In this document: one piece after another, positions 1 to 64,000 of the stretch | Layout: every line of letters begins with the position of its first letter | Position numbering within the stretch: position 1 is the stretch's first letter | Assembly: GCA_036267835.1 (NCBI GenBank) | Contig: DATAVF010000130.1 | Location: 554 to 64,553, forward strand | Direction: 5' to 3' | DNA from: Caulobacteraceae bacterium | GTDB taxonomy: Bacteria; Pseudomonadota; Alphaproteobacteria; Caulobacterales; Caulobacteraceae | Length of the DNA: 64,000 nucleotides | Position numbers and translations under genes: made by a program | Notes under the pieces: generated by a model | Databases searched by the model: none | What the model was told of the DNA's origin: nothing | What the model saw: the letters and a program-made list of their open reading frames with translations, nothing else

Positions 1-703
1 AGACCAGCGGCACGCCGGGGTGTTCGACCAGGGCCTCGCCGACGGCGCGCTCGCCGACCAGCACGGTGGAGAGCCCGGCCGGCGCGTCGCCGAAGCGGGC
101 GGCGGCGCGCTCGAACAACGACTGGACGGCCAGCGCGGTCAGCGGCATCTTCTCCGACGGCTTCCACACCACCGGGTCGCCGCAGATGAAGGCCAGGGCC
201 GCGTTCCAGGCCCAGACGGCGACCGGGAAGTTGAAGGCGGTGATCACGCCGACCACGCCCAGCGGCTGCCACACCTCCATCATCCGGTGGTCAGGCCGCT
301 CGGTGGCCAGGGTCAGACCGAACAGCTGGCGCGAGAGGCCGACCGCGTAGTCGCAGATGTCGATCATCTCCTGGACCTCGCCCAGGCCCTCGGAGAGGGT
401 CTTGCCGGCTTCCAGGGTGACCAAGAGGCCGAGGTCGCCCTTGGCGGCGCGCAGTTCCTCGCCGAGGAGCCGCACCAGCTCGCCGCGGCGCGGCGCGGGG
501 ACCTTGCGCCACGCCAGGAAGGCTCCTTGAGCCGCGGCGATCGCGACCGCGGCGTCAGCAGGGGTCGCTTGGCGCAGCCGGGCGATTTCCTCGCCCGTGA
601 TCGGACTGCGCGCCGGGAGGTCGCCAGCTTCCAGCGTCACGCCGAGGCGGTCCAGCAGGGCGGTCGCTTCCTGAACGAGGCCGGGCTTGGCGTGCAGGGT
701 CAT
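1..703 (-). CDS. Aldehyde dehydrogenase, ALDH7 / piperideine-6-carboxylate (alpha-aminoadipate semialdehyde) dehydrogenase type; 5' part only, 3' end lies beyond the window edge
   Basis: Not in the ORF track because it runs off the window. Hand translation of the minus strand from ATG 703-701 gives MTLHAKPGLVQEATALLDRLGVTLEAGDLPARSPITGEEIARL...VTLEAGKTLSEGLGEVQEMIDICDYAVGLSRQLFGLTLAT with no stops. The EVQEMIDICDYAVGLSRQ block is characteristic of ALDH7/AmaB-type enzymes. ATGA start/stop overlap with the upstream gene (700-703). Confidence 0.8.
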   Translation of the reverse strand, partial: MTLHAKPGLVQEATALLDRLGVTLEAGDLPARSPITGEEIARLRQATPADAAVAIAAAQGAFLAWRKVPAPRRGELVRLLGEELRAAKGDLGLLVTLEAGKTLSEGLGEVQEMIDICDYAVGLSRQLFGLTLATERPDHRMMEVWQPLGVVGVITAFNFPVAVWAWNAALAFICGDPVVWKPSEKMPLTALAVQSLFERAAARFGDAPAGLSTVLVGERAVGEALVEHPGVPLV

Positions 704-1809
704 GCGGCGGCGCTCTGGCGGGCGGGGGCGGACTGGTCTTCCTGCGCATAGGCGCGGCCGAAGCGGTTGGCCAGGAAGTCGGCCAGCGCGATGTCTTCCT
801 GGCGCACGAAGCCGGCGACAGGCAGGCGTCCCTGCGCCAGCAGGTCGAGCACGGCGCAGAGGCTGGACGCGGTGGTGATCTGGATGGCCGACAGCATCTC
901 GCCGCCGATCTCGCGGGCGTAGATGCGGTTGGCGTAGGTTTCCTGCACCAGCCGCCCGCCCTTGAGGCCGGACACGGTGACGAAGACGATGACCACGTCC
1001 TGCAAGGTCGCCGGGACGGCGTTCTCCAGGATCTGCTTCAGCATCTCGCGGCTGTCGCGCAGGCGCAGGTCGTTGAGCAGGGCCTTCATGATCGCCGCGT
1101 GGCCGGGGTAGCGGATGGTGCGGTAGTTGAGGTTGCGCACCTTGCCGGCCAGCGTCTCGGTCAGGGTGCCCAGGCCGCCCGAGGTGTTGAAAGCCTCATA
1201 CTCGACGCCGTCGAGCGCCAGGCTCTCGCATTCCTCCAGCGCCCGCGACTGGCGCGCCTCGCCATCGACGATGGCCTCACACGGCTCGCAGTACTCGTTG
1301 ATCACCCCATCGGTGGACCAGGTGAGATTGTAGTTCAGCGCGTTGGACGGATAGCGGGGCAGGGCGCCGACCCGCAGCCGCACGTCGTGCAGGGTGTCGA
1401 AATGGCGGGCGAGGTCGGCGGCGACGATGGAGACGAAGCCGGGGGCGAGGCCGCACTGCGGGATCATGGCGGTGGCCGCGTCCTTGGCCATGGCCTTCAC
1501 CGCGTGGGTCGAACGGACGTCCTCGGTGAGATCGAGGTAATGCGCGCCGGCCGCCTTGGCCGCTTCGGCGACCTTGACGGTCAGGTGATAGGGCGCGGCG
1601 CTGAGCACGGCGAACTGGCCATGACAGGCAGCCGTGAGGGCTTTGGCATCGGCGACATCGAGGCGGCAGCGGCGCACGTGCCTGGGCAGCCGCGCCAGGG
1701 CTTCAGTCGACTGGTCGGCGACGGTGACCGCATAGTCGCCGGTGCGGGTCAGGAGGCCGGCGACGACCGCGCCGATCTTGCCGGCGCCGATGATCAGGAT
1801 CTCATGCAT
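700..1809 (-). CDS. Saccharopine dehydrogenase family protein (possible L-lysine 6-dehydrogenase)
   Basis: 369 aa. N-terminal Rossmann motif MHEILIIGAGKIGAVVAG. Overall saccharopine-dehydrogenase-like sequence. Translationally coupled to the ALDH7-type gene downstream. Confidence 0.8.
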   Translation of the reverse strand: MHEILIIGAGKIGAVVAGLLTRTGDYAVTVADQSTEALARLPRHVRRCRLDVADAKALTAACHGQFAVLSAAPYHLTVKVAEAAKAAGAHYLDLTEDVRSTHAVKAMAKDAATAMIPQCGLAPGFVSIVAADLARHFDTLHDVRLRVGALPRYPSNALNYNLTWSTDGVINEYCEPCEAIVDGEARQSRALEECESLALDGVEYEAFNTSGGLGTLTETLAGKVRNLNYRTIRYPGHAAIMKALLNDLRLRDSREMLKQILENAVPATLQDVVIVFVTVSGLKGGRLVQETYANRIYAREIGGEMLSAIQITTASSLCAVLDLLAQGRLPVAGFVRQEDIALADFLANRFGRAYAQEDQSAPARQSAAA

Positions 1810-1875
1810 GTGCAGCCCTCCTCACAAAGGTGATACCCTAGAGAAGCTGGGCTGATCCGTTGCTGATCGCCATGA

Positions 1876-4689
<2,814 letters not shown>

Positions 4690-4712
4690 TCCGGTCGAAG
4701 AACTCGCGCATG

Positions 4713-4740
4713 CCCCGCGCGGCTACGGCGCCGTGCGGGG
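4713..4740. terminator. Candidate stem-loop between convergent katG and the PLP-enzyme gene
   Basis: CCCCGCGCGG-CTACGGCG-CCGTGCGGGG: 10 bp stem with one G-T wobble and an 8 nt loop. No U-tract on either strand, so function is uncertain. Confidence 0.25.
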
Positions 4741-4799
4741 ACATCGCGCCCAGGTGGTTGCCTGGCCTCGAGAGGAACGGCAGGTAATCTGGAAGCTGC

Positions 4800-5918
4800 T
4801 CACCCATCGGCCGAGGGGGCGGCGTCCGGCTCGAACCAGGTCGCGATGCGCTCGGCGTGGGGACGCCAGTCCAGGTCGCGCGTCGCCAGCCACGCGTCGT
4901 CGAAATAGGTGTCCTCGTAGCGCTGGCCGCTGTCGCACAGCAGGGTGACCACGGACCCGGCCTCGCCCCGCTCAGTCATCTCGGCGATGATCTCGACGCA
5001 GGCGACGATGTTGGTCCCGGTCGAGCCGCCGACCCGGCGCCCGAGCCGGCGGCTGATCGCCCGCATGGCGCCGAGGCTGGCGGCATCCGGCACGGCGATC
5101 ATCCGATCGATCACCTCGGGGATGAACGAGGGCTCCACCTGCGCGCGGCCGACGCCTTCGATGCAGGAGCCGCACCCATCCTCCAGCCGTTCGATGGAGC
5201 GGTCGAGGAAGTGCCGGTGGAACACCGAGCCGACCGGGTCGGCCACGCAGAGCCGTGTCGCCTTGCGGGCGTAGCGGATGTAGCGGCCCAGGGTGGCGGA
5301 GGTGCCGCCGGTGCCGGCGCCGCAGACGATCCAGGCGGGTTCCGGCGCTTCCTCGCGCGCCATCTGGGTGAAGATGCTCTCGGCGATATTGTTGTTGCCA
5401 CGCCAGTCGGTGGCGCGCTCGGCATAGGTGAACTGGTCGAGGAAGTGGCCGCCGCATTCCCGCGCCAGCCGCGCCGCCTCCGCGGGCGCGTCCCTCGGAT
5501 CGTCGACGAAGTGAATCTCCGCGCCCTCGAACCGGATCGCCTCGAGCTTGGCGCGCGACGTGGCGCGCGGGGCCACCGCCACGAAGCGCAGGCCGATCAG
5601 GCGGGCGAAGTAGGCCTCCGACACCGCGGTCGAGCCGCTGGTGGCGTCGAAGAGGGTGGTGGCCCGGCCGATCCGGCCGTTGCAGAGGCCGTAGAGGATC
5701 AGCGAGCGCGCCAGCCGATGCTTGAGGCTGCCGCTCGGGTGGGTGGATTCATCCTTCAGGTAGAGGCGCACGCCCGGGGCGCGCGGCAGATCGAGCCGGA
5801 TCAGGTGGGTGTCGGCCGAGCGGCAGACGTCAGCGTCCAGCCGCTGCAGCGCGCCGCCGATCCACTCGCGCGCTGAACCTTCGACTTTCCCGAATTCGGG
5901 CTTCTGCATGGTGGGCAT
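4800..5918 (-). CDS. PLP-dependent cysteine synthase / cystathionine beta-synthase fold (fold-type II) enzyme, divergent subfamily
   Basis: 372 aa. Candidate PLP-lysine block YLKDESTHPSGSLKHR. Glycine loop VCGAGTGGTSATLGRY. Last gene of the 13241->4800 operon, 5 nt after the preceding stop. Confidence 0.85.
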   Translation of the reverse strand: MPTMQKPEFGKVEGSAREWIGGALQRLDADVCRSADTHLIRLDLPRAPGVRLYLKDESTHPSGSLKHRLARSLILYGLCNGRIGRATTLFDATSGSTAVSEAYFARLIGLRFVAVAPRATSRAKLEAIRFEGAEIHFVDDPRDAPAEAARLARECGGHFLDQFTYAERATDWRGNNNIAESIFTQMAREEAPEPAWIVCGAGTGGTSATLGRYIRYARKATRLCVADPVGSVFHRHFLDRSIERLEDGCGSCIEGVGRAQVEPSFIPEVIDRMIAVPDAASLGAMRAISRRLGRRVGGSTGTNIVACVEIIAEMTERGEAGSVVTLLCDSGQRYEDTYFDDAWLATRDLDWRPHAERIATWFEPDAAPSADG

Positions 5919-5923
5919 TCCGT

Positions 5924-6841
5924 TCAGGAGCCGATGGCGCTTGCGGCGCGGAGGTCGTCCCCGGACAGCACCCTGTCCAGGAAGGCGGTGGCCTCGGCGC
6001 GCATGGCGGTGCGGGCGCCCGACATCTTCGCGTTCAGCCCGGCCTTGCGGGCCAGCAGCGGGTCACCGGAGGCGTTCACGCGGCGCTGCAGCTCGGCGGT
6101 GACGCGACTTGCGTGGGTCGCGGCAGCTTGCGGATCCGCGTCGTCCGGCGCCGGACCCAGGTCGCCGATGACGCGCTCGTTCTGGTCCTGGATGAATTGG
6201 TGAAGCCTGGCGGTCTCCGCCTCGCCCCACCCATCGGCCCGAAGGATCCGCTCGCACGCAACGCCTTCCCAGGCCGAGAGCAGGTCGACGGCCGCGCCGG
6301 GCGCCCTGCCATAGTCCCACGCGCAGGCTGCCACGGCGCCGGCCGCCACCGCCTCTTCCTCCCCGGCGCCGTCGAGACGGGCGAGCCGCGTCCGCGAAGC
6401 GCGCCAATCCTGGCGCGCCACGCAGGTCCCGGCGGCGGCGCGCCGATGCAGCGCGATAACGTCGCTCGCCGCCGCGCTCGGCTCGGCTGAGGGCATCAGC
6501 GCCTGAAGGCAATCAGGGGCCGCTTCCCAGACCCAGATGGTCAGGAGATGCGAGGCCGCGTCCAACGTGTCGCCGGGATTGACCGCCGACAGGACTTCCC
6601 GCGCCAGCATCGCGGGTGAACGACCGGCGCCAAACCTGCGGACCAGGTGCGACAGCATCAGGACGAGCGCCGGCGGGAGACCGACCTGGGCCGCCCAAAC
6701 GACCAGATCGGATTGGGTGGCGTGGGGCGCGACCAGCGGGACGGCCGCTGATGCTTCGAGCGCCGCCAGCAAATCGGCCTTGAGGGCAGGGTCGCCGCGG
6801 AAGGCGCCGGCTCCCATTGGGCCGTGGTCAAGGTCAGGCAT
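5924..6841 (-). CDS. Uncharacterised protein, paralog 1 of a tandem triplet
   Basis: 305 aa, no signal peptide or TM segment seen, Ala/Leu-rich. Shares collinear blocks with the two upstream genes (GDPALKADLLAAL, WAAQVGLPPALVL, ALHRRAAAG, AWDYGRAPGAAVDLLSAWE, GWGEAE..RL, LGPAP, GDP). Confidence 0.7.
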   Translation of the reverse strand: MPDLDHGPMGAGAFRGDPALKADLLAALEASAAVPLVAPHATQSDLVVWAAQVGLPPALVLMLSHLVRRFGAGRSPAMLAREVLSAVNPGDTLDAASHLLTIWVWEAAPDCLQALMPSAEPSAAASDVIALHRRAAAGTCVARQDWRASRTRLARLDGAGEEEAVAAGAVAACAWDYGRAPGAAVDLLSAWEGVACERILRADGWGEAETARLHQFIQDQNERVIGDLGPAPDDADPQAAATHASRVTAELQRRVNASGDPLLARKAGLNAKMSGARTAMRAEATAFLDRVLSGDDLRAASAIGS

Positions 6842-6860
6842 CTGGGTGCGGGTCCTGCGG

Positions 6861-7754
6861 CTAGGGTTGGGCCGGGATGGGCGGCCGGCTGGTTGGGCGC
6901 AGCAGCGCGATCATCGCCTGCAGGCCTTGCCGCCGCCGTGTGGCCGCGGCCCCGGCGAACTGGGCCTGCAACGCCTTGTGCCGATCCCACGTCGCATCGC
7001 CGAGAGCGGACATCAGCCGATCAAGCCCGGTTTGCAGGTGGTCGACGTAGAGCGCGAAGGCGGCGGCGTCGGACCTATCCGGGCGCTGTCCGATGCCTTG
7101 CTCGAGGCGCGGTTTCACCTCAGCAAGCATGGTCGCGAGGCGGACGTCGTCGCCCTCGCTCCAGCCTGCGGCGCGCCGGATCCCCGTCCTCGACAGCCCC
7201 TCCCAGGCCTGCAACAGGTCACTCACGGCCCCGGGCGCCAATTCGAAATCCCAGGCGCCGGCGGCGATGGTCGCCATGGCCCTTGCCTGGTCGTCCTCGC
7301 CCTCGGCGAGCCGGCCCAGGCCGAGGCGCGCATCGCGCCACGCGTCGCGGGCGACCTCGCCACCTGCCGCCGCCCGCCGGTGCAGGGCCATAGCCGTGCC
7401 GGCGGCCTCGATGCAGTCGGGTGACGACAGCAGGGCGCGGAGCGGCGTCGGCGAGGCTTCCGACGCCCACACGACCCAGGCGTTCGGAACCCGCCCGGTC
7501 GTCGCGCCAGGCTCGATGGCGGCCAGAAATGCGTGGGCGTCGCCGATGGAAGCAGGGTCCGCGGCGAACGACCTCGTTGCGCAGAGGTGGGCGCCGAGGA
7601 GGGCGAGCGCCGGCGGCAGGCCGACGCGGTCCGCCCACGCGATCAGCTCGACGACGCTAGCGCCGGCTGGATCGACCAGCGGGCTGGGCGGGCTGGCTTC
7701 CAGGGCGGCGAGCGCCAGCGCCTTCGTCCCCGGATCGCCATGGAATGCACTCAT
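6861..7754 (-). CDS. Uncharacterised protein, paralog 2 of a tandem triplet
   Basis: 297 aa. Same block order (GDPGTKALALAAL, WADRVGLPPALALL, ALHRRAAAG, AWDFELAPGAVSDLLQAWE, GWSEGDDVRL). Confidence 0.7.
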   Translation of the reverse strand: MSAFHGDPGTKALALAALEASPPSPLVDPAGASVVELIAWADRVGLPPALALLGAHLCATRSFAADPASIGDAHAFLAAIEPGATTGRVPNAWVVWASEASPTPLRALLSSPDCIEAAGTAMALHRRAAAGGEVARDAWRDARLGLGRLAEGEDDQARAMATIAAGAWDFELAPGAVSDLLQAWEGLSRTGIRRAAGWSEGDDVRLATMLAEVKPRLEQGIGQRPDRSDAAAFALYVDHLQTGLDRLMSALGDATWDRHKALQAQFAGAAATRRRQGLQAMIALLRPTSRPPIPAQP

Positions 7755-7771
7755 GATCTGTTCGGTCGCCG

Positions 7772-8632
7772 CTAGTGAGACGCCGGCGATCGAAGGATCG
7801 CGACCAGGGCGGCGCGGGCCTGGTCGCGGAGCTCCGCCGCAGCGCGGGCGGTCGCGGTCGACATCTGGGCGTGGCGGCCGCTGATCGGATCGCCGAGGCC
7901 GTCGATGAGCCTCTGCATCTCGGCAACCAGGCGCCTGGCGTGGGGCAGGTGGTCCGCCTTGTCGCTATCGGGGGCCGGGCCCAGGCGCTCCTCGGCGAGC
8001 TTCATTTGATCCTGGCGGATCTGCAGCAGGCGCTTGTCGTCCGCCTCGGTCCAACCCAGCCGGTCGCGGATTCGCGTTTCGCGGGCGTCGTCCCAGGCGC
8101 CAAGCAGATCGACCACCGCGCCGGGGGTGGCGCGATAGTCCCATGCCGCGGCGGCCACCGCCTGTGCGACCTTGTCGCCGTCGGTCGCGAGCCGCGCCAC
8201 CGCGGCGCGCGCGGCGCGCCAGCGACCACGTTCGATCTCGACGCCGGCGGCGGCGCTGCGGTGCAACTCGGCGATCTCGCTCGCGGCGTGCTGAAGATCC
8301 GGGGCGGTGAGCATCGCGCCAAGCGGTTCGGGCGCGCTCTCCAGGGCCCAGATCGTCCACAGGTGGGCGGCGGCCTCAGCCTGGGCGCCCGGCTCGATCG
8401 CCCCGATGACGTCGCGGGCGAACTGCAGCGCCGGCGGCGCGTGAAGGGGCTCGACGACCAGGTGCGCCGTGAGCAGAACCAGCGCCGCCGGTAGTCCGAC
8501 TTCGTCCGCCCAGGCGACAAGTTCAGCTTCCTGGCTCCAGGTTGAGAGGGTGATCAGAGGCAGCCGGGCAGGTTCGTTCAGGGCATCGATCAGGTCCGCC
8601 TTTAGCGCCGGATCGTTGCGGTAGGCGATCAC
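7772..8632 (-). CDS. Uncharacterised protein, paralog 3 of a tandem triplet (GTG start)
   Basis: The ORF track gives 7772..8872, but its first 80 codons overlap the thioredoxin gene in another frame. GTG at 8632-8630 overlaps the thioredoxin TGA (GTGA) and gives (M)IAYRNDPALKADLIDAL..., aligning with the N-termini of paralogs 1 and 2. Confidence 0.65.
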   Translation of the reverse strand: MIAYRNDPALKADLIDALNEPARLPLITLSTWSQEAELVAWADEVGLPAALVLLTAHLVVEPLHAPPALQFARDVIGAIEPGAQAEAAAHLWTIWALESAPEPLGAMLTAPDLQHAASEIAELHRSAAAGVEIERGRWRAARAAVARLATDGDKVAQAVAAAAWDYRATPGAVVDLLGAWDDARETRIRDRLGWTEADDKRLLQIRQDQMKLAEERLGPAPDSDKADHLPHARRLVAEMQRLIDGLGDPISGRHAQMSTATARAAAELRDQARAALVAILRSPASH

Positions 8633-8964
8633 GCCCGCGATCCCGCCACCTTCTCGATCATCGCGGCGATCGTCGAACGCGGCGCGGCGCCGGCGAGGCG
8701 CTGGCGCACCTCGCCGCCTTCGAACAACAGCAGCGCCGGGATGCCCATCACGCCGTATCGCTGCTGGGTGGCCGGGTTTTCGTCGACGTTGAGCTTCACG
8801 ACCACGACTTCGCCTTCGTACTCGGACGCGATGTCCTTCAGCGCCGGCTCCATCGCCCGGCACGGTCCGCACCAGTCGGCATAGAAGTCGACGAGAACCG
8901 GCGTGGTCGCGGCGAGGACTTCGGCCTCGAAGGTGGCTTCGGTGACGTAGGAAAGGTCAGCCAT
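8629..8964 (-). CDS. Thioredoxin
   Basis: The last 111 codons of ORF 8629..10374 give MADLSYVTEATFEAEVL...VLVDFYADWCGPCRAMEP...GIPALLLFEGGEV with a canonical WCGPC active site and thioredoxin length. The rest of that 581 aa ORF is a shadow of the ABC gene. Confidence 0.9.
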   Translation of the reverse strand: MADLSYVTEATFEAEVLAATTPVLVDFYADWCGPCRAMEPALKDIASEYEGEVVVVKLNVDENPATQQRYGVMGIPALLLFEGGEVRQRLAGAAPRSTIAAMIEKVAGSRA

Positions 8965-8978
8965 CTGGTGGCTCCTGT

Positions 8979-10763
8979 TCAGGGGTCGGATGATTGTGCT
9001 GGGATCAGGATCGACGCGGCGGCGCGCCCGTTCGCGATATCGATGGCGGTAGTGTGGAAGCGCGCCACGGTGGGGCGGTGGGCCACGGAGACGATCGCGG
9101 CGCCGGGCAGTTCCTCGGTCAGCGCCCGGTAGACGTCGGCCTCGAGTTCGACGTCGAGGGCGCTGGTGGCCTCGTCGAGAAACAGGAAGTCCGGGGCGCG
9201 CAACAGGGCCCGAACCGCCGCCATGCGCTGCTGCTCGCCGGGCGAGAGAATCTGCCGCCAATGAGCTTGCTCGTCGAGGCGGTCGACGAAATGATCGAGC
9301 GAAAGCCGGCGCAAGGCGTCGACATAGCGGCCACGATCCGCCGGCGTCGGCTCCCGCGGATAGCTGAGCAGCTCGGCCAGGGCGCCGCTCGGCATGTAGC
9401 TGCGTTGCGGCAGGAACAGGATCCGGTCTCGCGCCGGCGTCTCGATGGCGCCCGCCCCGTAGGGCCAGAGGCCGGCGATGGCCCGCAGCAGCGTGCTCTT
9501 GCCGGCGCCGGAGCGGCCGCGCACCAGCACCCGGTCGCCGGACGCCACATCCAGGCGATCGACCTCGAGCAGACGCTCGCCATCCGGCAGGTCGATGCGC
9601 AAGCCGCGCAAGGCGAGCTGCTTGCCGCCCTCGACGAGGGTGATGTCGCTGGTGATGGGGCGCTTGAGCTCGGTATCGAAGAAGCGGATCCGGGCCACGC
9701 CGGCGCGCAGGGCGGCGATGCTTGCATAAAGGCGCGCGAAGAAGCCGAACCCGCTCAGCACCATGTTGAAGGCGAGGGTCGCCGCCGCCATCTGGCCGAC
9801 GGTCATTTGCCCCGCCAGGATGTGCGGGATGCTGAGCAGCACCGGCACGAGCTTGGGAATGAGCATGTTCACCAGCTCGTTGAAGGCGTTCAACTTGACC
9901 TGCGCGATCGTGTATCGCCGCCAGTTGACGCCGATCAGGCCGAAGAGGCCCAGCGCGCGTTGCCGCTCGCGCTCGGCGCCGCGCTCGAAGGCGATGGCCT
10001 CGCTGTACTCGCGCACCTGTCCCAGGCCGTGGCGGAAGTCGGCTTCGAGCCGCTGGCGGCTGACCTCGATCTGGGTGATCGGGCGGCCGATGAAGTGGGC
10101 GCCGATCGTCCACAGGGTGGCGAACACCAGGGTGGCGACCAGCATGTCGGCCGGAACCGTGATCGGAATGCCGATCGGCGCCAGCGACAGCGGATGCGAC
10201 GCCTGCCAGATCAGCCCGAGGGAAAGCACCACCGTGGCGATGGAGCCGACCACGCTCGGCGCCAGCTCGATCACGCTCTCGGCGATGAAGAAGAAGTCTT
10301 CCTGGATACGCTGTTCCGGATTCTCGATCCGGCGATCTCGCTGGAGCGCCAGGAACCGGTTCTGGCTCAGCCACTGGGTGACGAACTCCAGCGTGTACTT
10401 CGCCCGCAGGCGCCAGCGCAGAAAGTAGGTCGCGGCCAGCAGCGTCTGGCCGACGACGAGCACGGCGCTCAGGATCACGAGCAGCGAGATGAGAATGCGC
10501 TGCACCTTGGCCGCGTTCAGGGCCACCAGCGCGTCGGTCATCGCGCCGGTCTGCACGTTCAGCTGGACGATCAGAACGGCCGCCAGCAGGCTCGCGAAGA
10601 AGAGGATCAGGGTCAGGGCGGTGGCGACCCAGGGATCGGACTTGAAGTAGCGGCCGAGCAACCCGCCGAGATAGGCGGCGTCGCGCCAGATCGGGTCGTT
10701 GCGCAGTTCAGGCGGCCGCTTGTTGGCGGCCGCCTCTGCCGGACCGATCGATTCCGAACTCAT
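8979..10763 (-). CDS. Fused permease-ATPase ABC transporter, YddA / SbmA-BacA / ABCD-like transmembrane domain
   Basis: 594 aa. TMD carries IENPEQRIQEDFFF (the NPDQRI-type motif of the ABC_membrane_2/SbmA-BacA group). NBD has Walker A GRSGAGKST, signature LSPGEQQR and Walker B FLFLDEATSALD. Confidence 0.9.
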   Translation of the reverse strand: MSSESIGPAEAAANKRPPELRNDPIWRDAAYLGGLLGRYFKSDPWVATALTLILFFASLLAAVLIVQLNVQTGAMTDALVALNAAKVQRILISLLVILSAVLVVGQTLLAATYFLRWRLRAKYTLEFVTQWLSQNRFLALQRDRRIENPEQRIQEDFFFIAESVIELAPSVVGSIATVVLSLGLIWQASHPLSLAPIGIPITVPADMLVATLVFATLWTIGAHFIGRPITQIEVSRQRLEADFRHGLGQVREYSEAIAFERGAERERQRALGLFGLIGVNWRRYTIAQVKLNAFNELVNMLIPKLVPVLLSIPHILAGQMTVGQMAAATLAFNMVLSGFGFFARLYASIAALRAGVARIRFFDTELKRPITSDITLVEGGKQLALRGLRIDLPDGERLLEVDRLDVASGDRVLVRGRSGAGKSTLLRAIAGLWPYGAGAIETPARDRILFLPQRSYMPSGALAELLSYPREPTPADRGRYVDALRRLSLDHFVDRLDEQAHWRQILSPGEQQRMAAVRALLRAPDFLFLDEATSALDVELEADVYRALTEELPGAAIVSVAHRPTVARFHTTAIDIANGRAAASILIPAQSSDP

Positions 10764-10778
10764 GTGGAGGCGGTATCC

Positions 10779-13241
10779 TTAGAACTTCGCGTCGACCACG
10801 AACCGGAATGTCCGGGGCTCCGCCCGCACCAATTGAAGGTCGCCGCCGGACAGTTCGTAATTCTGCCGCCCGAAAAGATTGTCGACGGTCAGATTGAACC
10901 GGAGGTTCCGCAAGGAATAACCGATGGATGCATCGAAGGTAACGTAGTCGTTGTTGAACTTGACGCTGTTATCGATGCCCGACGTATTGGTGAAGGTCGG
11001 CGTATCCGCCGCCAGCACGCCGGACTGAGCGATGTAGTAGCCGTCGTGGTAGTTGCCACCAAATCCGACGTCGATCTTGCTGCGGTCGCCCACATCGAAG
11101 GTCTTCACCACCCAGACGTTCGCCACGTTCTTCGGCGCTTCCTGGATCGGCTGCCCGTCCACGAAGGTTCCGGTGGTGTAGGTGTAGCCCGCGGTGATCT
11201 TGACGCTGCGCGAGAGCGCGCCCTCCGCCGACAGCTCGAGCCCCTGCGAACTCTCTCCGGGACCGGCGATGGAAAAGCCCGCATGGAGGGGGTTCGGATC
11301 GTTCAGCGCGCTGTTGCTGGTCGTATAGCTGAAGTACGACCCGTTCAGGTCGAGCCGATCGGAAAACAGGCTGGCTTTCAGGCCTGCTTCGTAACGCGAG
11401 ACAAGCGTCGGCGGTATGGACGCGCCGCTGAAGGTCATGGTCCCCGCGGGCTGCGGGCTGAAAGCCTGGTTGTAGCTGCCGTAGATCGAGAGCGCCTTGG
11501 TCACGTCGAACACCAGGCCGAGGTTCGGCGTCCACTTGCTGACGGCATTGGTGGTGGTCGAGCTGCCGAAGGGCGTCGAGCGATCATTGTACCAGGAGCC
11601 GCGTTCGCCGATCAGGGCGTGGACCCGGCCCCAGGTGATCTGATCCTGGAAGAAGAGGCCGTACTCCTCGGTTTGATCGTCGTCCTTGCTGCCCTGGTAG
11701 GGAACCGCCGGCAGCGGCGGGGGCGCGGCGCCGAACATCTCGAAGGCGGGCAAGACCGCGAGCGCGCGCCGGTCATCAACCAGGCTGTAGTCGCCGCCGA
11801 CGATGACTTGATGCTCCAGCGGCCCGGTGTCGAACTTGCTGTACAGGTCCACATGGTGGCTGCTGGTGGTCTGCGGCTCATAGATGCCGAGCGACACAAA
11901 GACCACGAACGGTCCCGCGAATTCAGCCGGAACCCCTACGGCGAGCGCCTCGCTGCCGGTCTGGTAGATGCCCTTGGCGCGCAGTTCCAGCGTCCAATCC
12001 GGGGACGAGACCAGGGTGTGCTCGAAGTTGTAGCCGAACTGCGAGAAGCTCGTCTGGATCAGATTGTTGGGATTGTAGAGCGTTCCGTATGACTGGATCG
12101 GCACGGTGACGGCGGCGACCGGCGTGCTCGGCAGCTGGACGTAGTCTTCGCGCGCGAACGGGGTCTGCTGCGAGAAGTATTCGAAATTCAGGTCGAGTTT
12201 GGTGTTGTCCGACCGATAGCCCAGCATCGGATTGATCACATACTGGGAGGGCCGGTTGCCGCCGGCCGGATTGTCGTCAGCGTGCTGGGCCAGCCCGATC
12301 ACACGGAAGTACAGCCCATCGACGCCGGGAATCGCGCCGCTGACGTCGCCCGAGAGCGTCCACTCATTGCCGCTGCCGTAGCCGGCCGAGACCTCGGTCG
12401 GGCTGATGCCGTTGGCGCGCTTGGGCACGTAGTTGAGCAGACCTCCGCCCACCTCGGTGCCGGTCAGCAGGGACGCCGGGCCCTTCAGCACTTCGACGCT
12501 GTCGAGCAGGACGGTGGGCTCGTTCTGGGCCAGGGAGCCGTTGCGCAGGCCATCCGTGAAGGTGATGCCGCCCTGGGCGCCGCCGGTGCTGGTCGGACCG
12601 AAGTTGACCTGGTAGCTGCCGCCGCTCTCTTCCAGCACCGCGCCGGGGATGTTCCGGATCGCCTCGCTCAGAGAATAGACGTTCTCGCTCTGGATGACGT
12701 CCTGAGGCACGACATCGACGGTGGCCGGCGTCTCGTGCAGCGGCGTATTCGTCATCGTCGCCGCGGACGAGAAGTTCTCCTTGAAGGCCTGCCGGCGCGC
12801 GGTGACGACGATCGCGCCGACGTCGGTGGCCCCGGCTTCGCGCGCCAGCCGGATTTCGCCGTTGGTCAGACTGACCACCTGCCAGCCCGTGCCCTTCAGC
12901 GCCAGCACCACGGCCTCGTGCAGACTCATCCGTCCCGACACGCCCGGCGACTGGACATCCAGTAGCCCACTGTTGTCGGTCCGGTACTTCGCGCCGGACT
13001 GCGCCGTGATCGCGTCCAGCACGGTCGCCAGCGAGCCGGGCGCCACCTTGAAGTCGAAGTTGGCGATGGACTGGCCCCGCAGATCCTCGGAGGCCGCCTG
13101 CGTGGCTTGCGCCTGCGAGTTTGGCGAGGTGGCGCTGGGGGTTGTGACGCCTTGCGCCAGCGCGTCGGTCGCGTGGAATGCCAGGATCGACTGGCAGATC
13201 AGCGTGGCCGCGATAGAAATATAGATTCTCTTGGAAAGCAT
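10779..13241 (-). CDS. TonB-dependent receptor with N-terminal STN (signalling) domain (TonB-dependent transducer type)
   Basis: True start is the ATG at 13241 (MLSKRIYISIAATLICQSILAFHATDALA signal peptide). STN-like block FDFKVAPGSLATVLDAITAQSGAKY...SLHEAVVLALKGTGW. Plug VEVLKGPASLLTG. Barrel ends ...FRFVVDAKF. The 1112 aa ORF-track extension upstream is rejected. Confidence 0.9.
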   Translation of the reverse strand: MLSKRIYISIAATLICQSILAFHATDALAQGVTTPSATSPNSQAQATQAASEDLRGQSIANFDFKVAPGSLATVLDAITAQSGAKYRTDNSGLLDVQSPGVSGRMSLHEAVVLALKGTGWQVVSLTNGEIRLAREAGATDVGAIVVTARRQAFKENFSSAATMTNTPLHETPATVDVVPQDVIQSENVYSLSEAIRNIPGAVLEESGGSYQVNFGPTSTGGAQGGITFTDGLRNGSLAQNEPTVLLDSVEVLKGPASLLTGTEVGGGLLNYVPKRANGISPTEVSAGYGSGNEWTLSGDVSGAIPGVDGLYFRVIGLAQHADDNPAGGNRPSQYVINPMLGYRSDNTKLDLNFEYFSQQTPFAREDYVQLPSTPVAAVTVPIQSYGTLYNPNNLIQTSFSQFGYNFEHTLVSSPDWTLELRAKGIYQTGSEALAVGVPAEFAGPFVVFVSLGIYEPQTTSSHHVDLYSKFDTGPLEHQVIVGGDYSLVDDRRALAVLPAFEMFGAAPPPLPAVPYQGSKDDDQTEEYGLFFQDQITWGRVHALIGERGSWYNDRSTPFGSSTTTNAVSKWTPNLGLVFDVTKALSIYGSYNQAFSPQPAGTMTFSGASIPPTLVSRYEAGLKASLFSDRLDLNGSYFSYTTSNSALNDPNPLHAGFSIAGPGESSQGLELSAEGALSRSVKITAGYTYTTGTFVDGQPIQEAPKNVANVWVVKTFDVGDRSKIDVGFGGNYHDGYYIAQSGVLAADTPTFTNTSGIDNSVKFNNDYVTFDASIGYSLRNLRFNLTVDNLFGRQNYELSGGDLQLVRAEPRTFRFVVDAKF

Positions 13242-13460
13242 TGTCGCCCCGGCGTTTCGTGCAAGATCAACACTTCCCGACAGGACTGTCGGTTTCGCTG
13301 ATCTGCGATCCCCTCCAATCAACGGCGCGTGACTGAACACGCGCGCGCTGGCTAGCTCGGCGGCTACTTTTTGTGTCTGTTGTAGTCCCCAGCATGAACG
13401 TATAACCGCCAAGAGCGTCCGTCTTGCGTATGCCGGGACGATTGATTGTCTGAGAGTGTA

Positions 13461-14417
13461 ATGAGCAGGGCGACGGCTGTCCGGGAATGGGCGAGCGGAT
13501 TGGAGCCGATCTTCGGAGCGCATCGCATCGAGGACGACGCCCCGGACTCGCAGGTTCGCGAGATCACCACCGGCCAGCGCGGCCTGGTGAAGTTCTGGCG
13601 GGTCCGCCATGGGGCGCAGAAGGTGTTTGTCCGGGGAACCGCGCGCGGCCCGGACGAGATGCGCGTTCTGGTCAGGCGGTTCGGCGCCGAGAAGGTCCTC
13701 GACCTCGTGCGCAGTGGCTGCCTGCTGTTGCTCGCGGTGGAGGAAGGCTCCGCCAAGCTGGATCTCTACAACGGGCCGGTGGTGCTTGGGCCCGGAGATG
13801 CGCTGGTCGTGACCGCGATGGAGCCGTTCGTGTTCTCGACTCCCGGCGCTTTCGCGGCGGTCTGGGTCGAACTGCCGGTCTGGTGGGTCATCGAGCTCTG
13901 CCGCGGCAAGATGCACGGCGCGCGGCGACGCCTGGACGGCTCGCGCGGCACCACGACCGTGTTGCGGAGCGCGCTTCACACCCTGCTGGAGGATGGCCGG
14001 GACGCCGAGGAGACAGACCAGCTCGTGGACCTGTTCGGCGACATCCTGGCGCGCTGCCTGATCATCGAGGTCGCCGAAGAGGCCGACCTGCCGGGGCCGA
14101 TCGACCGGATCAATCACTTCATCTCAGTCAATTTCCGCACGCCAGGCCTGGCGCCGCCGGACGCCGCGCGCGCCCTCGGATGCTCTCTGAGCAGCCTTCA
14201 CAAGAGCTGCGCCGCCGTCGGTGCGACCTTCGGCGCCATGCTGGCGAACATGCGGCTATCGGTAGCCGCCTATAAGCTGAGCCGAACGTCCGAGAGCATC
14301 TCGGCCATCGCTTACGATTGCGGATTCTCGTCGCTTCCGCACTTCTGCCACGCCTTCAAGGCGCGCTACGGCGTGACGGCCGGCAGCCTGCGGCGACAGC
14401 ATGCGGCAAGAGCCTGA
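13461..14417 (+). CDS. AraC family transcriptional regulator
   Basis: C-terminal double HTH (ISAIAYDCGFSSLPHFCHAFKARYGVTAGSLRR). ATG at 13461 preceded by GAGAG. The ORF-track start at 13446 is a TTG. Divergent from the TonB-receptor operon. Confidence 0.85.
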   Translation: MSRATAVREWASGLEPIFGAHRIEDDAPDSQVREITTGQRGLVKFWRVRHGAQKVFVRGTARGPDEMRVLVRRFGAEKVLDLVRSGCLLLLAVEEGSAKLDLYNGPVVLGPGDALVVTAMEPFVFSTPGAFAAVWVELPVWWVIELCRGKMHGARRRLDGSRGTTTVLRSALHTLLEDGRDAEETDQLVDLFGDILARCLIIEVAEEADLPGPIDRINHFISVNFRTPGLAPPDAARALGCSLSSLHKSCAAVGATFGAMLANMRLSVAAYKLSRTSESISAIAYDCGFSSLPHFCHAFKARYGVTAGSLRRQHAARA

Positions 14418-14443
14418 AGCGAGGTCGGAGCGTCAGCAGAGAA

Positions 14444-15520
14444 CTAGGCGCGGCCGCTGGCGATCGTCACCTTGATGTCTTGGCCGCCGCCAAGCGCTTC
14501 GAAAGCGGCGGCGACGCCGGCGCGGCCGACGGTCCGGGATGTCATCGCCGCTGCGTCGATCCGGCCCTCGGCGATGTCCGCCAGCACCTGGGCGAACTCG
14601 GGGGCGGTGTAGGCGGCGACGAAGCGCAGGGTGAGTTGCTTGTTGATCGCGACCATCGGCTCGAAGTGGTCCTGCTCCATGCAGACGCCGACCACGATCA
14701 CTTGGGCGCCCGGAGCGACGCCCTCGATGATGCCCTGGATGACGCCGGGCGCGCCGACGCACTCGAACACGATCGGGCGGCGTACGCGGCGGCCGGCAAG
14801 CTGGGCGGCTTCGCGCTCGAGCATCGGCACGATCACGCCTTGCGCCGGCCATTGCAGGTGCGGCGACTGGACGGCGGGGTCGATCACCAGATCCGCGCCC
14901 AGGCGCTCGGCGGCGGCGCGGCGCAGCGCCGAGTAGTCCGCCGCCACGATCGGGCCGAAGCCTCTCGCCTTCAGGGCCGCGATCACCGCCAGCCCGACCG
15001 GCCCGCAGCCGATCACCATGGCGACGCTGTCCTGGTCGAGGTCGGCCTGCGCCACCGCGTGGGCGCCGACCGCGAACGGCTCGACCGCCGCGGCGTGGGC
15101 GTCGGGGATGTGGTCGGGCACCGCCATCAGCATCGAGGCGTCGACGCAAACCAGTTCGCCGTAGCCGCCGGGGAACCGGTGAGAGAGGCCCACCGTCTCG
15201 CGGCCGTTGGGACCGGTCGCGTAGGGCAGGGCGATGACCCGGGCGCCCGGCTCGAAGCGCCGCTCGGCGCCCGGGCCATAATCCAGCACCTGGCCGCAGA
15301 ATTCGTGGCCGAAGACGATGTCGCGCGCCGGGTCGATGCCGACGCGGCGGCCGGCCTTGACGGCGGCGTCGGCGACGCGCTGGGCGAAGCGATGGACATG
15401 CAGGTCGGAGCCGCAGATGCCGCAGGCCAGGGTCTTCAGCCGCACCTGGCCGTGTCCCGGGATCGGATCCTCGACCTCGGCGCAGATCAGGGCGCCGGCG
15501 CGGCGAACGACTGCTTGCAT
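14444..15520 (-). CDS. Zinc-dependent alcohol dehydrogenase (MDR family)
   Basis: 358 aa. LACGICGSDLHV zinc/catalytic motif and GCGPVGL Rossmann motif. 1-nt start/stop overlap with the upstream gene. Confidence 0.9.
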   Translation of the reverse strand: MQAVVRRAGALICAEVEDPIPGHGQVRLKTLACGICGSDLHVHRFAQRVADAAVKAGRRVGIDPARDIVFGHEFCGQVLDYGPGAERRFEPGARVIALPYATGPNGRETVGLSHRFPGGYGELVCVDASMLMAVPDHIPDAHAAAVEPFAVGAHAVAQADLDQDSVAMVIGCGPVGLAVIAALKARGFGPIVAADYSALRRAAAERLGADLVIDPAVQSPHLQWPAQGVIVPMLEREAAQLAGRRVRRPIVFECVGAPGVIQGIIEGVAPGAQVIVVGVCMEQDHFEPMVAINKQLTLRFVAAYTAPEFAQVLADIAEGRIDAAAMTSRTVGRAGVAAAFEALGGGQDIKVTIASGRA

Positions 15521-16596
15521 CAGGCGTCTCCCTTCAGGATGCGCTGCACGATCGCGGCGCCGAGGTCGTGGGTGCTGGCGCGCCCGCCCATGTCGGGCGT
15601 CAGCGGCGCGCCCGGGGCGGTCAGGGTTGCCTCGATGGCGGCGACGATGGCTGCGCCGGCTTCCGGCTCGCCCAGATGGTCGAGCATCATGGCGGCGGAC
15701 CAGATCTGGCCGACCGGGTTGGCGACGCCCTGGCCAGCGATGTCGGGCGCCGAGCCGTGCACGGGCTCGAACATCGACGGGTGCGTGCGCTCGGGGTTGA
15801 TGTTGCCGGACGGCGCGACGGCGATGGTGCCGGTCACGCCCGAGCCGAGGTCGGAGAGGATGTCGCCGAAGAGGTTGCTCGCGACCACCACGTCAAAGCG
15901 CTGCGGGTGCAGGGCAAAGCGCGCCGCCAGGATGTCGATGTGGTGCTGCTCTGTGGCGATGTCCGGGTAGCGCGCAGCCACGTCGGCGAAGCGCTCGTCC
16001 CAGTAGGGCATCGAATAGTAGATGCCGTTGGACTTGGTGGCCGAGGCCACGCGGGACTTGCCGAGCCGGCGGGCCAGCTCGAAGGCGTAGGTCATGATCC
16101 GCTCGCAGCCGTGCCGGGTGAAGATGGCGGTCTGCAGCACCATCTCGTTCGGCGCGCCCTCGAACTGGCGTCCGCCAACCTGCGAATATTCGCCCTCGCT
16201 GTTCTCGCGCACGATCCAGAAGTCGATGTCGCCGGGTTCAACGTCGCGAAGCGGCGAGCGCACGCCGCGCAGCAGCCGCACCGGGCGCAGGTTGACGTAC
16301 TGATCGAAGCTGCGCCGGATCGGGATCAATAGGCCCCAGAGCGAGACGTGATCCGGTACGCCGGGGAAGCCGACGGCGCCCAGGAAGATGGCGTCATGGT
16401 CGGCAAGGCGGGCGATGCCGTCGGCCGGCATCATCGCGCCGGTGGCCTTGTAGGTCTCGCAGCTCCAGTCGAAATGGCGGTAGGTCAGGACGAAGCCGAA
16501 CCGGGCCGCCGCGGCCTCCAGCGCCGCCAGGCCCTCGGCCATCACTTCGACCCCGATCCCGTCGCCGGGAATGACGGCGATCTCGTAGCGCTTCAT
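15520..16596 (-). CDS. Tartrate dehydrogenase/decarboxylase-like (isocitrate/isopropylmalate dehydrogenase family)
   Basis: 358 aa. MKRYEIAVIPGDGIGVEV N-terminus and overall beta-decarboxylating dehydrogenase pattern. ATGA overlap with the upstream aldolase gene. Confidence 0.85.
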   Translation of the reverse strand: MKRYEIAVIPGDGIGVEVMAEGLAALEAAAARFGFVLTYRHFDWSCETYKATGAMMPADGIARLADHDAIFLGAVGFPGVPDHVSLWGLLIPIRRSFDQYVNLRPVRLLRGVRSPLRDVEPGDIDFWIVRENSEGEYSQVGGRQFEGAPNEMVLQTAIFTRHGCERIMTYAFELARRLGKSRVASATKSNGIYYSMPYWDERFADVAARYPDIATEQHHIDILAARFALHPQRFDVVVASNLFGDILSDLGSGVTGTIAVAPSGNINPERTHPSMFEPVHGSAPDIAGQGVANPVGQIWSAAMMLDHLGEPEAGAAIVAAIEATLTAPGAPLTPDMGGRASTHDLGAAIVQRILKGDA

Positions 16597-17336
16597 TGCC
16601 GGTAGTCCGCGCCCATGCGGTCGAGCTTTCGCAGCAGGGCCGGCCAGAGATACTTGTCGGCGACCGGTTGCGGGTCGGCCGAGCCCTGTTCCGCGGTCAC
16701 CTGGCGCACGGCCTGGTTGGGCCGGGTCAGCGGGCGGTCGCCGGCCAGGGCCGCGACCTGCATCTGGCAGGCGCGCTCCAGCCGGTACATGCGCTGGAAG
16801 GTGGTGGCGATGCTCGGGCCGCAGGTCAGCGTGCCGTGGTTGCGCAGCAGCATGAAGCTCCGCGCGCCAAGGTCGGCCACCAGCCTCGGCCGCTCGTCGT
16901 GGTCGAAGGCCACCCCTTCGTAGGCGTGATAGGCCAGCTGGTCGCAGATCAGCATGGCCTCCTGGTGCAGCGGCAAGAGGCCCTCTTGCTGGCAGGAGAC
17001 GCCGGTGCCAGCCACGGTGTGCAGGTGCATGACGCAGTGCGCGTCCTGGCGCGCCGCATGGACGGCGGAATGGATGGTGAAGCCGGCGGTGTTGATCAGG
17101 TAGGGCGAGGGCGCGACGATCTCGCCGTCGAGATCGACCTTGACCAGCGACGAGGCGGTCACCTCCTCGAACAGCAGGCCGAACGGGTTGAGCAGGAAAT
17201 GGCGTTCGGGGCCGGGAATGCGCACCGACAGGTGGGTGTAGAGCAGGTCGTCCCAGCCCATCAGCGCCACCATGCGGTAGCAGGCCGCGAGGTCCACGCG
17301 CAGCGCCGCCTCCACCTCGCCCATTTCCGCCGCCAT
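16593..17336 (-). CDS. Class II aldolase/adducin family protein
   Basis: The last 247 codons of ORF 16593..18443. Start ATG at 17336 is preceded by GGGAGG. Contains FTIHSAVHAAR..CVMHLHT (metal-binding His cluster typical of the family). Confidence 0.85.
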   Translation of the reverse strand: MAAEMGEVEAALRVDLAACYRMVALMGWDDLLYTHLSVRIPGPERHFLLNPFGLLFEEVTASSLVKVDLDGEIVAPSPYLINTAGFTIHSAVHAARQDAHCVMHLHTVAGTGVSCQQEGLLPLHQEAMLICDQLAYHAYEGVAFDHDERPRLVADLGARSFMLLRNHGTLTCGPSIATTFQRMYRLERACQMQVAALAGDRPLTRPNQAVRQVTAEQGSADPQPVADKYLWPALLRKLDRMGADYRQ

Positions 17337-17390
17337 CCTTGCGCCTCCCGCACCGTTCGCCCGCCGGAGCATTCGCCTCAGCCGCGCCGG

Positions 17391-17420
17391 ATTGTAAATA
17401 GTGTAATAAATGGTATCAAC
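17391..17420. promoter_or_regulatory. AT-rich box in the aldolase/TauD divergent intergenic region, contains ATAGTGTAATAAAT
   Basis: ATTGTAAATAGTGTAATAAATGGTATCAAC stands out in GC-rich DNA. Shares TTA-N-ACTAT (reverse strand) with boxes at 20076 and 20182. Confidence 0.3.
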
Positions 17421-17453
17421 CCGCCAGCGAGCGTTTGAGACAGGAGACTTAAG

Positions 17454-18497
17454 ATGGACGGCGACGCGCGGGCGACACTGAAGGCCCCGGACCTGCCGCC
17501 CGGGGTGACCCACCACTTCAACCCACCGCACGGCCTGCCGCTGATTCTGGAGCCGGTGGCGGGCTCGTCGCTGCGCTCGGATCCGGCCGCGGTGCAGGCC
17601 TGGTATGCCGAGCATCACGGATCGCTGGAGACGCTGCTGCAGGGCGCCGGGGCCGTGATGCTGCGCGGCTTCGCCATCCCGGACACGGCGGCCTTCAACG
17701 CCATGATCGAAGGCTACGATACCGACCCGCACGGCTACGCCGGCGGCCTGACGCCGCGCAAGAACATCGCCGGCAAGGTGTTCGAGGCTTCGCGGGTGCC
17801 GCCCGACCAGAAGATCATCCTGCACCAGGAGATGGGCTACCTGCCCAACTATCCGCGCATGGTGGCCTTCTACTGCCTGACCCCGCCGGGTGCGGGCGGC
17901 TGCACCACCATCGGCGACATGCGCCGCTTCCAGCGCGAGATCCCGGATGCGCTGATGGCCGAGGTGCGCGAGCGCGGCGTGCTCTACCGGCGCAACTACC
18001 GGGCGCCTGGTCCGGAGGCGAGCCCGATCAAGGCGCTGTTCCGCCGCGAATGGACCGACGTGCTGCAGGTCGAGACCGCCGCCGAAGCCGAGGCGGCGTG
18101 TGCGGCCGTGGGCTGCGAAGCGGTCTGGGAAGACGATGGCTCGCTCTCGATGCGCTACCGCTCCAGCGGCTTCGTGCAGCATCCGGTGTCCGGCGACGAC
18201 GTCTGGTTCGCCCAGGTGCAGGGCATGCACTTCAACGCCGCGCGGCTGGAGCACAACTATCAGGTCCTGGCCGACGCCTTCCCGGCGGACCGGCCGCGGC
18301 CCATCGAGATCCTGTTCGGCGACGGCGGCCAGATTCCCGAGGAGCTGGTGACGCCGCTCTATCCGATCCTCGACGCCCTGGCGGTGAACCTGCCCTACCA
18401 GCACGCCGACTTCATGCTGCTCGACAACATCTACACAGCCCACGGCCGCGAGCCCTACACCGGCTTCCGGGACGTGCAGGTCGGCCTGGTGTTCTGA
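17454..18497 (+). CDS. TauD/TfdA family Fe(II)/2-oxoglutarate dioxygenase
   Basis: 347 aa. AGGAGA RBS. Clavaminate-synthase-like pattern (ILHQEMGY..., DNIYTAHGREPY) typical of TauD-family proteins. Confidence 0.8.
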   Translation: MDGDARATLKAPDLPPGVTHHFNPPHGLPLILEPVAGSSLRSDPAAVQAWYAEHHGSLETLLQGAGAVMLRGFAIPDTAAFNAMIEGYDTDPHGYAGGLTPRKNIAGKVFEASRVPPDQKIILHQEMGYLPNYPRMVAFYCLTPPGAGGCTTIGDMRRFQREIPDALMAEVRERGVLYRRNYRAPGPEASPIKALFRREWTDVLQVETAAEAEAACAAVGCEAVWEDDGSLSMRYRSSGFVQHPVSGDDVWFAQVQGMHFNAARLEHNYQVLADAFPADRPRPIEILFGDGGQIPEELVTPLYPILDALAVNLPYQHADFMLLDNIYTAHGREPYTGFRDVQVGLVF

Positions 18498-18515
18498 GGC
18501 GGTGACCGCAGAGTT

Positions 18516-18563
18516 CCTTCTCCCGCTCCGGGAGGAGGTGGCGCCGTAGGCGTCGGATGAGGG
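18516..18563. repeat. REP-like GC-rich palindromic element, copy 1
   Basis: CCTTCTCCCGCTCCGGGAGGAGGTGGCGCCGTAGGCGTCGGATGAGGG. Internally self-complementary. Inverted relative to copy 2. Confidence 0.55.
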
Positions 18564-18629
18564 TCATCCTCCGCACAACGACGTTTCGGCGCGAGCGCAC
18601 CACCTCGAAGAGCCGGTCCGCGGATAGGT

Positions 18630-18674
18630 CCCCTCATCCGGCGCTTCGCGCCACCTTCTCCCGGGGGGAGAAGG
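18630..18674. repeat. REP-like GC-rich palindromic element, copy 2 (inverted)
   Basis: CCCCTCATCCGGCGCTTCGCGCCACCTTCTCCCGGGGGGAGAAGG. Its reverse complement aligns with copy 1 (CCTTCTCCC...GGTGGCGC...CGGATGAGGG). Confidence 0.55.
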
Positions 18675-18680
18675 GGCGCC

Positions 18681-20033
18681 TTAAGCCGTCTCTCCAACCA
18701 GCACCGCTGGGACCTCCCGGATAAGCGCCGCCTCCTCGCCCTTGGCGGCCAGCAGGCGGGTCATGGGCTTGCGCAACGCCAGCACGCAGATCGCCGCCAG
18801 CGGGCCGCAGACGGCGGCGACGAGGGCGATGCCCTGGCCGAGGTGGCTGGCCTGGTCGCCCGGGAAGATGTGCGAGGCCAGCACCACGGCGGTCGGGCCG
18901 ATGGCGATGCCGGTCAGCGAGTTGCCGAGCAGGCCGGCGGCCAGGGTCTCGCCGCGCAGCCGCGAGGGCACCGCCCACTGGATCGCGATGAACGGCATCA
19001 CACCGGTGCCCATGATGAACACCATGCCGGCCGCGAAGAAGCCGAGGAAGCCCGCGGCGGTAGGCGCCAGGGCCGAGACGATCACCAGCGGGAAGCCCAG
19101 CAGCAGGCCGGCCGCCAGCACCAGCATCGGCGCGTCGGTGCGGCCTCGCGCGCTCCACATCTCGGCGAGTTTCGGCGAGATCAGCATGCCGGTGATCGAG
19201 GCGGTCATGCTGGCGACGCCAACGGCGATGCCCGCCGCGCCGGCGGCCCAGTGGAACTGGCGCACCAGGTATGTCGGGGCCCAGCCGCCAAGGCCGTAGA
19301 CGATCACCTGGCCGATGGCGGTGGCGATGAACATCAGGAACACCGGCCAGTAGGGCCCGCGAATCCAGGCCAGGGTCAGGCCGGCCGCGGCCGGGGCGGC
19401 GGCTTGTTCGCGGGCCGGCTCGCGGATGGTCAGCGCCAGCACGGCGGCCAGCAACAGGGACGGCGCGCCGACGCCCAGCAGCACTTCCTGCCAGGGCCGC
19501 AGCAGGCCGGTCAGCGGCAGGACGATCGGCGGCAATGCCTCGGCCGCCCCGACCGCCAGCCCGCCGAGGATGTAGGCGCCGGTGGCCCCGAGCGCGCCGA
19601 ACGCCATGTAGACGCTGGTGGCCTGCGCCCGGTCTTCCGGCGGAAACAGGTCGCTGATCAGCGACACGCAGGCCGGCGTCAGCGCCGCCTCGCCGATGGC
19701 GACGCCGATCCGCAGGACGCAGAGCAGCCAGAAGGTGTTCGCGAAGCCCGAGCCCAGGGTGCAGACCCCCCAGATCACCGCCGCGCCCACCACCAGCCAT
19801 TTGCGGTTGCTGACATCGGCCGTGCGGCCGAGCGGCAGGGCCACGACCGCGTAGAAGATGGCGAAGGCCGGGCCCATCAGCAGACTGATCTGGGTGTCAT
19901 CGATGTGCAGGTCGCGGCGCAGCGGTTCGACCAGCAGGCCGAGGATCATGCGATCGACGAAGGCGACCACGTAGAGGGCGCCGAGCAGCCCAACGGCGTA
20001 CCAGCCCCGCCGCACGTTCCAACTGCGTTCCAT
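18681..20033 (-). CDS. MFS transporter
   Basis: ATG at 20033 (MERSWNVRRGWYAVGLLGALYVVAFVDRMILGLL...). About 12 hydrophobic segments. The ORF-track start at 20060 is a TTG. Confidence 0.85.
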   Translation of the reverse strand: MERSWNVRRGWYAVGLLGALYVVAFVDRMILGLLVEPLRRDLHIDDTQISLLMGPAFAIFYAVVALPLGRTADVSNRKWLVVGAAVIWGVCTLGSGFANTFWLLCVLRIGVAIGEAALTPACVSLISDLFPPEDRAQATSVYMAFGALGATGAYILGGLAVGAAEALPPIVLPLTGLLRPWQEVLLGVGAPSLLLAAVLALTIREPAREQAAAPAAAGLTLAWIRGPYWPVFLMFIATAIGQVIVYGLGGWAPTYLVRQFHWAAGAAGIAVGVASMTASITGMLISPKLAEMWSARGRTDAPMLVLAAGLLLGFPLVIVSALAPTAAGFLGFFAAGMVFIMGTGVMPFIAIQWAVPSRLRGETLAAGLLGNSLTGIAIGPTAVVLASHIFPGDQASHLGQGIALVAAVCGPLAAICVLALRKPMTRLLAAKGEEAALIREVPAVLVGETA

Positions 20034-20075
20034 TCCCTCGCCCCATCGTTGGCGACGCAACTGGCCGCGTGGGAG

Positions 20076-20094
20076 AAATATTATACTATTTAAT
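20076..20094. promoter_or_regulatory. AT-rich box AAATATTATACTATTTAAT in the MFS/ACAD divergent region
   Basis: Contains TTATACTAT. Same orientation as the 20182 box. Confidence 0.3.
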
Positions 20095-20181
20095 CGGCGG
20101 CAAACGCTGAAGCGGCGGGCCGAGCGCGCGCCCGCGCCACTTTTCCGCGTGACATCGCCGAAGGGCTAAGCGATATAGGGT

Positions 20182-20195
20182 AATAATTAGACTAT
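20182..20195. promoter_or_regulatory. AT-rich box AATAATTAGACTAT immediately upstream of the first ACAD gene
   Basis: Contains TTAGACTAT and lies 12 nt before the GTG start at 20207. Could be a -10-like element (near-leaderless mRNA) or an operator. Confidence 0.3.
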
Positions 20196-20206
20196 GGGGT
20201 GAAGCG

Positions 20207-21232
20207 GTGCGGGCGATCCTGACCGAAGAGCAGGAGATGCTGAAGGCCACGGCCGGGCGCATCGCCGACTCCGCGGCGGTGACGACGCCGGCCGACCTGG
20301 CGCGGCTGGACCGCGGAGCGGCCTGGGCCGAGCTTGCCGCCGCCGGCCTGCTCGGCATGCGGGTACGCGGCGAGGACGGCGCGCCGATGACCTCCGGCGT
20401 CGAGCTGATGCTGGTGGCGCGCAGCCTGGCCGGTGCGCTTTCGCCGGTCCCCTTCGTCGGCGTCGCCCTGGCGGCCGAGCTGCTGGCCCGCGCCGGCGCC
20501 CCGGACGCCTGGGTGAGCGACATCGCCGAGGGCCATGTGCGCTACGCCGTCCTGCTCAATCCGACCCTCGACGGGCTCGCCGAAGGCGCTGGCGGGGTCT
20601 GCATCGACGCCGAGGACGCGGACTATGGCCTCGCCCTGGCGAAGGACGCCGCGGGCGTCCGGCTCTGCCGGCTGCCGCTGGCCGCCGGCTCGGCGCGCGA
20701 CGGCGTCGACCTGACCCGCCCGATCGCCCTCGTGGACCACGGTTCGCCCGAGCCGATCGGCCGGCCGCTGTCAGAGGCCGACCTGCAGGCCTGGACCGCG
20801 CTGGCCCTCACTCTGGTCTGCGCCGACATCGTGGGCGTGCTCGGCGCCGGCCTGACGCGCGTCGTCGACTACGCCAAGACCCGCATCCAGTACGGCGCGC
20901 CGATCGGCTCGTTCCAGGCGGTGCAGCACATGTGCGCCGAGATGCTGGTCGACACCCAGGCGGCCGCCAGCCTGAGCAACTACGCGGCTTGGTGCGTCGA
21001 CGCCGTGTCGCCCGCCGAGGCCCTGCTCGCGGCCCGCACCGCCAAGGCCTACTGCGCCCCCATGGCCCAGAAGGTCGGCGAGATGCTGATGCAGACCTGG
21101 GGCGGCATCGGCCAGGTGTGGGAGCACGAGGGCCATTTGCGCACCCGCCGCGCCATGTTCGACCGCAAGCTCTTCGGCGACGAGGCCTTCCAGCTGCTGG
21201 CGATCGCGGCCACGCGGATGGAGCGCGCCTGA
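20207..21232 (+). CDS. Acyl-CoA dehydrogenase family protein (short, partner-type subunit)
   Basis: 341 aa, GTG start (V)RAILTEEQEMLK. ACAD C-terminal helical domain pattern (YAKTRIQYGAPIGSFQAVQH). 1-nt stop/start overlap with the next ACAD gene. Confidence 0.8.
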   Translation: MRAILTEEQEMLKATAGRIADSAAVTTPADLARLDRGAAWAELAAAGLLGMRVRGEDGAPMTSGVELMLVARSLAGALSPVPFVGVALAAELLARAGAPDAWVSDIAEGHVRYAVLLNPTLDGLAEGAGGVCIDAEDADYGLALAKDAAGVRLCRLPLAAGSARDGVDLTRPIALVDHGSPEPIGRPLSEADLQAWTALALTLVCADIVGVLGAGLTRVVDYAKTRIQYGAPIGSFQAVQHMCAEMLVDTQAAASLSNYAAWCVDAVSPAEALLAARTAKAYCAPMAQKVGEMLMQTWGGIGQVWEHEGHLRTRRAMFDRKLFGDEAFQLLAIAATRMERA

Positions 21233-22365
21233 TGGATTACTTCGAGACCCCTGACGAAGCCGCCTTCCGCCTCAAGGTGCGCGGCTGGCTGGCCGAGAAC
21301 GCGCCCCGCGACTGGCGCGGCGAGGTGAAGTCCGACGCCGACATGGGGCCGCTGATGCGGCGCTGGCAGCGCACCCTCTACGACGGCGGCTTCGTCGGCC
21401 TGTCGTGGCCGGTGGAGTACGGCGGCCAGGGGCTGGGGCCGACCTACGAGGCCATCCTCAACGACGAACTCGGCAGGGCCGACACGCCGCGCATCTCGTT
21501 CCACAACTACCTGGGCCGCGCCCTCTTCACCTACGGGACCGAGGCGCAGAAGCAGCGCTTCCTGCCGCCGATGCTGCGCGGCGACATCCAGTGGTGCCAG
21601 GGCTTCAGCGAACCCAACGCCGGCTCGGACCTCGCCTCGCTGCGCACCTACGCCGACCTGAAGGGCGACCGCTATGTGGTCAACGGCCAGAAGCTGTGGA
21701 CCAGCGGCGCCCAGCACGCCGACTGGTGCGTGCTGCTGGTGCGCACCGACCGCGAGGTCGCCAAGCACCGCGGCATCAGCTGCCTTCTGACCCCGGTGAA
21801 CGTCCCGGGCGTCACCATCCGACCGATCACCATCTCGGACGGCAATCCCGAGACCTGCGAGATGTTCTTCGACGACGTCGAAGTGCCGGTCGATCAGCGC
21901 ATCGGCGACGAGGGCGCCGGCTGGCGCATCGCCATGACCGTGCTGGCCTTCGAGCGCGGCCCGGCCGACATCGGCCTGATCGCCACCTTCCAGACCGCGC
22001 TGCGCCGGCTCGAAGGCCTGGCGGCCGAGCGCGGCATCGCGGGCGATCCGGAGATCCGCAAAGCGATCTCCCGGGTCTACGTCGTTGGCGAGGCGCTGCG
22101 GCTGAATGTGGTCGAGCAGCTCTCCGAGCGCAGCGCCGGTAAGCCGCCCGGGCCCGAGGGCTCGGTGGCTCGGCTATTGCTGACCCAGGCCGAACAGGCG
22201 CTGCGCGCGCTGGAGCTGGAGATGGCCGGCGCCGCCGCCTTCACCGATCCGGCCGACACCGCCTTCGCCAGCTATCTCCGATCGCGGACGATCAGCATCT
22301 TCGGCGGCACCTCGCAGATTCAGAAAAACATCCTCGCCACTCAGGTGCTCGGGCTGCCGAGATAG
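21232..22365 (+). CDS. Acyl-CoA dehydrogenase
   Basis: ATG at 21232 within ORF 20932..22365 (MDYFETPDEAAFRLKVRGWL). WCQGFSEPNAGSDLASL motif. 377 aa. Confidence 0.9.
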   Translation: MDYFETPDEAAFRLKVRGWLAENAPRDWRGEVKSDADMGPLMRRWQRTLYDGGFVGLSWPVEYGGQGLGPTYEAILNDELGRADTPRISFHNYLGRALFTYGTEAQKQRFLPPMLRGDIQWCQGFSEPNAGSDLASLRTYADLKGDRYVVNGQKLWTSGAQHADWCVLLVRTDREVAKHRGISCLLTPVNVPGVTIRPITISDGNPETCEMFFDDVEVPVDQRIGDEGAGWRIAMTVLAFERGPADIGLIATFQTALRRLEGLAAERGIAGDPEIRKAISRVYVVGEALRLNVVEQLSERSAGKPPGPEGSVARLLLTQAEQALRALELEMAGAAAFTDPADTAFASYLRSRTISIFGGTSQIQKNILATQVLGLPR

Positions 22366-22387
22366 CGACGGGGAGGGAGGACAAGAC

Positions 22388-23530
22388 ATGGATTTTGACT
22401 GGAGCCCGGAGGACGCCGCCTTCCGCAGCGACCTCAAGGCCTTCCTCGAGGCCGAGCTGCCGCCGGACTTCGACGCCTTCGCGATGGATCCGCCGGACCA
22501 GAAGGTGTTCTCCAAGGCCTTCGCCGCCAAGCTGGCCGAGCGCCGCTGGCTGACGCCGGCATGGCCGCGCGAATATGGCGGCCTCGAGCAGTCCGCCTGG
22601 CAGCAGTTGATCCTCAGCGAGGAGATGGTCGCCCACGGCGAGCCCCGCACGGCGCAGTACATGTGCGTCAACTGGGTCGGGCCGGCGCTGATCATGGCCG
22701 GTGACGAAGACCAGAAGGCCTACCACCTGCAGCGCATCAGCCGCGGCGACGTGGTCTGGTGCCAGGGCTTCAGCGAGCCCGGCGCCGGCTCCGACCTCGC
22801 CAACCTGCGCACCAAGGCGGTCTGGGACGGCGACGACTATGTGATCACCGGCGAGAAGGTCTGGACCTCCTACGCCGACACCGCCGACTACTGCTTCTTG
22901 CTGGCCCGCACCGACCCGGAAGCGCGCAAGCACCACGGCATCTCGATCTTCCTGGTGCCGACGAATGCGCCGGGGCTGACCATCAGCGAAATCCCGTCGA
23001 TCTTCCCCAAGGGCGCGTTCAACCAGTGCGTCTTCGACGGGGTGCGGGCGCCGGCGAGCTGGCGGCTGGGGCCGGAAAACGGCGGCTGGCCGATCATCCG
23101 CAAGCTGCTGGTCAACGAACGCGTGGGCGTCGCCCGCTTCCGCCGCGCCAACACCACGCTGGACCGGGTCGCCAAGGCCGCCCGCGAAGCCGGCCTCTTC
23201 GATGACCCGGTGGTCTGCGAGGCGCTGGCCAAGGCGCAGGCGGCCTGCGACGCCGCGCGGGTGCTGATCTACCGGGTCGTCGACCAGCGGGCCAAGCAAC
23301 AGATCCCGGAGGTGACCGCTTACGTCTACCGTGTCGCCACCATCCGGGCCGAGCGGGCGGTCTACGAGGCGACGATGGAGGTGGAAGGCGCGGGCGGCCT
23401 GCTGAGGGGTAGCCACAGCGCCACCCAGGGCTTCCACGCCCTGTCCGCGGGCACGGCGACCGGCACGCTGGAAATGCAGCTCAACCTGATCGCTCGCGAA
23501 GTGATCGGCGCCGCCGCGGCGGGGAGGTGA
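22388..23530 (+). CDS. Acyl-CoA dehydrogenase
   Basis: 380 aa. GGGAGGGAGGA RBS. WCQGFSEPGAGSDLANL motif. Confidence 0.9.
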   Translation: MDFDWSPEDAAFRSDLKAFLEAELPPDFDAFAMDPPDQKVFSKAFAAKLAERRWLTPAWPREYGGLEQSAWQQLILSEEMVAHGEPRTAQYMCVNWVGPALIMAGDEDQKAYHLQRISRGDVVWCQGFSEPGAGSDLANLRTKAVWDGDDYVITGEKVWTSYADTADYCFLLARTDPEARKHHGISIFLVPTNAPGLTISEIPSIFPKGAFNQCVFDGVRAPASWRLGPENGGWPIIRKLLVNERVGVARFRRANTTLDRVAKAAREAGLFDDPVVCEALAKAQAACDAARVLIYRVVDQRAKQQIPEVTAYVYRVATIRAERAVYEATMEVEGAGGLLRGSHSATQGFHALSAGTATGTLEMQLNLIAREVIGAAAAGR

Positions 23531-23534
23531 TCCG

Positions 23535-24461
23535 ATGGACATGGACCTGAACGAGACGCAGAGCGTCATCCACGACGCCTGCAGCAAGCTCTTGGCGCGG
23601 CGCGCCGGGCCGGCCCGGGCGCGGGAGCTGCGCAAGACCGACGACTTCGATCGCCTGCTGATGATCGAGATGGACGAGGCGGGCTTCCTCGACCTGTTCT
23701 ACGAACCGGACGCCGGCCCGCTGGCCGGCGCGCTGATCACCGAGTGGGCGGCCAGCGCGGCGGCCTTGGCGCCGATCGGCGCTCGGGTGCTGGTCGCGCC
23801 ATCGGTGATGGGCGACCGGCTGCCGCTGGTGATCGCGATCGCCGACCGCACCAACCTCGCCGCGGTGCGCTTCGCCGCCGAGGCCGACCTGCTGATCCTG
23901 GTCGATGGCGACGAGGCCAGCGTCGCGGGGCGGGGCGCCTTCGAGGCGACCTCCGTGCGCACCAAGTTCGGCTTCCCCATGGCCAGGGTGGAGAACGTGC
24001 AGGGCACGCCCCTGCTCGCCAGCGCCGGGGCCACGGTGAAGCGCTGGTGGCGAGTCTCCCTCGCCGCCGAGATCGCCGGCGCGGCGCGCTCGGCGGTGGA
24101 CCTGACCATCCGCTACCTGCAGGACCGGGTGCAGTTCGACCGGCCGATCGCCAGCTACCAGGCGATCCAGCACCGGCTGGTCGAATGCCACGTGCTGGCC
24201 GACGCGGCGCAGTGGTCGATGCGCGAAGCGGCGTTCCACGGCGCGCCGGCGGAACTGGCGGCCGGCGCCGCCGTCACCGCCTGCGAGGCGGCGCACCGGC
24301 TGTTCTACGAACTGCACCAGCTGTCGGGAGCCATCGGCTTCACCAGCGAATACGACCTGCACCTCTTCACGATGCGCCTGCAGGCGCTGCGCATCGAGAT
24401 GAACGGGGTGCGCGGCCACGCCCGCGCCCTGGTCGAAGCCCGCTGGCCTGCGGCCGGCTGA
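23535..24461 (+). CDS. Acyl-CoA dehydrogenase family protein (short, partner-type subunit)
   Basis: 308 aa, starts 4 nt after the previous stop. C-terminal ACAD helical pattern (YLQDRVQFDRPIASYQAIQHRL). Confidence 0.8.
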   Translation: MDMDLNETQSVIHDACSKLLARRAGPARARELRKTDDFDRLLMIEMDEAGFLDLFYEPDAGPLAGALITEWAASAAALAPIGARVLVAPSVMGDRLPLVIAIADRTNLAAVRFAAEADLLILVDGDEASVAGRGAFEATSVRTKFGFPMARVENVQGTPLLASAGATVKRWWRVSLAAEIAGAARSAVDLTIRYLQDRVQFDRPIASYQAIQHRLVECHVLADAAQWSMREAAFHGAPAELAAGAAVTACEAAHRLFYELHQLSGAIGFTSEYDLHLFTMRLQALRIEMNGVRGHARALVEARWPAAG

Positions 24462-24474
24462 CGAAAGGCAACCC

Positions 24475-25284
24475 ATGTCACAGTACGACGCCTTCACGAC
24501 CGTGCTCGCCCGCAAGGACGGGCACGTGCTGACCGTCTCCCTGAACCGGCCGGCGCAGCGCAACGCCATCAACGGCGAGGTGCACGAGAGCCTGCGCCAG
24601 ATCCTGGCGCTGGCCGCCGCCGACGAGGACGTGCGCGTCATCGTGCTGCGCGGCGAGGGCAAGGCCTTTTGCGCCGGCGGCGACGTCAACACCATGGCCG
24701 GCGCCGACGATGGCCCCGGTCCCAGCCCGGCGCTGACCGTGCGTTCGACCCTCGATGCGGCGCGCATGGTGGAAATGCTGCTGGGCGTGCCGCAGCCGGT
24801 GGTCTGCGCGGTGCAGGGCTTCGCCATGGGCCTCGGCGCGACGGTCGCCCTGCTCTGCGACGTGGTGGTGATGGCCGAGGACGCCCAGATCGCCGACACC
24901 CACGTCAACATCGGCCTGGTGGCGGGGGACGGCGGCGCGGTGATCTGGCCGCTGCTGGCCTCGCTGGGGGCGGTGAAGTGGCACCTGCTGACCGGCGAGC
25001 GCATCTCCGGCGTCGAGGCCGCGCGCCTCGGCCTGGTGCTGAAGGCCGTCCCCGCCGCAGAGCTCGACGACGCGGCGCAGGCGCTGGCCGCCCGGCTCGC
25101 CCTGGTCGCGCCGCTGGCCGTGCGGGGCACCAAGGAGACGCTCAACCGGGTCATCCGCGAGCGGATCAACCTGCTGCTCGACACCGGCCTGCTGCTCGAG
25201 GGCGCGACCATGGTCAGCGAGGACCACCACGAGGCGGCCAGCGCCTTCCTGGCCAAGCGCCCAGCCGTGTTCAAGGGCCGATGA
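24475..25284 (+). CDS. Enoyl-CoA hydratase/isomerase (crotonase) family protein
   Basis: 269 aa. LNRPAQRNAI...VIVLRGEGKAFCAGGD...GFAMGLG crotonase oxyanion-hole pattern. Confidence 0.9.
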   Translation: MSQYDAFTTVLARKDGHVLTVSLNRPAQRNAINGEVHESLRQILALAAADEDVRVIVLRGEGKAFCAGGDVNTMAGADDGPGPSPALTVRSTLDAARMVEMLLGVPQPVVCAVQGFAMGLGATVALLCDVVVMAEDAQIADTHVNIGLVAGDGGAVIWPLLASLGAVKWHLLTGERISGVEAARLGLVLKAVPAAELDDAAQALAARLALVAPLAVRGTKETLNRVIRERINLLLDTGLLLEGATMVSEDHHEAASAFLAKRPAVFKGR

Positions 25285-27155
25285 GCGTGCTCGCCCCTGG
25301 CTTCGACCGCCTGCTGCAGCCGCGCTCGATCGCCATCATCGGCGCGTCGAACCGCCTGCCCGGCATCGGCGGCTACGTCACCGCCAACGTGGTTCGCGCC
25401 TTCAAGGGGCCGATCTACCCGGTCAATCCCCGCGAGGCTCAGGTGCAGGGCCTGGAGGCCTACGCCGAGATCGGCCACCTGCCGCCGGGAATCGACCTGG
25501 CCATCGTGGTGGTGCCGGTGCGCGGCGTCGCCGAAGTGCTCGAAGCGCTGGCGGCGAAGGGTGTCGGCGGGGTGGTGATCATCACCTCCGGCTTTGCCGA
25601 AGTGGGCGGGCCGGGCATCGCGCTGCAGGCTGAGATCGCCGAGATCCTCGCCCGCACCGGCCTGCGCGCCATCGGGCCCAACTGCATCGGCTACATGAAC
25701 CTCGCCGACGGGGTGATGGCCAACTTCGTGCTCGATCCCACCGACCCGCTGCCCGGCGGGGGGCCGGTGGCGCTGGTCTCGCAGAGCGGCGGCCTCGGCG
25801 GCTACATGGTGCGCAAGGCGCTGACCGCGGGCCTCAACCTCGGCTGGTTCGTCAGCACCGGCAACGAGGTGGACGTCAGCGTCGCGGCGACCCTGCGGGT
25901 GCTGGTCGAGCGCGACGATGTGAAGGTGCTGCTGGGCGCTTTCGAGGGCCTGCGCGACGCGGATGCCTTCGTCGATACCGCCCTGCGCGCCGCCGCACTC
26001 GACAAGCCCTTCGTGGTGCTGAAGGCCGGGCGCTCGGACGCGGCGGCGGCGGCGGCCTTCGCCCATACCGCCTCGGTGGTCGGCTGCGCGGCGACCTTCG
26101 ATGCGGTCTGCCGGCAGTACGGCGTCTTCTCGGTCGGCAGCCTCGAGGAGATGCTAGACCTCGGCGTGATCTTCCAGGGCGGGCGGCGGGCGCGGGGGCG
26201 GCGCGTCGGCATCGTCACCGGCTCCGGGGGCGCCGGGGTGGTCGTGGCTGACGCCTGCGTGCTGGAGGGCTTGCAGGCGCCTGTCCTGCCGGCGGTCGAC
26301 CGCGCCGCGCTCGCCGAGTTGATGCCGCAGCCGTTCATGGGCTCGCTGGCCAATCCGGTGGACGTCACCGCCCAGGTCCTGGGGACCCCGGGGGTGATGG
26401 AAAGCGTGCTGAACGGCGTCTCGGCCAGCGACGGCGTGGACCTGGTCGTGCCGGTGATCATCGGCAATCCGACCCTGCCGGGCATGTACATCCGCGCTCA
26501 CCGCGGCACCGACAAGCCGGTCGCCTTTGTCTCCACCCTCCCGCCGACCAACCTGCTCGATGCCGGCGTGCCCGCCTACACCGACCCGCGCCGCGCGGCG
26601 CGGGCGCTCTCGGCGCTGGCGGATTTCTCGCTGCGCGAGCCGCCGACGCGCCGCGCCCGGGCGCTCGATCCCGGCCGGCGAAACGCGGCGCGCGACCTGC
26701 TGGCCCGCGGCCCGCTTACCGACGCCAAGGCCTTGCTCGGGCTCTACGGGGCGCCGACAGCCCCGGCCGGGGCGATCCCGCGGCTTCGCGCCGAGGCGCA
26801 TGGCGTGCTGACCCGCGACGCGGTGTTCGGCCCGCTGGTCGCCGTCGTTTTCGGCGAGGGCGCCGATGATCCGCATGCGGAGCGGCTGGTGATGCAGGCG
26901 CCGCTGGCGCCCGCCGCGGCCAGCGCCGCGATCGAGGCGCTGCTGGCGCGGCGGCCGCGGCTGGCGCCCGGCCTCGGGCAGGAAGCCGCCGACGCGCTGG
27001 GGCGGCTGGCCTCGGCGCTGGGGGACGCGGCGCTGGAGTTGCCGGAGCTGGATGGGATCGAGGTGGGGCCGATCCAGCTGGTGGGGGCGCGGCTCTGCGC
27101 CGCGCCGGCGCGGGCCCTGGTCATGCAAGCGGCCCCGGCCGTGGAGGAGGTCTGA
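25281..27155 (+). CDS. CoA-binding, ADP-forming acyl-CoA synthetase family protein
   Basis: ATG at 25281 (ATGA overlap with the crotonase stop). PRSIAIIGAS...PVNPRE...DLAIVVVP CoA-binding domain and succinyl-CoA-ligase-like middle domain. The C-terminal ATP-grasp-like part looks short by eye. Confidence 0.75.
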   Translation: MSVLAPGFDRLLQPRSIAIIGASNRLPGIGGYVTANVVRAFKGPIYPVNPREAQVQGLEAYAEIGHLPPGIDLAIVVVPVRGVAEVLEALAAKGVGGVVIITSGFAEVGGPGIALQAEIAEILARTGLRAIGPNCIGYMNLADGVMANFVLDPTDPLPGGGPVALVSQSGGLGGYMVRKALTAGLNLGWFVSTGNEVDVSVAATLRVLVERDDVKVLLGAFEGLRDADAFVDTALRAAALDKPFVVLKAGRSDAAAAAAFAHTASVVGCAATFDAVCRQYGVFSVGSLEEMLDLGVIFQGGRRARGRRVGIVTGSGGAGVVVADACVLEGLQAPVLPAVDRAALAELMPQPFMGSLANPVDVTAQVLGTPGVMESVLNGVSASDGVDLVVPVIIGNPTLPGMYIRAHRGTDKPVAFVSTLPPTNLLDAGVPAYTDPRRAARALSALADFSLREPPTRRARALDPGRRNAARDLLARGPLTDAKALLGLYGAPTAPAGAIPRLRAEAHGVLTRDAVFGPLVAVVFGEGADDPHAERLVMQAPLAPAAASAAIEALLARRPRLAPGLGQEAADALGRLASALGDAALELPELDGIEVGPIQLVGARLCAAPARALVMQAAPAVEEV

Positions 27156-27931
27156 TGCAAGGGGCGGAGGATTTCCTCGGCTTTCCCGAGGGATCGGTGG
27201 CGGTGGTCTCGGGGGTGGCGAGCGGGATCGGCAAGGCGCTGGCCGGGCTGCTGCTGGGGCAGGGGCTGACGGTGATCGGCCTCGACATCGATGAGGCGCG
27301 GCTGGAAGCGCTGGAGTTCGGGCCGCGCTTCACCGCGCGCCGGCACGACACCGGCGACCGCGAGGCGACCAATGCGCTGTTTCCGGCCTTGCACGCGGCG
27401 CACGGGCCGATCGGCTACCTCGCCAACAACGCCGGCCCGCCCAGCTCCCTGCCGCTCACCATCGAGGAGGGCATGGCCAAGACCGCGGGCAGCGTCGAGA
27501 TGATGACTTCGGCCTGGGCCAAACTCGGTCCGCCGCCGGGCGCGGCGGTGGTGAACGTGGCCTCAGTGGCCGGCGTGCTCTCGGGCGGCCCGCCGCCGGC
27601 GGTGATCGCCGGGCGCGGCGGCAACGGTCCAGGCAACGGTTGGTATGGCGCGGGCAAGGCCGCCATCGGGGGGCTGACACGCTTCCAGGCGGTCTCCGCG
27701 GCCGGCCGCTACCGCGCCAACGCCGTGGCCCCCAGCGTGATCGAGACGCCGCGGGTCGGCGACCTTACCCGCGCCGCCTATGGCCAGCTGCTGATCGAGC
27801 GCACGCCGCTGGGCCGGCTCGGTCAGCCGGAGGAGGTGGCGCGGGCCATCGCCTTCCTGCTCAGCCCGGCCGCGTCCTACGTGAACGGAGTCACCCTGGT
27901 TATCGACGGGGGCGGCACCCTGGTGTTCTGA
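27155..27931 (+). CDS. SDR family oxidoreductase
   Basis: 258 aa. VVSGVASGIGKA cofactor motif. YGAGKAA catalytic YxxxK. Confidence 0.85.
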   Translation: MQGAEDFLGFPEGSVAVVSGVASGIGKALAGLLLGQGLTVIGLDIDEARLEALEFGPRFTARRHDTGDREATNALFPALHAAHGPIGYLANNAGPPSSLPLTIEEGMAKTAGSVEMMTSAWAKLGPPPGAAVVNVASVAGVLSGGPPPAVIAGRGGNGPGNGWYGAGKAAIGGLTRFQAVSAAGRYRANAVAPSVIETPRVGDLTRAAYGQLLIERTPLGRLGQPEEVARAIAFLLSPAASYVNGVTLVIDGGGTLVF

Positions 27932-27936
27932 GGCCT

Positions 27937-28716
27937 TCAGTACACCGCCAGGGGTGTGTCCTCGCCTAGCTCGCCGAGGATCACCATGCGCGATTGCTGC
28001 ATGTGGTAACGCCAGGTGGTCTCGGCCGAGGGTCCGTCGCGGGCAGCGATGGTGTCCACCAGCTGGCGGTGGATGCCCAGGGTCGACAGGTTGAGGTTCA
28101 TCTGGTGGTCCGGCCGGTTACGCGACACGAACCGCGTCAGGTGACGCAGGTAGAGCTCGTCCAGCATGCTGACGATCAGCGCCAGGGTGGTGTTGCCGGC
28201 CATGCTCACGACCAGCTGGTGGAAGCGCGTGGCCGCCTCGGCGAAGGTGGTCCAGTCGCCGAGATGCTCGGATTCGTAGTCGATGTGGGCGCGCAGTTCA
28301 GCCAGGTGTTCCTCGGTGCGGACGCTGGCCAGCAGGTTGATCAGCGGCGGCTCGATAATCAGGCGCGCGTCGAACATCTCCTTCAGCGTCGCGCCGCGGA
28401 TCTGCAGCAGCACGCCCACCGAGCGGGCGGCGGTGAGGTCGTCGGGCAGGGTGATGCGGGCGCCGCCGTGGGCGCCGCGCTTCACCTCGATCAGCGACTC
28501 GGCTTCGAGGATGCGAAAGGCCTCGCGCAGCGAGGCGCGCGAGACGTGGAACTCCGTCATCAGCTCGGCCTCGGAGGGCAATGCGTCGCCGACGCTCAGG
28601 TCGCCCTGCACCACGCGCCGCCGGATGGTCTCGGCAATCAGTTCGGCGGCTTTCGGAACGCGGATGGCGCGCTCGGATCGGGCGCCGGCAGCGGCTGCCT
28701 GGGAATGCTGTCTCAA
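27937..28716 (-). CDS. GntR family transcriptional regulator (FadR/FCD subfamily)
   Basis: HTH LPSEAELMTEFHVSRASLREAFRILEAESLIEVKRGAHGG followed by an all-helical FCD-like domain. No ATG near the N-terminus, so the proposed start is TTG at 28716 after GGGGAGA. The start is uncertain. Confidence 0.75.
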   Translation of the reverse strand: MRQHSQAAAAGARSERAIRVPKAAELIAETIRRRVVQGDLSVGDALPSEAELMTEFHVSRASLREAFRILEAESLIEVKRGAHGGARITLPDDLTAARSVGVLLQIRGATLKEMFDARLIIEPPLINLLASVRTEEHLAELRAHIDYESEHLGDWTTFAEAATRFHQLVVSMAGNTTLALIVSMLDELYLRHLTRFVSRNRPDHQMNLNLSTLGIHRQLVDTIAARDGPSAETTWRYHMQQSRMVILGELGEDTPLAVY

Positions 28717-28742
28717 CCGTTCTCCCCGGGCCTGCTTCGCCG

Positions 28743-28760
28743 AAATGGTAGTATTAAACT
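28743..28760. promoter_or_regulatory. AT-rich box AAATGGTAGTATTAAACT upstream of the GntR gene
   Basis: Lies between the esterase stop (28776) and the GntR start. Reverse strand reads AGTTTAATACTACC, related to the TTA-N-ACTAT boxes. Confidence 0.25.
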
Positions 28761-28775
28761 GCGCTGCTGTCGCGG

Positions 28776-29807
28776 CTAGCGGCGAGCGAAGTTGGCGAGG
28801 TGGCTGGCGGTGTCGCGGCTGATGTCCGGGCAGGCCATGGCGAAGATTTCGGTGGCGTGCAGCGTGCCCATCACCTGGCGGCAGCGGGCGGGCGCGCCGA
28901 CGGCGAGCAGGCGGCGGTAAAAGTCGATCCCCTCGTCGCGCAGCGGGTCGCACTCGTTGACGCTGATGACGGTCGGCGGGAAGCCGCGCAGGTCGTCGTC
29001 GGAGGCGAAGGCCGGCCAGGCCAGCGGGTCCTGCGCACGGAAGGCCTCGATGCCGTAGGCCATGGCCGCGCGGTTATTGTGCAGGTCGCCCAGGATGCCA
29101 AAGTTGTTCAGGGACGAGGGATAGCGCGCCTGCGGCCACTCGCCGGCGATGTAGGGGCACATCGCATAGAGGCCCTTGATCAGGCCCAGCTCGCCGCCCC
29201 GCTTCAGCTTCAGGCCTGTGGCGAGCGTCAGGTTGCCGCCGCCGCTCTCGCCCGCGACGACGATGCGGGCCGGATCGATGCCCAGCGTCGCGGCGTTGGC
29301 GTGGACCCAGCGCACCCCGCTGACGCAGTCGTTGAGGCCGGCCGGGAAGGGTGCGACCTCGCGGGCCGACGAGGCCACGAGGGCGTTGCGGAAGTCCACC
29401 ATCACCACCGCCAGCCCCTCGGCGGCCACGATCCGGCCCCAGGCGCGGTACTGGCCATCGAAAGCCGAGAGCGAGGTCATGCCGCCGCCGTGCAGGTAGA
29501 CGACGCCGGGCAGCACCGCCTCGCCCTGCGGCCGGATCACGTGGGCTTTGATCCGGTTGCCGTCCGGCTGCGAGACGAACTCCACCGTGCGCATGGCGAG
29601 GCCCGCAGAGGGCGCCGTCGCCTCGGTGTCGTTGGCGCCGAAGAGGGCCTTGAACTGCGCCCAGCCCTCCCGCGCCGCGTCGGTGTCCTCCTCGGCCAGC
29701 TGCTGGTCGCGGCTGGCGGCGTCGCCAGCCGGCGGCAGCTGCGGCAGATGGCCGAGCAGGGCCTTGATGCGCGGATCGACGCGCAGGTCTTCCGCCAGCT
29801 TGACCAT
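28776..29807 (-). CDS. Alpha/beta hydrolase, hormone-sensitive-lipase-type carboxylesterase
   Basis: 343 aa. VVYLHGGGM oxyanion motif and GESGGGN nucleophile elbow. Confidence 0.85.
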   Translation of the reverse strand: MVKLAEDLRVDPRIKALLGHLPQLPPAGDAASRDQQLAEEDTDAAREGWAQFKALFGANDTEATAPSAGLAMRTVEFVSQPDGNRIKAHVIRPQGEAVLPGVVYLHGGGMTSLSAFDGQYRAWGRIVAAEGLAVVMVDFRNALVASSAREVAPFPAGLNDCVSGVRWVHANAATLGIDPARIVVAGESGGGNLTLATGLKLKRGGELGLIKGLYAMCPYIAGEWPQARYPSSLNNFGILGDLHNNRAAMAYGIEAFRAQDPLAWPAFASDDDLRGFPPTVISVNECDPLRDEGIDFYRRLLAVGAPARCRQVMGTLHATEIFAMACPDISRDTASHLANFARR

Positions 29808-29837
29808 CAGAACCGCTCCGCGGGATTTGGCTTTTGT

Positions 29838-32057
29838 TCAGAACGACTTGCGCAGCTCCACGCCGACCACGCGCGGATCGCCGAGGTAGGCGACATAGAC
29901 GCCCGTGGCCAGCGGCGCACCGAAGACGTAGTTCTTGTACTTCGTGTCGGTGAGGTTGTTGGCGAACAGCGAGACTTCCAGGCCGTGCTGGTCGCGCACG
30001 CCGATGCGGGCGTTGGCGATGGCGTAGCCCGGCAGGTAGGTGTTGGGATCGTTGTTGGAGGTCTCGATCAGGCTCTTGTAGCCGACGTCGAAGCGGATGA
30101 ATCCGTTCCACTTGCTGGTGACCGGGCGCTCGTAGTTCCCGGACACGTTGAACGTCCATTTCGGCGCGCCCGAGAGCGGCAGCCCCGACTGGTCGCAGAC
30201 ACCGGCGACGCCCGGCGGGCACTGGCCGTCCGGGAAGGACGTGAAGTGGGCGTCGAGGTAGCTGCCGTTGGCCGAGAGGGTCAGGCCCTCGATGGGGCGC
30301 GCGTTGATTTCGAACTCGACCCCGCGGCTCACGAACGAGGCGGCGTTACGGGTGATCAGGTTGGTGCCGTCCCAGGCCAGCGCCTGGAAGTTGTCGTAGT
30401 TGGTCCAGTAGAGCGCCACGTCGATGCTGAGCTTGTGGTCGAGCAGGTCGGACTTCAGGCCCAGTTCGTAGTCGATGTTGGTCTCGGGCTCGAATTGGAT
30501 GCCGGTAAGGTTGGCCAGTCGGGTCAAGTCGAAGCCGCCGGGCTTGAAGCCGGTGGCGATGCTCGCATAGGCCGTCACGTCCGGCGTCACCTTGTAGCTG
30601 AGGTTGGTCTGCCAGGTCAGATCCCGGTCGTCGCGCCTTGCGGTGTCCGGTCCGAGGTCCGGGAAAATGACGTTGGTCGAGCGCTGCACGAAGAGGGCTG
30701 TCTGCGGCTCGGCCGAGTAGCGCAAGCCGCCCGAGATGGTGAGCTGGTCGGTCAGGTGATAGTCGAGGTGGCCGAACACCGCGTACGACGCGTCGTCGAC
30801 GACCTCGTAGTTGTAGGTGGGGCCGGGCTCGCCGGGAATGATCAGGAAGCTGGCGTCGGAGCCGATCGGCAGGGTGTCGAACTCGGTCGAGTGGCGCCAG
30901 AAGTAGAACAGGCCGACCACGTATTCGAGCTTCTGGCCGGACGGCGAGGTGAAGCGCAGTTCCTCGCTCGCCTGCTTGTGGTTCTGGTGGATCGCGAAAC
31001 CGTCCAGCAGATTGAACGGCAGCTCGTCGACGTCGCTGATCGGGAAGGCGTCCCACTCGCGGTATGACGCCAGCGAGGTGATGGTGCCGATGGGCAGATG
31101 CCAGTTCAGTTCGGCGGTGATGCCGCCGCCGCTGTTGGGATTGGTGTTGACGCCGTCCTCGATGGTCTCGCGGTTGTAAGGGGAGCCGGGCGGCACGACC
31201 GGGGCCACCGGGTAGCCGAGGCTGTTGCCACCGGGCAGGACGCTGGAGATCACCACGGAACAGCACTGGCTGGTCTCGTGCTGGTAATCCGCGGTGATGG
31301 TCGCGTCGAAGTCGTCCTTCTTGAACTCCAGCTTGCCGCGCACGCCGTCCTTGTGGAGGTTGTCCACGTGCTCGTTGCGCACCGGGTCGTAGGTGTAGCC
31401 GTCGTGGTTGTCCGAATAGCCGGCGAGGCTGAAGCCAAGCTCGTCGGGGACGATCGGGCCGGTGACCATGCCGCGCACACGCACGTCGTTGTAGCTGCCG
31501 TAGCTGGCCTCGAACTCGCCGCGATAACCGGTGAGGCTGGGCGGCTGGGTGATGATGTTGATCAGGCCGCCGGCGGTGTTCATCCCGAACAGGGTGCCCT
31601 GCGGGCCGCGCAGCACCTCGATGCGCTGGATGTCGACGAAGTCCTGCGTCGTGCCCATGCCGGTGCGCGACATGAAGACGCCGTCGATGAAGACGCCGAT
31701 CGACGCCTGCTGCCCGATGTCGGCCTGCTGGGTGGAGACGCCGCGTATCTCGATCGTCGAGGTGCGCGAGTCGCCCTCCTGCAGCGAGAGCATGTTCGGC
31801 GTGATGGTCGCCAGGTCGTTGAAGTTGACGAAGCCGTGCTGGGTCAGCGTCGCGCCTGACACCGCCGAGATCGAGATCGGAACATCCTTGATGTTCTCCT
31901 CACGCTTCTGCGCCGTGACGATCAGTTCCTGCACCTGGCCTGGCGCGGACGCCGAGACGGCGGTGTCGGCCATGGCCGGGCTGGCCGCGAGCGCGGTGAG
32001 CGCCAGAGCCGAAGCCGTTGCAACGAGTACGAGCCGTCCCTGCCGTCTTCCAGCCAC
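29838..32057 (-). CDS. TonB-dependent receptor
   Basis: 739 aa. Signal peptide ending ASPAMA. QELIVTAQKREENIKDVP. Plug RIEVLRGPQGTLFG. C-terminal ...VGVELRKSF. Confidence 0.9.
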   Translation of the reverse strand: MAGRRQGRLVLVATASALALTALAASPAMADTAVSASAPGQVQELIVTAQKREENIKDVPISISAVSGATLTQHGFVNFNDLATITPNMLSLQEGDSRTSTIEIRGVSTQQADIGQQASIGVFIDGVFMSRTGMGTTQDFVDIQRIEVLRGPQGTLFGMNTAGGLINIITQPPSLTGYRGEFEASYGSYNDVRVRGMVTGPIVPDELGFSLAGYSDNHDGYTYDPVRNEHVDNLHKDGVRGKLEFKKDDFDATITADYQHETSQCCSVVISSVLPGGNSLGYPVAPVVPPGSPYNRETIEDGVNTNPNSGGGITAELNWHLPIGTITSLASYREWDAFPISDVDELPFNLLDGFAIHQNHKQASEELRFTSPSGQKLEYVVGLFYFWRHSTEFDTLPIGSDASFLIIPGEPGPTYNYEVVDDASYAVFGHLDYHLTDQLTISGGLRYSAEPQTALFVQRSTNVIFPDLGPDTARRDDRDLTWQTNLSYKVTPDVTAYASIATGFKPGGFDLTRLANLTGIQFEPETNIDYELGLKSDLLDHKLSIDVALYWTNYDNFQALAWDGTNLITRNAASFVSRGVEFEINARPIEGLTLSANGSYLDAHFTSFPDGQCPPGVAGVCDQSGLPLSGAPKWTFNVSGNYERPVTSKWNGFIRFDVGYKSLIETSNNDPNTYLPGYAIANARIGVRDQHGLEVSLFANNLTDTKYKNYVFGAPLATGVYVAYLGDPRVVGVELRKSF

Positions 32058-32315
32058 GCCGCTTCCCCCGAATTGTGTTGTCCGGCCGAATGTCCCCCGG
32101 CCGTTTCGGGATAAAGATCACACTGATTATCCTGATTGTCAAACGAGCCCTCGTCGGGGAGGCGAGACTGGCGCGACTTGAGGAAAGGGCCGCTTCTGGC
32201 CTCCGGAGACCCCGCGGGGCAGCCGGGCGAAGTCTGGGACGTGTTGGGGTGGGGCGCGCGAGCGCCTGTTTCGGCGCGTCGCCCTGAGCAGCTTTCTACA
32301 TCCTCGGCAGGGCGG

Positions 32316-33425
32316 TCACCGGCGGTCGGCCGCGAGGGCGTAGGCGGTGTTGAGGGCCGTGGCGAAGAGCTGCGCGCGGGGATAGCGGATGTCGTCGCCG
32401 GGCCCCGGCTGACCCACGTGCGTGGTAGCCGCAGTCGCGACCGCGACGCGCCGCTCGGGATCGATCCAGGTCGACGTCCTGGCGCCAAGGGTCGAGCCCG
32501 GGTGTCCCCACACGTCGCTGCCGGCCCAGGCGCGGCGCTCGATGCCGAGGCCATATTCCGTCCCCAGGCTCATCGCGAAGTGGGGCGTCGCGCTGGGCTT
32601 GGCGATGCGCTCCGTCAGATCGTGCAGCGAGATCCCGAGGGGGCTGTCCGGGCGCAGGAGGCTGGCATAGATCGCAATCGCGTCGCGAGCGTTGCAAAGG
32701 CCATCGCCGGCGCCGAAGCCCCAGCTCACCTCGCCCGAGATGTCGACCGGGGCCGGCGCGCCGGCGATCGACATGTAGCAGCGCATGCGCTCGCCGGGCG
32801 GAATGAGGCCACCAAAGCCGCTGGCCTTCAGCCCAAGCGGCTGCACGATCCGAGCATCGACGGTCGCGCCATAGGGTTTGCCGCCGACCGCCTCGATGAT
32901 CATGGCCGCGACCACCCAGCCGGTGTTCGAATAGTCGAAGCAGGCGCCGGGCTCGAACAGCTGCCCCTGTGGCAGCGCCAGAGCGAGCAGGTCTCGGGGC
33001 GCAAAGGGGATGCGCACGTCGGGCCGGACGCCGAACATCGCGGTTGTGTATTCGCCCAGCCCCGAGGTGTTCATCAGCAGGTGGCGCACGGTGATCCGGG
33101 GATCGATGGGCAGATCGACATAGCTCACCGCCGGCGCGTCGAGATCGAGAAGGCCTTCGCGCGCCATGAGCAGCAAGGTCATCGCGGCGACCGTCTTGCT
33201 TTGGCTGCCGATCTGGAAGATGTCGCCCGGGCCGATCTCGCGCGTCCGCTCGAGGTTCGAATGGCCGGCCGTGACGGTTACCCGGCCAACCCCCTCAACA
33301 TCGATCGCGACGAGCGCGCCGAGGTTGCCCAGCCGGTCAACGAGATCATCCACCACGCGTTCAAAACGCACGAGCGCGTCGGCCGCCGCGGCCGAGGCGG
33401 GCTGGAAACTGCTGTGTACGGTCAT
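32316..33425 (-). CDS. Beta-lactamase-fold serine hydrolase (paralog A)
   Basis: ATG at 33425 within ORF 32316..34556 (MTVHSSFQPASAAAADALVRFERVV...). SxxK nucleophile motif SQSK. 369 aa. Confidence 0.85.
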   Translation of the reverse strand: MTVHSSFQPASAAAADALVRFERVVDDLVDRLGNLGALVAIDVEGVGRVTVTAGHSNLERTREIGPGDIFQIGSQSKTVAAMTLLLMAREGLLDLDAPAVSYVDLPIDPRITVRHLLMNTSGLGEYTTAMFGVRPDVRIPFAPRDLLALALPQGQLFEPGACFDYSNTGWVVAAMIIEAVGGKPYGATVDARIVQPLGLKASGFGGLIPPGERMRCYMSIAGAPAPVDISGEVSWGFGAGDGLCNARDAIAIYASLLRPDSPLGISLHDLTERIAKPSATPHFAMSLGTEYGLGIERRAWAGSDVWGHPGSTLGARTSTWIDPERRVAVATAATTHVGQPGPGDDIRYPRAQLFATALNTAYALAADRR

Positions 33426-33439
33426 GGAATTCCTGCCGC

Positions 33440-35794
33440 CTAGGCGAGGTCGCGCAGCATCATGGCCCGGTTCGCCGCCGCGCCCTGAGCTGTCCATTCG
33501 AGCTTGAAATCGGCCGGCGGCTCTACGCCCAGCAGGTGCCGCACGAAATAACTCCAGATCCGCTGGATCGCGTAGGGGCTCTCCGACAGCACGGCGTGCG
33601 TCACGCCGGGAAGGATCAGCTGGTCGAAGTCCTTGCCGGCCGCAATCAGCGCCGCCGACAGCGCCAGGGTGTGGCCGGGATGAACGTTGTCGTCCATGTC
33701 GCCATGGATCAGCAGCAGCTTGCCCATGAGCTTGTGGGCGACAGTGACATTCGCCTGCGCGTCCCGTTCGGGGTCTCCTGGCCGAGCCCCGTAGCGGTCG
33801 AGCCAGGTGCCGACGTAGTTGCGGTTGTCGTGATTGCCGCAGAGCGCGACGCCGACCTTGAACAGCTCCGGATAGTCGAACATCGCCCGCGCCGTGGCGT
33901 GGCCGCCGCCCGACATCCCGAACATGCCGACGCGGTTGAGGTCGAGGAACGCATGGCGCTCGCAGAGCTGCGCGATGACCGCGGCGTGGTCGCTGAGCTG
34001 CGGCTCCAGCAGGCGGCCCTTGCCGGCATGGTGGAAGGCGCGGTCGCGGCCAGGCATGCCCCGCGTCTCGAGCAGGATGCCCACCAAGCCCAGTTCGGCG
34101 ACCGACTGCATCTGCGCCCCGTGGACACTGGGAAACCGCCGCGTCAGCCAATTGGTCTGCGGGCCGGGATAGATGAAGTCGACCAGCGGATAGGACTTCG
34201 TCGCATCGAAGTCCGACGGGAAAAACATTGCGCCAACCAGCCGGGTGACCCCGTCGGCCGCCACGGCCTCGAACAGCTCGGGCTTCGGCGCCGACCAGAG
34301 GGCGTCGATGTTCAACCTGGCGATCTCGAGCGCCTCGCCCGTGACGGTGTCGATCACCAGGGTGCGGGTCGCGAGGTCCACGGCGCCCAGGCTGGCCGCG
34401 ACGTAGCGGCCGTCGGCCGAGGCGCCGCTCGGCGCATAGGACGGGCGCGCCGGCTTGAGCTGGTCGACGCCCGACACGGGGTTCGGCTTGACCGCCAGAT
34501 CGCCATCGGCGGCGAAGATCGTCTCGAAGCCGCCTCCGTCGAAGCCGACCCGGCACAGCCGCCGCTGGATCGGATCGCGATCCCCGTCGAAGCCGCTGGC
34601 AAGGAAGAGGATGCGCCGCGCGGCCTCATCCACGTGCACGATCTCGCGCACCACCCACGGCCCTTCAGTGATGCGGTGCTTCAGCGCGCCGCTGGCCAGA
34701 TCGTGCAGATAGAGATGCCCGCGCCCGTCGGCCTGCGAGTACCAGATCAGCTCGCCGGATCCGTGCAGCGGCTGCACCATCGGCTGCGCCAGCAGGTTCG
34801 CGGTCAGGTCGATCCACCCGCTCTCGGCCGTCTCGGCCAACACGGTCCGCAGGGCGCCGGAGCCGAGGTCCATGGCCACCAGGGCGACGGCCGAGGAGAA
34901 GCGATCCCACTCGAAGAAGTAGAGGCATTCGTCGGTGAACCAGCACTGGCGGAACATGAATGGAGAATAGGCTTGCGACGCCACCAGCCGCTCGGCGGCG
35001 CGGACGACGCGGCCGCTGGGGAGGTGGATGGCGAGGAACTCGGTCTTGGGCGGATCGGCGTCCGGGCCGCGGACCTTGAAGATGCGCGCGGCGGGACGCC
35101 GGTTTCCGGCGGGGACATGTTCGACCAAGGCGCCCTCGGGAAGGCTGCGCTCGTCGATCCGGTGGGTCGCGAACCATTGCGAATCCCGCGACCACAGGCC
35201 GGCCGGCATCCGCGACTGGCGGGCGGCCAGCGGCGCGGTGCCCGATTCCGGCATGGCGCCGTAGGCATGGTGCGCCTCGCCGTCCGAGGTCAGGCGCCGA
35301 GCCTCGCCCGATGCCCGATCCCGGACCCAGAGGTCGTGATCTTGCAGGAAGCAGGACAGCCGGCCGTCCGGCGCGTGCAGAGCCGGCACCGGTTCAAAGG
35401 TCTCTGTCTTGACCAGCGCCGGCCCGGCCAGGGCGATGTGAAAAGCGTCAGGGCCCAGGATGACCACCAGGGTGTCGGCGTCGGGCATGTCGTATTGCGC
35501 GGCGGCCAGATGCGCCGGCAGGACCTCAGTCTCGCCAGACCGCGTGATCAGCGCGGCCAACGCCTCGACGGAGAGGACTGGCGAGACGCGGCCGCTGCGG
35601 GCATCGACGATCGACGGCGCCAGGCGCTGCTGGCCGCCGGCGATGTCGGAGACGCAGAAGAAGTAGCGATGGTCGTCGATCCAGTAGCCGTCGCCCACGG
35701 CGCCGGAGAGCCTGGGTCCCAGAAGCTGCGGCAGGAAGGTCGCCGCGCGCCGATAGGTGTCGGCCGCCAGGGTCTCGAACTTCAGGGAACTCAT
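33440..35794 (-). CDS. S9 family serine peptidase (prolyl oligopeptidase / dipeptidyl-peptidase type)
   Basis: ATG at 35794 (MSSLKFETLAADTYRR), ATGA overlap with the MFS stop. C-terminal catalytic domain with GMSGGGH and LLLIHGDMDDNVHPGHT. Confidence 0.85.
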   Translation of the reverse strand: MSSLKFETLAADTYRRAATFLPQLLGPRLSGAVGDGYWIDDHRYFFCVSDIAGGQQRLAPSIVDARSGRVSPVLSVEALAALITRSGETEVLPAHLAAAQYDMPDADTLVVILGPDAFHIALAGPALVKTETFEPVPALHAPDGRLSCFLQDHDLWVRDRASGEARRLTSDGEAHHAYGAMPESGTAPLAARQSRMPAGLWSRDSQWFATHRIDERSLPEGALVEHVPAGNRRPAARIFKVRGPDADPPKTEFLAIHLPSGRVVRAAERLVASQAYSPFMFRQCWFTDECLYFFEWDRFSSAVALVAMDLGSGALRTVLAETAESGWIDLTANLLAQPMVQPLHGSGELIWYSQADGRGHLYLHDLASGALKHRITEGPWVVREIVHVDEAARRILFLASGFDGDRDPIQRRLCRVGFDGGGFETIFAADGDLAVKPNPVSGVDQLKPARPSYAPSGASADGRYVAASLGAVDLATRTLVIDTVTGEALEIARLNIDALWSAPKPELFEAVAADGVTRLVGAMFFPSDFDATKSYPLVDFIYPGPQTNWLTRRFPSVHGAQMQSVAELGLVGILLETRGMPGRDRAFHHAGKGRLLEPQLSDHAAVIAQLCERHAFLDLNRVGMFGMSGGGHATARAMFDYPELFKVGVALCGNHDNRNYVGTWLDRYGARPGDPERDAQANVTVAHKLMGKLLLIHGDMDDNVHPGHTLALSAALIAAGKDFDQLILPGVTHAVLSESPYAIQRIWSYFVRHLLGVEPPADFKLEWTAQGAAANRAMMLRDLA

Positions 35795-37137
35795 GCCGCA
35801 TGCCCTCGTGTGATGGCGACGCTGGGGGGGCCGGGAGCGCGCGCCCGGCTCGCCGCCCAGAAGCACACGGCCGCGACGGCCGCCAGCGGCGCCGCGACCA
35901 CCGCCATGGCGGCGCCGATCATCTGGTCACCCCCGAGCAGGGACCCGACATAGCCCACCAGCGGCGAGCCGATCATCCCGGCGATCGCGATCAGCACGAC
36001 GTAGGCGCCCATGGAGAGGCCCCGCAGTTCGTTGGGGAGCTGGAAGTTGATCGCGGTGACCGGAATGAAGATCGCGACGTCGTTCAGGAACAGGAAGAAG
36101 ACGTAGAGGACGGCAAATCCGGCGACGTTGGGCATCAGCCCCATGGCCGTGCAGGGCACGATCAGGAGGGTCGTGATCGCTGCCGGCAGCAGCATGGCGC
36201 GGTTGCCGCCGCGGGCGCGCGCCGCGTTGATCAGCTTCCCGGCGGCGGCGACCGCGGCCAGGCCGCAGACGATGGTGATGACGCTGGCCGGGAGGGCGAA
36301 GTCGCCAGGCTGCAGCTTGTAGAGCCGCATGAGCGCGGGCGCCAAGAAGGTGTAGAGACCGCTCGAGGCCCCGCTGAGGCACATGATGCCGAGAAACAGC
36401 GGTACGAGAGTTGCACGAAATTCCCAAAGCTCGCGGAACGCGCCCTTGTCGGCGCTTCGGATTTCCATCCGCGCCGGTTCCCGCGTCGCCAGCAGCAGCG
36501 GCGGGATGAGGATCCCGACCACGGCGAAGATGAGCGAAACGACGCGCCACGGCGCCAGGCCGCCAAGAGCGCGGGGATCGTGCGCGACCCAGGTGACGAG
36601 GGCCGAATAGCCCAGGCCCCCGACCAGCAACGCGGCGACCCGTCCGAGCTGCTGGCCGACGCCATAGCTGAGGGAGCCGAAGGCGCGCCGGTCCGGGGCG
36701 AAGAAGTCCGACAGCAAGGAGATCGCCGCAGGATAGGTCATCGCGGCGCTCACTCCCGAGACGACCTTGGATAGCACGAGCATCCCGAGGCCGTGAGACA
36801 GCCCTGTCAACACCATGCTGGCGCAGTTCAGCGTGACCGCGGCCATCAGCAGGCGAACACGCGGCAAGCGGTCGGCGAGCAGGCCGGCCGGCGCAGCGAG
36901 CACGCCGTAGGCGGCGAAGTAGGCGGTGCCGTAGGCCAGCCCCACCTGGACGTCGGCCAGCTTGAGCTCATGCTTGATCGGCTCGATCAGCAGGCCGACG
37001 ACCTGGCTGTCCATCGCGCTGAACAGCGCAACGAGGGCCAGCACCACCTGGGCGTAGCGCGCTCGCCCCACGCTCGGATAGAACGCGGCCTCCAGCGCGA
37101 CGCTCATGTCGGGTCTCGCGGCCCGCGGTGTCGTCAT
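35791..37137 (-). CDS. MFS transporter
   Basis: ATG at 37137 (MTTPRAARPDMSVALEAAFY...), ATGA overlap with the TonB-receptor stop. Multiple hydrophobic segments. An alternative start exists at 37107. Confidence 0.85.
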   Translation of the reverse strand: MTTPRAARPDMSVALEAAFYPSVGRARYAQVVLALVALFSAMDSQVVGLLIEPIKHELKLADVQVGLAYGTAYFAAYGVLAAPAGLLADRLPRVRLLMAAVTLNCASMVLTGLSHGLGMLVLSKVVSGVSAAMTYPAAISLLSDFFAPDRRAFGSLSYGVGQQLGRVAALLVGGLGYSALVTWVAHDPRALGGLAPWRVVSLIFAVVGILIPPLLLATREPARMEIRSADKGAFRELWEFRATLVPLFLGIMCLSGASSGLYTFLAPALMRLYKLQPGDFALPASVITIVCGLAAVAAAGKLINAARARGGNRAMLLPAAITTLLIVPCTAMGLMPNVAGFAVLYVFFLFLNDVAIFIPVTAINFQLPNELRGLSMGAYVVLIAIAGMIGSPLVGYVGSLLGGDQMIGAAMAVVAAPLAAVAAVCFWAASRARAPGPPSVAITRGHAA

Positions 37138-39337
37138 TGACGGAAGGTGACGCGCACACCGACGGTCAGGGGGCGCAACGAAGTGTAGCTGTTGGGCAGG
37201 CTCAGGTACTTCACGATCGCCGCGTCGTTGTTGGTCAGGTTCTCGCCATAGAGCGCGACCGTGCCCCAACGGGTGTCGAGCCCGACGGAGGCATCGAGCG
37301 TCGAATAGGCCTCGTCGATCGCGAACAGGCTGTTGGCGCCGGCGTCACTGAAGGCGTTCGGGGATGAGCTGGTGTATTGGCCGTCGAGGCGGATGAACGC
37401 CTGGTTGCCGCCGCGCACGTCCCAGCGACGTTCGACGCCCGCCGCAACTTTGTAGCGGGCGAGACCCGGCAACACGTCACCCTTGGCGGTCGGAATGACG
37501 ATGTTGGTCGGCACGCTGTCGATCTGGCCGTCCTGCGCCGTGGCGTTGGCGTAGAGGGTGAGGCCCTGCATCGGCTGCGCCGCGAACTCGGCTTCCAGCC
37601 CGTGCACGTCCGCTGTGCCGGCGTTGGCGATGAAGCTAAGCCGGTCCGAGATGCGCGTGCCGTTGATCTGGATGTTGTGCCAGGAAATGTAGAAGGCGGT
37701 CAGGTCCAGGGTCACTCGATTGTCGAGCCAGCTGGTCTTGGCGCCTAGTTCGTAGTTGATCGTGTAGTCGGGCTGATAGCCTCGCGGGATGACATAGTCG
37801 CTCGGATTGATGGCGCTGGGCCCGAAGTTGGGATTTACCTGCCCGATCCGGTATCCCTTGCTGACGTTGACGTAAAACAGCATGGACTTGCTCGGCTCGT
37901 AGGAGATGCCATAGCGCCAGGTCGAGTTGGTGTCGTTGGTCTTGTTGTCCAGGCTCGCGGGGGCGCTGTAGCTCAACGTGGCGAAATTTAGCGTGATCCG
38001 ATTCAGCTCGCTGTACTCGGCGGTCGTGCGGAAGAAGCGGAAACCGCCGCGCAGCTTCAGGCCGTCCAGGATTTCGTAGCTTCCGTCGGCATAGCCTGCG
38101 AGCTCCGTCGACTTGGTGGTGATGTCGGTCTTGAAGTAGGTGTCGCTGCCGGGGATGCCGCCGAAGAGGGCGTCGAGCCCGGGCGCGCTGAGTTCATAGT
38201 TCGGCGTGGCCGAACTGCGGTTGATGTAGAAGATGCCCGCCACCCATTGCAGGCGCGACGGGGTGTTCGAGACCAGCCGGCCTTCCTGCACGTAGAACCG
38301 CGACGTCTCGGGGGCGTTCAGCACGAAGTCCGGCGTGCCGGCGCCCAGCAGGGGACCGATATCCTCGCGGAGCGCCGACTTGGTCGTCTGGTAGGTCGAC
38401 GACACCGTCAGGGTCGCGAACTTCGCGAAGCTGTAGTCGATGTCCAGGTTGTAGTTGGTGATGTCGGCCGGCCGTCCTTCGGAGATCACCGAGGCGGCCC
38501 TGAACTTGCCCAGCGTTGGGTTGTAGAAGTCGCCGTCCTTCGGGTCGCTGCTCTGGTGGAAGATTTCGGCCCTGACCTTCAGCGCGTCGGTCGGGGTCCA
38601 TTGCAGCGCAGCGCGGCCGCCCCAGTCGATCGAATCGTTGCGCGTGCCGAGGGTGATGTTCTTCACCCACCCATCCTCGTCGCGATAGTAGCCCACGATG
38701 CGCAGCGCGAGCTTGTCGTCGACCAGGGGCAGATTGACCATGGCGTCGTAGCGCTGGCGCAATCCGCCGCCGTCCGTGCCCGCCAGGTCGACCTGCTCGG
38801 TCGCGTCGAACTTGGTGGCGTCGGGCTGGTTGGTGATGATGCGCACGGTGCCGCCGAGCGATCCGGAGCCGAAGAGAGTGCCCTGCGGTCCGCGCAGCAC
38901 CTCGACCCGAGCCACGTCGAAGAGGTGCAGGTCCGGGTCACCTGGGCCCCGTAGGTATCGGTCACGGGCGTGTCGTTGATATAAACCGACACCGGATCCT
39001 GGGTGTTGCCGCCGGTCACGGTGGTCCCGATCCCGCGAATGTCGAAGATGGCGCGGTTCTTCGTGGTCTCGTTCATCGTCAGGCCAGCCACCGAGCGCGC
39101 GAACCCGTCGAAGCTGTCGATCCCCCGCGCTTCGATCTCTTTCTGCGGAATGGCGGTAATCGCCGCTGGCGCCTGTTGCAGCGATTCCTCGCGGCGGTTG
39201 GCGGTGACGATGATGTCGCTCACCGTGGACACGGACGTGTCCGGCGCGGCCGGCTCGGCGAGGACCGGTCCAGCTTCGGCGAAGGTGAGCCCGACGGCGC
39301 CCACGAGCAGCAGGGTCTTCAACGGAAGTGCGCGCAT
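37134..39337 (-). pseudogene. TonB-dependent receptor, reading frame broken near 38941-38951
   Basis: Signal peptide plus plug (MRALPLKTLLLVGAVGLTFAEA...DIIVTANRREESLQ...VSVYINDTPVTDTYGAQV) is in the frame of ORF 38663..39376. The rest (PDLHLFDVARVEVLRGPQGTLFGSGSLGG... to the stop at 37134) is in the frame of ORF 37134..39407. The junction lies in the run TACGGGGCCCAGGTGACCCGGAC. One extra G would restore ...TYGGPGDPDLHLFDV... Confidence 0.65.
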
Positions 39338-39370
39338 GAATTTCCCCCAAGTCGCGCTGGCGGCCGCCAG

Positions 39371-39407
39371 TTGCACAAATGTATAACTCTATTTTACAAT
39401 CGTGCAA
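39371..39407. promoter_or_regulatory. 37-bp imperfect palindrome, candidate TetR operator (Op1) between the TonB-receptor operon and tetR
   Basis: TTGCACAAATGTATAAC-TCT-ATTTTACAATCGTGCAA. The half-site GTTATACAwwyGTGCAA is shared with Op2. Confidence 0.6.
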
Positions 39408-39538
39408 CCACTTGAAGTGGGCGGACCGGTCGCCGCGCTGGCGCCTGGTGGCGAGAGGGGCCGTCGGCCTTGCTTACCGCCCGCAACACGTTGAAATTCG
39501 CGTTGGTTTTCTCCTGACCTCGTCGTAGGGCCGCAAGC

Positions 39539-40168
39539 ATGGCTTTCCATTCGCCGCCGCCGCCCGAGCAGCTCAGCAGCCGCGAGCGCCTGCTGGACGC
39601 GGCCATCCGGTTGTTCGGCCAGAATGGCTTCGAAGGCACCTCGGTGCGGGCGATCGGTGACGAGGCCGGGGTCTCCTGGGCGCTGATCCGGTTCTACTTC
39701 GGATCCAAGGAAGGGGTGCGGGAAGCGGCCGACGAGCGGGCGATCCGCGGTTATCTCGATGCGGTGCACAAGGGCCACTCCGCCAGTTCCTACGAACAGC
39801 TCGCCTCGATGCTGGAGGTCGACGCCAAGGGCCTTTCCGAGACGGCGGGCTACCTGCGCCGCGCCATCCTGGAAGAACGCCCGATCGCGCTCGATTTCCT
39901 GCGCCAACTGCTCGAAACGACCGAAGTGGAGAACGCCGCCCTCCGCGCCGAATACCCCGACGAGCCGGTCCTTTGGGACCCTGTCAGGCAGATCGTTCAG
40001 CGCATGGGTTATCTGCTGCTGGCGCCGCAAATCCTGACGCTATCGGGCCGAGACGTCTTCTCGACGGAGGAATTGAAGCGCCGCAATGAGATAGCCTTCC
40101 GTTCTGGGCGTCTGCTTCGCGAGGGACTGCGCGCCGAGCGACGAGACCCCTCCAAGAAGAAGAACTGA
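39539..40168 (+). CDS. TetR family transcriptional regulator
   Basis: 209 aa. RERLLDAAIRLFGQNGFEGTSVRAIGDEAGVSWALIRFYFGSKEGV is a TetR HTH. Confidence 0.9.
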   Translation: MAFHSPPPPEQLSSRERLLDAAIRLFGQNGFEGTSVRAIGDEAGVSWALIRFYFGSKEGVREAADERAIRGYLDAVHKGHSASSYEQLASMLEVDAKGLSETAGYLRRAILEERPIALDFLRQLLETTEVENAALRAEYPDEPVLWDPVRQIVQRMGYLLLAPQILTLSGRDVFSTEELKRRNEIAFRSGRLLREGLRAERRDPSKKKN

Positions 40169-40218
40169 GTCCTGAAACTGGCCCTCTTGGCGCCGGGGGT
40201 TCCTTCGTCGCGACCGGT

Positions 40219-40256
40219 TTGCAGGTTCGTGAAATCGCAGTTATACAAACGTGCAA
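40219..40256. promoter_or_regulatory. 38-bp imperfect palindrome, candidate TetR operator (Op2) upstream of serine-hydrolase paralog B
   Basis: TTGCAGGTTCGTGAAATCGCAGTTATACAAACGTGCAA. The right arm TACAAACGTGCAA matches the Op1 right arm TACAATCGTGCAA at 12 of 13 positions. Confidence 0.6.
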
Positions 40257-40301
40257 TTCGGCGTTCGCCCGACCGTTTCGGGCTGGGAAGGCGACACGAG
40301 C

Positions 40302-41402
40302 ATGCCCCAATTCCTGGGTTTCGCGCCTGCCTCCCGCCGCGCCGAGGCCGCGCTCGCCCGCTTCGAACGCGTGCTGCAGGACCTCGTCGAGCCGCTGGGC
40401 AACCTGGGCGCCCTCGTCGCGATCGATGTCCCCGAGGTCGGCCGGGTCACCTTCACGGCCGGCCATTCCAACCTCGACAAAAGCCGCGCCGCGCAGCCGG
40501 GCGATGTGTTCCGCATCGCCAGCCAGACCAAGACCGTCACCGCCATGGTGCTGCTCCTGATGGCGCGCGACGGCCAGGTCGGGCTGGACGAGCCCGTCGT
40601 CACCTATCTCGATCTGCCGATCGACCGCCGGATCACGGTCCGGCATCTGCTGATGAACCGGTCCGGCCTCGGCGAATACACGCGCGTCCTCGGGCCGCAC
40701 CTCTACAGCCGCGTCCCCTTCGCGCCACGCGATATCGTCGCCCTGGCGTTGCCGCAGGGCCAGCTCTTCGAGCCCGGCGCGCACTTCGACTATTGCAACA
40801 CCGGTTTTACGATCGCGGGCATGCTCATCGAGGCCGTTTCGGCCGGGTCCTTCGGCGAGGCCTGCGCGGCGCGGATCACCCGGCCGCTCGGGCTTGGGCA
40901 CACCGCTTTTGGCGGGCGCATACCGGCGGAAGAGCCGATGCGCGGCTACGTGACCTTGCCGCCCGAGGCCGAGCCTGTCGACATGACGGCCAGCGTCAGC
41001 CGGGCGTTCGGCTCCGGTGATGGCCTCGCCAACGCCGACGACCTGCTCGTCCTCTATGGGAGCCTGCTGCGTGAGGAGAGCCCGCTCCGCATCTCCTTGC
41101 ACGATCTGACCGCCGAGACGGGCAAGCCCTCGGCCAATCCCCATTTCGCCATGAGCCTCGGCACGGAATACGGGCTGGGGCTGGAGCGGCGCGCCTGGGC
41201 GGGGCGCGAAGTCTGGGGCCACCCGGGCTCGAGCGGCCACACGCGCTCCTCGACCTGGATCGACCCCGGGCTCGGCATCGGCGTCACCACCTGCGTCACC
41301 ATGCACATCACCCCCAGCTGGAGCGCGGACGACATCCGCTATCCCCGCGCGCAACTCTTCGGCCAGGCGCTCTCCACGGCCTACGCCCTTGCCGAGATCT
41401 GA
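40302..41402 (+). CDS. Beta-lactamase-fold serine hydrolase (paralog B)
   Basis: ATG at 40302 (MPQFLGFAPASRRAEAALARFERVL...). SxxK motif SQTK. In a hand count, 81 of 111 aligned N-terminal residues are identical to paralog A. Confidence 0.85.
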   Translation: MPQFLGFAPASRRAEAALARFERVLQDLVEPLGNLGALVAIDVPEVGRVTFTAGHSNLDKSRAAQPGDVFRIASQTKTVTAMVLLLMARDGQVGLDEPVVTYLDLPIDRRITVRHLLMNRSGLGEYTRVLGPHLYSRVPFAPRDIVALALPQGQLFEPGAHFDYCNTGFTIAGMLIEAVSAGSFGEACAARITRPLGLGHTAFGGRIPAEEPMRGYVTLPPEAEPVDMTASVSRAFGSGDGLANADDLLVLYGSLLREESPLRISLHDLTAETGKPSANPHFAMSLGTEYGLGLERRAWAGREVWGHPGSSGHTRSSTWIDPGLGIGVTTCVTMHITPSWSADDIRYPRAQLFGQALSTAYALAEI

Positions 41403-42411
41403 TCCCTTCAGCCTGGGCGCGGGTCGTTCCGTTACCCTGGACCTCAGGGCGATGTCCTGGCCGCTGCGCGAACCGTTCGCCATCTCGCGCGGGACCAAGA
41501 CCGCCTTCGAGAGCCTGCTGGTGACGCTGACCGACGCCGAGGGTCATCGCGGCCGCGGCGAAGGCTGCGCCGTCGGCTATCTCGGCGAAACCACGACGGG
41601 GATGGCCGCGCAGCTGGAGGCGGCGCGCGGCCGCATCGAGGAGGGCGTGACCCGCGAGGGGCTGCTGGACCTGCTGCCAGCCGGCGGCGCACGTGCGGCG
41701 CTCGACGCCGCCCTCTGGGACCTGGAGGCCAAGCAGACCGGCCAGTCCGCGTTCGCCCGGGCTGGCGTGCCCGCGCCCCGGGCCATGGACACCGCGTACA
41801 CGATCGGCATCCGCGCGACCGGGGACTACGAGGCCGCCGCGCGCGTCAAGGCGGACTTCAAGGTGTTGAAACTCAAGGTCGACGCCGGTGACCCGCTTGC
41901 CGCGATCGCCGCGGCGCGGCGCGGCGCGGCGAACGCCGGCTTCATCGTCGATCCCAACCAGAGTTGGACGATCGATCAGCTCCGCGCCTTCGCGCCGGCC
42001 CTGGTCGATCTCGGCGTCGTCCTGCTGGAGCAACCCATCCCGGCCGGCGCCGAACAGGGCCTGGACGGCTATCGCTGTCCGGTGCGGCTGTGTGCGGACG
42101 AGCTGGTCCACGTCACCGCCGACCTCGGCAAGGCGCATGGACGCTTCGACGTCATCAACATCAAACTCGACAAGACCGGCGGGCTGACCGCGGCCCTTCG
42201 GCTCGCCGAAGCCGCGCGCGCCCTCGGCTTCGACCTGATGGTGGGGTGCATGGGCGGCTCGTCGCTCGCCATGGCCCCGGCGACGGTGCTGGCCCAGCAG
42301 TGCGCCTTCATCGACCTCGATGCACCCCTGCTGCTGGCCGAGGATCTGCCTGAAGGGCTGACCCACGCCGGCGGCGCGTTCGAGCCGCCTCGGCGCGAAC
42401 TTTGGGGCTGA
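41389..42411 (+). CDS. Enolase-superfamily dipeptide epimerase (L-Ala-D/L-Glu epimerase-like)
   Basis: 340 aa. WPLREPFAISRG N-terminal capping motif. KLKV (KxK), DPNQSW, LEQP, CADE and IKLDKTGG catalytic/metal-ligand pattern of the MLE/AE-epimerase subgroup. The exact start is uncertain (14-nt overlap with the preceding gene). Confidence 0.8.
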   Translation: MPRSDPFSLGAGRSVTLDLRAMSWPLREPFAISRGTKTAFESLLVTLTDAEGHRGRGEGCAVGYLGETTTGMAAQLEAARGRIEEGVTREGLLDLLPAGGARAALDAALWDLEAKQTGQSAFARAGVPAPRAMDTAYTIGIRATGDYEAAARVKADFKVLKLKVDAGDPLAAIAAARRGAANAGFIVDPNQSWTIDQLRAFAPALVDLGVVLLEQPIPAGAEQGLDGYRCPVRLCADELVHVTADLGKAHGRFDVINIKLDKTGGLTAALRLAEAARALGFDLMVGCMGGSSLAMAPATVLAQQCAFIDLDAPLLLAEDLPEGLTHAGGAFEPPRRELWG

Positions 42412-42459
42412 GGCCCTGGTACGCAGCGCCTGTCTGAACGCGCAGGACTTATGCGGCGC

Positions 42460-43506
42460 TCACGTCACAAGCTCCGCCGCCTTCCGGCCGATCCGCTCGC
42501 GGGCCACGCGATCGGCGATCTCTCCGGGCGGGCGGCGCTCCTCGGCGGCCCGCGCGAGAAGCTCGGCCAGCCGGGGGCCGATGGCCCGCACCCGAGGCTC
42601 GACCGCGCCCATCGGTTCGCGGAAATACTCAGCGACCACGCTGATGATTCCGCCGGCGTTGACGACGTAGTCGGGCGCGTAGGTGATGCCCCGCGCCACC
42701 AGCGCCGCGCCGTCCGCGGCGTGTTCGAGCTGGTTGTTGGCGCCGCCGCACACCACCGGCGCGCCGAGCTCGGGAATGGTGTCGGCGTTGAGACCGGCGC
42801 CCAGGGCGTTTGGGGAGAAGACATCCGCATCCGCGGCGTGAAGGCGATCCGTCGGCTCGATCTCGGCCCCGAACCGGGCCCGCGCCGCGACCGTGCGGTC
42901 GGCGTCGACATCGGCGACCACCAGCCTCGCGCCGGCGTCATGCAGGCGCTGGCAGAGCTTCAGCCCTACCGAGCCCAGGCCTTGGACAGCGACGCGGGCG
43001 CCTTTCACGGGTCGCCCCAAGGCGGCCTCCAGCGCGACGAATATGCCGAGCGCCGTCCAGGGCGACGGATCGCCGCCGGCGCAGCCTGGCCGCCCTGGCA
43101 GCCCGGCCACGAAGCGGGTCCTGCGCGCCACGGCCACCATGTCGGCGACGCTGGCGCCGACATCCTCCGCGGTGATGTACCGGCCGCCCAGCCGCTCGAC
43201 CGCCGCGCCGAACGCCTCGAAAGCCGCCGCGCGCGACGTTTGCGGCCCCAGCTTGTAGAGCACGGCCTTGCCACCGCCGACCGGCAGGCCGGCCAGCGCG
43301 TTCTTGTAGCTCATCCCCTGGGACAGCCTCAGCGCGTCGCGCAACGCCGCCTCCGCGCTGGGGTAGTTTGCGACCCGGCAACCGCCCGTCGCCGGACCGC
43401 GCGCCGTCGAATGGATCGCAATGATTCCGGCCAGGCCGGTCGCCGGATCGTCGATGAACTCGACCGCCTCATGGCCGTCGAAGGAAGGATGATTGGCCGG
43501 ATTCAC
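42460..43506 (-). CDS. Glu/Leu/Phe/Val dehydrogenase family (leucine dehydrogenase-like)
   Basis: 348 aa. ARGPATGGCR...MSYKNALAGLPVGGGKAV catalytic-lysine region. Rossmann motif GLGSVG. Confidence 0.85.
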   Translation of the reverse strand: MNPANHPSFDGHEAVEFIDDPATGLAGIIAIHSTARGPATGGCRVANYPSAEAALRDALRLSQGMSYKNALAGLPVGGGKAVLYKLGPQTSRAAAFEAFGAAVERLGGRYITAEDVGASVADMVAVARRTRFVAGLPGRPGCAGGDPSPWTALGIFVALEAALGRPVKGARVAVQGLGSVGLKLCQRLHDAGARLVVADVDADRTVAARARFGAEIEPTDRLHAADADVFSPNALGAGLNADTIPELGAPVVCGGANNQLEHAADGAALVARGITYAPDYVVNAGGIISVVAEYFREPMGAVEPRVRAIGPRLAELLARAAEERRPPGEIADRVARERIGRKAAELVT

Positions 43507-43616
43507 AAGCGCCTCCTTGGAAGGCTTGGTTTTATAATCTCAGCAGCGAGATGTATTTTCAGACTTCATCCGATTGCGGTATTTTACGTGAATTCTATTC
43601 GTGATTTGCGTGTCGC

Positions 43617-44078
43617 ATGAATGATCTTGACGACGCCGACCTCCGCCTGCTTCGGGCGATCCAAAGCGACAGCCGCCAGTCGACGGCGGACCTCGCCGAG
43701 ACCGTCGGCCTCTCACAGGCGGCATGCTGGCGGCGGCTGCAGCGGTTGCGGCAGGCTGGCTACATCCTGCGCGAGACCGCGGTGCTGAACCGCGAGAAGC
43801 TGGGGTTCGGCGCACAGGTGTTCGCCATGGTGAAACTCAGCACCGTCGGGCGGGCAAACCTCGCCGGTTTCGCCGCCGCCATCCGCGCCCTGCCCGAGGT
43901 CGTCGAATGCCACGTGCTGATGGGCTCGGCCGACTTCCTGCTGAAGATCGTCACCGAGGACATCCACGCCTACGAGCGCTTCTTTTTCGAGCGCCTGTCG
44001 GCCCTGGAGGGAATCCAGGACGTCACCTCGTCCGTGGCGCTGTCGGAGATCAAGCCGCCGAGCGGCTTGCCGATCTAG
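43617..44078 (+). CDS. Lrp/AsnC family transcriptional regulator
   Basis: 153 aa. DDADLRLLRAIQSDSRQSTADLAETVGLSQAACWRRLQRLRQAGYI. Divergent from the dehydrogenase, like BkdR-type activators. Confidence 0.9.
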   Translation: MNDLDDADLRLLRAIQSDSRQSTADLAETVGLSQAACWRRLQRLRQAGYILRETAVLNREKLGFGAQVFAMVKLSTVGRANLAGFAAAIRALPEVVECHVLMGSADFLLKIVTEDIHAYERFFFERLSALEGIQDVTSSVALSEIKPPSGLPI

Positions 44079-44138
44079 TCGCAGCGCGCCGCCCGCGGGC
44101 TTCGCAATCGACGTCCAGCCCGTTCGATCGCGAGTCGG

Positions 44139-45182
44139 TTAGCCTTGCTGGTCGCGGACCCGGAAGAGGAGGTCCAGGCCTGCCGCGGCCTGGCTGTAGT
44201 CGGCGAGGTCGACGCGATCGCCTTTACACGCGCCGATGAAGGCCTCCACGCCCGTCGCCCAGGCCTGGCGGCTGGCGCTCGCAGCGGGCGGCTCCGCCAG
44301 GGCCTCTGAAAATCCCGCTTCGGTTTCCCGAAAATACCGCAAGGTTGCCCCGGACGAACCGGTGGCCGGCGAAAGCGCCACGCCGCCGCGATCACCGACG
44401 ACTTCACAATACAGACCCTCGGGTCCGTGGAACGCCCAGGCGACATCCACGTCGATCCGCACGCCTGCATCGGTCCACCAGGAGAGTATCGCCCGGTCGT
44501 CTACGTCGAACGCCTGGTCGCTCTCGCTCGCGCGCCACGCCCCGCCGCCCTTTTGGCGCGGCCCGTGATCTGCCCACACGCGGCCGTCGAGCCTCCGGGC
44601 GGGTGAAAACGCGGTGAACCACAGGGCCAGATCGACGAGATGCGATCCCAGGTCGAGGATGGCGCCGCCGCCGGCGTGGTCGCGGCGGGTGAACCAGGAG
44701 CCCAGCCCCGGAATGCCCTCGCGCCGTCGCATTTGCAGCCGCAGAGTCCGGAGCGCGCCGAACTCTTGCGCATCGATCGCGCGCTTGATCGCGGCCAGTT
44801 CCGGCAGCCGTCTCATGTTGTAGTTCACTGCGAAGACGCGGTCGGAGCCGGCCAGAGCCGCGCCAACCGTCTCCAACTCCGAGGCGTTCACCGCCAGGGG
44901 TTTTTCGCAGAAGACATGCTTTTCGGCCCGCAGCGCGGCCGCGGCGATCTCGGCGTGCGCGGCGTTGTGATTGGCGATGATCACCGCATCCAGGTCGGCC
45001 CGGGAGATGGTCTGGCGCCAAGCCGCCTCAATAAGCGGGATGCCATATTCGCGGGCCAATACGCTCGTGCGTTCGGTGTTCCGGCCGCAGATGACGGCCA
45101 CCTCGACGTCCGCAAGCGCGGCCAGGCTTGGAAGATGGGCGCGTTCCACGATTGCGCCCGTCCCGATAATTGCGACCTTCAT
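44139..45182 (-). CDS. Gfo/Idh/MocA family oxidoreductase
   Basis: MKVAIIGTGAIVERAHLPSL Rossmann N-terminus after GGGAGG. The ORF-track start at 45242 is probably too long. Confidence 0.85.
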   Translation of the reverse strand: MKVAIIGTGAIVERAHLPSLAALADVEVAVICGRNTERTSVLAREYGIPLIEAAWRQTISRADLDAVIIANHNAAHAEIAAAALRAEKHVFCEKPLAVNASELETVGAALAGSDRVFAVNYNMRRLPELAAIKRAIDAQEFGALRTLRLQMRRREGIPGLGSWFTRRDHAGGGAILDLGSHLVDLALWFTAFSPARRLDGRVWADHGPRQKGGGAWRASESDQAFDVDDRAILSWWTDAGVRIDVDVAWAFHGPEGLYCEVVGDRGGVALSPATGSSGATLRYFRETEAGFSEALAEPPAASASRQAWATGVEAFIGACKGDRVDLADYSQAAAGLDLLFRVRDQQG

Positions 45183-45291
45183 CATCAGCCTCCCGCAGAG
45201 GTCCTCACCCGGGCTCGGCTCCCTCTTAGGTCGCCGCGCCACGTGGGCCGTCGGCTGGCGTGTCGCGAGCGAACGTGGCCTTTAGCACACG

Positions 45292-46281
45292 ATGCACGCG
45301 CTTCACGTCCTCGCCGAAATCGCCGCGGTCGCGCTGTCGCTCGTCTCCACTTTGCTCGCGATCGCGGGCCTCGGCCGTGACGGGCGCTCCGACGCGCTGG
45401 CCAGCTTCGCGCCCTTCACCTTCCTCTTGTCGCTGGCAGGCGCGGCGCTTGCCTGGACGGCGCTTGGACCCGGCCTGGCCACGACCGCGCTGCTGACCCT
45501 CGACGGCGTCGCGGCGGTGCTCTGCCTCGTGAGGCTGGTTCCGGAGTTCATCAGGCTCCGCCCGGCTTTCCGGTCCGATCCCGTGGCGCTCCGGGTTCTC
45601 AGCGGCAACCTGCTTTGGATCAATCCTTCGGGCGAGCGAGCCGTCGCGGCCATCCTGGCGTGCGATCCGGACGTGGTGATCCTGCAAGAGGTGGGGCGAA
45701 GGCTGACCGCGCCGCTGGCCGGACTTGAAGCCCGCTATCCGAACGCCGCATCATGCCCTCATGCGGGCTTGAGGATCTACACGAAGTTCCCGATGGTGGC
45801 GCACCGGTGCAACTGCGAACAAGCCGACACGCCGCGCGGCCGTTTGTTGACGGCGACCATCCGTCTCTCGGATCAGGCCACCGTCACGTTGGCCACGACC
45901 CACTTCAGCCACCCCTACCGCGGCGACGCACAAGCGCGCGAACGCCAGGGGCTGGGCGCCGCGGTGCGCGGGTTGGAGGTTCGCGACCTGGTCCTGGCCG
46001 GCGACTTCAACACCGCGCCGTGGTCGCACGCGATGCGCAGCCAGGACGACGCGCTGGCGCCGCTGCGTCGCTGGAGCATCGCCTGGTTCACCTGGCCCGC
46101 AAGGCTGCGGAGAGGCAGGTTGGCGTGGCCTCTGCCGCTGCTGCCCATCGATCACATCTACGCCGGACCGGGCTGGAGCCACGTGCGCTTGCGGCGTGTC
46201 CGGCTCCCAGGCTCCGACCACTTCGCGACCGAAGCATCCCTGTGTCGCCCACCCGTCTGCGAGCCGCCCTCACCTGTGTGA
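45292..46281 (+). CDS. Membrane-anchored endonuclease/exonuclease/phosphatase (EEP) family protein
   Basis: 329 aa. About three N-terminal hydrophobic segments, then VVILQEV..., DFNTAPWS and DHIYAG...GSDHFA EEP motifs. Confidence 0.8.
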   Translation: MHALHVLAEIAAVALSLVSTLLAIAGLGRDGRSDALASFAPFTFLLSLAGAALAWTALGPGLATTALLTLDGVAAVLCLVRLVPEFIRLRPAFRSDPVALRVLSGNLLWINPSGERAVAAILACDPDVVILQEVGRRLTAPLAGLEARYPNAASCPHAGLRIYTKFPMVAHRCNCEQADTPRGRLLTATIRLSDQATVTLATTHFSHPYRGDAQARERQGLGAAVRGLEVRDLVLAGDFNTAPWSHAMRSQDDALAPLRRWSIAWFTWPARLRRGRLAWPLPLLPIDHIYAGPGWSHVRLRRVRLPGSDHFATEASLCRPPVCEPPSPV

Positions 46282-46335
46282 ACCGCCAGCCCGGATCGGC
46301 CGTTCAGCGTGCAGGAAAGGCGAGGAGCAACCGTC

Positions 46336-46632
46336 ATGCCGAGAGGCGACAAGAGCAGCTACACCGCCAAGCAGAAGCGCAAGGCCGAGCATATCGAGGA
46401 GGGCTACGAGCACCGCGGCGTCAGCCACGGCGAGGCGGAGCGGCGGGCCTGGGCGACCGTCAACAAGGAGGCGGGCGGCGGCAAGAAATCCGGCTCCGGC
46501 CGCGGCAAGCCTGAGAACCATGCCTCGTCCCGCAAGGGCGGCCACAAGAGCGCGACGAGCCAGTCGCATGCCACGCGCTCGGCGGCGGCGAAGAAGGGCT
46601 GGGAGACGCGCCGCCATGAATCGCACGCTTAG
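46336..46632 (+). CDS. Small basic Lys/Gly/Ser-rich protein of unknown function
   Basis: ATG at 46336 after GAGGAG. MPRGDKSSYTAKQKRKAEHIEEGYEHRGVSHGEAERRAWATVNKEAGGGKKSG... Resembles small stress-associated proteins seen in alphaproteobacteria (from memory, unverified). Confidence 0.55.
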   Translation: MPRGDKSSYTAKQKRKAEHIEEGYEHRGVSHGEAERRAWATVNKEAGGGKKSGSGRGKPENHASSRKGGHKSATSQSHATRSAAAKKGWETRRHESHA

Positions 46633-46638
46633 CGCGCC

Positions 46639-47079
46639 ATGAAGGCGACCGAAGTCGCCGCCGTCGGCGGCCAGCGGACTTTCGTGCTTGTGCTCGATCC
46701 CAGCGAGGAGGCCTTCGCGACTATCACCCGCTTCGCGGTCGAGCGCGAACTGGAGGCGGCCTCGCTCTCGGCGATCGGCGCGTTCGAGCGGGCGACCGTC
46801 GGCTGGTTCGACCTCGAGGCGAAGACTTACCGGCCGATCGAGGTGAATGAGCAATGCGAGGCGCTGTGCCTGCTAGGGGACGTCGCCGTCGGCGACGACG
46901 GCAAGCCCAGCCTGCACATCCACTGCGTCGTCGGCCTGCGGGATGGGTCGACGCGCGGCGGTCACCTGCTGAAGGCGACGGTGCGCCCGACGCTGGAGGT
47001 CACGCTGGTCGAGACACCTGCCCATCTGCGCCGGCGCAAGCGGCCGGAACTCGGCGTCGCCCTCATCGACCTGGACTGA
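46639..47079 (+). CDS. PPC (DUF296) domain protein
   Basis: 146 aa. FVLVLDPSEEAFATITRFA...LSAIGAF...CEALCLLGDVA...PSLHIHCVVGLRDGSTRGGHL pattern of PPC/DUF296 proteins. Confidence 0.7.
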   Translation: MKATEVAAVGGQRTFVLVLDPSEEAFATITRFAVERELEAASLSAIGAFERATVGWFDLEAKTYRPIEVNEQCEALCLLGDVAVGDDGKPSLHIHCVVGLRDGSTRGGHLLKATVRPTLEVTLVETPAHLRRRKRPELGVALIDLD

Positions 47080-48079
47080 TCTGCTCCAGCCCGCACTGCC
47101 CGGGCGCCTTGTCCGGCCGCAGGCGCAGCAGTCGCGTGCCATGCCGCAAGCGCCCGCCCGAGACGTGATCGTATGAAACCTCGACTACGAGTTCGGGCCG
47201 GACCGGGACCCAGGCCGCGGAACGTTCGGTGCTCCAGCGGCTGGGGCCGCCCGGCGCGTCGCCGGTGAAGCCCGGGCCGCCGCGCAGCTGTTCCAGATGC
47301 TCCGTAAGCGCGGTGCGATCGACCCCGGCGAAGCCCGAGGTAAATCCGACATGGTCGAGGCGTCCCGCCTCGTCGTAGAGGCCCAGCAGCAAGGACCCCA
47401 CAAGGTTCGGCGGCCTGGTGGCGTACCGGTAGCCGCCGACCACGCAGTCGGCGGTGCGCGTGCGCTTGACCTTCAGCATGGCCCGCTCGCCTTCCGCGTA
47501 GGGACCATCGAGCCGATTGGCGACCACGCCTTCCAGCAGGCCGCCGTCCAGCCAGCCCTGGGCGATGGAGCGCGCGCCAGTACCCGGCGTCTCGATCAGC
47601 CTCGCCGATCCGTGGCGCTTCAGGAAATCGGCCAAGGCGGCGTGGCGATCGCTCAGCGGATGGGGGCGCAGGTCGCCTCCGCCGGGCGCGACGAGCAGGT
47701 CGAAGGCCGCCAGCGTCGCGGGCGTCTCGGCAGCAAGCCGGCGGATGCGGCTTTCGGCCGGGTGCAGACGCATCTGCAGCGCATCGAACGAGAACGCGCC
47801 GTCCCGGGCGATCAGCAACTCGCCGTCGAGCACGAACCGGTCGGCGTGGATCGCCCGGATCATCTGCGCGACCTCCGGGAAGAAGCGCGTGAGCGGCTTG
47901 CCCGACTTCGCTTGCAGGATCACCTCGTCCCCGTCTCGGAACGCCAGGCACCGGAAGCCGTCCCACTTGGGCTCGAACCACCACCCCGGCCCCTCCGGCA
48001 GATGCCGGGCGGCCTCGGCCTCCATGGGCTCCGCGGAGCGAAGCACCACCGCAGGCTTGGCATCGCGAGTGTGCGCCAT
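47063..48079 (-). CDS. ATP-dependent DNA ligase, stand-alone ligase domain (LigC/LigD-ligase-like)
   Basis: 338 aa. Adenylation motif I EPKWDGFR. Further ligase/OB-fold pattern. No polymerase or phosphoesterase domain attached. Confidence 0.85.
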   Translation of the reverse strand: MAHTRDAKPAVVLRSAEPMEAEAARHLPEGPGWWFEPKWDGFRCLAFRDGDEVILQAKSGKPLTRFFPEVAQMIRAIHADRFVLDGELLIARDGAFSFDALQMRLHPAESRIRRLAAETPATLAAFDLLVAPGGGDLRPHPLSDRHAALADFLKRHGSARLIETPGTGARSIAQGWLDGGLLEGVVANRLDGPYAEGERAMLKVKRTRTADCVVGGYRYATRPPNLVGSLLLGLYDEAGRLDHVGFTSGFAGVDRTALTEHLEQLRGGPGFTGDAPGGPSRWSTERSAAWVPVRPELVVEVSYDHVSGGRLRHGTRLLRLRPDKAPGQCGLEQISPGR

Positions 48080-48271
48080 CGGCTATTTCCGCCGAGGCGG
48101 CGCCAGATCGCGGCCCGCCTGCAACAGCTTGCCGGCGCGAGGACTCGGCATAGGCTTGCGGGGTGGTGGAACGGTCATCGGACCTCCTGGCGCGGCTTAT
48201 GAAAAACTCAAAGCGTCGTTCGGCGCGCGGGTTCCGCTACGGCCCGTCAGTCTCCAGCGGCCGACGCGCCG

Positions 48272-48517
48272 CTAAGGTCCCTCCGTGCCCGGACGTTCAA
48301 TGCTGTAGTGGATTGGCTTGAAGGCGTAGTTGTTCGACTGCAGCGCCGAACACGCCGTCAGTCCAATGATCAAATCCTGCTCGGCCTCGAAGACTACGTA
48401 ATCGCCGGTTGATCGGATAAGCCGCGTCGGCGCTGAGAGCGGACGCCCTTTCCGCCAGAACATGCCAACCGCCGGCTGGTTCCGGCCGCGTTTGGGCTCG
48501 TTCGGCGGCGCGCTCAC
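48272..48517 (-). CDS. Hypothetical 81 aa ORF (GTG start)
   Basis: Locally lower GC. ...GDYVVFEAEQDLIIGLTACSALQSNNYAFKPIHYSIERP. No motif recognised. May be a gene remnant. Confidence 0.25.
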   Translation of the reverse strand: MSAPPNEPKRGRNQPAVGMFWRKGRPLSAPTRLIRSTGDYVVFEAEQDLIIGLTACSALQSNNYAFKPIHYSIERPGTEGP

Positions 48518-48522
48518 CGAGG

Positions 48523-48804
48523 CTAGGGCTCGCCGACCAAGCCCCGCACAGCCAGGGCGTTGGCCGCCGCCGCGCCGGACGCCAGCGCTTCCAGATCAGG
48601 CGCCGCGTAGTCCGAATAGTAGACGCGCGGCGCTCCGTGCAGCCGCCACCGCAAGCCGAGCCAGCCGCCCGGAACACCCGCGCCCGCCGCCCTGACCGGA
48701 TCGGCCGCTGCTCGCGAAATGCGGCGCCCGGTCAGCAGCGCGTCGGCCTCGGGCGTGAACCAGCTCGCATGGCGCGGTTCGCAGACGAGCGGCGTCTCGG
48801 TCAA
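48523..48804 (-). pseudogene. Probable DUF72-family gene remnant
   Basis: CEPRHASWF, WRLHGAPRVYYSDY and ...ASGAAAANALAVRGL resemble conserved DUF72 blocks. Only 93 codons remain, the N-terminal half is absent, and the region that normally precedes the C-terminal block appears deleted (from memory of the family). Confidence 0.4.
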
Positions 48805-48843
48805 AAGCGCTCAAGGCGTCATCCGGCGGGGGCTATCGAGAGG

Positions 48844-49695
48844 TCAGCCCGCTTTGCGGGCCTTGGTCCTGTGGGCCGTAGGCTTCGCCTTGGCCTTCGC
48901 GGCGGGCTTGGCGGCGGCCCTGTCCTTGCCGCCGAGGCTCGCGCGCAGCGCCGCCATCAGGTCGACCACGTTGGTGTCCTCCGGCTCGGCTACCCTGGCC
49001 GGCTTGTGGCCCTTCTTCTTATCCTCGATCAGCGCCTTCAGCGCCTTTTCGTAGCGATCGACGAATTTGCTGGGATCGAACGGGCCTTCCTGTTGCTCGA
49101 TGATCTTCTCGGCGATGGAGATCATCGCCGCGTCGGGCTTGGCGCCGCTGATCGAGCCGAAGATCTCGTCCGGCTTGCGCACCTCCGCGTCGCTGCGCAG
49201 CGTGTAGGCGAGGATGCCCTTGTCGCGCGGCTCCAGCGCCAGGATGCGCTCGCGGGTGCCGATCACCACGCGGCCGAGCGCGATCTGGCCGGATTTCTCC
49301 ATGGCGGTGCGGATGACGCCGAACGCCTCCTGCGCCAGCTTGCCGTCGGGAGCCATGAAGTAGGGGTTGTCCCAGTAGAGGCGGTCGATGTCGTCCTCGG
49401 CGACGAAGCGTTCGATATCGATGGTCTTGGTGCTCTCCAGCTTGACCGAATTGATCTCGTCCTGGGTCAAGAGGATGTATTCGCCCTTGGAGACCTCGTA
49501 GCCCTTCACCAGGTCGCCCCGATCGATCGGCCCGGTGTCCGGATCGGTGGTGATCATCTTGATGCGGTTGTTGGTCTTGGGATTGATCAGGTTGAAGTGC
49601 ACGTCGCCGCCCGAGTTGGTGGCCGCGTAGAGCGCGACAGGGCAGGTCACCAGCGACAGCTTCAAATGCCCTTGCCAGGTCGGACGATAGGCCAT
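48844..49695 (-). CDS. ku: Ku protein (non-homologous end joining)
   Basis: ATG at 49695 within ORF 48844..50208. MAYRPTWQGHLKLSLVTCPVALYAA... Lys/Ala-rich basic C-terminal tail. 283 aa. Confidence 0.9.
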   Translation of the reverse strand: MAYRPTWQGHLKLSLVTCPVALYAATNSGGDVHFNLINPKTNNRIKMITTDPDTGPIDRGDLVKGYEVSKGEYILLTQDEINSVKLESTKTIDIERFVAEDDIDRLYWDNPYFMAPDGKLAQEAFGVIRTAMEKSGQIALGRVVIGTRERILALEPRDKGILAYTLRSDAEVRKPDEIFGSISGAKPDAAMISIAEKIIEQQEGPFDPSKFVDRYEKALKALIEDKKKGHKPARVAEPEDTNVVDLMAALRASLGGKDRAAAKPAAKAKAKPTAHRTKARKAG

Positions 49696-49762
49696 CGAGG
49701 ATCTCCGGGGGGCGCCGTTTCGGCGTTGGGATTTGAACGGCCGTGGCGCTGATTCGTTCGCG

Positions 49763-50017
49763 TCAGGCGCAGGGCGCGGTGTCGCCGGTTTCCAGATCGA
49801 TGCGGAAGCAGTGTTCGTGGCCGGTCTCGATCTCCAGCACGACCACGCTGATCGGCGCGCTGTCACCGGGCAGCTCGTGCAGGTCCTCGACGTAGGCGAC
49901 CGCGGCGGCCTCGAAGGACGCCTCGTCCAGCGTGCGGGCGTGGTGACGGTCCACATGGCGGGCGTGGACGCGGAAGCTTCGCGTTGTGGCGGTGGCGGGC
50001 ATGAGTCGGATCTCCAT
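49763..50017 (-). CDS. Small hypothetical protein upstream of ku
   Basis: C-terminal 79-84 codons of ORF 49763..50863 (M)PATATTRSFRVHARHVDRHHARTLDEASFEAAAVAYVEDLH...VVVLEIETGHEHCFRIDLETGD. Good third-position GC. Alternative start at 50002 with GGAG upstream. Confidence 0.5.
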   Translation of the reverse strand: MEIRLMPATATTRSFRVHARHVDRHHARTLDEASFEAAAVAYVEDLHELPGDSAPISVVVLEIETGHEHCFRIDLETGDTAPCA

Positions 50018-50119
50018 CGGCACAACGCCTGACCGGCGAAATGGATTCGCCGAGTCGCGCGGATCATCCAGCCTGGCCGCTCGTTGACTTCCGGCCGCTG
50101 GGCGAGGACGCCTGAGGCC

Positions 50120-50992
50120 ATGCGCGTCGCCACGTTCAACATCAACAACGTCAACAAGCGGCTGGCCAACCTGCTGGCATGGCTGGCCGATGAGCAGCCC
50201 GACGTCATCTGCCTGCAGGAGTTGAAGGCGGAGGAGGGGGCCTTCCCGATCGCCGCGATCGAGGCGGCCGGCTATGGCGCGGTCTGGCGCGGCCAGCGCA
50301 CCTGGAACGGCGTGGCGATCCTCGCCCGCGGCGTCACGCCGGTGCTCACCCGCCGCGAACTGCCGGGCGATCCGGCGGACGACCAGGCCCGCTACATCGA
50401 GGCCGCCGTCAGCGGCGTGCTGATCGCCTCGATCTACCTGCCCAACGGCAATCCGCAGCCGGGGCCTAAGTTCGCCTACAAGCTGGCCTGGTTCGATCGG
50501 CTCATCGCCCACGCCGCCACCCTGGTCGCCGCCGACGTGCCGGTCGTGCTGGCCGGCGACTACAACGTCGTGCCGACCGAAGCCGACATCTGGCCGGGCC
50601 ATCACGAGCAGGACAACGCCCTGCTGCAGCCCCAGACCCGGACGGCCTTCCAGCGGCTGCTCGACCAGGGCTGGACGGACGCGCTGCGCGCCCGCCAGCC
50701 CGACGGGCCGCTCTGGACGTTCTGGGGCTACCTGCGCCACCGCTGGCCCAACGACAAGGGCATGCGGCTGGATCACCTTCTGCTCAGTCCAAAGCTTGCG
50801 GGGGCGTTGACCTCGGCCGGGGTCAGCAAGGCTGTCCGTGGCCTCGACGGCGCGAGCGATCACGCACCCGCCTGGATCGAGCTGCGGCCGCCGAATGGTC
50901 GCGCCGAGCCTGCGCGGTCAGCCACCACAGGGGCCCGGCGGTCGCGCGTCAGACCGAGAGCAGCGACTGCAGGCAGAGGCACAGCCGGGTGA
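50120..50992 (+). CDS. xthA: Exodeoxyribonuclease III
   Basis: ATG at 50120. MRVATFNINNVNKRLANLLAWLADEQPDVICLQELK...GDYNVVP...SDHAPAW EEP/ExoIII motifs. Confidence 0.85.
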   Translation: MRVATFNINNVNKRLANLLAWLADEQPDVICLQELKAEEGAFPIAAIEAAGYGAVWRGQRTWNGVAILARGVTPVLTRRELPGDPADDQARYIEAAVSGVLIASIYLPNGNPQPGPKFAYKLAWFDRLIAHAATLVAADVPVVLAGDYNVVPTEADIWPGHHEQDNALLQPQTRTAFQRLLDQGWTDALRARQPDGPLWTFWGYLRHRWPNDKGMRLDHLLLSPKLAGALTSAGVSKAVRGLDGASDHAPAWIELRPPNGRAEPARSATTGARRSRVRPRAATAGRGTAG

Positions 50993-51314
50993 CATCGACC
51001 GGCTTCTGCATCAGCGGTCGCCGGCTGAACGCCTCGGGCAGTTCGACATTGGAGTAGCCACTCAGGAAGATGAAGGGCGTCGCGGCTTCCACCAGCTTCT
51101 CGGCGACCGCGAAGCTCCGCTCGCCGTGAACGTTGATGTCCAGCAGGGCCGCATCGACGTGCGAGGCCGCCAGCAGCGCCAGGGCGGCGCGAACCCGGCC
51201 CACCGGGCCCAGCACGTCATAGCCCGCAGCGCTCATCGCCTGCTCGATCTGGTCGGCGATCAGCCACTCGTCCTCGACAATCAGGACCAGGGGGCGCCGG
51301 GCCGTTTCCATCAC
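50949..51314 (-). CDS. Single-domain response regulator (receiver)
   Basis: 121 aa. LVLIVEDEWLIA...AALLDINV...FIFLSGY. 4-nt overlap with the upstream kinase stop. Confidence 0.85.
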   Translation of the reverse strand: MMETARRPLVLIVEDEWLIADQIEQAMSAAGYDVLGPVGRVRAALALLAASHVDAALLDINVHGERSFAVAEKLVEAATPFIFLSGYSNVELPEAFSRRPLMQKPVDVTRLCLCLQSLLSV

Positions 51315-54300
51315 ATGTCGGCAAGGGAGAAGCGGACATGCGCTTCGACGCCGGTCGGCGAAAACCCCACGGTGGCCTTGCCTCCCAGATTGTAGGAGGT
51401 CTCGCGCTCGATCAGCCGCAGGCCGAAGCCGCGCCGCTTAGGCGCCGGAGCGGCCGGGCCGTGCGTCTCGCGCCAGTAGAGATCGACACAATCGTCGGCC
51501 TCGCCGCTCAGCGACCACTCGATGGACACCCGTCCGGCGGGAACGGACAGGGCGCCGTACTTGCCGGCGTTGGTGGCGAGTTCGTGGATCACCATGCCGA
51601 GCGACAGCGCATGGCGTGGCTTGAGGCTGGCCGGCGGCCCGGCGATCGTTACGCGCTCCATGCCGAAGGGTGCGACTTCCGTGCGCACCGCGTCTTCGAG
51701 GGAGCTTTCGGTCCAGTTCTCGCGCGACAGCAACTCATACGAACGAGCCATGGCCTGCAGGCGGCCCACGAAGGACTCGAGAAAGGCGTCGGGGGTCGCG
51801 GCAAGGCGGTGGGTCTGCTCGGCAACGCCGATGACCACCATCAGCATGTTCTTCACGCGGTGGTTAAGCTCGGCGATCAGCGTCTGCTGATGCGCCTGAG
51901 CTTCGGTCAGGCGCGTCACGTCGATGAAGGTGACGACCACGCCATCGGCCGCTCCCTCGAGCGTCCGGTAAGGCGCAACCCGAAGCGTGTAGTGGCGGCC
52001 CGTTTCCGCATGCGAGGCGTCGCGTTCAATCGCATCGCCGTGCGCGAACACGGCCCTTATGTCCTCGACCAGGTCTGGCAGGGGCAGCCGGCTGTTGAGG
52101 TCCGTGAGGGGCCTGCCGCGGTCGCCCGGCAGGATGTTGAACAGCTCCTTGACCGAGGGGGTGAAGCTGCGGATCACCATGCCGCGGTCGAGGAATACCG
52201 TCGGGATCTGGGTGCTCTCGAACAGGTTCTGCAGATCGCCATTGACCCGGTCGAGCGCGTCGATCTTCACCAGCAGTTCGGCATTGACGGTATTCAGTTC
52301 CTCGTTGAGGGACTGCTGCTCCTCCTTGGAGGCCTCGAGCTCTTCATTGCTCGACTGCAGCTCCTCGTTGACCGAGAGCAGTTCCTCGTTCGACGAGCGC
52401 AGCTCCTCCAGCGCGGTTTCGTATTCTTCGATCAGAGACTGCAGCCGCTCCTTGGTGTCGCGCAGTTCGCGCTCCAACAGCACGGCCGCGCCGCTCTCCA
52501 GAGCTGGCAGATCTCTGGCCTCCGCGGCGCTGAGCGACGCGCCGTCATCGGCGAAGATCACCACGTAGAGGGGCGCTGAGTCGCGGCGTTCCAGCAGCGG
52601 CTCGATGGTGATCCGCACGCGTTGCACGCGGCCCTCTTCCGACGTCACCGGCACCGCGTCGCGCGTCACGGTGGTGTCGGTCTCCACGGCTTCGCGAAAA
52701 GCGGAGCGCAGCTCCAGCCGCAGGCCCTTGCGCGCCAGCGACATCAGCTGGCGGGTCGGCGCGCCTGGCGCCAGCTCCAGATATCGGTTGGTGCGAGCGG
52801 AGAAGTGCACGATGTCGCCGTCGCGGTTGACCAGCACGTGGGCCGGCGCGAACCGTTCGAGCACCTGGAATTCCAGCGCCTGGCGCAGCGCGATCCCGGG
52901 CGCGGACTCCAGCGGATTGCGCCGGCCGCGTGCGGGTCCGGCGAGGCCCGGGTGCCGCCGGATCGAGAGCGGCAGCTGCGGCGAGATGCTGACGTCGTCG
53001 CGGCTGCGAAAGACACGGTGTTTCTTGTCGACCGCTTCGAACAGGTCGGCGAACTTGCCGACGCTCTCGGACAGACCCAGGAACAGGTACCCGCCCTCGC
53101 GCAGCGCGTAGCGAAAGGTTGGCAGCACCTGGTTCTGGATGTCCGCGCCGAAGTAGATCAGCAGGTTGCGGCAGGAGATCATGTCGAGCCGCGAGAACGG
53201 CGGATCGCGGATCACGCTGTGGGGCGAGAACACGCAAAGATCGCGGATTTCCTTGGTCAGGACATAGCTGCCGCCGTCGAGCACGAAGAAGCGGTTGCGG
53301 CGCTCGGGCGAAACAGTGTCGAGCAGGGCTTCCGGATATCGGCCGGCGCGCGCGACGCCCAGCGCCGCCTCGTCGATGTCGGTCGCGAACACCTGGACGC
53401 GCGGCACGGCCGTCAGCTGGTCCATCCGCTCGCGCAGCAGGATGGCGATCGAATACACCTCTTCGCCGGTGGCGCAGCCGGGCACCCAGATGCGGACCGA
53501 ATCGTCCGCGCCGCGCCCCTCGAACAGCTTCGGAACGACAAGATCGCGCAGGGTGTCGAAGGCGTCGCCATCGCGGAAGAAGTTGGTGACGTTGATCAGC
53601 AGGTCTCGGAACAGGGTTCCGACTTCCTTGGGATCGCCCTTCAGGCGCTCGATGTACTTCGCCTGATCGCTGACCTGGAGCACCTGCATCCGCCGCTGCA
53701 CGCGGCGAAAGAAGGTGTTGGATTTGTAGCCGCCGAAATCGTGCCCGATCTGGTTGCGGATGATAGCGGAGATCTCCGCCTGCGCGCTGGCGCCGCCGTT
53801 CGCGGGGTCCGGTTCGCCGGAGCCTTCTGCGAGGTCGCGGGCGAACTCGGCCAGCCGCGCGCCCATCTCGTGCGCGGGGATGGCGAAATCGACGTAGCCG
53901 GTGGAAATCGCGCTGTCCGGCATCGAGGAGTGCCTGGGGCCGTGGCCATCGGCGACCTGGGCGAGGGTCAGGCCGCCGCGTTCCTTGATCGCCTTGGTGC
54001 CCAGGGTGCCGTCGCCATCCCCGCCCGAGAGCACCACCGAGGCGGCGTATTCCCCCTGGTCGATGGCCAGCGAACTGAACAGGATGTCGATGGGCTTGCG
54101 CTCGCGCCGGCCATTGCTCGACTTGCGCAGCTGCAGACGCCCGCCCACCAGGCTGATGATGGCATCGGCCGGCAGCACGTAGACGCAGTTCGGACGCACC
54201 GCGACGTCATCCTCGGCCACCACCACCGACAGGTCGGTGTGGCGGGCGATGATCTCATGCAGCAGGCTCTCGCGGTCCGGGCTGAGGTGGGTGACCACGA

Positions 54301-54415
54301 TGAAGCCGAGCCCGGGCTGCGGGGGCAGGCCCTGAAAAAAGCCCTCGAGCGCCTCCACGCCGCCGGCCGAAGCGCCAATTCCAACGATTGGGAACTTTGA
54401 CCGGCGGTTGGCCAC
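51311..54415 (-). CDS. CheB methylesterase - CheR methyltransferase - coiled coil - PAS - HWE/HisKA_2 histidine kinase fusion protein
   Basis: 1034 aa. PIVGIGASAGGVEALEGFF (CheB-type). RIWVPGCATGEEVYSIAILL (CheR SAM-binding). Long Glu/Leu coiled coil. LIAELNHRVKNMLMVVIGVAEQT H-box of HWE kinases. Confidence 0.9.
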   Translation of the reverse strand: MANRRSKFPIVGIGASAGGVEALEGFFQGLPPQPGLGFIVVTHLSPDRESLLHEIIARHTDLSVVVAEDDVAVRPNCVYVLPADAIISLVGGRLQLRKSSNGRRERKPIDILFSSLAIDQGEYAASVVLSGGDGDGTLGTKAIKERGGLTLAQVADGHGPRHSSMPDSAISTGYVDFAIPAHEMGARLAEFARDLAEGSGEPDPANGGASAQAEISAIIRNQIGHDFGGYKSNTFFRRVQRRMQVLQVSDQAKYIERLKGDPKEVGTLFRDLLINVTNFFRDGDAFDTLRDLVVPKLFEGRGADDSVRIWVPGCATGEEVYSIAILLRERMDQLTAVPRVQVFATDIDEAALGVARAGRYPEALLDTVSPERRNRFFVLDGGSYVLTKEIRDLCVFSPHSVIRDPPFSRLDMISCRNLLIYFGADIQNQVLPTFRYALREGGYLFLGLSESVGKFADLFEAVDKKHRVFRSRDDVSISPQLPLSIRRHPGLAGPARGRRNPLESAPGIALRQALEFQVLERFAPAHVLVNRDGDIVHFSARTNRYLELAPGAPTRQLMSLARKGLRLELRSAFREAVETDTTVTRDAVPVTSEEGRVQRVRITIEPLLERRDSAPLYVVIFADDGASLSAAEARDLPALESGAAVLLERELRDTKERLQSLIEEYETALEELRSSNEELLSVNEELQSSNEELEASKEEQQSLNEELNTVNAELLVKIDALDRVNGDLQNLFESTQIPTVFLDRGMVIRSFTPSVKELFNILPGDRGRPLTDLNSRLPLPDLVEDIRAVFAHGDAIERDASHAETGRHYTLRVAPYRTLEGAADGVVVTFIDVTRLTEAQAHQQTLIAELNHRVKNMLMVVIGVAEQTHRLAATPDAFLESFVGRLQAMARSYELLSRENWTESSLEDAVRTEVAPFGMERVTIAGPPASLKPRHALSLGMVIHELATNAGKYGALSVPAGRVSIEWSLSGEADDCVDLYWRETHGPAAPAPKRRGFGLRLIERETSYNLGGKATVGFSPTGVEAHVRFSLADM

Positions 54416-54488
54416 GGTGATCCTCGACGGTGAAGCCTATGTTGCTAACGCGCCAGCGACACAAACGAAACGGTGGCGACTTCCTCTA

Positions 54489-55280
54489 TCATCTCTCTTG
54501 CGCCCGATCTGTCTGGTATCGAGCTTCGGCCGTCGGGTGCGAGCCCGGCCAAGCCGGGTCGGCCGGCCGCGTTTCACCGAAAAGCTGGGCGTATCGTTCG
54601 CCGACGGCCCGATAGCACTCGCAGGCGCTCGCCTCGAGGCCGGCGCGGTTGAGGATCTCGATGTTGCCGCGGGCATAGCGGATCAGCCCCGCCCGCTGGA
54701 GCGCCGCGGCGATGCCGGAGACGGTGGTTCGCTGGACGCCGAGCATGGAGCCGAGGAACTCCTGGGTCAGCGGCAGGCTGGCGCTCTGAGTGCGGTCGTG
54801 CGTCATCAGCAGCCACCGGCACAGGCGCGCCTCGACGCGGTGCAGCGCATTGCAGGCGACGGACTGCTGGATCTGGGCGGTGTTGGCCTGGGCATGGCGG
54901 ATGACGAGGCTGGTGATGCCGGGGCTGATCGCGGCCGCGGCGCGCAGCCGGAATGCGGGCATCTTGATCGCTCGCCCCGGGATCTGGGCGACGACCCGGT
55001 CGAGGGCGATGGACGAACCCAGCGCATTGAGCAGGCCATAGGCGCTCTCGTGGCCGATGGTGCACGCCTCGACGTCGCCCCCGTCTTCCATGGTGGTCAC
55101 CACGCAGAGCGTGGCCGTGACCGGCAAACAGACGAAGTCGAGTTCGGCGCCCGGCGCGATGAGCACCTGGCCCCGCTCGAGATGGACTTCCACGAGATAC
55201 GCCCGGAACAGGGCCAGCGTCTCGCTCCGCAGGGAGTCGAGGAAGTGGTTGCCAGTCTTCCCACTCTGCAGGCTGCTCAT
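54489..55280 (-). CDS. Crp/Fnr family transcriptional regulator
   Basis: 263 aa. Cyclic-nucleotide-binding-like N-domain. C-terminal HTH LTQEFLGSMLGVQRTTVSGIAAALQRAGLI. Confidence 0.85.
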   Translation of the reverse strand: MSSLQSGKTGNHFLDSLRSETLALFRAYLVEVHLERGQVLIAPGAELDFVCLPVTATLCVVTTMEDGGDVEACTIGHESAYGLLNALGSSIALDRVVAQIPGRAIKMPAFRLRAAAAISPGITSLVIRHAQANTAQIQQSVACNALHRVEARLCRWLLMTHDRTQSASLPLTQEFLGSMLGVQRTTVSGIAAALQRAGLIRYARGNIEILNRAGLEASACECYRAVGERYAQLFGETRPADPAWPGSHPTAEARYQTDRAQER

Positions 55281-55478
55281 TGACCGCCCGATCTGGTTGA
55301 ACTCGCGCGAAGGCGCGCAGCGGCGCCTTGCCGAGGGAGTCTCGCACGGCCGACGCGCAAACTGTAGGGCGCCCGCCCCAGCGTCTGTCGGGTTACCGAC
55401 TTATAGCCGGCATCGAGTCCCTCGACGGGACTGCGGCTTCACGTCGGTTGCGGAATCTCACCGGTCGCGGAGCTATAA

Positions 55479-56138
55479 GTGCGCTACCCGACAGACGCGC
55501 GGAGACGGCTGTTGCTCTTCTCCGATGGTCCCGCGGCCCGCATCAGGTCAGTTCAAGTGCTTCGTCTCAGCGACACGGCGGTTCTTCCGGCCCATCGGCG
55601 ACACGTGGCCGTGCGCGCCAGCTCGAAGTCCGGTCGAGACGAACCCGAGCGGGCGTTTCGGCAGGAACTGGTCTTGCAGCTGCCGCCCATGCGAGCTTTC
55701 GCGCGGGCCCTGACCCTGAACGCCGTGGAGGCCGACGACCTTGTCCAGGAGGCGATGCTGCGCGCCTGGCGCAGCCGGGCCGACTTCGAGCCCGGCGCCA
55801 ACTTCAGGGCCTGGCTCTTCAAGATCGTGCGCAACCAGTTCTATTCGAGCAAGCGCAAGGCATGGCGCTGGGCGCCGCTCGACCCGCAGGTGGCCGAGCA
55901 GACGCTGGTCGCCGCGGACGACCCATCGAGCGGTCTCTCGCTCGAGGCGGTCCGCGAAGCGATCGGGCGCCTTCCGCCCGGCCAGCGCGAAGCGCTGTTG
56001 CTCGTCGGCGCCGCCGGCGTTTCGTACGAGGAAGCCGCCCAGATCTGCGCGGTCGCCATCGGCACGGTGAAGAGCCGGGTCAGCCGGGCGCGCCATGCGC
56101 TTTTCCAAATGCTCGAGCCTGCGGGCGGCTCGGACTGA
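55479..56138 (+). CDS. ECF-type RNA polymerase sigma-70 family factor
   Basis: Region 2 DLVQEAMLRAWRSRADFEPGANFRAWLFKIVRNQFYS. Region 4 SYEEAAQICAVAIGTVKSRVSRAR. The real start is probably later (for example GTG at 55605-55611), giving about 175 aa. Confidence 0.8.
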   Translation: MRYPTDARRRLLLFSDGPAARIRSVQVLRLSDTAVLPAHRRHVAVRASSKSGRDEPERAFRQELVLQLPPMRAFARALTLNAVEADDLVQEAMLRAWRSRADFEPGANFRAWLFKIVRNQFYSSKRKAWRWAPLDPQVAEQTLVAADDPSSGLSLEAVREAIGRLPPGQREALLLVGAAGVSYEEAAQICAVAIGTVKSRVSRARHALFQMLEPAGGSD

Positions 56139-56284
56139 TCCTTGGTCGCTCCCTCTCGCCGGGGCTGGCAGCGCCGACTGGGCATCGACGCGCCAGCGTG
56201 GCGATCCCGACAACTGCCCTGTCGTTCGGCAACCGTCCTTCGATATAGAGCACCCCAACGAGGTGTTCGTCGAAGGGGTCGGTC

Positions 56285-56578
56285 ATGGCCAGAGAGGCGC
56301 GGTTCCTGCACGCGGAGTCGCTCGGCAAGGCAATCTATCAGGCGAGTTCCCTTCTCGCCCAGGACATCGACCGACTCGAGGTTATCGGCTCGCAGATCCA
56401 TGTTCGCGCCGGCGGCCAGCGGGTCGTGTTTCAGGCGACGCATAGCCGAACCTACGATTGGGAAAGCAAGACGCCCACTCTGGGGGGAACCAGCGGAGAA
56501 GTGGCCTTGATCTCCGGACCGGAGAGCAGCGCCACAGGGCTATTCGGTCTCCTGAAGCTTTTGCGCTTTCGGAAATGA
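56285..56578 (+). CDS. Hypothetical protein, 97 aa
   Basis: Consistently G/C-rich third codon positions, unlike the antisense ORF 55841..56443. No motif recognised. Confidence 0.35.
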   Translation: MAREARFLHAESLGKAIYQASSLLAQDIDRLEVIGSQIHVRAGGQRVVFQATHSRTYDWESKTPTLGGTSGEVALISGPESSATGLFGLLKLLRFRK

Positions 56579-56579
56579 C

Positions 56580-56957
56580 GTGATCGGCAGCGGCGATTTG
56601 GCGACTGTGGACGACGTGCGGCGGCTCTGCCTGGCGCTTCCCGAGGTCGAGGAGCGGTCACACTACCACGTGGCTATGTATTACGTGGGGCGCCGCCACT
56701 TCACCAACACCCGCAGCATTCTGAATAGCCACCTCGCCGACATGGGCGGCGACCGGCCCATCGCCGTCATCAAGCTCGACCGCGAGGATCAGTTGGCGCT
56801 GGTCGAGGCCCACCCCGGCGTACTGCTGCCGCATCGCTATCACGCCCGCCATGGCTGGGCCGTGCTCGTACTGGAGCACGCGGACGCTGAGCTGCTCGGC
56901 ATGCTGCTGCGCCTTGCCTGGGCTGGCGTGGCCCCGAGGCGCCTGTTGAAGAGGTAG
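56580..56957 (+). CDS. MmcQ/YjbR family protein
   Basis: 125 aa, GTG start. VRRLCLALPEVEE...GWAVLVLEHADAELLGMLLRLAWAGVAP fits the YjbR-family layout (from memory). Confidence 0.65.
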   Translation: MIGSGDLATVDDVRRLCLALPEVEERSHYHVAMYYVGRRHFTNTRSILNSHLADMGGDRPIAVIKLDREDQLALVEAHPGVLLPHRYHARHGWAVLVLEHADAELLGMLLRLAWAGVAPRRLLKR

Positions 56958-56999
56958 GCGCGTCGTCTCCAGCCTCATGCAGCTCGGCTGGGCGTTTTT

Positions 57000-58547
57000 T
57001 CAGCTTACGGGAGTTGTCGCGACATTGTCGCTCCGGCCGCGCTGTTCGGCGGCGCGCGACAAGGCTTTGCGTCGCCAGGCGCGCGCGCTGTCGGCGGGCG
57101 AGAACGGGTCACCGAAGTGATAGGCCGCGATGACTGCGGCCAGTCCTTTGACCGGCGGCAGCTGGATCGGGCGCAGCTTCGCGTAGCCGGCGTTGCGCAG
57201 CTGCTCCAGGGCCGCCCCCACGCTCCCCGCCGCCCGGATCGCGTCGTCGACGATGGAATCCTCGCACCCGAGCCAGTGGGCCAGGAGACGGGTGTGCAAA
57301 CGCTGGATTTCGCTGCGATTGCCGGCGCCGCTGGGGCCGGTGGCTTCGAAGCTCATGTCGCACTCGGTGTCGAAGCCCAGCGAGCGGTTGTTGATGTTGG
57401 CCGAGCCGATCCGCAGCAGCCGGTCGTCGATGATGGTCAGTTTCGCATGGACGATGATGATCCTTCCGAGCGTGGTGACCGGGCTGTAGGCGCGAAAGCG
57501 GCCATAGGCGTCCGCGGCCTTCAGGCGCTCGATGAACCTGACGCGGGTCTTGTCCATGGTCGCCTGGTCGAAATAGCTGGGCGAATGCTCGGCGCCGATC
57601 AGCACCACTTCGGGTCCGTCCGGCTCCCGCAGCCGTCTCTCCAGCGCGCCGGCGATCAGCGGCGAGGTGAAGTACTGGTTCTCCATGTAGATGCAGCGCT
57701 CGGCCGCGGCGATCGAGGCCAGGTGCAGGCGCTCCACCTCGCGCACTTCGGGATGTCTGCGCCAGGCGCCCATGGTGCGCGACAGCCCCACCGCCACCTC
57801 GCGGAACTGCGCTTCGATGCCGCGCGGCCAGACGGGACGCGCCTCGGGTGTTTGCGGCACGGTCTCGCCGGTCGCCCGCACCCAGCGATCGCGGAAGAGG
57901 TCGCCCAGCGCGGCGGCCGGGGCGCCTTCGACCAGCCCCATCACTTCATGGCGGCTGTGGAAGTCGTCCTTGCTGTTGCCGTGCGCGTGCTTGGTCTTCT
58001 CGCGCCGTGGATCGTCGTCGAGATGCAGGGCCGTGTCCCATCGGTCCGGCCCGATATCGCCGCCCCCGCAAAAGGCGATCGCGTCGTCGATGACGACCAC
58101 CTTCTGGTGATGCGACGCGCCGAGCGGCAGCTTGTCGTCGAGCACGAAGCGCACCTTCGTTCCGGCGAAGGCGCGGCGCCCGGCGACCGGGAACCAGTCC
58201 TGGGTCGCGGCGACCGGCAGCGCCGAGCGCCAGCACAGGATGCGCACGTCGAGCTGCGGCTTGTCCTGCGTCAGCTGCTTGAGAAAGTTGCCGATGCGGT
58301 CGTCGTCAGGCCCGCTGCAGCCGGGTTGCGGATGCATCAACGTCTGCGGCTCGAAGGCCCAGTTCAACAGGTGGATCGAGTGCCTGGCATGGCGCATCGC
58401 CTCCATGACCGCGTCGAAATAGTCGGCGATGTCGATGATCAGCGCCGCCCTCGCGGACGTCTCGCGTCGCCAGCAGGTCGATCCCGGTTCCAGCAGCACG
58501 CTCGTTCGCACCCCGGAAGCAGTGGCCGATGTGATGGGTAAGACCAA
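57000..58547 (-). CDS. Phospholipase D family protein with two HKD motifs
   Basis: 515 aa. HHQKVVVIDD and HAKLTIIDD...GSANINNRS. Confidence 0.85.
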   Translation of the reverse strand: MVLPITSATASGVRTSVLLEPGSTCWRRETSARAALIIDIADYFDAVMEAMRHARHSIHLLNWAFEPQTLMHPQPGCSGPDDDRIGNFLKQLTQDKPQLDVRILCWRSALPVAATQDWFPVAGRRAFAGTKVRFVLDDKLPLGASHHQKVVVIDDAIAFCGGGDIGPDRWDTALHLDDDPRREKTKHAHGNSKDDFHSRHEVMGLVEGAPAAALGDLFRDRWVRATGETVPQTPEARPVWPRGIEAQFREVAVGLSRTMGAWRRHPEVREVERLHLASIAAAERCIYMENQYFTSPLIAGALERRLREPDGPEVVLIGAEHSPSYFDQATMDKTRVRFIERLKAADAYGRFRAYSPVTTLGRIIIVHAKLTIIDDRLLRIGSANINNRSLGFDTECDMSFEATGPSGAGNRSEIQRLHTRLLAHWLGCEDSIVDDAIRAAGSVGAALEQLRNAGYAKLRPIQLPPVKGLAAVIAAYHFGDPFSPADSARAWRRKALSRAAEQRGRSDNVATTPVS

Positions 58548-58654
58548 GCGCTGCCGTTGGTTCCCCGCCGGCGTCGCCTTCCCTCCAGGCGGCGCCGGAA
58601 CCGAAGGCTAAGCTTTGCGCGCAAAGACTCAGAGCCGGCCGCTAAAAGCTGAGG

Positions 58655-58882
58655 GTGATGCGGCTTTCGAGGCGCGCGTCGCCGGCTCGGGTCAGGCGGC
58701 GGACTGCAGGGCCCAGGCCCGCGGCCGCGGCGACCGAGGCGCTGAGCATCCTCTCCCACCGCGAAGAGGCGGTGCTGGACCGGCTGGAGCCGCGCTTCGA
58801 GCAGGTGGGGGTGAAGCTGGCCTGGAGCGTCGGCGAGCTGCCGCCGCTGCCGGCCAGTGCGGCGGAGCGTCTCTGTCCCTAG
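58655..58882 (+). pseudogene. Possible histidine-kinase gene fragment
   Basis: The second half has very high third-position GC and reads ...LSHREEAVLDRLEPRFEQVGVKLAWSVGELPPLPASAAE, resembling the linker between the DHp and ATPase domains of NarL-class kinases. No H-box or ATPase motifs present. Confidence 0.3.
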
Positions 58883-58930
58883 AGTTCACAGCTAGCGAGA
58901 TGGCGCGCCTGACCTCGGTTCGGGCCGCTG

Positions 58931-60199
58931 TCAGGACGGCGGTGGGGCGTCTGGTGACAAAATTCCGAGAGCGGTCAGGTTGGCCAGCTCGCGGGCGGCG
59001 TATTGGTTGGCGTCGGGACGCGTAGGCCTGAACCATTTGGGCAGCCATTCGAACATGCCGGGCCTGACCGCGTTGATCGCTCGCGAGTTGAGGGGGCGGA
59101 TCGATCCTTCGTCCTGGCCAAGCCGGAAGGCCTCCAGGTAGGTGTCCATCAGGCGTGAGGCCGAGGCGTGGATCTCCTCCCGCGCGGTGGGTGGCAGCGC
59201 CTCGGAACCACCCAGCGGCGCGAGCGGGGCTATGTCCTCGCGCAGCTGGGATTCCGCACTGGCGTGGAACCCGGCGCAAATCGCCTCGAGGCGATCGCCA
59301 TCGTAGGCGCTGACCTTGTCGGCGACGTCCTGATTGAGGGCTAGCGCGCGCCGGTAGCAGGCAACCACCAGCGTCTCCTTGTCGCCCACGTTGTGGTAGA
59401 TCACCTTTTTGGTCACCCCGACCCGCAGGGCGATTTCCTCCAGCGAGGTCGCGTCAACGCCCTTGAGGTTGAACAGCCACGAGGCCGAGGCCAACAGGAC
59501 CTCCTGTTTCGTCGCCGCCAGCAGGTCAGCGTCGAATACCTGCTCCGCCCGCACGGTCCCGGCGGTGAGCGCAATCGGCCGGTAGTCGGGCAGGGCGCGC
59601 CGGTCGACGGCGATGCCATACTTCAGGATGGACTTGACCGCCTCGACCATGTCGCCGTGCGAAAGCAAGTCGTTGGTGTGCCAACGCCGCGCCACCGGAA
59701 CCCAGCATACCAGGCCCACGATCGCCTGGGCGACGACATCATCGCCGCACGCTCGCAGCTCACCTTCACGGGCGCCGGCGCGCAGGATTTCAGCAATCGT
59801 CCCCATGATCGCGTCGTAGAGGCCGAGGATGGTGTCGCGCTGGTCGGGCCGCAGGAACGCCGCCTCGTTCAGCGCCGCGATCTCGGGCTCGTCCTCGCTC
59901 AGAACCCCATCGATGAAATGCTCGAGCATCCGGATCGCGCCGCCACCGGTGTGCACGGCCTCATCCAGGCGCCGGGCCATCAACTCGCACGAGCGGCGAT
60001 AGCTCTGGAACACCAAGTCGGCCTGATCGTCGAAGTAGTAGTAGAGCGCCGCGCGCGACACGCCGACCCGCTCGGCGATGTCCGACAGCGAGGTCTGCGA
60101 GACGCGGCGGCTGTTCAGCTGCCGGGCGGCCTCCTCGAGCAGACGAGCGCGGCGGTCGCGGCGGCGCGGCGCCTCCGGCGTGGGTTCAGCGGATGTCAC
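58931..60199 (-). CDS. TetR family regulator with duplicated TetR module
   Basis: 422 aa. Two HTH units: ARLLEEAARQLNSRRVSQTSLSDIAERVGVSRAALYYYF and LLASASWLFNLKGVDATSLEEIALRVGVTKKVIYHNV. Confidence 0.85.
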   Translation of the reverse strand: MTSAEPTPEAPRRRDRRARLLEEAARQLNSRRVSQTSLSDIAERVGVSRAALYYYFDDQADLVFQSYRRSCELMARRLDEAVHTGGGAIRMLEHFIDGVLSEDEPEIAALNEAAFLRPDQRDTILGLYDAIMGTIAEILRAGAREGELRACGDDVVAQAIVGLVCWVPVARRWHTNDLLSHGDMVEAVKSILKYGIAVDRRALPDYRPIALTAGTVRAEQVFDADLLAATKQEVLLASASWLFNLKGVDATSLEEIALRVGVTKKVIYHNVGDKETLVVACYRRALALNQDVADKVSAYDGDRLEAICAGFHASAESQLREDIAPLAPLGGSEALPPTAREEIHASASRLMDTYLEAFRLGQDEGSIRPLNSRAINAVRPGMFEWLPKWFRPTRPDANQYAARELANLTALGILSPDAPPPS

Positions 60200-60357
60200 A
60201 GCCAGCCTTCATCACGCCCGCGCGTCAACGTCAACAGCTGCACGTGCACCCATATGTAAAAAGTTCTTTGCATTCTGACGTTCTGATGTAGGGATGACCG
60301 CAGATGTAAAAAAGATGGCCACAGCGACACGCGGGTGGACACGGGAGGGGGGAGACC

Positions 60358-62589
60358 ATGCGACACACTCTTCGGGGCATGCTTTGCGCGTCCGCCGCGG
60401 CAACGGCCGCTTTCAGCATCGCGGCGACGGCCTACGCCGCGACGGACACCGCTGCGGCGGACACCACTGCGACGGCCGCCGCTGCCGGCGGCGGCAGCCA
60501 GGTCCAGGAGGTCATCGTCACCGCTCAGCGGCGGGCCGAGTCGGTGCAGGCCGTGCCCGCCGCCATCGACGCCATCTCTGGCGTCAACCTGGACCAGCGC
60601 GGCATCGCGAACGTCAACGACCTGCAGTTCGCGGTGCCGAGCTTCCACTCCGGCACTCTGACGGGGTCCACCGGCATCACCATTCGCGGCGTGGGCGCGA
60701 CCACCGTGGGAACCGGCGGCACATCCGGCGTGGCGGTGAATATCGACGGGGTCTACCAGACGGGAACCACCACGGTCGACCTGGCCCAGACCGACCTGCA
60801 GCGCGTGGAGGTCCTGCGAGGCCCGCAAGGCACCCTCTATGGGCGCAACGCCACCGGCGGGGCGGTGAACTTCATCACCAATGCGCCGACGGACACCCTC
60901 TCGGGCTCTTTCCTCGCCGGCTATGCCTCTTATGACGAATATCATCTGCAGGCGGTCCTCAACGCGCCGCTCGACGACCAAATCCGCACCCGTCTGGTGG
61001 TCGACTATCGCGATCGGGAAGACGGGTTCGTCAAGAACATCGACCCGGGTGGCGAGGACGTCGACAAAGGCAAAACCCTTTCCGGGCGGTTCCGTCTGGA
61101 GGCGGACATCACCTCGAACCTGGAGTTCGATCTGGGCTTGTCGGCCATGCACAATTCCGGGTCTTGGGCATACTTCACCAACATCAGCGCGCCGGCCCCG
61201 GTCGCCTACGCGGCAAATCCCTTCCTCGCCAACGCGAATTTCATCAGCACGCCATGGCGGACGGACATCAACGATCCGGAGGATGGCGCTCGCGACTACC
61301 AGAGCGTCAGCGGAACCTTCACCTGGCGGCTGCCGTTCGGCCAGCTGAAGTCGATCACCGCCTATCAGAACTACGGCTATACCTACGAAGGCGACGGGGA
61401 CGGCGCCAACCTCAGCATCGCGCCCTACAAGGGCAAGACCACCGACCACGCGATCACCCAGGAGTTCGACCTGACCGGCCAGACGAGCCGGCTCGATTGG
61501 GTGGTCGGAGCGTTCTACCTGAACGAGAGTAACTTCAACCGGCTGTTCTATAATTTCACGCTGGGGCTCTCGGGGCTACCGCCGGGCAGCTACCTCGACT
61601 TCGAACAGCCGCGCTATGACACCGTCTCCTACGCAGGGTTCGCCGACGGCACCCTGCACGTGATCGGCGGTCTGAAGCTGATCGCCGGCGTGCGCTATTC
61701 GGTGGACAATCAGACCGCGACGTACGGGAGCTTCTTCGGCCTGCTGGTCGGCGGGCAGCAGATCCCCATCGCGGCTACCTGCCCGACCGAGACCGACAAG
61801 CTGACCTACGACTCCTTCACTCCGCGCGCCGGCGTGCAATACGATATCAACCCGGCGATGAACGTGTATTTCACCTATTCGAGGGGGTTCAAAGCCGGCG
61901 GCGCCAACATCTATTCTTGCGAGGATGACTACAATCCGGAGAAGATCACCTCCTATGAAGTCGGTTTCAAGAGCCGGCTCTTCGACAATTCGGTCACCTT
62001 CAACGTCTCGGCGTTCCACTACGACTATAGCAACTTCCAGGTCAGCCAGATCATCGGCCTGTCCCTCAACGTGACCAACGCCGCGGCAGCAACCATTGAC
62101 GGGGCGGAAGTGGAGGGCGCCTGGACCCCGGACGCCCACTGGTCCCTGACAGGCAACGCGTCCTACATCAACGCGGTCTATTCGAACTTCTTCAACACCG
62201 ACGGCCTCAACCCGCAGCTTGGCCTGCAGAATCTCAAGGGCAAGCTGCTCGACAATTCGCCGAGAGAGTCGGGCTCGGTGGGCATCGCCTATCGCTCCGA
62301 CGAGTACAGCTTCGGCCGCCTGACCGGCCGGCTAGACGCCAACTACAGCTCGCGCGTCTACTTCCGGGAGTTCAACGAGCCGATTGACTCACAAGCACCC
62401 TACGGCCTCGTCAACCTCGGCCTGCTCTGGGATAGCCCCAACCAGCGGTATTCGGCGCGCCTCTACGTCAACAACCTCACCAACCAGGCTTACGCCCAGG
62501 CGATGGGCGACTCGACCAGCGTGGGCACTCGCTTCGTCACCTGGGGCGCCCCCAGGCAGGTCGGCGCCGAGTTCAAGGTCTCCTTCTAG
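60358..62589 (+). CDS. TonB-dependent receptor
   Basis: 743 aa. Signal peptide ...ATAYA. QEVIVTAQRRAESVQAVP. RVEVLRGPQGTLYGRNATGG. C-terminal ...VGAEFKVSF. Confidence 0.9.
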   Translation: MRHTLRGMLCASAAATAAFSIAATAYAATDTAAADTTATAAAAGGGSQVQEVIVTAQRRAESVQAVPAAIDAISGVNLDQRGIANVNDLQFAVPSFHSGTLTGSTGITIRGVGATTVGTGGTSGVAVNIDGVYQTGTTTVDLAQTDLQRVEVLRGPQGTLYGRNATGGAVNFITNAPTDTLSGSFLAGYASYDEYHLQAVLNAPLDDQIRTRLVVDYRDREDGFVKNIDPGGEDVDKGKTLSGRFRLEADITSNLEFDLGLSAMHNSGSWAYFTNISAPAPVAYAANPFLANANFISTPWRTDINDPEDGARDYQSVSGTFTWRLPFGQLKSITAYQNYGYTYEGDGDGANLSIAPYKGKTTDHAITQEFDLTGQTSRLDWVVGAFYLNESNFNRLFYNFTLGLSGLPPGSYLDFEQPRYDTVSYAGFADGTLHVIGGLKLIAGVRYSVDNQTATYGSFFGLLVGGQQIPIAATCPTETDKLTYDSFTPRAGVQYDINPAMNVYFTYSRGFKAGGANIYSCEDDYNPEKITSYEVGFKSRLFDNSVTFNVSAFHYDYSNFQVSQIIGLSLNVTNAAAATIDGAEVEGAWTPDAHWSLTGNASYINAVYSNFFNTDGLNPQLGLQNLKGKLLDNSPRESGSVGIAYRSDEYSFGRLTGRLDANYSSRVYFREFNEPIDSQAPYGLVNLGLLWDSPNQRYSARLYVNNLTNQAYAQAMGDSTSVGTRFVTWGAPRQVGAEFKVSF

Positions 62590-62613
62590 GGCCCGCGAGG
62601 CAGGGGAACTCAG

Positions 62614-63903
62614 ATGACCACATTTGCCGGACTGCCGCGGTCCGAACCCATCGACATGGGCTTTTGCCCAAGCCGCCTGGCGCATCTGGTCCAGACGATG
62701 GACGCAGCGGTCGAAAGGCGCGCGATTCCGGGCGTGGCGACGGTGATCGCCCGGGGCGGCAAGGTGATCCATGCCCAGTCGCATGGCTATCTGGACATAG
62801 AACGCCAGACGCCCCTGGGCCTCGACGCCATCTACAGGATGTATTCCCAGACCAAGCCGGTGACCGCCGCCCTGCTGATGATGTTGCAGGAAGATGGACT
62901 TCTCTTCCTCGACGACCCGATTTCCAAGTTCCTGCCCGAGTTCGCAAATCGCACCGTCGCCTGTCACAAGCCGGCGCTCGGCAAGGCCCGGGGCGAACTG
63001 AGCACCGGCGTGGACGCCGAACCCGCGCGGCGTGAAATCACCGTGATCGACCTGCTCACCATGACCTCGGGCCTGCCGAGCCAAAGCCGCACGCCCATGG
63101 GGCTTTCCCACCTTGTCGATCGAGCCTGGCGGGGCAGCGGCTTCATGGCCAACGATCCGCGGCCAATCAACGACCCGCCCGGCTCCTACGAGGACATGGT
63201 GCTGGCCCTCGCCAACGCACCGCTTCACGCCCAACCCGGCGAGACATGGCAATACGGCTCGGACTTCGATGTCCTGACCCTGCTTATCGAGAGGGCGACG
63301 GGTGAGTCGCTCTTGGAGACCATGCGGAAGCGGGTCTTCGAGCCGCTCGGCATGCGCGACTCGGCATTCTACTGCTCGGCGGACCGTATCGACCGGCTGG
63401 TTACCGAGCATCAGTGGGATGAGCGCGGGCAGGTCATCGTGCGAGATCGGCCGGATACCACCGAGAAGGCGGGCCGGTCGGAGCGTCGCCTGATCTCTGG
63501 CAACGGCATGTTCGGTGGCATGTTGTCGACCGCGGCCGACTACACGCGCTTTGCACAGATGCTGCTCAACCGCGGTGAACTGGACGGAGTTCGCGTGCTG
63601 GGCCGCAAGACCGTTGAACTCATGACGGCCAATCATCTTGGCGGTCGCGAGATCGACCTGGTCGTGGGTCCTGGCTACGGCTTTGGATTTGGCTATGCCG
63701 TCCGTGCGTCGATGACCCGGTCGGCGCTGCCGGGATCCATCGGAACCTACGGCTGGGGCGGCGCGGCGGGAACCTGGTTCTTCGTCGATCCCACAGAGGA
63801 TCTCATCGGCTTATTCTTCACCCACGTATTCGGATACCAGTTCTCGCCAACCGCTGATCTGTTCCATCGCTTCGAGAAGCTGACCTACGAGGCGTTGGTC
63901 TGA
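62614..63903 (+). CDS. Beta-lactamase-fold serine hydrolase (third, more distant member)
   Basis: 429 aa. SxxK motif YSQTKPVTA. Begins 25 nt after the TonB-receptor stop. Confidence 0.85.
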   Translation: MTTFAGLPRSEPIDMGFCPSRLAHLVQTMDAAVERRAIPGVATVIARGGKVIHAQSHGYLDIERQTPLGLDAIYRMYSQTKPVTAALLMMLQEDGLLFLDDPISKFLPEFANRTVACHKPALGKARGELSTGVDAEPARREITVIDLLTMTSGLPSQSRTPMGLSHLVDRAWRGSGFMANDPRPINDPPGSYEDMVLALANAPLHAQPGETWQYGSDFDVLTLLIERATGESLLETMRKRVFEPLGMRDSAFYCSADRIDRLVTEHQWDERGQVIVRDRPDTTEKAGRSERRLISGNGMFGGMLSTAADYTRFAQMLLNRGELDGVRVLGRKTVELMTANHLGGREIDLVVGPGYGFGFGYAVRASMTRSALPGSIGTYGWGGAAGTWFFVDPTEDLIGLFFTHVFGYQFSPTADLFHRFEKLTYEALV

Positions 63904-64000
63904 AGGACGGGCCGAGTAGGCACCGTCAGACAGCAACAGGGGCAAAGGGCTTGGTCGAGTAGGTGGAAGGCGGAACGACTACCGGGGCCGGCTGGTTCAC

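What the first reader, a model, noticed from the sequence alone, without database searches (positions are those of the whole stretch)
4800..14417. Candidate undescribed import-and-processing system: STN TonB receptor + SbmA/BacA-like ABC + thioredoxin + three unknown paralogs + CysK-fold PLP enzyme, with divergent AraC
Seven minus-strand genes run from 13241 to 4800 with very short junctions: 15 nt, 14 nt, a 4-nt GTGA overlap, 17 nt, 19 nt and 5 nt. They are therefore almost certainly one transcript. An AraC-family regulator is divergent. The envelope half (TonB receptor, fused ABC half-transporter, AraC) resembles AraC-controlled metallophore uptake loci such as PchR/FptA or YbtA/Psn/YbtPQ. 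It also resembles SbmA/BacA-type peptide import. The cytoplasmic half (WCGPC thioredoxin, three copies of an unrecognisable ~290-305 aa protein, a beta-replacement/lyase-type PLP enzyme) matches no pathway I can name. A reasonable hypothesis is import followed by reductive and C-S/C-N chemistry on a sulfur-containing or disulfide-bridged cargo (metallophore, peptide antibiotic or organosulfur nutrient).
Basis: partly seen in the sequence, partly recalled or inferred. Interest (0 to 1): 0.85.

Follow-up and report, generated by a model that had tools for sequence, protein, structure and literature searches.

The report
Uptake operon with thioredoxin and unknown partner
A Caulobacteraceae genome carries a seven-gene operon that pairs an outer-membrane receptor and a peptide-type inner-membrane importer with a dedicated thioredoxin, three copies of an unclassified protein and a cysteine-degrading enzyme; the same module recurs in other genomes next to peptide-cutting enzymes, so it is probably an undescribed system for importing and dismantling disulfide-containing peptides.

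Summary
Seven minus-strand genes (13241 to 4800) have junctions of 15, 14, -4 (GTGA), 17, 19 and 5 nt, and an AraC gene is divergent.

The parts are:
- a FhuA/FoxA/CntO-like TonB receptor with a sub-threshold STN-like N-terminus;
- a BacA/Rv1819c-like fused ABC importer;
- a classical cytoplasmic WCGPC thioredoxin;
- three paralogs (42-43% identity in BLASTP), here called HF;
- a Cds1-like PLP enzyme.

HF matches nothing in Pfam, NCBIfam, PHROGs or PADLOC. Two high-confidence AlphaFold models (pLDDT 94) have no PDB fold match.

In 13 of 13 loci with readable flanks, HF sits beside a thioredoxin, usually with a 4-nt overlap. In 11 of 11 loci with enough flank, a TonB receptor and an inner-membrane importer are present.

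The relatives add cytoplasmic oligopeptidases (S9, TldD/PmbA, M3, PreP-like M16), thioredoxin-reductase-like genes and the same PLP enzyme.

Best reading (about 0.5): TonB-dependent import, reduction and breakdown of an exogenous disulfide-containing peptide. The main rival is uptake of a sulfur-containing or peptidic metallophore. The cargo and the role of HF are inferred, not shown.

I found no description of this system in the literature I searched. I rate it a new variant of a known kind, built around a new protein family.

The parts
13446..14417 (+). Divergent AraC-family regulator. The start is either TTG 13446 or, more likely, ATG 13461.
   Evidence: HTH_18 scores 66 bits, HTH_AraC 37 bits and AraC_binding_2 30.7 bits. 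The best NCBIfam matches are FeaR and RhrA, both far below their cutoffs. Orthologues of 46-58% identity sit in the same divergent position in L003, L006 and L008.
13242..13445 (.). Divergent intergenic control region between the AraC gene and the receptor gene.
   Evidence: A block of about 45 nt (roughly 13419-13462) is conserved with L003 and L006. No Fur-box-like site lies here. There is no Rfam riboswitch. The only sigma-70-like match overlaps the receptor start.
10779..13241 (-). TonB-dependent outer-membrane receptor (820 aa) with a signal peptide, an STN-like N-terminal extension, a plug and a barrel.
   Evidence: Plug scores 47 bits and the barrel 146 bits; STN scores 16.9 bits, below the 28.4 cutoff. 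TIGR01783 (siderophore receptor) scores 199 against a cutoff of 223.5. The best solved relatives are FhuA (2e-33), CntO (9e-31) and FoxA (4e-30), the last two aligned from residue about 64. FusA and YddB are absent at E <= 1e-5.
8979..10763 (-). Fused permease-ATPase importer of the BacA/Rv1819c (SbmA-like) type, 594 aa.
   Evidence: ABC_membrane_2 scores 109 bits, SbmA_BacA 64.7 bits and ABC_tran 63.5 bits. The best PDB match is Rv1819c (6tqe), E = 2e-74 over residues 92-580. NCBI names it 'SbmA/BacA-like family transporter'.
8629..8964 (-). Dedicated cytoplasmic thioredoxin (111 aa, WCGPC, no signal peptide).
   Evidence: TIGR01068 scores 109.7 bits, above the 96.8 cutoff. It is 41-85% identical to the thioredoxin that precedes HF in every related locus.
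7772..8632 (-). HF_A, the first of three paralogs of an unclassified all-helical family. Its GTG start overlaps the thioredoxin stop by 4 nt.
   Evidence: It contains no cysteine. It has no close orthologue in L006, so it is probably the most recent copy.
6861..7754 (-). HF_B, the second paralog (297 aa).
   Evidence: It matches the first HF of L006 and L001 best, at 45-48% identity.
5924..6841 (-). HF_C, the third paralog (305 aa).
   Evidence: The AlphaFold model has pLDDT 93.8 and 14 helices. The Foldseek search of the PDB gives a best E of 0.22 and TM of 0.15. It matches the second HF of L006 and L001 best, at 45-46% identity.
4800..5918 (-). Cds1-like fold-type II PLP enzyme (372 aa). It is probably a cysteine or S-substituted-cysteine desulfhydrase (C-S lyase).
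   Evidence: PALP scores 170 bits. NF052478 (L-cysteine desulfhydrase Cds1) scores 520.6 bits against a cutoff of 600; the next family scores 149 bits. It is 68% identical to the PLP gene of the Sphingomonas fuzhouensis locus and 53% identical to that of L006.

Best explanation
This is one regulated uptake-and-processing system for an exogenous, hydrophilic, disulfide-containing (cysteine-rich) peptide-like cargo.

**Proposed sequence of events (all steps inferred):**
1. The AraC regulator switches on the seven-gene operon in response to the cargo or a derivative.
2. The FhuA/FoxA-like TonB-dependent receptor carries the cargo across the outer membrane.
3. The BacA/Rv1819c-like ABC importer carries it into the cytoplasm without a periplasmic binding protein.
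4. The dedicated thioredoxin reduces the cargo's disulfide(s). It does this together with the HF proteins, which are translationally coupled to it, have no conserved cysteine, and most likely bind, present or open the cargo.
5. The unfolded peptide is degraded by oligopeptidases. These are encoded in the locus in relatives; in this genome housekeeping enzymes would have to do the job.
6. The Cds1-like PLP enzyme disposes of the released cysteine, or of an S-substituted cysteine, as pyruvate, ammonia and sulfide.

**What is shown:** gene order, domain identities, conserved linkage, and the absence of signal peptides on the processing proteins.

**What is inferred:** the nature of the cargo, the direction of transport, the role of HF, the substrate of the PLP enzyme, and whether the purpose is nutrition (S, N or C) or neutralisation of a peptide antibiotic.
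For: **Operon structure.** Junctions are at most 19 nt and one is a 4-nt overlap.

**Conserved core.**
- HF lies next to a thioredoxin in 13 of 13 loci with readable flanks: the window, L003, L004, L006, L007, L008, L010, L012, L014, L016, L017, L018 and the P0018 locus. The two genes usually overlap by 4 nt.
- One apparently in-frame thioredoxin-HF fusion exists, P0132.
- A TonB receptor and an inner-membrane importer are present in 11 of 11 loci with enough flank. The importer is a BacA-like ABC in ten and an MFS in L010.
- Receptor identity falls to 24% and ABC identity to 30%, while thioredoxin identity stays at 41% or more.

**Accessory genes in relatives point to a reduced peptide.**
- S9 acylaminoacyl/oligopeptidase in L001, L003, L006 and the P0018 locus.
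- TldD/PmbA in L004 and L017.
- M3 oligopeptidase in L004.
- PreP-like M16 in L012 and L014.
- The S9 and M16 N-termini that I read have no signal peptide.
- Thioredoxin-reductase-like genes in L004, L017 and L018.

**The PLP enzyme.** The Cds1-like gene stays linked in 7 loci although its position changes. Cds1 converts cysteine to H2S, pyruvate and ammonia (PMC8389258).

**The importer.** Its closest solved relative, Rv1819c/BacA, imports Bac7, bleomycin and cobalamin (PMC10960864). No periplasmic binding protein or periplasmic protease is encoded.
Against: - The window itself encodes no peptidase. tblastn with S9, TldD, PmbA, M3 and M16 queries finds nothing in 64 kb.
- The receptor's nearest relatives are siderophore and metallophore receptors.
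- The regulators seen across loci (AraC, ECF sigma with FecR, an STN domain) are those typical of siderophore systems.
- One relative uses an MFS permease, which suggests a small cargo.
- No cargo, precursor peptide or biosynthetic gene was found; the small ORFs I inspected are not cysteine-rich.
- HF has no recognisable catalytic or binding motif and no structural relative, so its role is a guess.
- Nothing here is experimental.
Confidence: 0.5

Rival explanations
1. The system takes up a sulfur-containing or peptidic metallophore (siderophore or chalkophore type). The receptor and ABC importer bring in the metal-chelate. Thioredoxin and HF then release the metal reductively or open a disulfide or thiol ligand. 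The peptidases and the PLP enzyme recycle the peptide backbone.
For: - The receptor is most similar to FhuA, CntO and FoxA, and it nearly reaches the TIGR01783 cutoff.
- A divergent AraC, weakly RhrA-like, and ECF sigma/FecR/STN cell-surface signalling in L010, L012, L014 and L017 are classic siderophore-locus regulators.
- An MFS replaces the ABC in L010.
- From my own knowledge, exporter-fold ABC importers such as YbtPQ and IrtAB carry siderophores.
Against: - There is no Fur-box-like site in the control region.
- There is no flavin or FhuF-type ferric reductase and no biosynthetic genes in the 64 kb.
- The ABC is BacA/Rv1819c-type, not YbtPQ/IrtAB-type.
- As far as I know, thioredoxin is not a ferric-siderophore reductase.
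- Four different families of oligopeptidase and a cysteine desulfhydrase-like enzyme are hard to explain unless the ligand is itself a cysteine-containing peptide. In that case this rival merges with the main explanation.
Confidence: 0.25
2. The system is a Fus-like protease-associated import system. A whole small protein, for example a ferredoxin or another Fe-S or metal protein, is imported and cleaved. The cytoplasmic genes then handle cysteine-ligated cluster fragments.
For: - The relative L012/L013 has the Fus gene set in order: STN receptor, TonB, ExbB, ExbD, M16 peptidase and ABC. This is followed by ECF sigma, FecR, thioredoxin and HF.
- Fus/PAIS loci are known to be variable and to recruit other proteases (PMC6793856).
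Against: - FusA and YddB are not among the solved relatives of the window receptor at E <= 1e-5, whereas FhuA, FoxA and CntO are.
- The L012 M16 is PreP-like (3e-111 to human PreP), not FusC-like or PqqL-like, and has no signal peptide. Cleavage would therefore be cytoplasmic, unlike in Fus.
- The window has no M16, TonB or ExbBD.
- Thioredoxin is not mentioned in the PAIS paper or in its supplements.
Confidence: 0.1
3. The genes are merely adjacent, with no common function. The thioredoxin and the HF genes would then serve a general redox or unknown role.
For: - There are no transcript data.
- HF is uncharacterised.
- The accessory genes differ between loci.
Against: - The same receptor-importer-thioredoxin-HF order is found in 11 loci whose receptors are only 24-70% identical, from at least two families of Alphaproteobacteria.
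- There is a 4-nt start/stop overlap between thioredoxin and HF.
- The PLP gene stays linked despite changing position.
Confidence: 0.03

Closest known systems
FhuA-SbmA route of microcin J25, and the BacA/BclA/Rv1819c peptide importers
   Same: Both use a FhuA-like TonB-dependent receptor plus an SbmA/BacA-family inner-membrane importer, with no periplasmic binding protein. The known cargos of the family are hydrophilic peptides (Bac7, NCR peptides, microcins), bleomycin and cobalamin (PMC8442886, PMC10960864, PMC12003926).
   Different: In E. coli the two transporters are unlinked and are hijacked by toxins. Here they are co-encoded in a regulated operon together with a dedicated thioredoxin, HF and a PLP enzyme, which implies that import is the intended function. 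The paper surveying the distribution of BacA-like transporters describes no such neighbourhood.
Ferredoxin uptake system (Fus) and protease-associated import systems (PMC6793856)
   Same: Both couple TonB-dependent import of a polypeptide to dedicated peptidases and an inner-membrane transporter. The relative L012 even carries its own TonB-ExbBD and an M16 peptidase.
   Different: The receptor is not of the FusA family. The peptidases are cytoplasmic and belong to other types: S9, TldD/PmbA, M3 and PreP-like M16. Thioredoxin, HF and the PLP enzyme are not part of PAIS. The window has no peptidase at all.
AraC-regulated siderophore uptake loci such as PchR-FptA-FptX, YbtA-Psn-YbtPQ and RhrA-RhtA-RhtX (from my own knowledge)
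   Same: Both have a divergent AraC regulator, a TonB-dependent receptor and a single inner-membrane permease or fused ABC. The receptor is closest to siderophore receptors.
   Different: There are no biosynthetic genes, no Fur box and no ferric reductase. Instead there are thioredoxin, HF, a Cds1-like enzyme and, in relatives, oligopeptidases.
Mycobacterium tuberculosis Cds1 (Rv3684), L-cysteine desulfhydrase (PMC8389258)
   Same: It is by far the best-scoring curated family for the PLP enzyme: 520.6 bits, against 149 bits for the next family.
   Different: The score is below NCBI's equivalog cutoff of 600, so the substrate may differ (cystine, lanthionine or S-substituted cysteine). Cds1 is not known to be part of an uptake operon.
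TBDR-pTFP module of Stenotrophomonas maltophilia, a TonB receptor with a thioredoxin-fold partner (PMC13217887; highlights only)
   Same: A TonB-dependent receptor is genetically paired with a thioredoxin-fold protein.
   Different: That partner is described as extracytoplasmic and the module is tied to Mn/Fe limitation. Here the thioredoxin is a classical cytoplasmic WCGPC thioredoxin with no signal peptide, and it is always paired with HF.

Membership tests
SbmA/BacA-like transporters, ATPase-fused (BacA-like: BclA, Rv1819c) | An SbmA_BacA / ABC_membrane_2 transmembrane domain | tested here: met
   PF05992 scores 64.7 bits (cutoff 24) and PF06472 scores 109 bits.
SbmA/BacA-like transporters, ATPase-fused (BacA-like: BclA, Rv1819c) | A C-terminal nucleotide-binding domain on the same chain, and full-length similarity to Rv1819c | tested here: met
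   ABC_tran scores 63.5 bits. The match to 6tqe has E = 2e-74 over residues 92-580.
SbmA/BacA-like transporters, ATPase-fused (BacA-like: BclA, Rv1819c) | Import of peptides or other hydrophilic cargo | not testable with these tools
   This needs uptake or sensitivity assays (Bac7, bleomycin, NCR peptides).
TonB-dependent siderophore receptor (TIGR01783) | Plug plus a 22-strand barrel | tested here: met
   PF07715 scores 47 bits and PF00593 scores 146 bits.
TonB-dependent siderophore receptor (TIGR01783) | A score above the curated family cutoff | tested here: not met
   It scores 199 bits against a cutoff of 223.5. It is siderophore-receptor-like but not a certified member.
TonB-dependent transducer (STN signalling domain with an ECF sigma/FecR partner) | An STN domain | tested here: inconclusive
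   PF07660 scores 16.9 bits against a cutoff of 28.4. However, residues from about 64 align with the N-terminal domains of FoxA and CntO.
TonB-dependent transducer (STN signalling domain with an ECF sigma/FecR partner) | Adjacent ECF sigma factor and FecR anti-sigma | tested here: not met
   tblastn with the L012 sigma and FecR queries finds no homologue in the 64-kb window. Both are present in the relatives L010 and L012; L014 and L017 have a sigma factor.
Fus / protease-associated import system | A FusA/YddB-family receptor | tested here: not met
   Neither FusA nor YddB appears among the PDB sequence matches at E <= 1e-5. The top matches are FhuA, CntO and FoxA.
Fus / protease-associated import system | A periplasmic M16 protease (FusC/PqqL) encoded in the cluster | tested here: not met
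   There is no M16 in the window. The M16 of the relative L012 is PreP-like and has no signal peptide.
Fus / protease-associated import system | A dedicated TonB homologue (FusB) | tested here: not met
   No TonB homologue was found in the window with the L012 TonB query.
Thioredoxin (TIGR01068) | A score above the cutoff and a WCGPC active site | tested here: met
   It scores 109.7 bits against a cutoff of 96.8. WCGPC is visible in the translation.
L-cysteine desulfhydrase Cds1 (NF052478) | A score above the equivalog cutoff | tested here: not met
   It scores 520.6 bits against a cutoff of 600. It is Cds1-like and is the best family by more than 370 bits.
L-cysteine desulfhydrase Cds1 (NF052478) | Conversion of cysteine to H2S, pyruvate and NH3 | not testable with these tools
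   This needs an enzyme assay. The activity is defined in PMC8389258.
AraC/XylS regulators | A C-terminal double HTH with an N-terminal ligand domain | tested here: met
   HTH_18 scores 66 bits and AraC_binding_2 scores 30.7 bits.
Any described family for the three paralogs (HF) | A match to a curated profile or to a solved fold | tested here: not met
   Sequence libraries gave nothing significant:
- Pfam: 0 consistent hits in 70 members.
- NCBIfam: 0.
- PHROGs and PADLOC: 0.
- PDB profile search: best E = 0.02.

Structure searches also gave no convincing match:
- Foldseek against the PDB: best E = 0.22 for the full length and 3.5 for the N-terminal domain.
- BFVD: the only hit is an uncharacterised phage protein, E = 9e-4, TM 0.36-0.43.

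The most novel reading that the evidence does not exclude
The thioredoxin-HF pair is a previously unrecognised cytoplasmic machine. HF would be the founding member of a new fold, acting as a thioredoxin-coupled cargo-opening enzyme or as a holdase. The pair would define a new class of TonB-dependent 'reductive peptide import' systems in Caulobacterales, Sphingomonadales and related soil or peat Alphaproteobacteria. With these systems, free-living bacteria would deliberately import and dismantle protease-resistant, disulfide-stabilised peptides (defensin-like, cyclotide-like, NCR-like or RiPP-like) for sulfur and nitrogen or for self-protection.
Probability: 0.35. Interest if true: 0.85.

Novelty: new variant of a known kind. 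Interest (0 to 1): 0.72.

Why it matters
If the reading is right, several things follow.

- **Deliberate peptide import.** It would show that bacteria own dedicated, regulated pathways that pair a TonB receptor with a BacA-like importer. Until now this route has mostly been studied as a door that antimicrobial peptides and microcins hijack.
- **A physiological role.** It would give a natural function to the poorly understood ATPase-fused BacA-like transporters outside symbiosis and pathogenesis.
- **A role for thioredoxin in nutrient or antibiotic processing.** It would add a thioredoxin-dependent step to that processing.
- **A new protein family.** HF has about 205 clusters at 50% identity, no Pfam entry and no PDB fold, yet it has a clear genomic partner. 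That makes it directly testable.
- **Tractable organisms.** Cultured carriers exist: Caulobacter radicis, Sphingomonas mali and Sphingomonas fuzhouensis.

Tried and rejected
- **Cobalamin route** (BacA-like transporters import B12). There is no riboswitch or any other Rfam hit in the whole window, and the receptor is not BtuB-like.
- **Lasso-peptide isopeptidase idea for the S9 peptidases.** The best solved relatives are aminoacyl and acylaminoacyl peptidases and prolyl oligopeptidases. No isopeptidase appears in the top 60.
- **FusA/PAIS membership.** Not met.
- **Fur regulation.** No Fur-box-like site lies in the control region. The single 3-mismatch match in 64 kb is at 31550.
- **Locus-encoded precursor peptide.** The small ORFs in L008, L016 and L017 are not cysteine-rich, and one is a FecR-like N-terminal fragment.
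- **HF as a thiol enzyme recycled by thioredoxin.** Rejected, because HF has no conserved cysteine and HF_A has none at all.
- **HF as a polymorphic-toxin immunity protein.** The only support is an Imm-5-like hit at E = 2.2 in BFVD, and there is no PADLOC or PHROGs hit.
- **P0082 as a thioredoxin-HF fusion.** It is a frameshift artefact. P0132 looks genuine, but an assembly error cannot be excluded.
- **The 637-aa ORF after the PLP gene in L004.** It looks like a wrong-frame high-GC ORF.
- **Technical dead ends.**
  - The word-index search with the profile added nothing.
  - The P0007 contig was too short to be informative.

Full report
**1. The observation**

On the minus strand they are:
- TonB receptor, 10779-13241
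- ABC importer, 8979-10763
- thioredoxin, 8629-8964
- HF_A, 7772-8632
- HF_B, 6861-7754
- HF_C, 5924-6841
- PLP enzyme, 4800-5918

AraC is on the plus strand at 13446/13461-14417.

The junctions are 15, 14, -4, 17, 19 and 5 nt. The overlap is a GTGA in which the GTG start of HF_A shares bases with the thioredoxin stop. Terminator-like sites inside the run are no more frequent than in shuffled sequence. No Rfam element lies anywhere in the window.

The window comes from a 'Caulobacteraceae bacterium' MAG. NCBI names the parts PLP-dependent cysteine synthase family protein, thioredoxin, SbmA/BacA-like family transporter and TonB-dependent receptor.

**2. What the recognisable parts are**

- **Receptor.** It has a plug and a barrel and an N-terminal extension. 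Pfam scores the extension as STN only below threshold (16.9 against 28.4 bits). Its closest solved relatives are FhuA, the pseudopaline receptor CntO and FoxA (E = 2e-33 to 4e-30). The CntO and FoxA alignments start at about residue 64, so they include the signalling domain. FusA and YddB do not appear. The receptor falls just short of the curated siderophore-receptor cutoff (199 against 223.5 bits).
- **ABC protein.** It is a fused SbmA_BacA/ABC_membrane_2 permease with an ATPase. Its best solved relative is Mycobacterium tuberculosis Rv1819c/BacA (E = 2e-74). Rv1819c imports cobalamin, bleomycin and the peptide Bac7 (PMC10960864).
- **Thioredoxin.** It passes the curated thioredoxin model, carries WCGPC and has no signal peptide.
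- **PLP enzyme.** It scores 520.6 bits against NCBI's Cds1 model (cutoff 600; the next family scores 149). Cds1 converts cysteine to H2S, pyruvate and ammonia (PMC8389258).
- **Regulator.** It is a standard AraC with an AraC_binding_2 ligand domain.

**3. The three paralogs (HF)**

They are true homologues: 42-43% identity, E = 6e-52 and 8e-45.

*No family match.* No member matches any profile library consistently:
- Pfam, across 70 members
- NCBIfam
- PHROGs and PADLOC
- a profile search of PDB sequences (best E = 0.02)

*Family size.* An exhaustive profile search of 1.84 billion cluster representatives finds only 205 at E <= 1e-3, nearly all about 290 aa long. Named members are all 'hypothetical protein', from Sphingomonas mali, Caulobacter radicis and an uncultured Caulobacter.

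*Structure.* AlphaFold gives a confident all-helical model: pLDDT 93.8, pTM 0.89, 14 helices. A separate model of residues 1-205 reaches pLDDT 93.9. Foldseek finds no PDB relative for either (best E = 0.22 and 3.5; TM no higher than 0.26). The only sub-threshold structural hit is an uncharacterised phage protein in BFVD (E = 9e-4, TM 0.36-0.43).

*Sequence features.* The family is acidic (median pI 5.2) and has no conserved cysteine; HF_A has none. The conserved positions, in HF_C numbering, are W146, R147, R150, W175, D176, P181, D186, W191 and W205. HF is therefore not itself a thiol-redox protein.

**4. Conserved neighbourhood**

This was the decisive test. I read 13 independent loci besides the window's own duplicate contig.

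| Locus | Gene order |
|---|---|
| L006 (peat metagenome) | PALP; AraC divergent; receptor, ABC, Trx, HF x2, S9 peptidase |
| L003 | Same order with frameshifts, ending in S9 |
| P0018 locus | AraC; receptor, ABC, Trx, HF, S9, PALP |
| L008/L009 | AraC; receptor, ABC, Trx, HF x2 |
| L010 | ECF sigma, FecR, STN receptor, MFS, Trx, HF, then the start of a PLP gene |
| L012/L013 | STN receptor, TonB, ExbB, ExbD, M16, ABC, ECF sigma, FecR, Trx, HF |
| L014 | sigma, STN receptor, ABC, Trx, HF, M16 |
| L016 (Caulobacter radicis) | two-component system, receptor, ABC, Trx, HF, AraC |
| L017 (Sphingomonas mali) | PmbA, TldD, TrxR-like, Trx, HF, AraC, ECF sigma, HF-like, ABC, STN receptor, Trx, HF-like, Trx |
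| L004 (Sphingomonas fuzhouensis) | LysR, receptor, ABC, PmbA, TldD, Trx, HF, TrxR-like, M3 oligopeptidase, PALP |
| L018 | HF, Trx; a Pyr_redox_2 fragment, PALP and a Tricorn/S9-like gene within 10 kb |

The two extra HF-like proteins in L017 are confirmed by hhalign at 97-98% probability.

The pattern across these loci is as follows:
- HF lies next to a thioredoxin in 13 of 13 loci with readable flanks, typically with a 4-nt overlap.
- A receptor and an inner-membrane importer are present in 11 of 11 loci with enough flank.
- This holds although receptor identity to the window falls to 24% and ABC identity to 30%. Thioredoxin identity stays at 41-85%, and the PLP enzyme is 53-68% identical where it is present.
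- One protein, P0132, is an apparently in-frame thioredoxin-HF fusion. A second, P0082, is a frameshift artefact.

HF_B and HF_C each have a best-matching counterpart in L006 and L001, so that duplication is old. HF_A looks like an extra copy.

**5. What the accessory genes say**

The variable genes fall into three classes.
- **Oligopeptidases that act only on unstructured peptides.** These are S9 (nearest solved relatives: aminoacyl and acylaminoacyl peptidases and prolyl oligopeptidase), TldD/PmbA, M3, and an M16 that is PreP-like (3e-111 to human PreP) rather than FusC-like.
- **Thioredoxin-reductase-like flavoproteins.**
- **The Cds1-like PLP enzyme.**

The S9 and M16 N-termini I read lack signal peptides, as do the thioredoxin, HF and PLP proteins. 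Processing is therefore cytoplasmic. No periplasmic binding protein or periplasmic protease is encoded.

The window itself has no S9, TldD, PmbA, M3, M16, TrxR, TonB, ECF sigma or FecR homologue within 64 kb.

**6. Most likely mechanism**

The simplest model that uses every conserved part is import, reduction and breakdown of an exogenous disulfide-containing peptide.
1. The receptor moves the cargo across the outer membrane.
2. The BacA-like ABC (or an MFS in L010) moves it into the cytoplasm.
3. The dedicated thioredoxin, recharged by a dedicated reductase in the Sphingomonas loci, reduces it.
4. HF, which is translationally coupled to the thioredoxin, binds, presents or opens the cargo.
5. 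Oligopeptidases degrade the now unstructured chain.
6. The Cds1-like enzyme removes excess cysteine or cleaves an S-substituted cysteine.

The linkage, the domain identities and the cytoplasmic location are shown. The cargo, the role of HF and the substrate of the PLP enzyme are inferred.

I put this model at about 0.5. I put the weaker claim, that these genes form one functional system, at about 0.9.

**7. Rivals**

- **Metallophore uptake (0.25).** It is favoured by the siderophore-type receptor and by the AraC, ECF sigma/FecR and STN regulation. It is disfavoured by the lack of a Fur box, of a ferric reductase and of biosynthetic genes, by the BacA-type rather than YbtPQ/IrtAB-type ABC, and by the peptidase and desulfhydrase content. 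A cysteine-containing peptidic metallophore would reconcile the two models.
- **Fus-like protein import (0.1).** It is suggested by L012 but fails the membership tests. The PAIS paper and its supplements do not mention thioredoxin.
- **Mere adjacency (0.03).** It is contradicted by the synteny.

**8. Comparison with what is known, and novelty**

*How it appears to work.* The locus resembles the FhuA-SbmA peptide route, the BacA/BclA/Rv1819c importers and PAIS.

*Membership.* The ABC is a BacA-like transporter, the thioredoxin is a thioredoxin and the regulator is an AraC. The receptor and the PLP enzyme are 'like' their best families but score below the curated cutoffs. HF belongs to no described family.

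*Literature.* Searches on BacA-like transporters, TonB receptors, thioredoxin and peptidases found no description of this module. The only TonB-receptor/thioredoxin-fold pairing that turned up is an extracytoplasmic Mn-related module in Stenotrophomonas.

*Rating.* I rate it a new variant of a known kind (a TonB-dependent uptake locus with cytoplasmic processing) built around a new protein family and a dedicated thioredoxin. Interest is 0.72.

Noticed in passing
L017 (Sphingomonas mali BCYX01000003), 5737-20919: This is an expanded version of the system. It has three thioredoxins (WCGPC, WCAPC, WCGPC) and three HF-family proteins. Two of these belong to a divergent subfamily in which the 'WD' motif is replaced (hhalign probability 97-98%). 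The locus also carries TldD/PmbA, a TrxR-like gene, AraC, an ECF sigma factor and a 1023-aa STN receptor.
   Followed up: partly
P0132 (402 aa, metagenomic): This is an apparent in-frame fusion of a thioredoxin domain (CPLC motif, residues 9-101) to an HF domain (154-319). It may be Rosetta-stone evidence for a thioredoxin-HF complex. An assembly indel at the usual 4-nt overlap cannot be excluded.
   Followed up: partly
window 13419-13462, aligned with L003 about 4000-4060 and L006 about 4190-4240: A block of about 45 nt (ATTACACTCTCAGACAATCAATCG...GCAAGACGG on the minus strand) is conserved between three AraC-type loci, on the AraC-proximal side of the divergent intergenic region. It is a candidate operator or promoter.
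   Followed up: no
window 29838-32057 (-), 37134-39407 (-), 60358-62589 (+): There are three further TonB-dependent receptor genes in the same 64 kb. The genome is rich in these receptors, as is typical of Caulobacterales and Sphingomonadales.
   Followed up: no
window 51311-54415 (-): A single 1034-aa ORF combines CheB methylesterase, CheR methyltransferase, PAS and HWE histidine-kinase domains.
   Followed up: no
window 1918-4689 (+): A katG (catalase-peroxidase) gene converges on the end of the operon, with 110 nt between the two stops. The ORF as listed carries a long arginine-rich N-terminal extension that is probably not translated.
   Followed up: no
L001 5035-11153: A LysR regulator and a sulfate-assimilation cluster (siroheme synthase, sulfite reductase, PAPS reductase) lie about 1.4-2.6 kb downstream of the HF-S9 genes. 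This is compatible with a sulfur-related role, but it was seen in only one locus.
   Followed up: no
L008 12340-13017; L003 13090-13719: Transposase and integrase genes (DDE_5 and rve) lie directly downstream of the module in two loci. This hints that the cluster moves horizontally.
   Followed up: no
L012 10898-20870: A purine/urate catabolism cluster (xanthine/uracil permease, OHCU decarboxylase, transthyretin-like HIU hydrolase, urate oxidase N-terminal domain) directly follows the thioredoxin-HF pair. It is probably unrelated.
   Followed up: no
P0126 (4799 aa): A giant protein matches the C-terminal long-helix part of the HF profile in 17 stretches. This is most likely a coiled-coil or low-complexity artefact rather than homology.
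   Followed up: no

Follow-up and report, generated by a model that had tools for sequence, protein, structure and literature searches.

Three paralogs of an unannotated all-helical protein family coupled to a dedicated thioredoxin in a predicted peptide-import operon

Introduction

Transporters of the SbmA/BacA/BclA/Rv1819c type take up hydrophilic peptides; microcins, bleomycin and cysteine-rich NCR peptides are among their substrates. TldD/PmbA act on microcin B17-type peptides. To our knowledge, the described SbmA/BacA systems are lone transporters, which lack a dedicated thioredoxin, a peptidase set, a cysteine desulfhydrase or any member of the protein family analyzed here, designated X. 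The partners of thioredoxin are normally enzymes with redox cysteines of their own, and PAPS reductase, MsrA/B, the peroxiredoxins, ArsC and RNR all use such redox-active residues. The Cds1 protein (Rv3684) of Mycobacterium tuberculosis makes H2S from cysteine (PMC8389258).

In the present work, genes for an SbmA/BacA-type transporter, a thioredoxin and a Cds1-like enzyme were found together in one operon of a 64-kb window (the whole stretch of DNA that was analyzed), where they flank three adjacent paralogs, X1, X2 and X3. From the divergent regulatory gene onwards, the order of the genes is as follows.

13446..14417, plus strand: AraC-family regulator, divergent; start at 13446 or 13487; identified by tblastn
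10779..13241, minus strand: TonB-dependent outer-membrane receptor, 820 aa from MLSKRIY; Pfam Plug and TonB_dep_Rec_b-barrel
8979..10763, minus strand: ABC transporter, fused permease/ATPase of the SbmA/BacA - Rv1819c type; predicted inner-membrane importer
8629..8964, minus strand: thioredoxin, 111 aa, WCGPC; Pfam PF00085 at 1e-30; translationally coupled to X1
7772..8632, minus strand: X1, 286 aa, starting with GTG; first of the three copies of the orphan all-helical family
6861..7754, minus strand: X2, 297 aa; second copy, in an old paralog clade of its own
5924..6841, minus strand: X3, 305 aa, or 297 aa from an internal ATG at 6817; third copy, in a third clade, likewise old
4800..5918, minus strand: PLP-dependent Cds1-like cysteine desulfhydrase / cysteine-synthase-fold enzyme; closes the operon; Pfam PALP at 7e-50

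Results

The operon of the window

The X genes had been predicted to share one operon with a thioredoxin and a PLP enzyme, and this arrangement was supported by the short spacers (17 and 19 nt between the X copies, and 5 nt ahead of the PLP gene) and by the lack of any terminator-like site within the operon. The first gene encodes the TonB-dependent receptor, which is located upstream of the ABC gene in the sister loci as well. The ABC gene matched Pfam ABC_membrane_2 (3e-31), SbmA_BacA (1e-17) and ABC_tran (4e-17), all above the respective cut-offs, and the best PDB sequence match of its product was Rv1819c (6TQE/6TQF; E 2e-74, residues 92-580). The divergent AraC-family gene, which is presumed to control the operon, was 44-46% identical (tblastn) to the AraC genes found in the same position in loci L005, L035 and L040, all of which carry Pfam HTH_18/HTH_AraC. 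Control by a cobalamin or SAM riboswitch was discarded, as no Rfam match occurred anywhere in the window, and a mobile origin was likewise discarded, since plasmid and phage collections gave no tblastn match.

The product of the last gene matched the NCBIfam model of Cds1 (NF052478) over its full length (2e-156) with a score of 520.6 bits, below the equivalog cut-off of 600 bits, and is thus classified as a close Cds1 relative of predicted activity. No peptidase homologs were detected within the 64-kb window, so that any breakdown of peptides there would depend on housekeeping enzymes.

Paralogy of X1, X2 and X3

The three products were aligned over essentially their full length by pairwise BLASTP with compositional adjustment. 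X1 and X2 shared 41% identity (E = 1e-53), while X3 was 43% identical to X1 and 42% identical to X2 (E = 6e-52 and 8e-45, respectively). Local alignment scores among them ranged from 474 to 529, versus 50 ± 9 in 300 shuffles (z = 46-59), and the similarity is therefore not a matter of Ala-rich composition. The motif blocks listed in the original prediction occur in the predicted order in all three copies, with few small deviations (WRASR and LVLM in X3; GAWD, IGQRP and GDA in X2), and DPALKADL is indeed identical between copies 1 and 3.

In all three genes GC3 was 0.84-0.86 and GC2 was the lowest of the codon positions, in support of the coding frames. Since synonymous sites are saturated at 41-43% amino-acid identity, dN/dS was measured on orthologs from a related metagenome contig (L039) rather than between the copies, and amounted to 0.23 for X1 (83% identical to its ortholog) and 0.37 for X2 (81% identical). 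X1-X3 are paralogs, and the selection measured on X1 and X2 is purifying.

Size, sequence and fold of the X family

Word-indexed homolog searches performed poorly, because Ala-rich words saturate the candidate list: X1 as a query returned two matches and a 60-sequence profile returned five, and the paralogs of the window itself were missed. An exhaustive HMMER profile search was thus needed, and recovered a genuine but small family of 205 representative clusters, nearly all of them 270-310 aa in length.

In Pfam, NCBIfam and PADLOC no family matched X1-X3 at E <= 1, and PHROG gave a single match (E 0.069). When 60 diverse members were compared with Pfam, only scattered single-member matches were observed (best 1.6e-4), and the weak leads (HXXSHH, MST/DinB, Linocin and others) were dismissed as chance matches. 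Among these, a DinB / mycothiol-S-transferase relationship was rejected, since PF04978 was found in one of the 60 members (E 0.006), no His triad for metal binding is conserved and Foldseek produced no match to DinB-fold structures. The X profile found no significant match among PDB sequences (best E 0.021, to coiled-coil-like proteins). The AF2 model of X1 (pLDDT 95.6, pTM 0.91) is composed of 15 helices and is all-helical; Foldseek matched it to nothing in the PDB at E <= 0.001 (best TM about 0.2), and a search of BFVD yielded no more than weak similarity to phage proteins, themselves uncharacterised (E 2.8e-3, TM 0.45-0.51). Literature searches by gene combination, by accession and for Herbaspirillum returned nothing relevant on any X member. 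The family is thus, as originally described, uncharacterised, cytoplasmic and all-helical; its members are unannotated acidic proteins of ~290 aa without a conserved cysteine.

With respect to cysteine, no column of the alignment exceeded 9 of 60 members (15%), and nine members, including X1, contain none at all; X is therefore not itself a redox target of thioredoxin. Eight residues, W138, R139, R142, W164, D165, P170, D175 and W194, were at least 90% conserved among the 60 diverse members, are located at loops and helix ends of the AF2 model, and are all retained in X1, X2 and X3. The only fairly conserved histidine, H124, was present in 43 of the 60 members. Heme oxygenase-like and glycoside-hydrolase-like helical enzymes were also considered and rejected, as there was no fold match and H124 is not invariant. 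The C-terminal third consists of two long, poorly conserved helices. In terms of evolutionary rate, dN was 0.09-0.12 for the X genes versus 0.025-0.05 for their operon neighbours, and identity between orthologs was 40-54% for X versus 70-86% for the ABC and thioredoxin genes. Judged from these substitution rates, the faster evolution of X would fit a specificity-determining component.

Coupling to a dedicated thioredoxin

What defines the X family, and had escaped the original prediction, is that it is strictly tied to a dedicated thioredoxin. Each of the 28 non-redundant loci that were examined, spanning Alpha- and Betaproteobacteria, encodes a CxxC thioredoxin of 107-115 aa directly upstream of an X gene. 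Among the carriers are Sphingomonas fuzhouensis, a Sphingomonas MAG, Brevundimonas MAGs, Herbaspirillum seropedicae and Pandoraea thiooxydans. The stop codon of the thioredoxin gene of the window overlaps the start codon of X1 (GTGA); the same 4-nt overlap occurs in 13 further called pairs, and a 3-nt gap separates the genes in two pairs. One protein, P0131, encoded on two Brevundimonas contigs, is an in-frame fusion of thioredoxin (with CPLC) and X. Its model had a pTM of 0.75, with lower confidence in the linker, and Foldseek recovered from it the thioredoxin domain only. A second candidate fusion, P0081, was set aside, since its thioredoxin seems to be frameshifted in the C-terminal half.

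The thioredoxin of the window is of the TrxA type, with CxxC, and passes TIGR01068 (109.9 bits versus a cut-off of 96.8). Operon-type thioredoxins of 111 aa group apart from the others, with at least 59% identity as opposed to 52-58% for ordinary thioredoxins, and CxxC was retained in 26 of 26 paired thioredoxins. A thioredoxin reductase gene is situated within or beside some of the X loci, and one contig carries three separate thioredoxin-X pairs, each with a thioredoxin of its own.

Loci were searched for with a hand-built degenerate DNA pattern for WRxxR...AxxWD....P....D....W, which returned 27 loci; about 10 of these had no X by tblastn and were taken as chance matches. A search with the alignment of the three paralogs found one genome only, that of Sphingomonas fuzhouensis. 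Cultured carriers of X are S. fuzhouensis SGZ-02, H. seropedicae SmR1 and P. thiooxydans.

Gene content of the sister loci

Cds1-like homologs also end the operon in L005, L007, L039 and L040, and partial matches were found in L015 and L031. The sister loci additionally encode cytoplasmic peptidases and thioredoxin reductase: the S9, M3 and TldD/PmbA peptidases that adjoin X lack signal peptides, and TldD/PmbA are present in some of the loci. The thioredoxin-X pair is constant across the loci, while the peptidases vary or are absent. In the Betaproteobacteria the pair occurs without an adjacent ABC importer, and the import context is therefore not universal. The nearby regulators are an ECF sigma factor with FecR and MocR in L041 and L042, and AsnC in L002-L004.

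Age and copy number of the paralogs

In a neighbour-joining tree, X1, X2 and X3 fell into three clades, each of them common to other loci. The X2 clade also holds members from L015, L025, L029, L033 and L006, and the X3 clade holds second copies from L015, L025, L029 and L006, together with L009. The number of copies per locus ranged from one to three, with one in most loci and two in many, and the combinations found were X1 alone, X1 with X2, X2 with X3, and all three. The closest relative of the window, L039 (thioredoxin 92% identical), possesses orthologs of X1 and X2 only.

On the basis of the tree and the copy numbers, the three genes are old, diverged lineages and not a recent amplification, in agreement with the original prediction; an obligate hetero-trimer is not supported. 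Of the two functions originally offered, a hetero-oligomeric scaffold and three related specificities, the latter is preferred.

Discussion

Proposed role of X and its alternatives

The best explanation of these findings, to which we assign a probability of roughly 0.4, is that X is a non-redox, substrate-binding partner of thioredoxin in a pathway of peptide import and breakdown. The operon of the window is predicted to import, and probably to degrade, cysteine-containing peptides. In such a pathway, the TonB-dependent receptor would carry the substrate over the outer membrane, and the Rv1819c/BacA-type importer would deliver it to the cytoplasm. There, the imported disulfide peptide may be bound by X in a conserved pocket with many Trp, Arg and Asp residues (WRxxR ... 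AxxWD....PG...D....W ... GW) and presented to the CxxC site of thioredoxin, which would reduce its disulfide bond(s). The peptide would then be cut by general peptidases or, in sister loci, by the cytoplasmic peptidases encoded there, and the Cds1-like enzyme may use or dispose of the freed cysteine. The paralogs of X would cover different substrates. We infer the physical complex of thioredoxin and X, the peptide and disulfide nature of the substrates, the role as an adaptor and the direction of transport.

A more far-reaching version, which we consider rather unlikely, is that thioredoxin and X constitute a two-component disulfide reductase not recognised before, dedicated to the disulfides of imported cystine-type or cysteine-rich peptides. 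A cysteine-free X of new fold would recognise the substrate through its two conserved Arg, two conserved Asp and several Trp residues, thioredoxin would perform the chemistry, and X1-X3 would serve as interchangeable specificity modules. Its purpose might be to provide a source of sulfur or nutrients, or to neutralise cysteine-rich antimicrobial peptides.

The same conserved cluster of Asp, Arg and Trp could equally be catalytic, and X could be an enzyme of new fold, for instance a hydrolase or lyase acting on the imported compound to open or trim it, with thioredoxin preparing the substrate or keeping it reduced and with the paralogs as isozymes. Located at the ends of loops and helices, the invariant Asp165 and Asp175 resemble an active site together with Arg139 and Arg142. 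Between import and the PLP enzyme, the window and L039 encode no product other than X that serves neither transport nor redox chemistry, and the thioredoxin-X pair persists where peptidases vary or are absent. However, X has no conserved His (H124 being limited to 43 of 60 members), Ser, Cys, Lys or metal-binding motif, and no relation in fold or sequence to any enzyme. Moreover, rapid evolution and a varying number of copies are more typical of subunits for binding or specificity, and a stoichiometric complex is suggested by the translational coupling to thioredoxin and by the fusion with it. We regard an enzymatic role as somewhat unlikely. A very improbable role is that of a regulator or sensor, either as a thioredoxin-gated modulator of the neighbouring AraC, ECF-sigma, FecR or MocR proteins or as an inhibitor that keeps thioredoxin inactive. 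Regulatory genes always lie near X (AraC in the window, L005, L035 and L040, and the ECF sigma/FecR/MocR and AsnC genes of the loci mentioned above), but their type changes from locus to locus while X is constant, X has no DNA-binding or known anti-sigma domain, and one to three copies per operon would be unusual for a regulator.

Assembly of X1-X3 into an obligate hetero-oligomeric scaffold is improbable. Short spacers separate the three diverged, co-transcribed copies, and the two long C-terminal helices could mediate oligomerisation; the varying copy number, the loci with X1 and X2, X2 and X3 or a single copy, and the contig in which each of three X proteins has its own thioredoxin all argue against a fixed trio. 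Finally, the sequence has a G+C content of 73%, long spurious ORFs are numerous on both strands, and the X proteins are 22% Ala, which might suggest frames that are not genuine genes or a similarity that is merely compositional. This reading is refuted by the present results: the scores against shuffles (z = 46-59), compositionally adjusted E-values of the order of 1e-45 or better, the dN/dS of the orthologs (0.23-0.37), the recovery of 205 clusters of the same length by the profile, the confidence of the AF2 model (pLDDT 95.6) and a gene order kept across two proteobacterial classes.

Should the adaptor role of X prove correct, a conserved, cysteine-free family of no recognised fold, translationally coupled and in one case fused to a private thioredoxin, would represent a new way to direct thioredoxin to substrates. 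The locus as such would then provide the first described link between a BacA/Rv1819c-type importer and a complete downstream pathway that reduces disulfides, cleaves peptides and breaks down cysteine, which would bear on the use of, or resistance to, cysteine-rich peptides in soil- and plant-associated proteobacteria. The family is also a domain still to be annotated in Pfam and NCBIfam, and its genomic signature is clear.

Comparison with known systems

Like SbmA, BacA, BclA and Rv1819c, the ABC protein of the operon joins an SbmA_BacA and ABC_membrane_2 transmembrane domain to an ATPase in a single chain, and is predicted to function in transport. Unlike them, it is accompanied by a TonB-dependent receptor at the head of the operon and by an AraC-family gene alongside. 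The last gene resembles Cds1 over its full length and in predicted activity, but scores below the equivalog cut-off; we know of no such operon around Cds1 in Mycobacterium. As in the case of PAPS reductase, MsrA/B, the peroxiredoxins, ArsC and RNR, the adjacency of X to a thioredoxin gene would lead one to expect dependence on thioredoxin, yet X differs from these classical enzymes in having no conserved cysteine and, in X1, none whatsoever.

The closest parallels to the thioredoxin-X pair are T7 gp5-TrxA and CnoX/YbbN, in which thioredoxin is likewise paired with a partner lacking redox cysteines; the X family includes one case of fusion. The pairing and fusion with such a partner suggest a stoichiometric complex rather than a transient target of electron transfer. 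X has no relation in sequence or fold to gp5 or to the TPR domain of CnoX, and a chaperedoxin of the CnoX/YbbN type was rejected, since a TPR profile was found in one member only (E 0.077) and Foldseek searches of X and of the fusion detected no TPR, the thioredoxin domain alone being recovered. A further difference is that the thioredoxin of the operon keeps a canonical CxxC and that some loci also encode thioredoxin reductase; its redox chemistry is therefore probably retained.

The X operon and its surroundings

The genes X1, X2 and X3, whose products make up the window's complement of the orphan family X, are arranged head to tail within an operon, listed here with the divergent AraC gene beside it (window positions):

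10779..13241, TonB-dependent receptor (TBDR)
8979..10763, SbmA/BacA-type ABC permease-ATPase (ABC)
8629..8964, thioredoxin (Trx), WCGPC site
7772..8632, minus strand, X1: ORF with GTG start, 286 aa
6861..7754, minus strand, X2: ORF, 297 aa
5924..6841, minus strand, X3: ORF, 305 aa (297 aa from an internal ATG)
4800..5918, PLP enzyme
13446..14417, AraC regulator, divergent from the operon

The genes are tightly packed and no terminator-like site was found inside the operon, in keeping with the original prediction that X1–X3 share one operon with the thioredoxin and the PLP enzyme; the window contained no detectable riboswitch. The nearest solved relative of the ABC protein is Rv1819c (6TQE/6TQF; E 2e-74, both domains). 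The PLP enzyme matched the model of the cysteine desulfhydrase Cds1, the function of which has been described (PMC8389258), at 2e-156, with a score (520.6 bits) below the 600-bit cut-off. In the window lineage, the X genes share their operon with uptake components of both the outer and the inner membrane and with a PLP enzyme of the cysteine-degrading type.

The operon end is faced by a convergent KatG-like catalase-peroxidase gene (1918..4689, plus strand; 923-aa ORF; Pfam peroxidase 1e-69), a redox-stress gene beside a thioredoxin operon, 110 nt from the stop of the PLP gene. About 3 kb past the operon end lies a saccharopine-dehydrogenase-like gene (700..1809, minus strand), whose product shows full-length identity of 53% to that of 7939..9042 (minus strand) in L042, the related locus of the betaproteobacterium Pandoraea thiooxydans, where the gene is located ~620 nt upstream of the Trx-X pair and divergent from it; the shared gene may be one more conserved neighbour, or its presence coincidental. 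Past AraC, the minus strand of 14444..18443 encodes a Zn-dependent alcohol dehydrogenase, a member of the isocitrate/isopropylmalate-dehydrogenase family and a 616-aa protein that ends in a class II aldolase domain.

In this window of ~70% G+C, the codon-position composition of the three X frames is that of genes in a high-GC genome (GC3 0.84–0.86, GC2 lowest), and the X1 sequence is a 100% match to the NCBI entry "hypothetical protein VHW60_08675". The products are 41–43% identical to one another over their full length (BLASTP with compositional adjustment; E 1e-53, 6e-52 and 8e-45). Despite an Ala content of 22%, composition does not explain this similarity, since local alignment scores were 474–529 versus 50 ± 9 in shuffled sequences (z = 46–59). 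The proposed tandem paralogy therefore withstood the alternative of purely compositional similarity, and the shared motif blocks recurred, with small deviations, in the alignment of the three products. An artefactual origin of X1–X3 was excluded: X is a real, cytoplasmic protein under selection.

A small family without a described relative

X1, X2 and X3 had no match in Pfam, NCBIfam or PADLOC and a sole match in PHROG (E 0.069), and their three-sequence profile detected nothing significant among PDB sequences. Run exhaustively with HMMER against 1.84 billion representatives (E <= 1e-3), the same profile retrieved 205 clusters (88 at <= 1e-10, 26 at <= 1e-30), the representatives of which are almost all 270–310 aa in length. 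X is a genuine, small family of fixed domain size, and its designation as uncharacterised was borne out; 60 diverse members had no Pfam domain in common and no PDB sequence relative. The clusters are mainly singleton metagenome proteins, together with "hypothetical protein" entries that cluster look-ups assigned to Brevundimonas MAGs, Pandoraea thiooxydans (WP_047212825.1), Herbaspirillum seropedicae SmR1 (ADJ64318.1), H. rubrisubalbicans and Roseateles. Plasmid and phage collections yielded no match, and the searchable literature no mention of the family, its accessions or the Trx-X gene combination.

A near-identical second assembly of the window locus is present in the database (proteins P0004 and P0172), where the thioredoxin, encoded on a JGI contig of 64,787 nt, is 99% identical and the X2 representative differs in a few positions. 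Sampling of the organism has thus occurred on at least two occasions.

The AlphaFold2 model of X1, based on a 60-sequence alignment, is entirely helical (15 helices; mean pLDDT 95.6, pTM 0.91), as had been anticipated for the trio. Foldseek found no PDB structure at E <= 0.001 (top TM-scores ~0.2). The sole structural resemblance found in PDB and BFVD was a weak one, in the latter, to A0A6J5QCR4 (E 2.8e-3, TM 0.45/0.51) and A0A6J5Q9T4 (probability 0.96, TM 0.57), both uncharacterised and both from uncultured Caudovirales phages. The X protein is assigned to no described family or fold.

Among the 60 members, W138, R139, R142, W164 (100%), D165, P170, D175 and W194 are near-invariant, and L54, A161, W180 and an N-terminal AF..D...K are also well conserved. 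The X1 model places the conserved residues in loops and at the ends of helices, within the stretch 121–195; X1, X2 and X3 each retain the near-invariant ones. The C-terminal third consists of two long, poorly conserved helices. The family is acidic (median pI 5.2, median net charge -10) and has no conserved cysteine, 9 of the 60 members, including X1, containing none at all. With no cysteine to reduce, X is not a conventional thioredoxin target.

Coupling of X to a dedicated thioredoxin

Related loci (here given L numbers) were collected by four routes: exact-protein look-ups, one genome scan, a scan of metagenomes with a DNA pattern built by hand, and tblastn/HMM/Pfam annotation. In all 28 non-redundant loci with upstream DNA, a Trx of 107–115 aa is located directly 5' of an X gene. 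A 4-nt overlap joins the two genes in the window, where GTGA contains both the X1 start and the Trx stop, and in 13 further called pairs; a 3-nt gap separates them in the two betaproteobacterial genomes. Every paired Trx has kept its CxxC, as WCGPC, WCAPC, WCMPC, GCGLC or TCGPC, the last four, non-canonical sites being spread over L002/L003/L004 and L005, L007, L009, L016 and L019. The operon-type Trx forms a tight 111-aa group, apart from ordinary TrxA (52–58% identical).

The two components also occur as one polypeptide. P0131, a 402-aa database protein (MGH3711674.1 / MGH7021901.1) from a Brevundimonas MAG lineage, named "thioredoxin family protein" and found on two contigs, is an in-frame fusion of Trx (residues 9–101, with an unusual CPLC active site) and X. 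Its AF2 model (pLDDT 89.2, pTM 0.75) shows well-folded domains and a lower-confidence linker (block-mean pLDDT 66–74), and by Foldseek it matched the thioredoxin fold only (TM 0.88, rmsd 1.4 Å, E. coli TrxA-type structures). In two classes of proteobacteria, X genes are thus linked to a Trx of their own that is redox-competent.

Another apparent fusion, P0081, is probably an artefact of a frameshift. In L020, L021 and L023 the order is X-Trx-X, with a divergent X of a "pre" clade upstream of Trx and another X downstream. L002, a compost metagenome contig (RCUP01000094.1), carries three separate Trx-X pairs, each with its own Trx, in one 21-kb stretch (3922..5171, 9669..10882 and 17683..18875); TrxB, ECF sigma/FecR, AsnC regulators, an aminotransferase and an S9 peptidase are encoded nearby.

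Locus architectures in other genomes

The usual alphaproteobacterial order is AraC | TonB receptor-ABC-Trx-X(1–3), followed by varying combinations of these genes: cytoplasmic S9 peptidase, M3 oligopeptidase, TldD/PmbA, thioredoxin reductase and the Cds1-like PLP enzyme (PALP). None of the X-adjoining peptidases has a signal peptide.

Representative alphaproteobacterial-type architectures
L005: TBDR-ABC-Trx-X-S9-PALP
L006: TBDR-ABC-Trx-X-X-S9
L007 (Sphingomonas fuzhouensis): TBDR-ABC-PmbA-TldD-Trx-X-TrxB-M3-PALP
L037: AraC-M3-PmbA-TldD-TBDR-ABC-Trx-X
L040: AraC-TBDR-Trx-X-S9-S9-PALP

A second architecture (L002–L004), which has the GCGLC-type Trx, runs Trx-X-AsnC-aminotransferase-S9. In Herbaspirillum and Pandoraea, genes for an ECF sigma factor, FecR and a regulator of MocR type adjoin Trx-X; the Pandoraea pair also has a signalling TonB receptor and peptidases of the M24 and M1 families encoded within 10 kb. 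As the architectures differ between clades while Trx-X is constant, the pair constitutes the universal core, and the import/peptidase context is clade-specific.

In Herbaspirillum seropedicae (L041; Trx 9665..9997, X 10001..10900), the pair lies ~1.3 kb from a NifS/NifU/IscA/HscA/Fdx/NifV/NifW/FixAB block, the cysteine-desulfurase/Fe-S assembly part of the nif region. This proximity may be another link to cysteine-sulfur chemistry, or chance.

History and selection of the X copies

In the nearest relative of the window locus, L039, Trx is 92% and ABC 95% identical; orthologs of X1 (83%) and X2 (81%) are directly followed by the PLP gene, and X3 is absent. In a neighbour-joining tree of 37 X proteins, X1, X2 and X3 fell into separate clades, all three of which also contained proteins of other loci. 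The two-copy loci L015, L025, L029 and L006 carry an X2-type gene first and an X3-type second, while others have a single X or the X-Trx-X arrangement. The copies are therefore old and were gained and lost independently, which upholds the view that they are not a recent amplification; nor do they form an obligate trio.

All genes compared between the window and L039 are under purifying selection, with dN/dS values of 0.10 (ABC), 0.13 (TBDR), 0.21 (Trx), 0.22 (PALP), 0.23 (X1) and 0.37 (X2). Amino-acid change in X was two to four times that of its neighbours, and at longer range X is 40–54% identical where Trx is 82–86% and ABC 69–75%.

Proposed role of X

The role proposed for X is read entirely from genomic context, whose signature is unusually clean. 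We consider it probable (roughly 75%) that X is a functional partner of a dedicated Trx in a locus for uptake and catabolism. From the importer of Rv1819c/BacA type, the Trx (in some loci joined by its reductase), the Cds1-like enzyme and the cytoplasmic peptidases encoded in sister loci, we infer that the operon takes up a substrate with a disulfide, probably a peptide. X could serve as a non-redox partner that binds this substrate and presents it to Trx, and its paralogs would then widen the substrate range. This specific adaptor mechanism is tentative, at somewhat less than even odds; the faster evolution and variable copy number of X fit a specificity module.

The main rival, which we rate only slightly lower, is that X is itself an enzyme of new fold that uses the conserved Asp/Arg cluster. 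That X1–X3 form a hetero-trimeric scaffold, as the original prediction had suggested as one option from divergent paralogs within one operon, is unlikely given the lack of X3 in L039, the existence of single-copy loci and the independent variation of the copies. A regulatory role has a slighter chance still.

A two-component reductase made up of Trx and X, if confirmed, would be new; the genomic signature is testable in cultured strains. Compared with TonB-dependent, BacA/Rv1819c-type uptake loci, the locus represents a new variant of that kind.

Follow-up and report, generated by a model that had tools for sequence, protein, structure and literature searches.

A conserved gene module with a putative role in the import and intracellular cleavage of unusual small peptides in a Caulobacteraceae bacterium

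The window analyzed here, 64,000 nucleotides of DNA from a Caulobacteraceae bacterium, carries a gene module that is conserved but uncharacterized and that, judging from its sequence, probably serves to take up small peptides and cleave them inside the cell. Our preferred reading, to which a probability of about one-half is assigned, is that the module would serve the TetR-repressed import and degradation of small unusual oligopeptides, most likely containing D-residues and including a D-Glu unit.

From gene content, coupling, motifs, conservation and the absence of signal peptides, we infer the following substrates and reactions. A TonB-dependent receptor would take peptides across the outer membrane, and an MFS permease would take them across the inner one. 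In the cytoplasm, an exopeptidase-like S9B enzyme and two S12 hydrolases of the R61/alkaline D-peptidase type would cut bonds adjoining D-residues. An acyl- or aminoacyl-D-Glu fragment would be converted to its L-form by an epimerase of the YcjG/DgcA clade, co-transcribed with the second S12 hydrolase, and then finished by ordinary peptidases, while freed branched-chain amino acids would be deaminated by a neighboring, Lrp-controlled leucine dehydrogenase. TetR would occupy paired palindromes before both transcription units and presumably be released by the peptide or its product. A precedent for this reading is the breakdown of linearized microcystin (PMC12474180), which involves MlrB, a β-lactamase-fold hydrolase with D-Ala-Leu as its cleavage site, the M81 enzyme MlrC and an MFS carrier.

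Gene content and operon organization

The gene calls are supported by GC3 bias together with Pfam and NCBIfam matches, and every gene named in the first-pass annotation was found at its position. The minus strand carries an operon that opens with the TonB-dependent receptor TBDR2 (37134..39337; Pfam Plug and barrel) and continues with an MFS permease of 448 residues (35791..37137; PF07690), an S9B peptidase of 784 residues resembling DPP4 and prolyl tripeptidyl peptidase (33440..35794; DPPIV_N and Peptidase_S9) and, as its last gene, the penicillin-binding-fold serine hydrolase S12a (32316..33425; 369 residues; PF00144). The TBDR2 stop and MFS start overlap in an ATGA, as do the MFS stop and S9 start, and S9 and S12a are separated by 14 nt. 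On the plus strand, a second penicillin-binding-fold serine hydrolase, S12b (40302..41402; 366 residues; PF00144), precedes an enolase-superfamily epimerase/racemase gene called from an ATG at 41452 to 42411 (matching NF042940 and NF011708); an alternative TTG start, at 41389, would place the beginning of the gene over the S12b stop, and translational coupling of the epimerase to S12b is probable. Beyond it lie a leucine-dehydrogenase-type amino-acid dehydrogenase (42460..43506, minus strand; ELFV_dehydrog domains) and, divergent from it, an Lrp/AsnC regulator (43617..44078, plus strand; Pfam, NCBIfam). Inspection of the N termini revealed no signal peptide in S9, S12a or S12b; import of the intact substrate, followed by cleavage in the cytoplasm, is therefore probable.

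As assembled, TBDR2 is frameshifted, an observation that counts against the D-peptide reading. The frame switches at ∼38939-38945: one frame encodes the signal peptide and plug positions 2-74, and the other encodes the end of the plug and the barrel (Pfam). A tblastn search with a 65%-identical Sphingopyxis ortholog placed the change at residues 135/136. A second, intact receptor, TBDR1 (29838..32057, minus strand; Pfam), starts 258 bp downstream of S12a and is followed by genes for an Abhydrolase_3 esterase (28776-29807; Pfam) and a GntR regulator (Pfam). Both receptors match a siderophore-receptor subfamily model below its cut-off (NCBIfam). TonB-dependent peptide uptake had been described as uncommon, which does not apply to this genome, where at least two further loci combine TonB receptors with peptidases.

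The MFS permease has ∼12 hydrophobic segments by hydropathy. Its best NCBIfam match is of the anion:cation-symporter type, with weak matches to the EmrB and DHA2 models, and orthologs of 44-56% identity occupy the equivalent position in other loci. Unlike the permeases of related D-peptide clusters, it is not of the PTR2 type (Pfam).

A TetR regulator flanked by paired operators

A TetR-family regulator (39539..40168, plus strand; PF00440), absent from the gene list of the first-pass annotation, has operators on both sides. Op1 (39370..39408), between the TBDR2 start and tetR, consists of two palindrome-like boxes of 14-16 bp, TTGCACAAATGTATAA and TTTTACAATCGTGCAA, spaced 21 bp apart, and overlaps a promoter-like site for tetR. 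Op2 (40219..40256), which lies after the tetR stop and ahead of the S12b start, contains the boxes TTGCAGGTTCGTGAAA and TTATACAAACGTGCAA. At no more than one mismatch, only four such boxes occur in the genome, two of which flank tetR; near the TBDR1 start, no operator-like box was found. TetR orthologs of 55-61% identity lie within the same module in three other loci (L018, L020 and L021), and the palindrome TACAC(A/G)AA(T/C)GTGTA also adjoins the orthologous TetR genes of Paracoccus and a Caulobacteraceae MAG. The combination of TetR with an MFS protein is a classic efflux arrangement, which speaks against the D-peptide reading.

The S9 and S12 hydrolases

The nearest PDB entries to the S9 protein are 5yp1 and 2z3w (DPP4 and prolyl tripeptidyl peptidase), and its GxSxGG, Asp and His residues align with those of the solved relatives. 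An invariant Arg occupies the position of the double Glu of DPP4. The resemblance of S9 to L-specific X-Pro peptidases is a further point against a D-residue substrate.

S12a and S12b are paralogs (62-63% identical). The closest solved structures are the R61 DD-peptidase, alkaline D-peptidase and the S12 D-amidohydrolase 3wwx for S12a, and the alkaline D-peptidase 4y7p, 3wwx and R61 for S12b; D-amino-acid amidase is also among the nearest solved relatives. Both proteins keep the SxxK, YxN and HxG motifs in alignment with D-stereospecific relatives, HxG standing where β-lactamases have KTG. The S12 fold is functionally diverse and also yields esterases and β-lactamases, which weighs against the D-peptide reading. 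This S12 type was not found among 150 genomes of the same family, and close relatives were present in only ∼9 species in a scan of one genome from each of 185,579 species. S12a and S12b thus form, by sequence comparison, a rare subfamily of their own.

The epimerase and the dehydrogenase/Lrp pair

The epimerase, located downstream of an S12 hydrolase and of a TetR operator, had been annotated as an L-Ala-D/L-Glu-type dipeptide epimerase. It belongs to the D-Glu-handling YcjG/DgcA clade: in the PDB it is closest to 4gfi and 1jpd, the latter being Escherichia coli YcjG (E 1e-64), and the protein retains an Arg aligned with the Glu-binding Arg24 of YcjG, the KxK motif, the D/E/D metal ligands, the second Lys and DxD. 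The function assigned in the annotation fared less well. As judged by model scores, both below the curated cut-offs, DgcA (N-acetyl-D-Glu racemase; NF042940, 382 bits, cut-off 400) fits better than YcjG (L-Ala-D/L-Glu epimerase; NF011708, 250 bits, cut-off 343). Most of the closest homologs adjoin DgcN, and the protein is 60-72% identical to epimerases encoded directly after DgcN, which have the same DgcA-model score and show no differences from it in the motifs examined (Glu-binding Arg, KxK and DxD). Clusters containing the closest homologs also hold TonB receptors, M55 and M15 D-peptidases and PTR2 permeases. This orthology suggests that the enzyme may be an N-acyl-D-Glu racemase and not a dipeptide epimerase, a possibility that bears on the first-pass annotation's proviso that an N-succinyl-amino-acid racemase or muconate-type enzyme would speak against its proposal.

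In the characterized DgcA family, the substrate is made by DgcN. DgcN (DUF1611) is absent from this genome, which is estimated to be 100% complete; that the family needs DgcN also runs counter to the D-peptide reading.

The nearest PDB entries to the dehydrogenase are leucine dehydrogenases (E 1e-76 to 1e-80). Its Lrp/AsnC neighbor is 80% identical to the AsnC protein encoded next to this module in the metagenome locus L009. Three other loci have an Lrp/AsnC gene adjacent to the module, with a LeuDH or bkd E1 gene adjoining in two of them, and this recurrence supports inclusion of the dehydrogenase/Lrp pair.

Conservation of the module

The MFS-S9-S12 core occurs in at least 10 unrelated loci, and the gene grouping is therefore not due to chance. 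The full module of TetR, outer-membrane channel, MFS, S9 and S12 was found in Sphingopyxis, where it is commonest, Sphingomonas, Roseateles, Paracoccus, Azospirillaceae and a Caulobacteraceae MAG; in Paracoccus, an OprB porin replaces the TonB receptor. Orthologous modules usually include an MlrC-like M81 peptidase and a DAO-family oxidoreductase, and occasionally an S58 DmpA-like peptidase, M17, LeuDH/AsnC or an epimerase. L009/L096 provides an independent second pairing of the module with a DgcA-clade epimerase, with no DgcN nearby. Orthologous loci also encode M17 and M1 L-aminopeptidases, a PF00756 esterase is present in the Sphingopyxis locus, and integrase, IS or resolvase genes adjoin the module in three genomes. 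The earlier description of the locus as one for the import and catabolism of peptides is supported.

The MlrC and DAO genes are missing from the locus in the window, with copies elsewhere in the same genome; their absence from the locus tells against the D-peptide reading. So does the poor matching of the DAO-family genes, those of two orthologous loci having no good match to any D-amino-acid dehydrogenase model. With 308 bits, the MlrC-like proteins fall short of the cut-off for true MlrC (999).

Alternative substrates

The first-pass annotation had proposed D-residue peptides of the peptidoglycan type. The link to D-residues is plausible from the S12 relatives, the epimerase clade and the M81, DAO and S58 partners; nothing points specifically to peptidoglycan as the source. 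If stem peptides were the substrate, the S12 enzymes would trim C-terminal D-Ala, S9 would free L-Ala-γ-D-Glu from the tripeptide, and the epimerase would act like YcjG. The presence of R61 among the S12 relatives, the closeness of the epimerase to YcjG with its conserved Arg and DxD, and the S9 Arg, which could bind a free carboxylate, are consistent with this scheme. Caulobacter crescentus lacks LdcA and Mpl (PMC13046382), and its free stem peptides must therefore be disposed of in some other way. Nevertheless, a stem-peptide substrate is unlikely: Pfam searches found no amidase, glycosidase, M14 (MpaA) or S66 (LdcA) peptidase domain at the locus, the YcjG-model score is well under its cut-off, and the rarity of this S12 type argues against a housekeeping recycling route.

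General scavenging of ordinary L-oligopeptides, for example proline-rich ones, appears quite unlikely. Under this alternative, S9 would act as an X-Pro dipeptidyl peptidase and the S12 proteins as generic amidases or esterases, with the epimerase and dehydrogenase as unrelated neighbors. The closest solved S9 relatives, the M17/M1 L-aminopeptidases of orthologous loci and the diversity of the S12 fold would all fit, but in their motif set and nearest relatives the S12 proteins resemble D-peptidases, an MlrC-like gene accompanies S12 repeatedly, and the epimerase is linked to the module both through its probable coupling to S12b downstream of a TetR operator and again in L009.

Degradation of cyanobacterial or other non-ribosomal peptides, akin to the later mlr steps of microcystin breakdown, is improbable. 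Microcystins contain D-Glu, D-Ala and Leu, and an S12 hydrolase, an M81 MlrC-like peptidase and an MFS protein parallel MlrB, MlrC and MlrD; the prevalence of the module in Sphingopyxis and its mobile-element neighbors are also in keeping with this substrate. Sphingopyxis knock-outs suggest compensating MlrB-like and MlrC-like enzymes (PMC12474180). Against this, the MlrC-like scores are low, no MlrA-like gene was found in any module locus, and MlrB is periplasmic and ∼59 kDa (PMC12474180), whereas the present S12 proteins, of ∼40 kDa, are cytoplasmic.

Resistance or detoxification by TetR-controlled MFS efflux and β-lactamase-like hydrolysis of an antibiotic, or processing of a peptidic siderophore, is very improbable: the TetR-MFS pairing, weak EmrB/DHA2 matches, sub-cut-off siderophore-receptor matches and PF00756 esterase are outweighed by translational coupling of the MFS gene to an uptake receptor, ∼12 and not 14 hydrophobic segments, cytoplasmic hydrolases with HxG and not KTG, recurring catabolic partners (DAO, M17 and LeuDH) and the absence of iron-related genes.

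Comparison with known systems

The best solved-structure sequence matches of S12a and S12b are D-stereospecific S12 peptidases, namely Bacillus cereus alkaline D-peptidase, Streptomyces R61 DD-peptidase, Ochrobactrum D-aminopeptidase and D-amino-acid amidase. The relationship is remote (phmmer E 1e-25 to 1e-31, 92-112 bits), and alkaline D-peptidase and R61 are secreted, whereas S12a and S12b are predicted to be cytoplasmic.

Murein-peptide recycling by YcjG/YkfB involves the same enolase-superfamily clade, with conserved catalytic residues, and its logic of turning a D-Glu dipeptide into a form cleavable by ordinary peptidases fits the reading preferred here. The epimerase differs in falling short of the YcjG equivalog cut-off, in having no MpaA-type partner and in having DgcN-linked nearest orthologs. 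The DgcN-DgcA pathway of D-glutamate catabolism (Yu et al. 2023, ISME J 17:537) supplies its best family match; it differs in that the present gene follows an S12 hydrolase, in a genome without DgcN, and scores just below the DgcA cut-off.

The mlr cluster of Sphingomonadaceae (MlrB, MlrC and the MFS/PTR2 carrier MlrD) likewise combines a penicillin-binding-fold serine hydrolase with an MFS carrier. Its known substrate contains D-Ala and D-Glu, the host range is centered on Sphingomonadales, and M81 MlrC-like peptidases, albeit far below the MlrC cut-off, occur in the orthologous loci and elsewhere in this genome. The present module differs in that no MlrA-like gene was seen at its loci, in its shorter, cytoplasmic S12 proteins and non-PTR2 permease, and in adding a TonB receptor, an S9 peptidase, TetR and, in the window, an epimerase. 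Peptide-catabolic clusters of a related kind are already known; the recurrence of an outer-membrane channel, MFS, S9 and S12 together with TetR, and the paired operators, are among the new points.

Gene organization of the locus

The GC content of the window is ~69%, and third-position GC bias across it singled out one gene per stretch. Together with the Pfam/NCBIfam layout, this bias bore out every gene named in the first-pass annotation, which had, however, left out a TetR regulator. The minus strand carries genes for a TonB-dependent receptor (TBDR2, 37134-39337), an MFS permease of ~12 segments (35791-37137), an S9 peptidase (33440-35794) that includes a DPPIV_N propeller and a hydrolase of the beta-lactamase fold (S12a, 32316-33425). 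ATGA stop-start overlaps couple the receptor gene to the MFS gene and the MFS gene to the S9 gene, and a gap of 14 nt separates S9 from S12a. On the plus strand lie tetR (39539-40168; PF00440), a second beta-lactamase-fold hydrolase gene (S12b, 40302-41402) and a gene for an enolase-superfamily epimerase (41389/41452-42411). The likely start codon of the epimerase gene is a TTG that overlaps the S12b stop, given that no other start restores the N-terminal strand of its homologs. Convergent with the epimerase gene is a gene of the leucine dehydrogenase type (42460-43506, minus strand), the nearest solved relatives of its product being leucine dehydrogenases, and divergent from the latter is an Lrp/AsnC gene (43617-44078, plus strand).

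The Plug domain of TBDR2 is distributed over two frames, with Pfam profile positions 2-74 in one and positions 80-107 plus the barrel in the other. Alignment with a 65%-identical Sphingopyxis ortholog placed the frame switch at 38939-38945. Given that the assembly comprises 389 contigs, a sequencing error and a real pseudogene are indistinguishable here. S12a is directly followed, on its own strand, by genes for an intact receptor, TBDR1 (29838-32057), an Abhydrolase_3 esterase (28776-29807) and a GntR/FCD regulator (together 27937-32057); nothing linking TBDR1 to the peptide system was found in this analysis.

Candidate operators flanking tetR

TetR has an N-terminal helix-turn-helix domain (PF00440), and inverted repeats that constitute candidate operators are present on both sides of its gene. 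Each arm of these two long palindromes is itself a palindrome-like box of 14-16 bp with the consensus T(A/G)CAC(A/G)AA(T/C)GTG(T/C)A. Op1 (39370-39408) consists of two boxes 21-22 bp apart and overlaps a promoter-like site for tetR, and Op2 (40219-40256), also of two boxes, is situated in front of S12b. A crude search with the long 37-nt palindrome gave no match in orthologous loci, but reading each arm as a 14-16 bp palindrome revealed conservation where that search had shown none. Where the TetR is orthologous (55-61% identity), Paracoccus shows the box CTACACAAATGTGTAG and a Caulobacteraceae metagenome-assembled genome (MAG) two such boxes, all of them within the TetR-proximal intergenic region. 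Given that such boxes flank tetR and are conserved beside orthologous TetR genes, TetR is predicted to bind them and so to unite the uptake operon with the S12b-epimerase pair in one regulon.

Genome-wide, four operator-like sites were seen against an estimated ~3 expected. The sites on contigs C178 and C47 are therefore within chance expectation and are treated as leads only. The C178 box (TGCACAAATGTGTG; C178:12370-12383, or L109:4371-4384 in the extracted locus) lies between an amidase/MFS_2 pair and a divergent TonB receptor-tannase-type esterase-MFS operon, and may be a further target or a chance match. No intrinsic terminator scored above the shuffled background.

The S12 and S9 hydrolases

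S12a and S12b share 62-63% identity. Their best matches among solved structures were alkaline D-peptidase (4y7p), a Streptomyces S12 D-amidohydrolase (3wwx), the R61 DD-peptidase and D-amino-acid amidase. In S12b, ASQTK, YCN and HPG are in register with the SxxK, YxN and HxG motifs of 4y7p, 3wwx and 1sde, for which the R61 reference positions are Ser62/Lys65, Tyr159/Asn161 and His298/Gly300. All three motifs are invariant in 27 subfamily members, including S12a. That HxG stands where KTG would be found argues against a beta-lactamase identity. Both have higher identity to foreign sequences (67-69%) than to one another, and they are not sisters in a quick tree of the subfamily; most inner forks of this tree are weak, and it gives no support either way for an origin of the pair by duplication.

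The S9 protein contains both the DPPIV_N propeller and the alpha/beta hydrolase domain expected of the S9B class; bacterial DPP4 and prolyl tripeptidyl peptidase are distant relatives. Its Ser-Asp-His triad is intact (GMSGGG, DDN and H, aligned with 5yp1). In DPP4, a Glu-Glu pair anchors the free N-terminus of the substrate. The propeller stretch of the S9 protein that aligns there, with low alignment confidence, reads AARQSR, without Glu-Glu and with an Arg (R192) that is invariant in the subfamily. A hydrophobic N-terminal segment is absent from S12a, S12b and S9, so all three should be cytoplasmic, in which case the substrate would have to be imported whole via the receptor and the ~12-segment MFS permease.

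The epimerase

The epimerase scored 382.5 bits against the DgcA N-acetyl-D-Glu racemase model (NF042940; cut-off 400) and 250.4 bits against the YcjG L-Ala-D/L-Glu epimerase model (NF011708; cut-off 343). The DgcA cut-off was likewise missed by six of seven homologs scanned in parallel (365-395 bits), among them the four checked as DgcN-linked. N-succinyl-amino-acid racemase/OSBS and muconate cycloisomerase, identities that the first-pass annotation had held to be incompatible with its proposal, were rejected (43-57 bits against cut-offs of 130-335). In YcjG, Arg24 binds the Glu side chain, and DxD binds the amino group of the dipeptide. Alignment with 1jpd and 4gfi revealed that the epimerase retains the Arg equivalent to Arg24, the KxK motif, the metal ligands, the second Lys and DxD; the catalytic Lys pair, Mg ligands, Glu-binding Arg and DxD are invariant across the clade. 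The enzyme belongs to the YcjG/DgcA clade, and we robustly infer that it would invert an N-substituted D-Glu, whose substituent may be acetyl or an amino acid. The chemistry of DgcA is taken here from the NCBIfam name, the EC entries as quoted in PMC11747546 and a citation in PMC13759103.

The closest homologs (60-72% identity) have the same motifs and are mostly encoded directly after DgcN (DUF1611). DgcN adjoins the epimerase in 5/9 full-length close orthologs within the family and in all five database homologs looked up; in the window, S12b takes this upstream position. The DgcN-linked clusters of the closest homologs contain TonB receptors, M55 and M15 D-peptidases, PTR2 permeases, Bla+DUF3471, DUF3830 and Amidohydro_2. 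Neither a PF07755 match nor a tblastn match to DgcN was obtained in the window's genome, which is estimated to be 100% complete, and the M55, M15, DUF3830 and Amidohydro_2 partners are likewise absent from it. The canonical DgcN-DgcA route was therefore rejected for this genome.

In Caulobacter, Sphingomonas and Sphingosinicellaceae, DgcN-DgcA pairs are embedded in larger conserved clusters (L001-L006, L098-L100, L105 and L106) with a TonB receptor, Amidohydro_2, Bla+DUF3471, DUF3830 and LysR, often accompanied by M55, M15, PTR2 permeases and M19; these look like dedicated loci for the use of D-peptides and D-Glu. In one genus of the same family, a DgcA-clade epimerase is encoded apart from DgcN, which lies elsewhere in the genomes (L101-L104). 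At the one such locus inspected (L102, G024:C6:137200-141153), it is flanked by a glutathionylspermidine-synthase-like gene on one side and a class-III aminotransferase gene on the other. The epimerases of the window and of a metagenome contig (L009), both lacking a neighboring DgcN gene, have Leu/Val after the DxD strand where 8/9 other aligned homologs have Trp (DWP to DLP/DVP), and YLGET/YLGDT in place of YAGET. These substitutions may reflect a change in specificity.

Distribution of the module

The S12 subfamily is rare. No member turned up in 150 genomes of the same family, and it is therefore not a housekeeping gene of the lineage. Of 8000 database candidates scored, 82 proteins reached E <= 1e-30, and a scan of 185,579 species (one genome per species) revealed a close relative in ~9. 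These relatives almost always adjoin the same S9 and MFS genes, an outer-membrane channel and TetR. The arrangement is TetR / TBDR-MFS-S9-S12-esterase-MlrC-DAO in Sphingopyxis lindanitolerans, Lrp / S12-S9-MFS ... TBDR ... MlrC in an Azospirillaceae MAG, and AsnC / LeuDH-YitT-DAO-S9-TetR / MFS-S12-MlrC-M17-OprB porin in Paracoccus denitrificans DSM 413. The module is also present in two further Sphingopyxis species, Sphingomonas cavernae, Roseateles and the Caulobacteraceae MAG. The metagenome contig L009 reads LysR-PALP-epimerase-PALP-TBDR-DAO-MFS-S9-S12-MlrC-S58-AsnC-bkdE1; its AsnC and the Lrp of the window share 80% identity, its epimerase passes the DgcA cut-off, and no DgcN was found within the ~10 kb fetched on either side of it. 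The module is real and conserved across orders. Integrase, IS or resolvase genes often adjoin it, and its recurrent partners are MlrC-like M81 peptidases, DAO-family oxidoreductases and Lrp-linked genes of branched-chain amino-acid catabolism; an epimerase is joined to it in two cases. No description of this gene combination was found in the literature.

Elsewhere in the window's genome, the partners missing from its module occur as pairs of MlrC-like M81 and DAO-family oxidoreductase genes at C135:7975-10520 (L093) and C142:586-3829 (L094), with another Lrp/AsnC gene near the C135 copy. A second large cluster (C307:17000-36999, L095) contains MFS, an S58 DmpA-like peptidase, aminotransferases, MFS_2, an ornithine cyclodeaminase-like gene, a TonB receptor, an M1 aminopeptidase, an amidase, a 481-aa beta-lactamase-fold protein and a paralog of the epimerase (42-44% identical). 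TonB-linked peptide loci are thus common in this organism, contrary to the earlier remark that such uptake is unusual.

Interpretation

The functional statements made here derive from homology, gene order and conservation. The best-supported reading is TetR-controlled import and cytoplasmic breakdown of small peptides beyond the reach of ordinary peptidases, the substrates most likely containing D-residues and a D-Glu unit. A peptide would be taken in whole through the receptor and MFS permease and cut in the cytoplasm by S9, S12a and S12b, and Leu-type residues would pass to the neighboring leucine dehydrogenase-type enzyme. More broadly, we tentatively propose, at a probability of about 0.3, that the module, with or without M81, DAO and the epimerase, is an undescribed, horizontally mobile cytoplasmic D-peptide pathway of Alpha- and Betaproteobacteria, drawing on cell walls or on cyanobacterial or other non-ribosomal peptides, in which DgcA-clade enzymes epimerize peptide-derived acyl- or aminoacyl-D-Glu without DgcN.

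The first-pass annotation had proposed peptidoglycan-type peptides as the substrate. That proposal is supported in part: the evidence favors peptide import and catabolism, and a link to D-residues, to which the S12 relatives and the epimerase clade both point, is plausible. A stem-peptide scheme is possible and readily drawn, with S12 removing D-Ala, S9 releasing L-Ala-gamma-D-Glu and the epimerase acting like YcjG, but no feature of the sequence singles out this source, and a recycling role fits poorly with so patchy a distribution. Scavenging of L-peptides, which would make the locus merely another peptide-scavenging operon, is unlikely given the D-peptidase type of the S12 relatives and the probable coupling of the epimerase to S12b. 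Efflux or siderophore processing is highly improbable for a locus whose hydrolases are predicted to be cytoplasmic.

D-amino-acid peptides of bacterial walls and non-ribosomal products constitute a large, slowly recycled pool of organic nitrogen for which few catabolic routes are known. The module is a source of candidate D-specific peptidases and suggests a possible role for DgcA-type epimerases that does not depend on DgcN, and the TetR/operator pair could serve as a biosensor of the inducing compound. Given its presence in Paracoccus denitrificans DSM 413 and Sphingopyxis species, it is open to testing in cultured hosts.

Among described systems, the closest analogue in logic is formed by the later steps of the mlr microcystin pathway, in which the beta-lactamase-fold hydrolase MlrB cuts D-Ala-Leu, MlrC is an M81 peptidase and MlrD is an MFS carrier (PMC12474180). 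The mlr cluster combines MlrA with MlrB, MlrC and MlrD, whereas the locus in the window is without an MlrC, PTR2 or MlrA-like gene, and degradation of non-ribosomal peptides as its dedicated role is improbable. The MlrC-like proteins of orthologous loci scored 308 bits against the MlrC cut-off of 999. Proteins of the locus and its module are thus not strict members of the Mlr families, and the likeness to the mlr pathway is one of logic.
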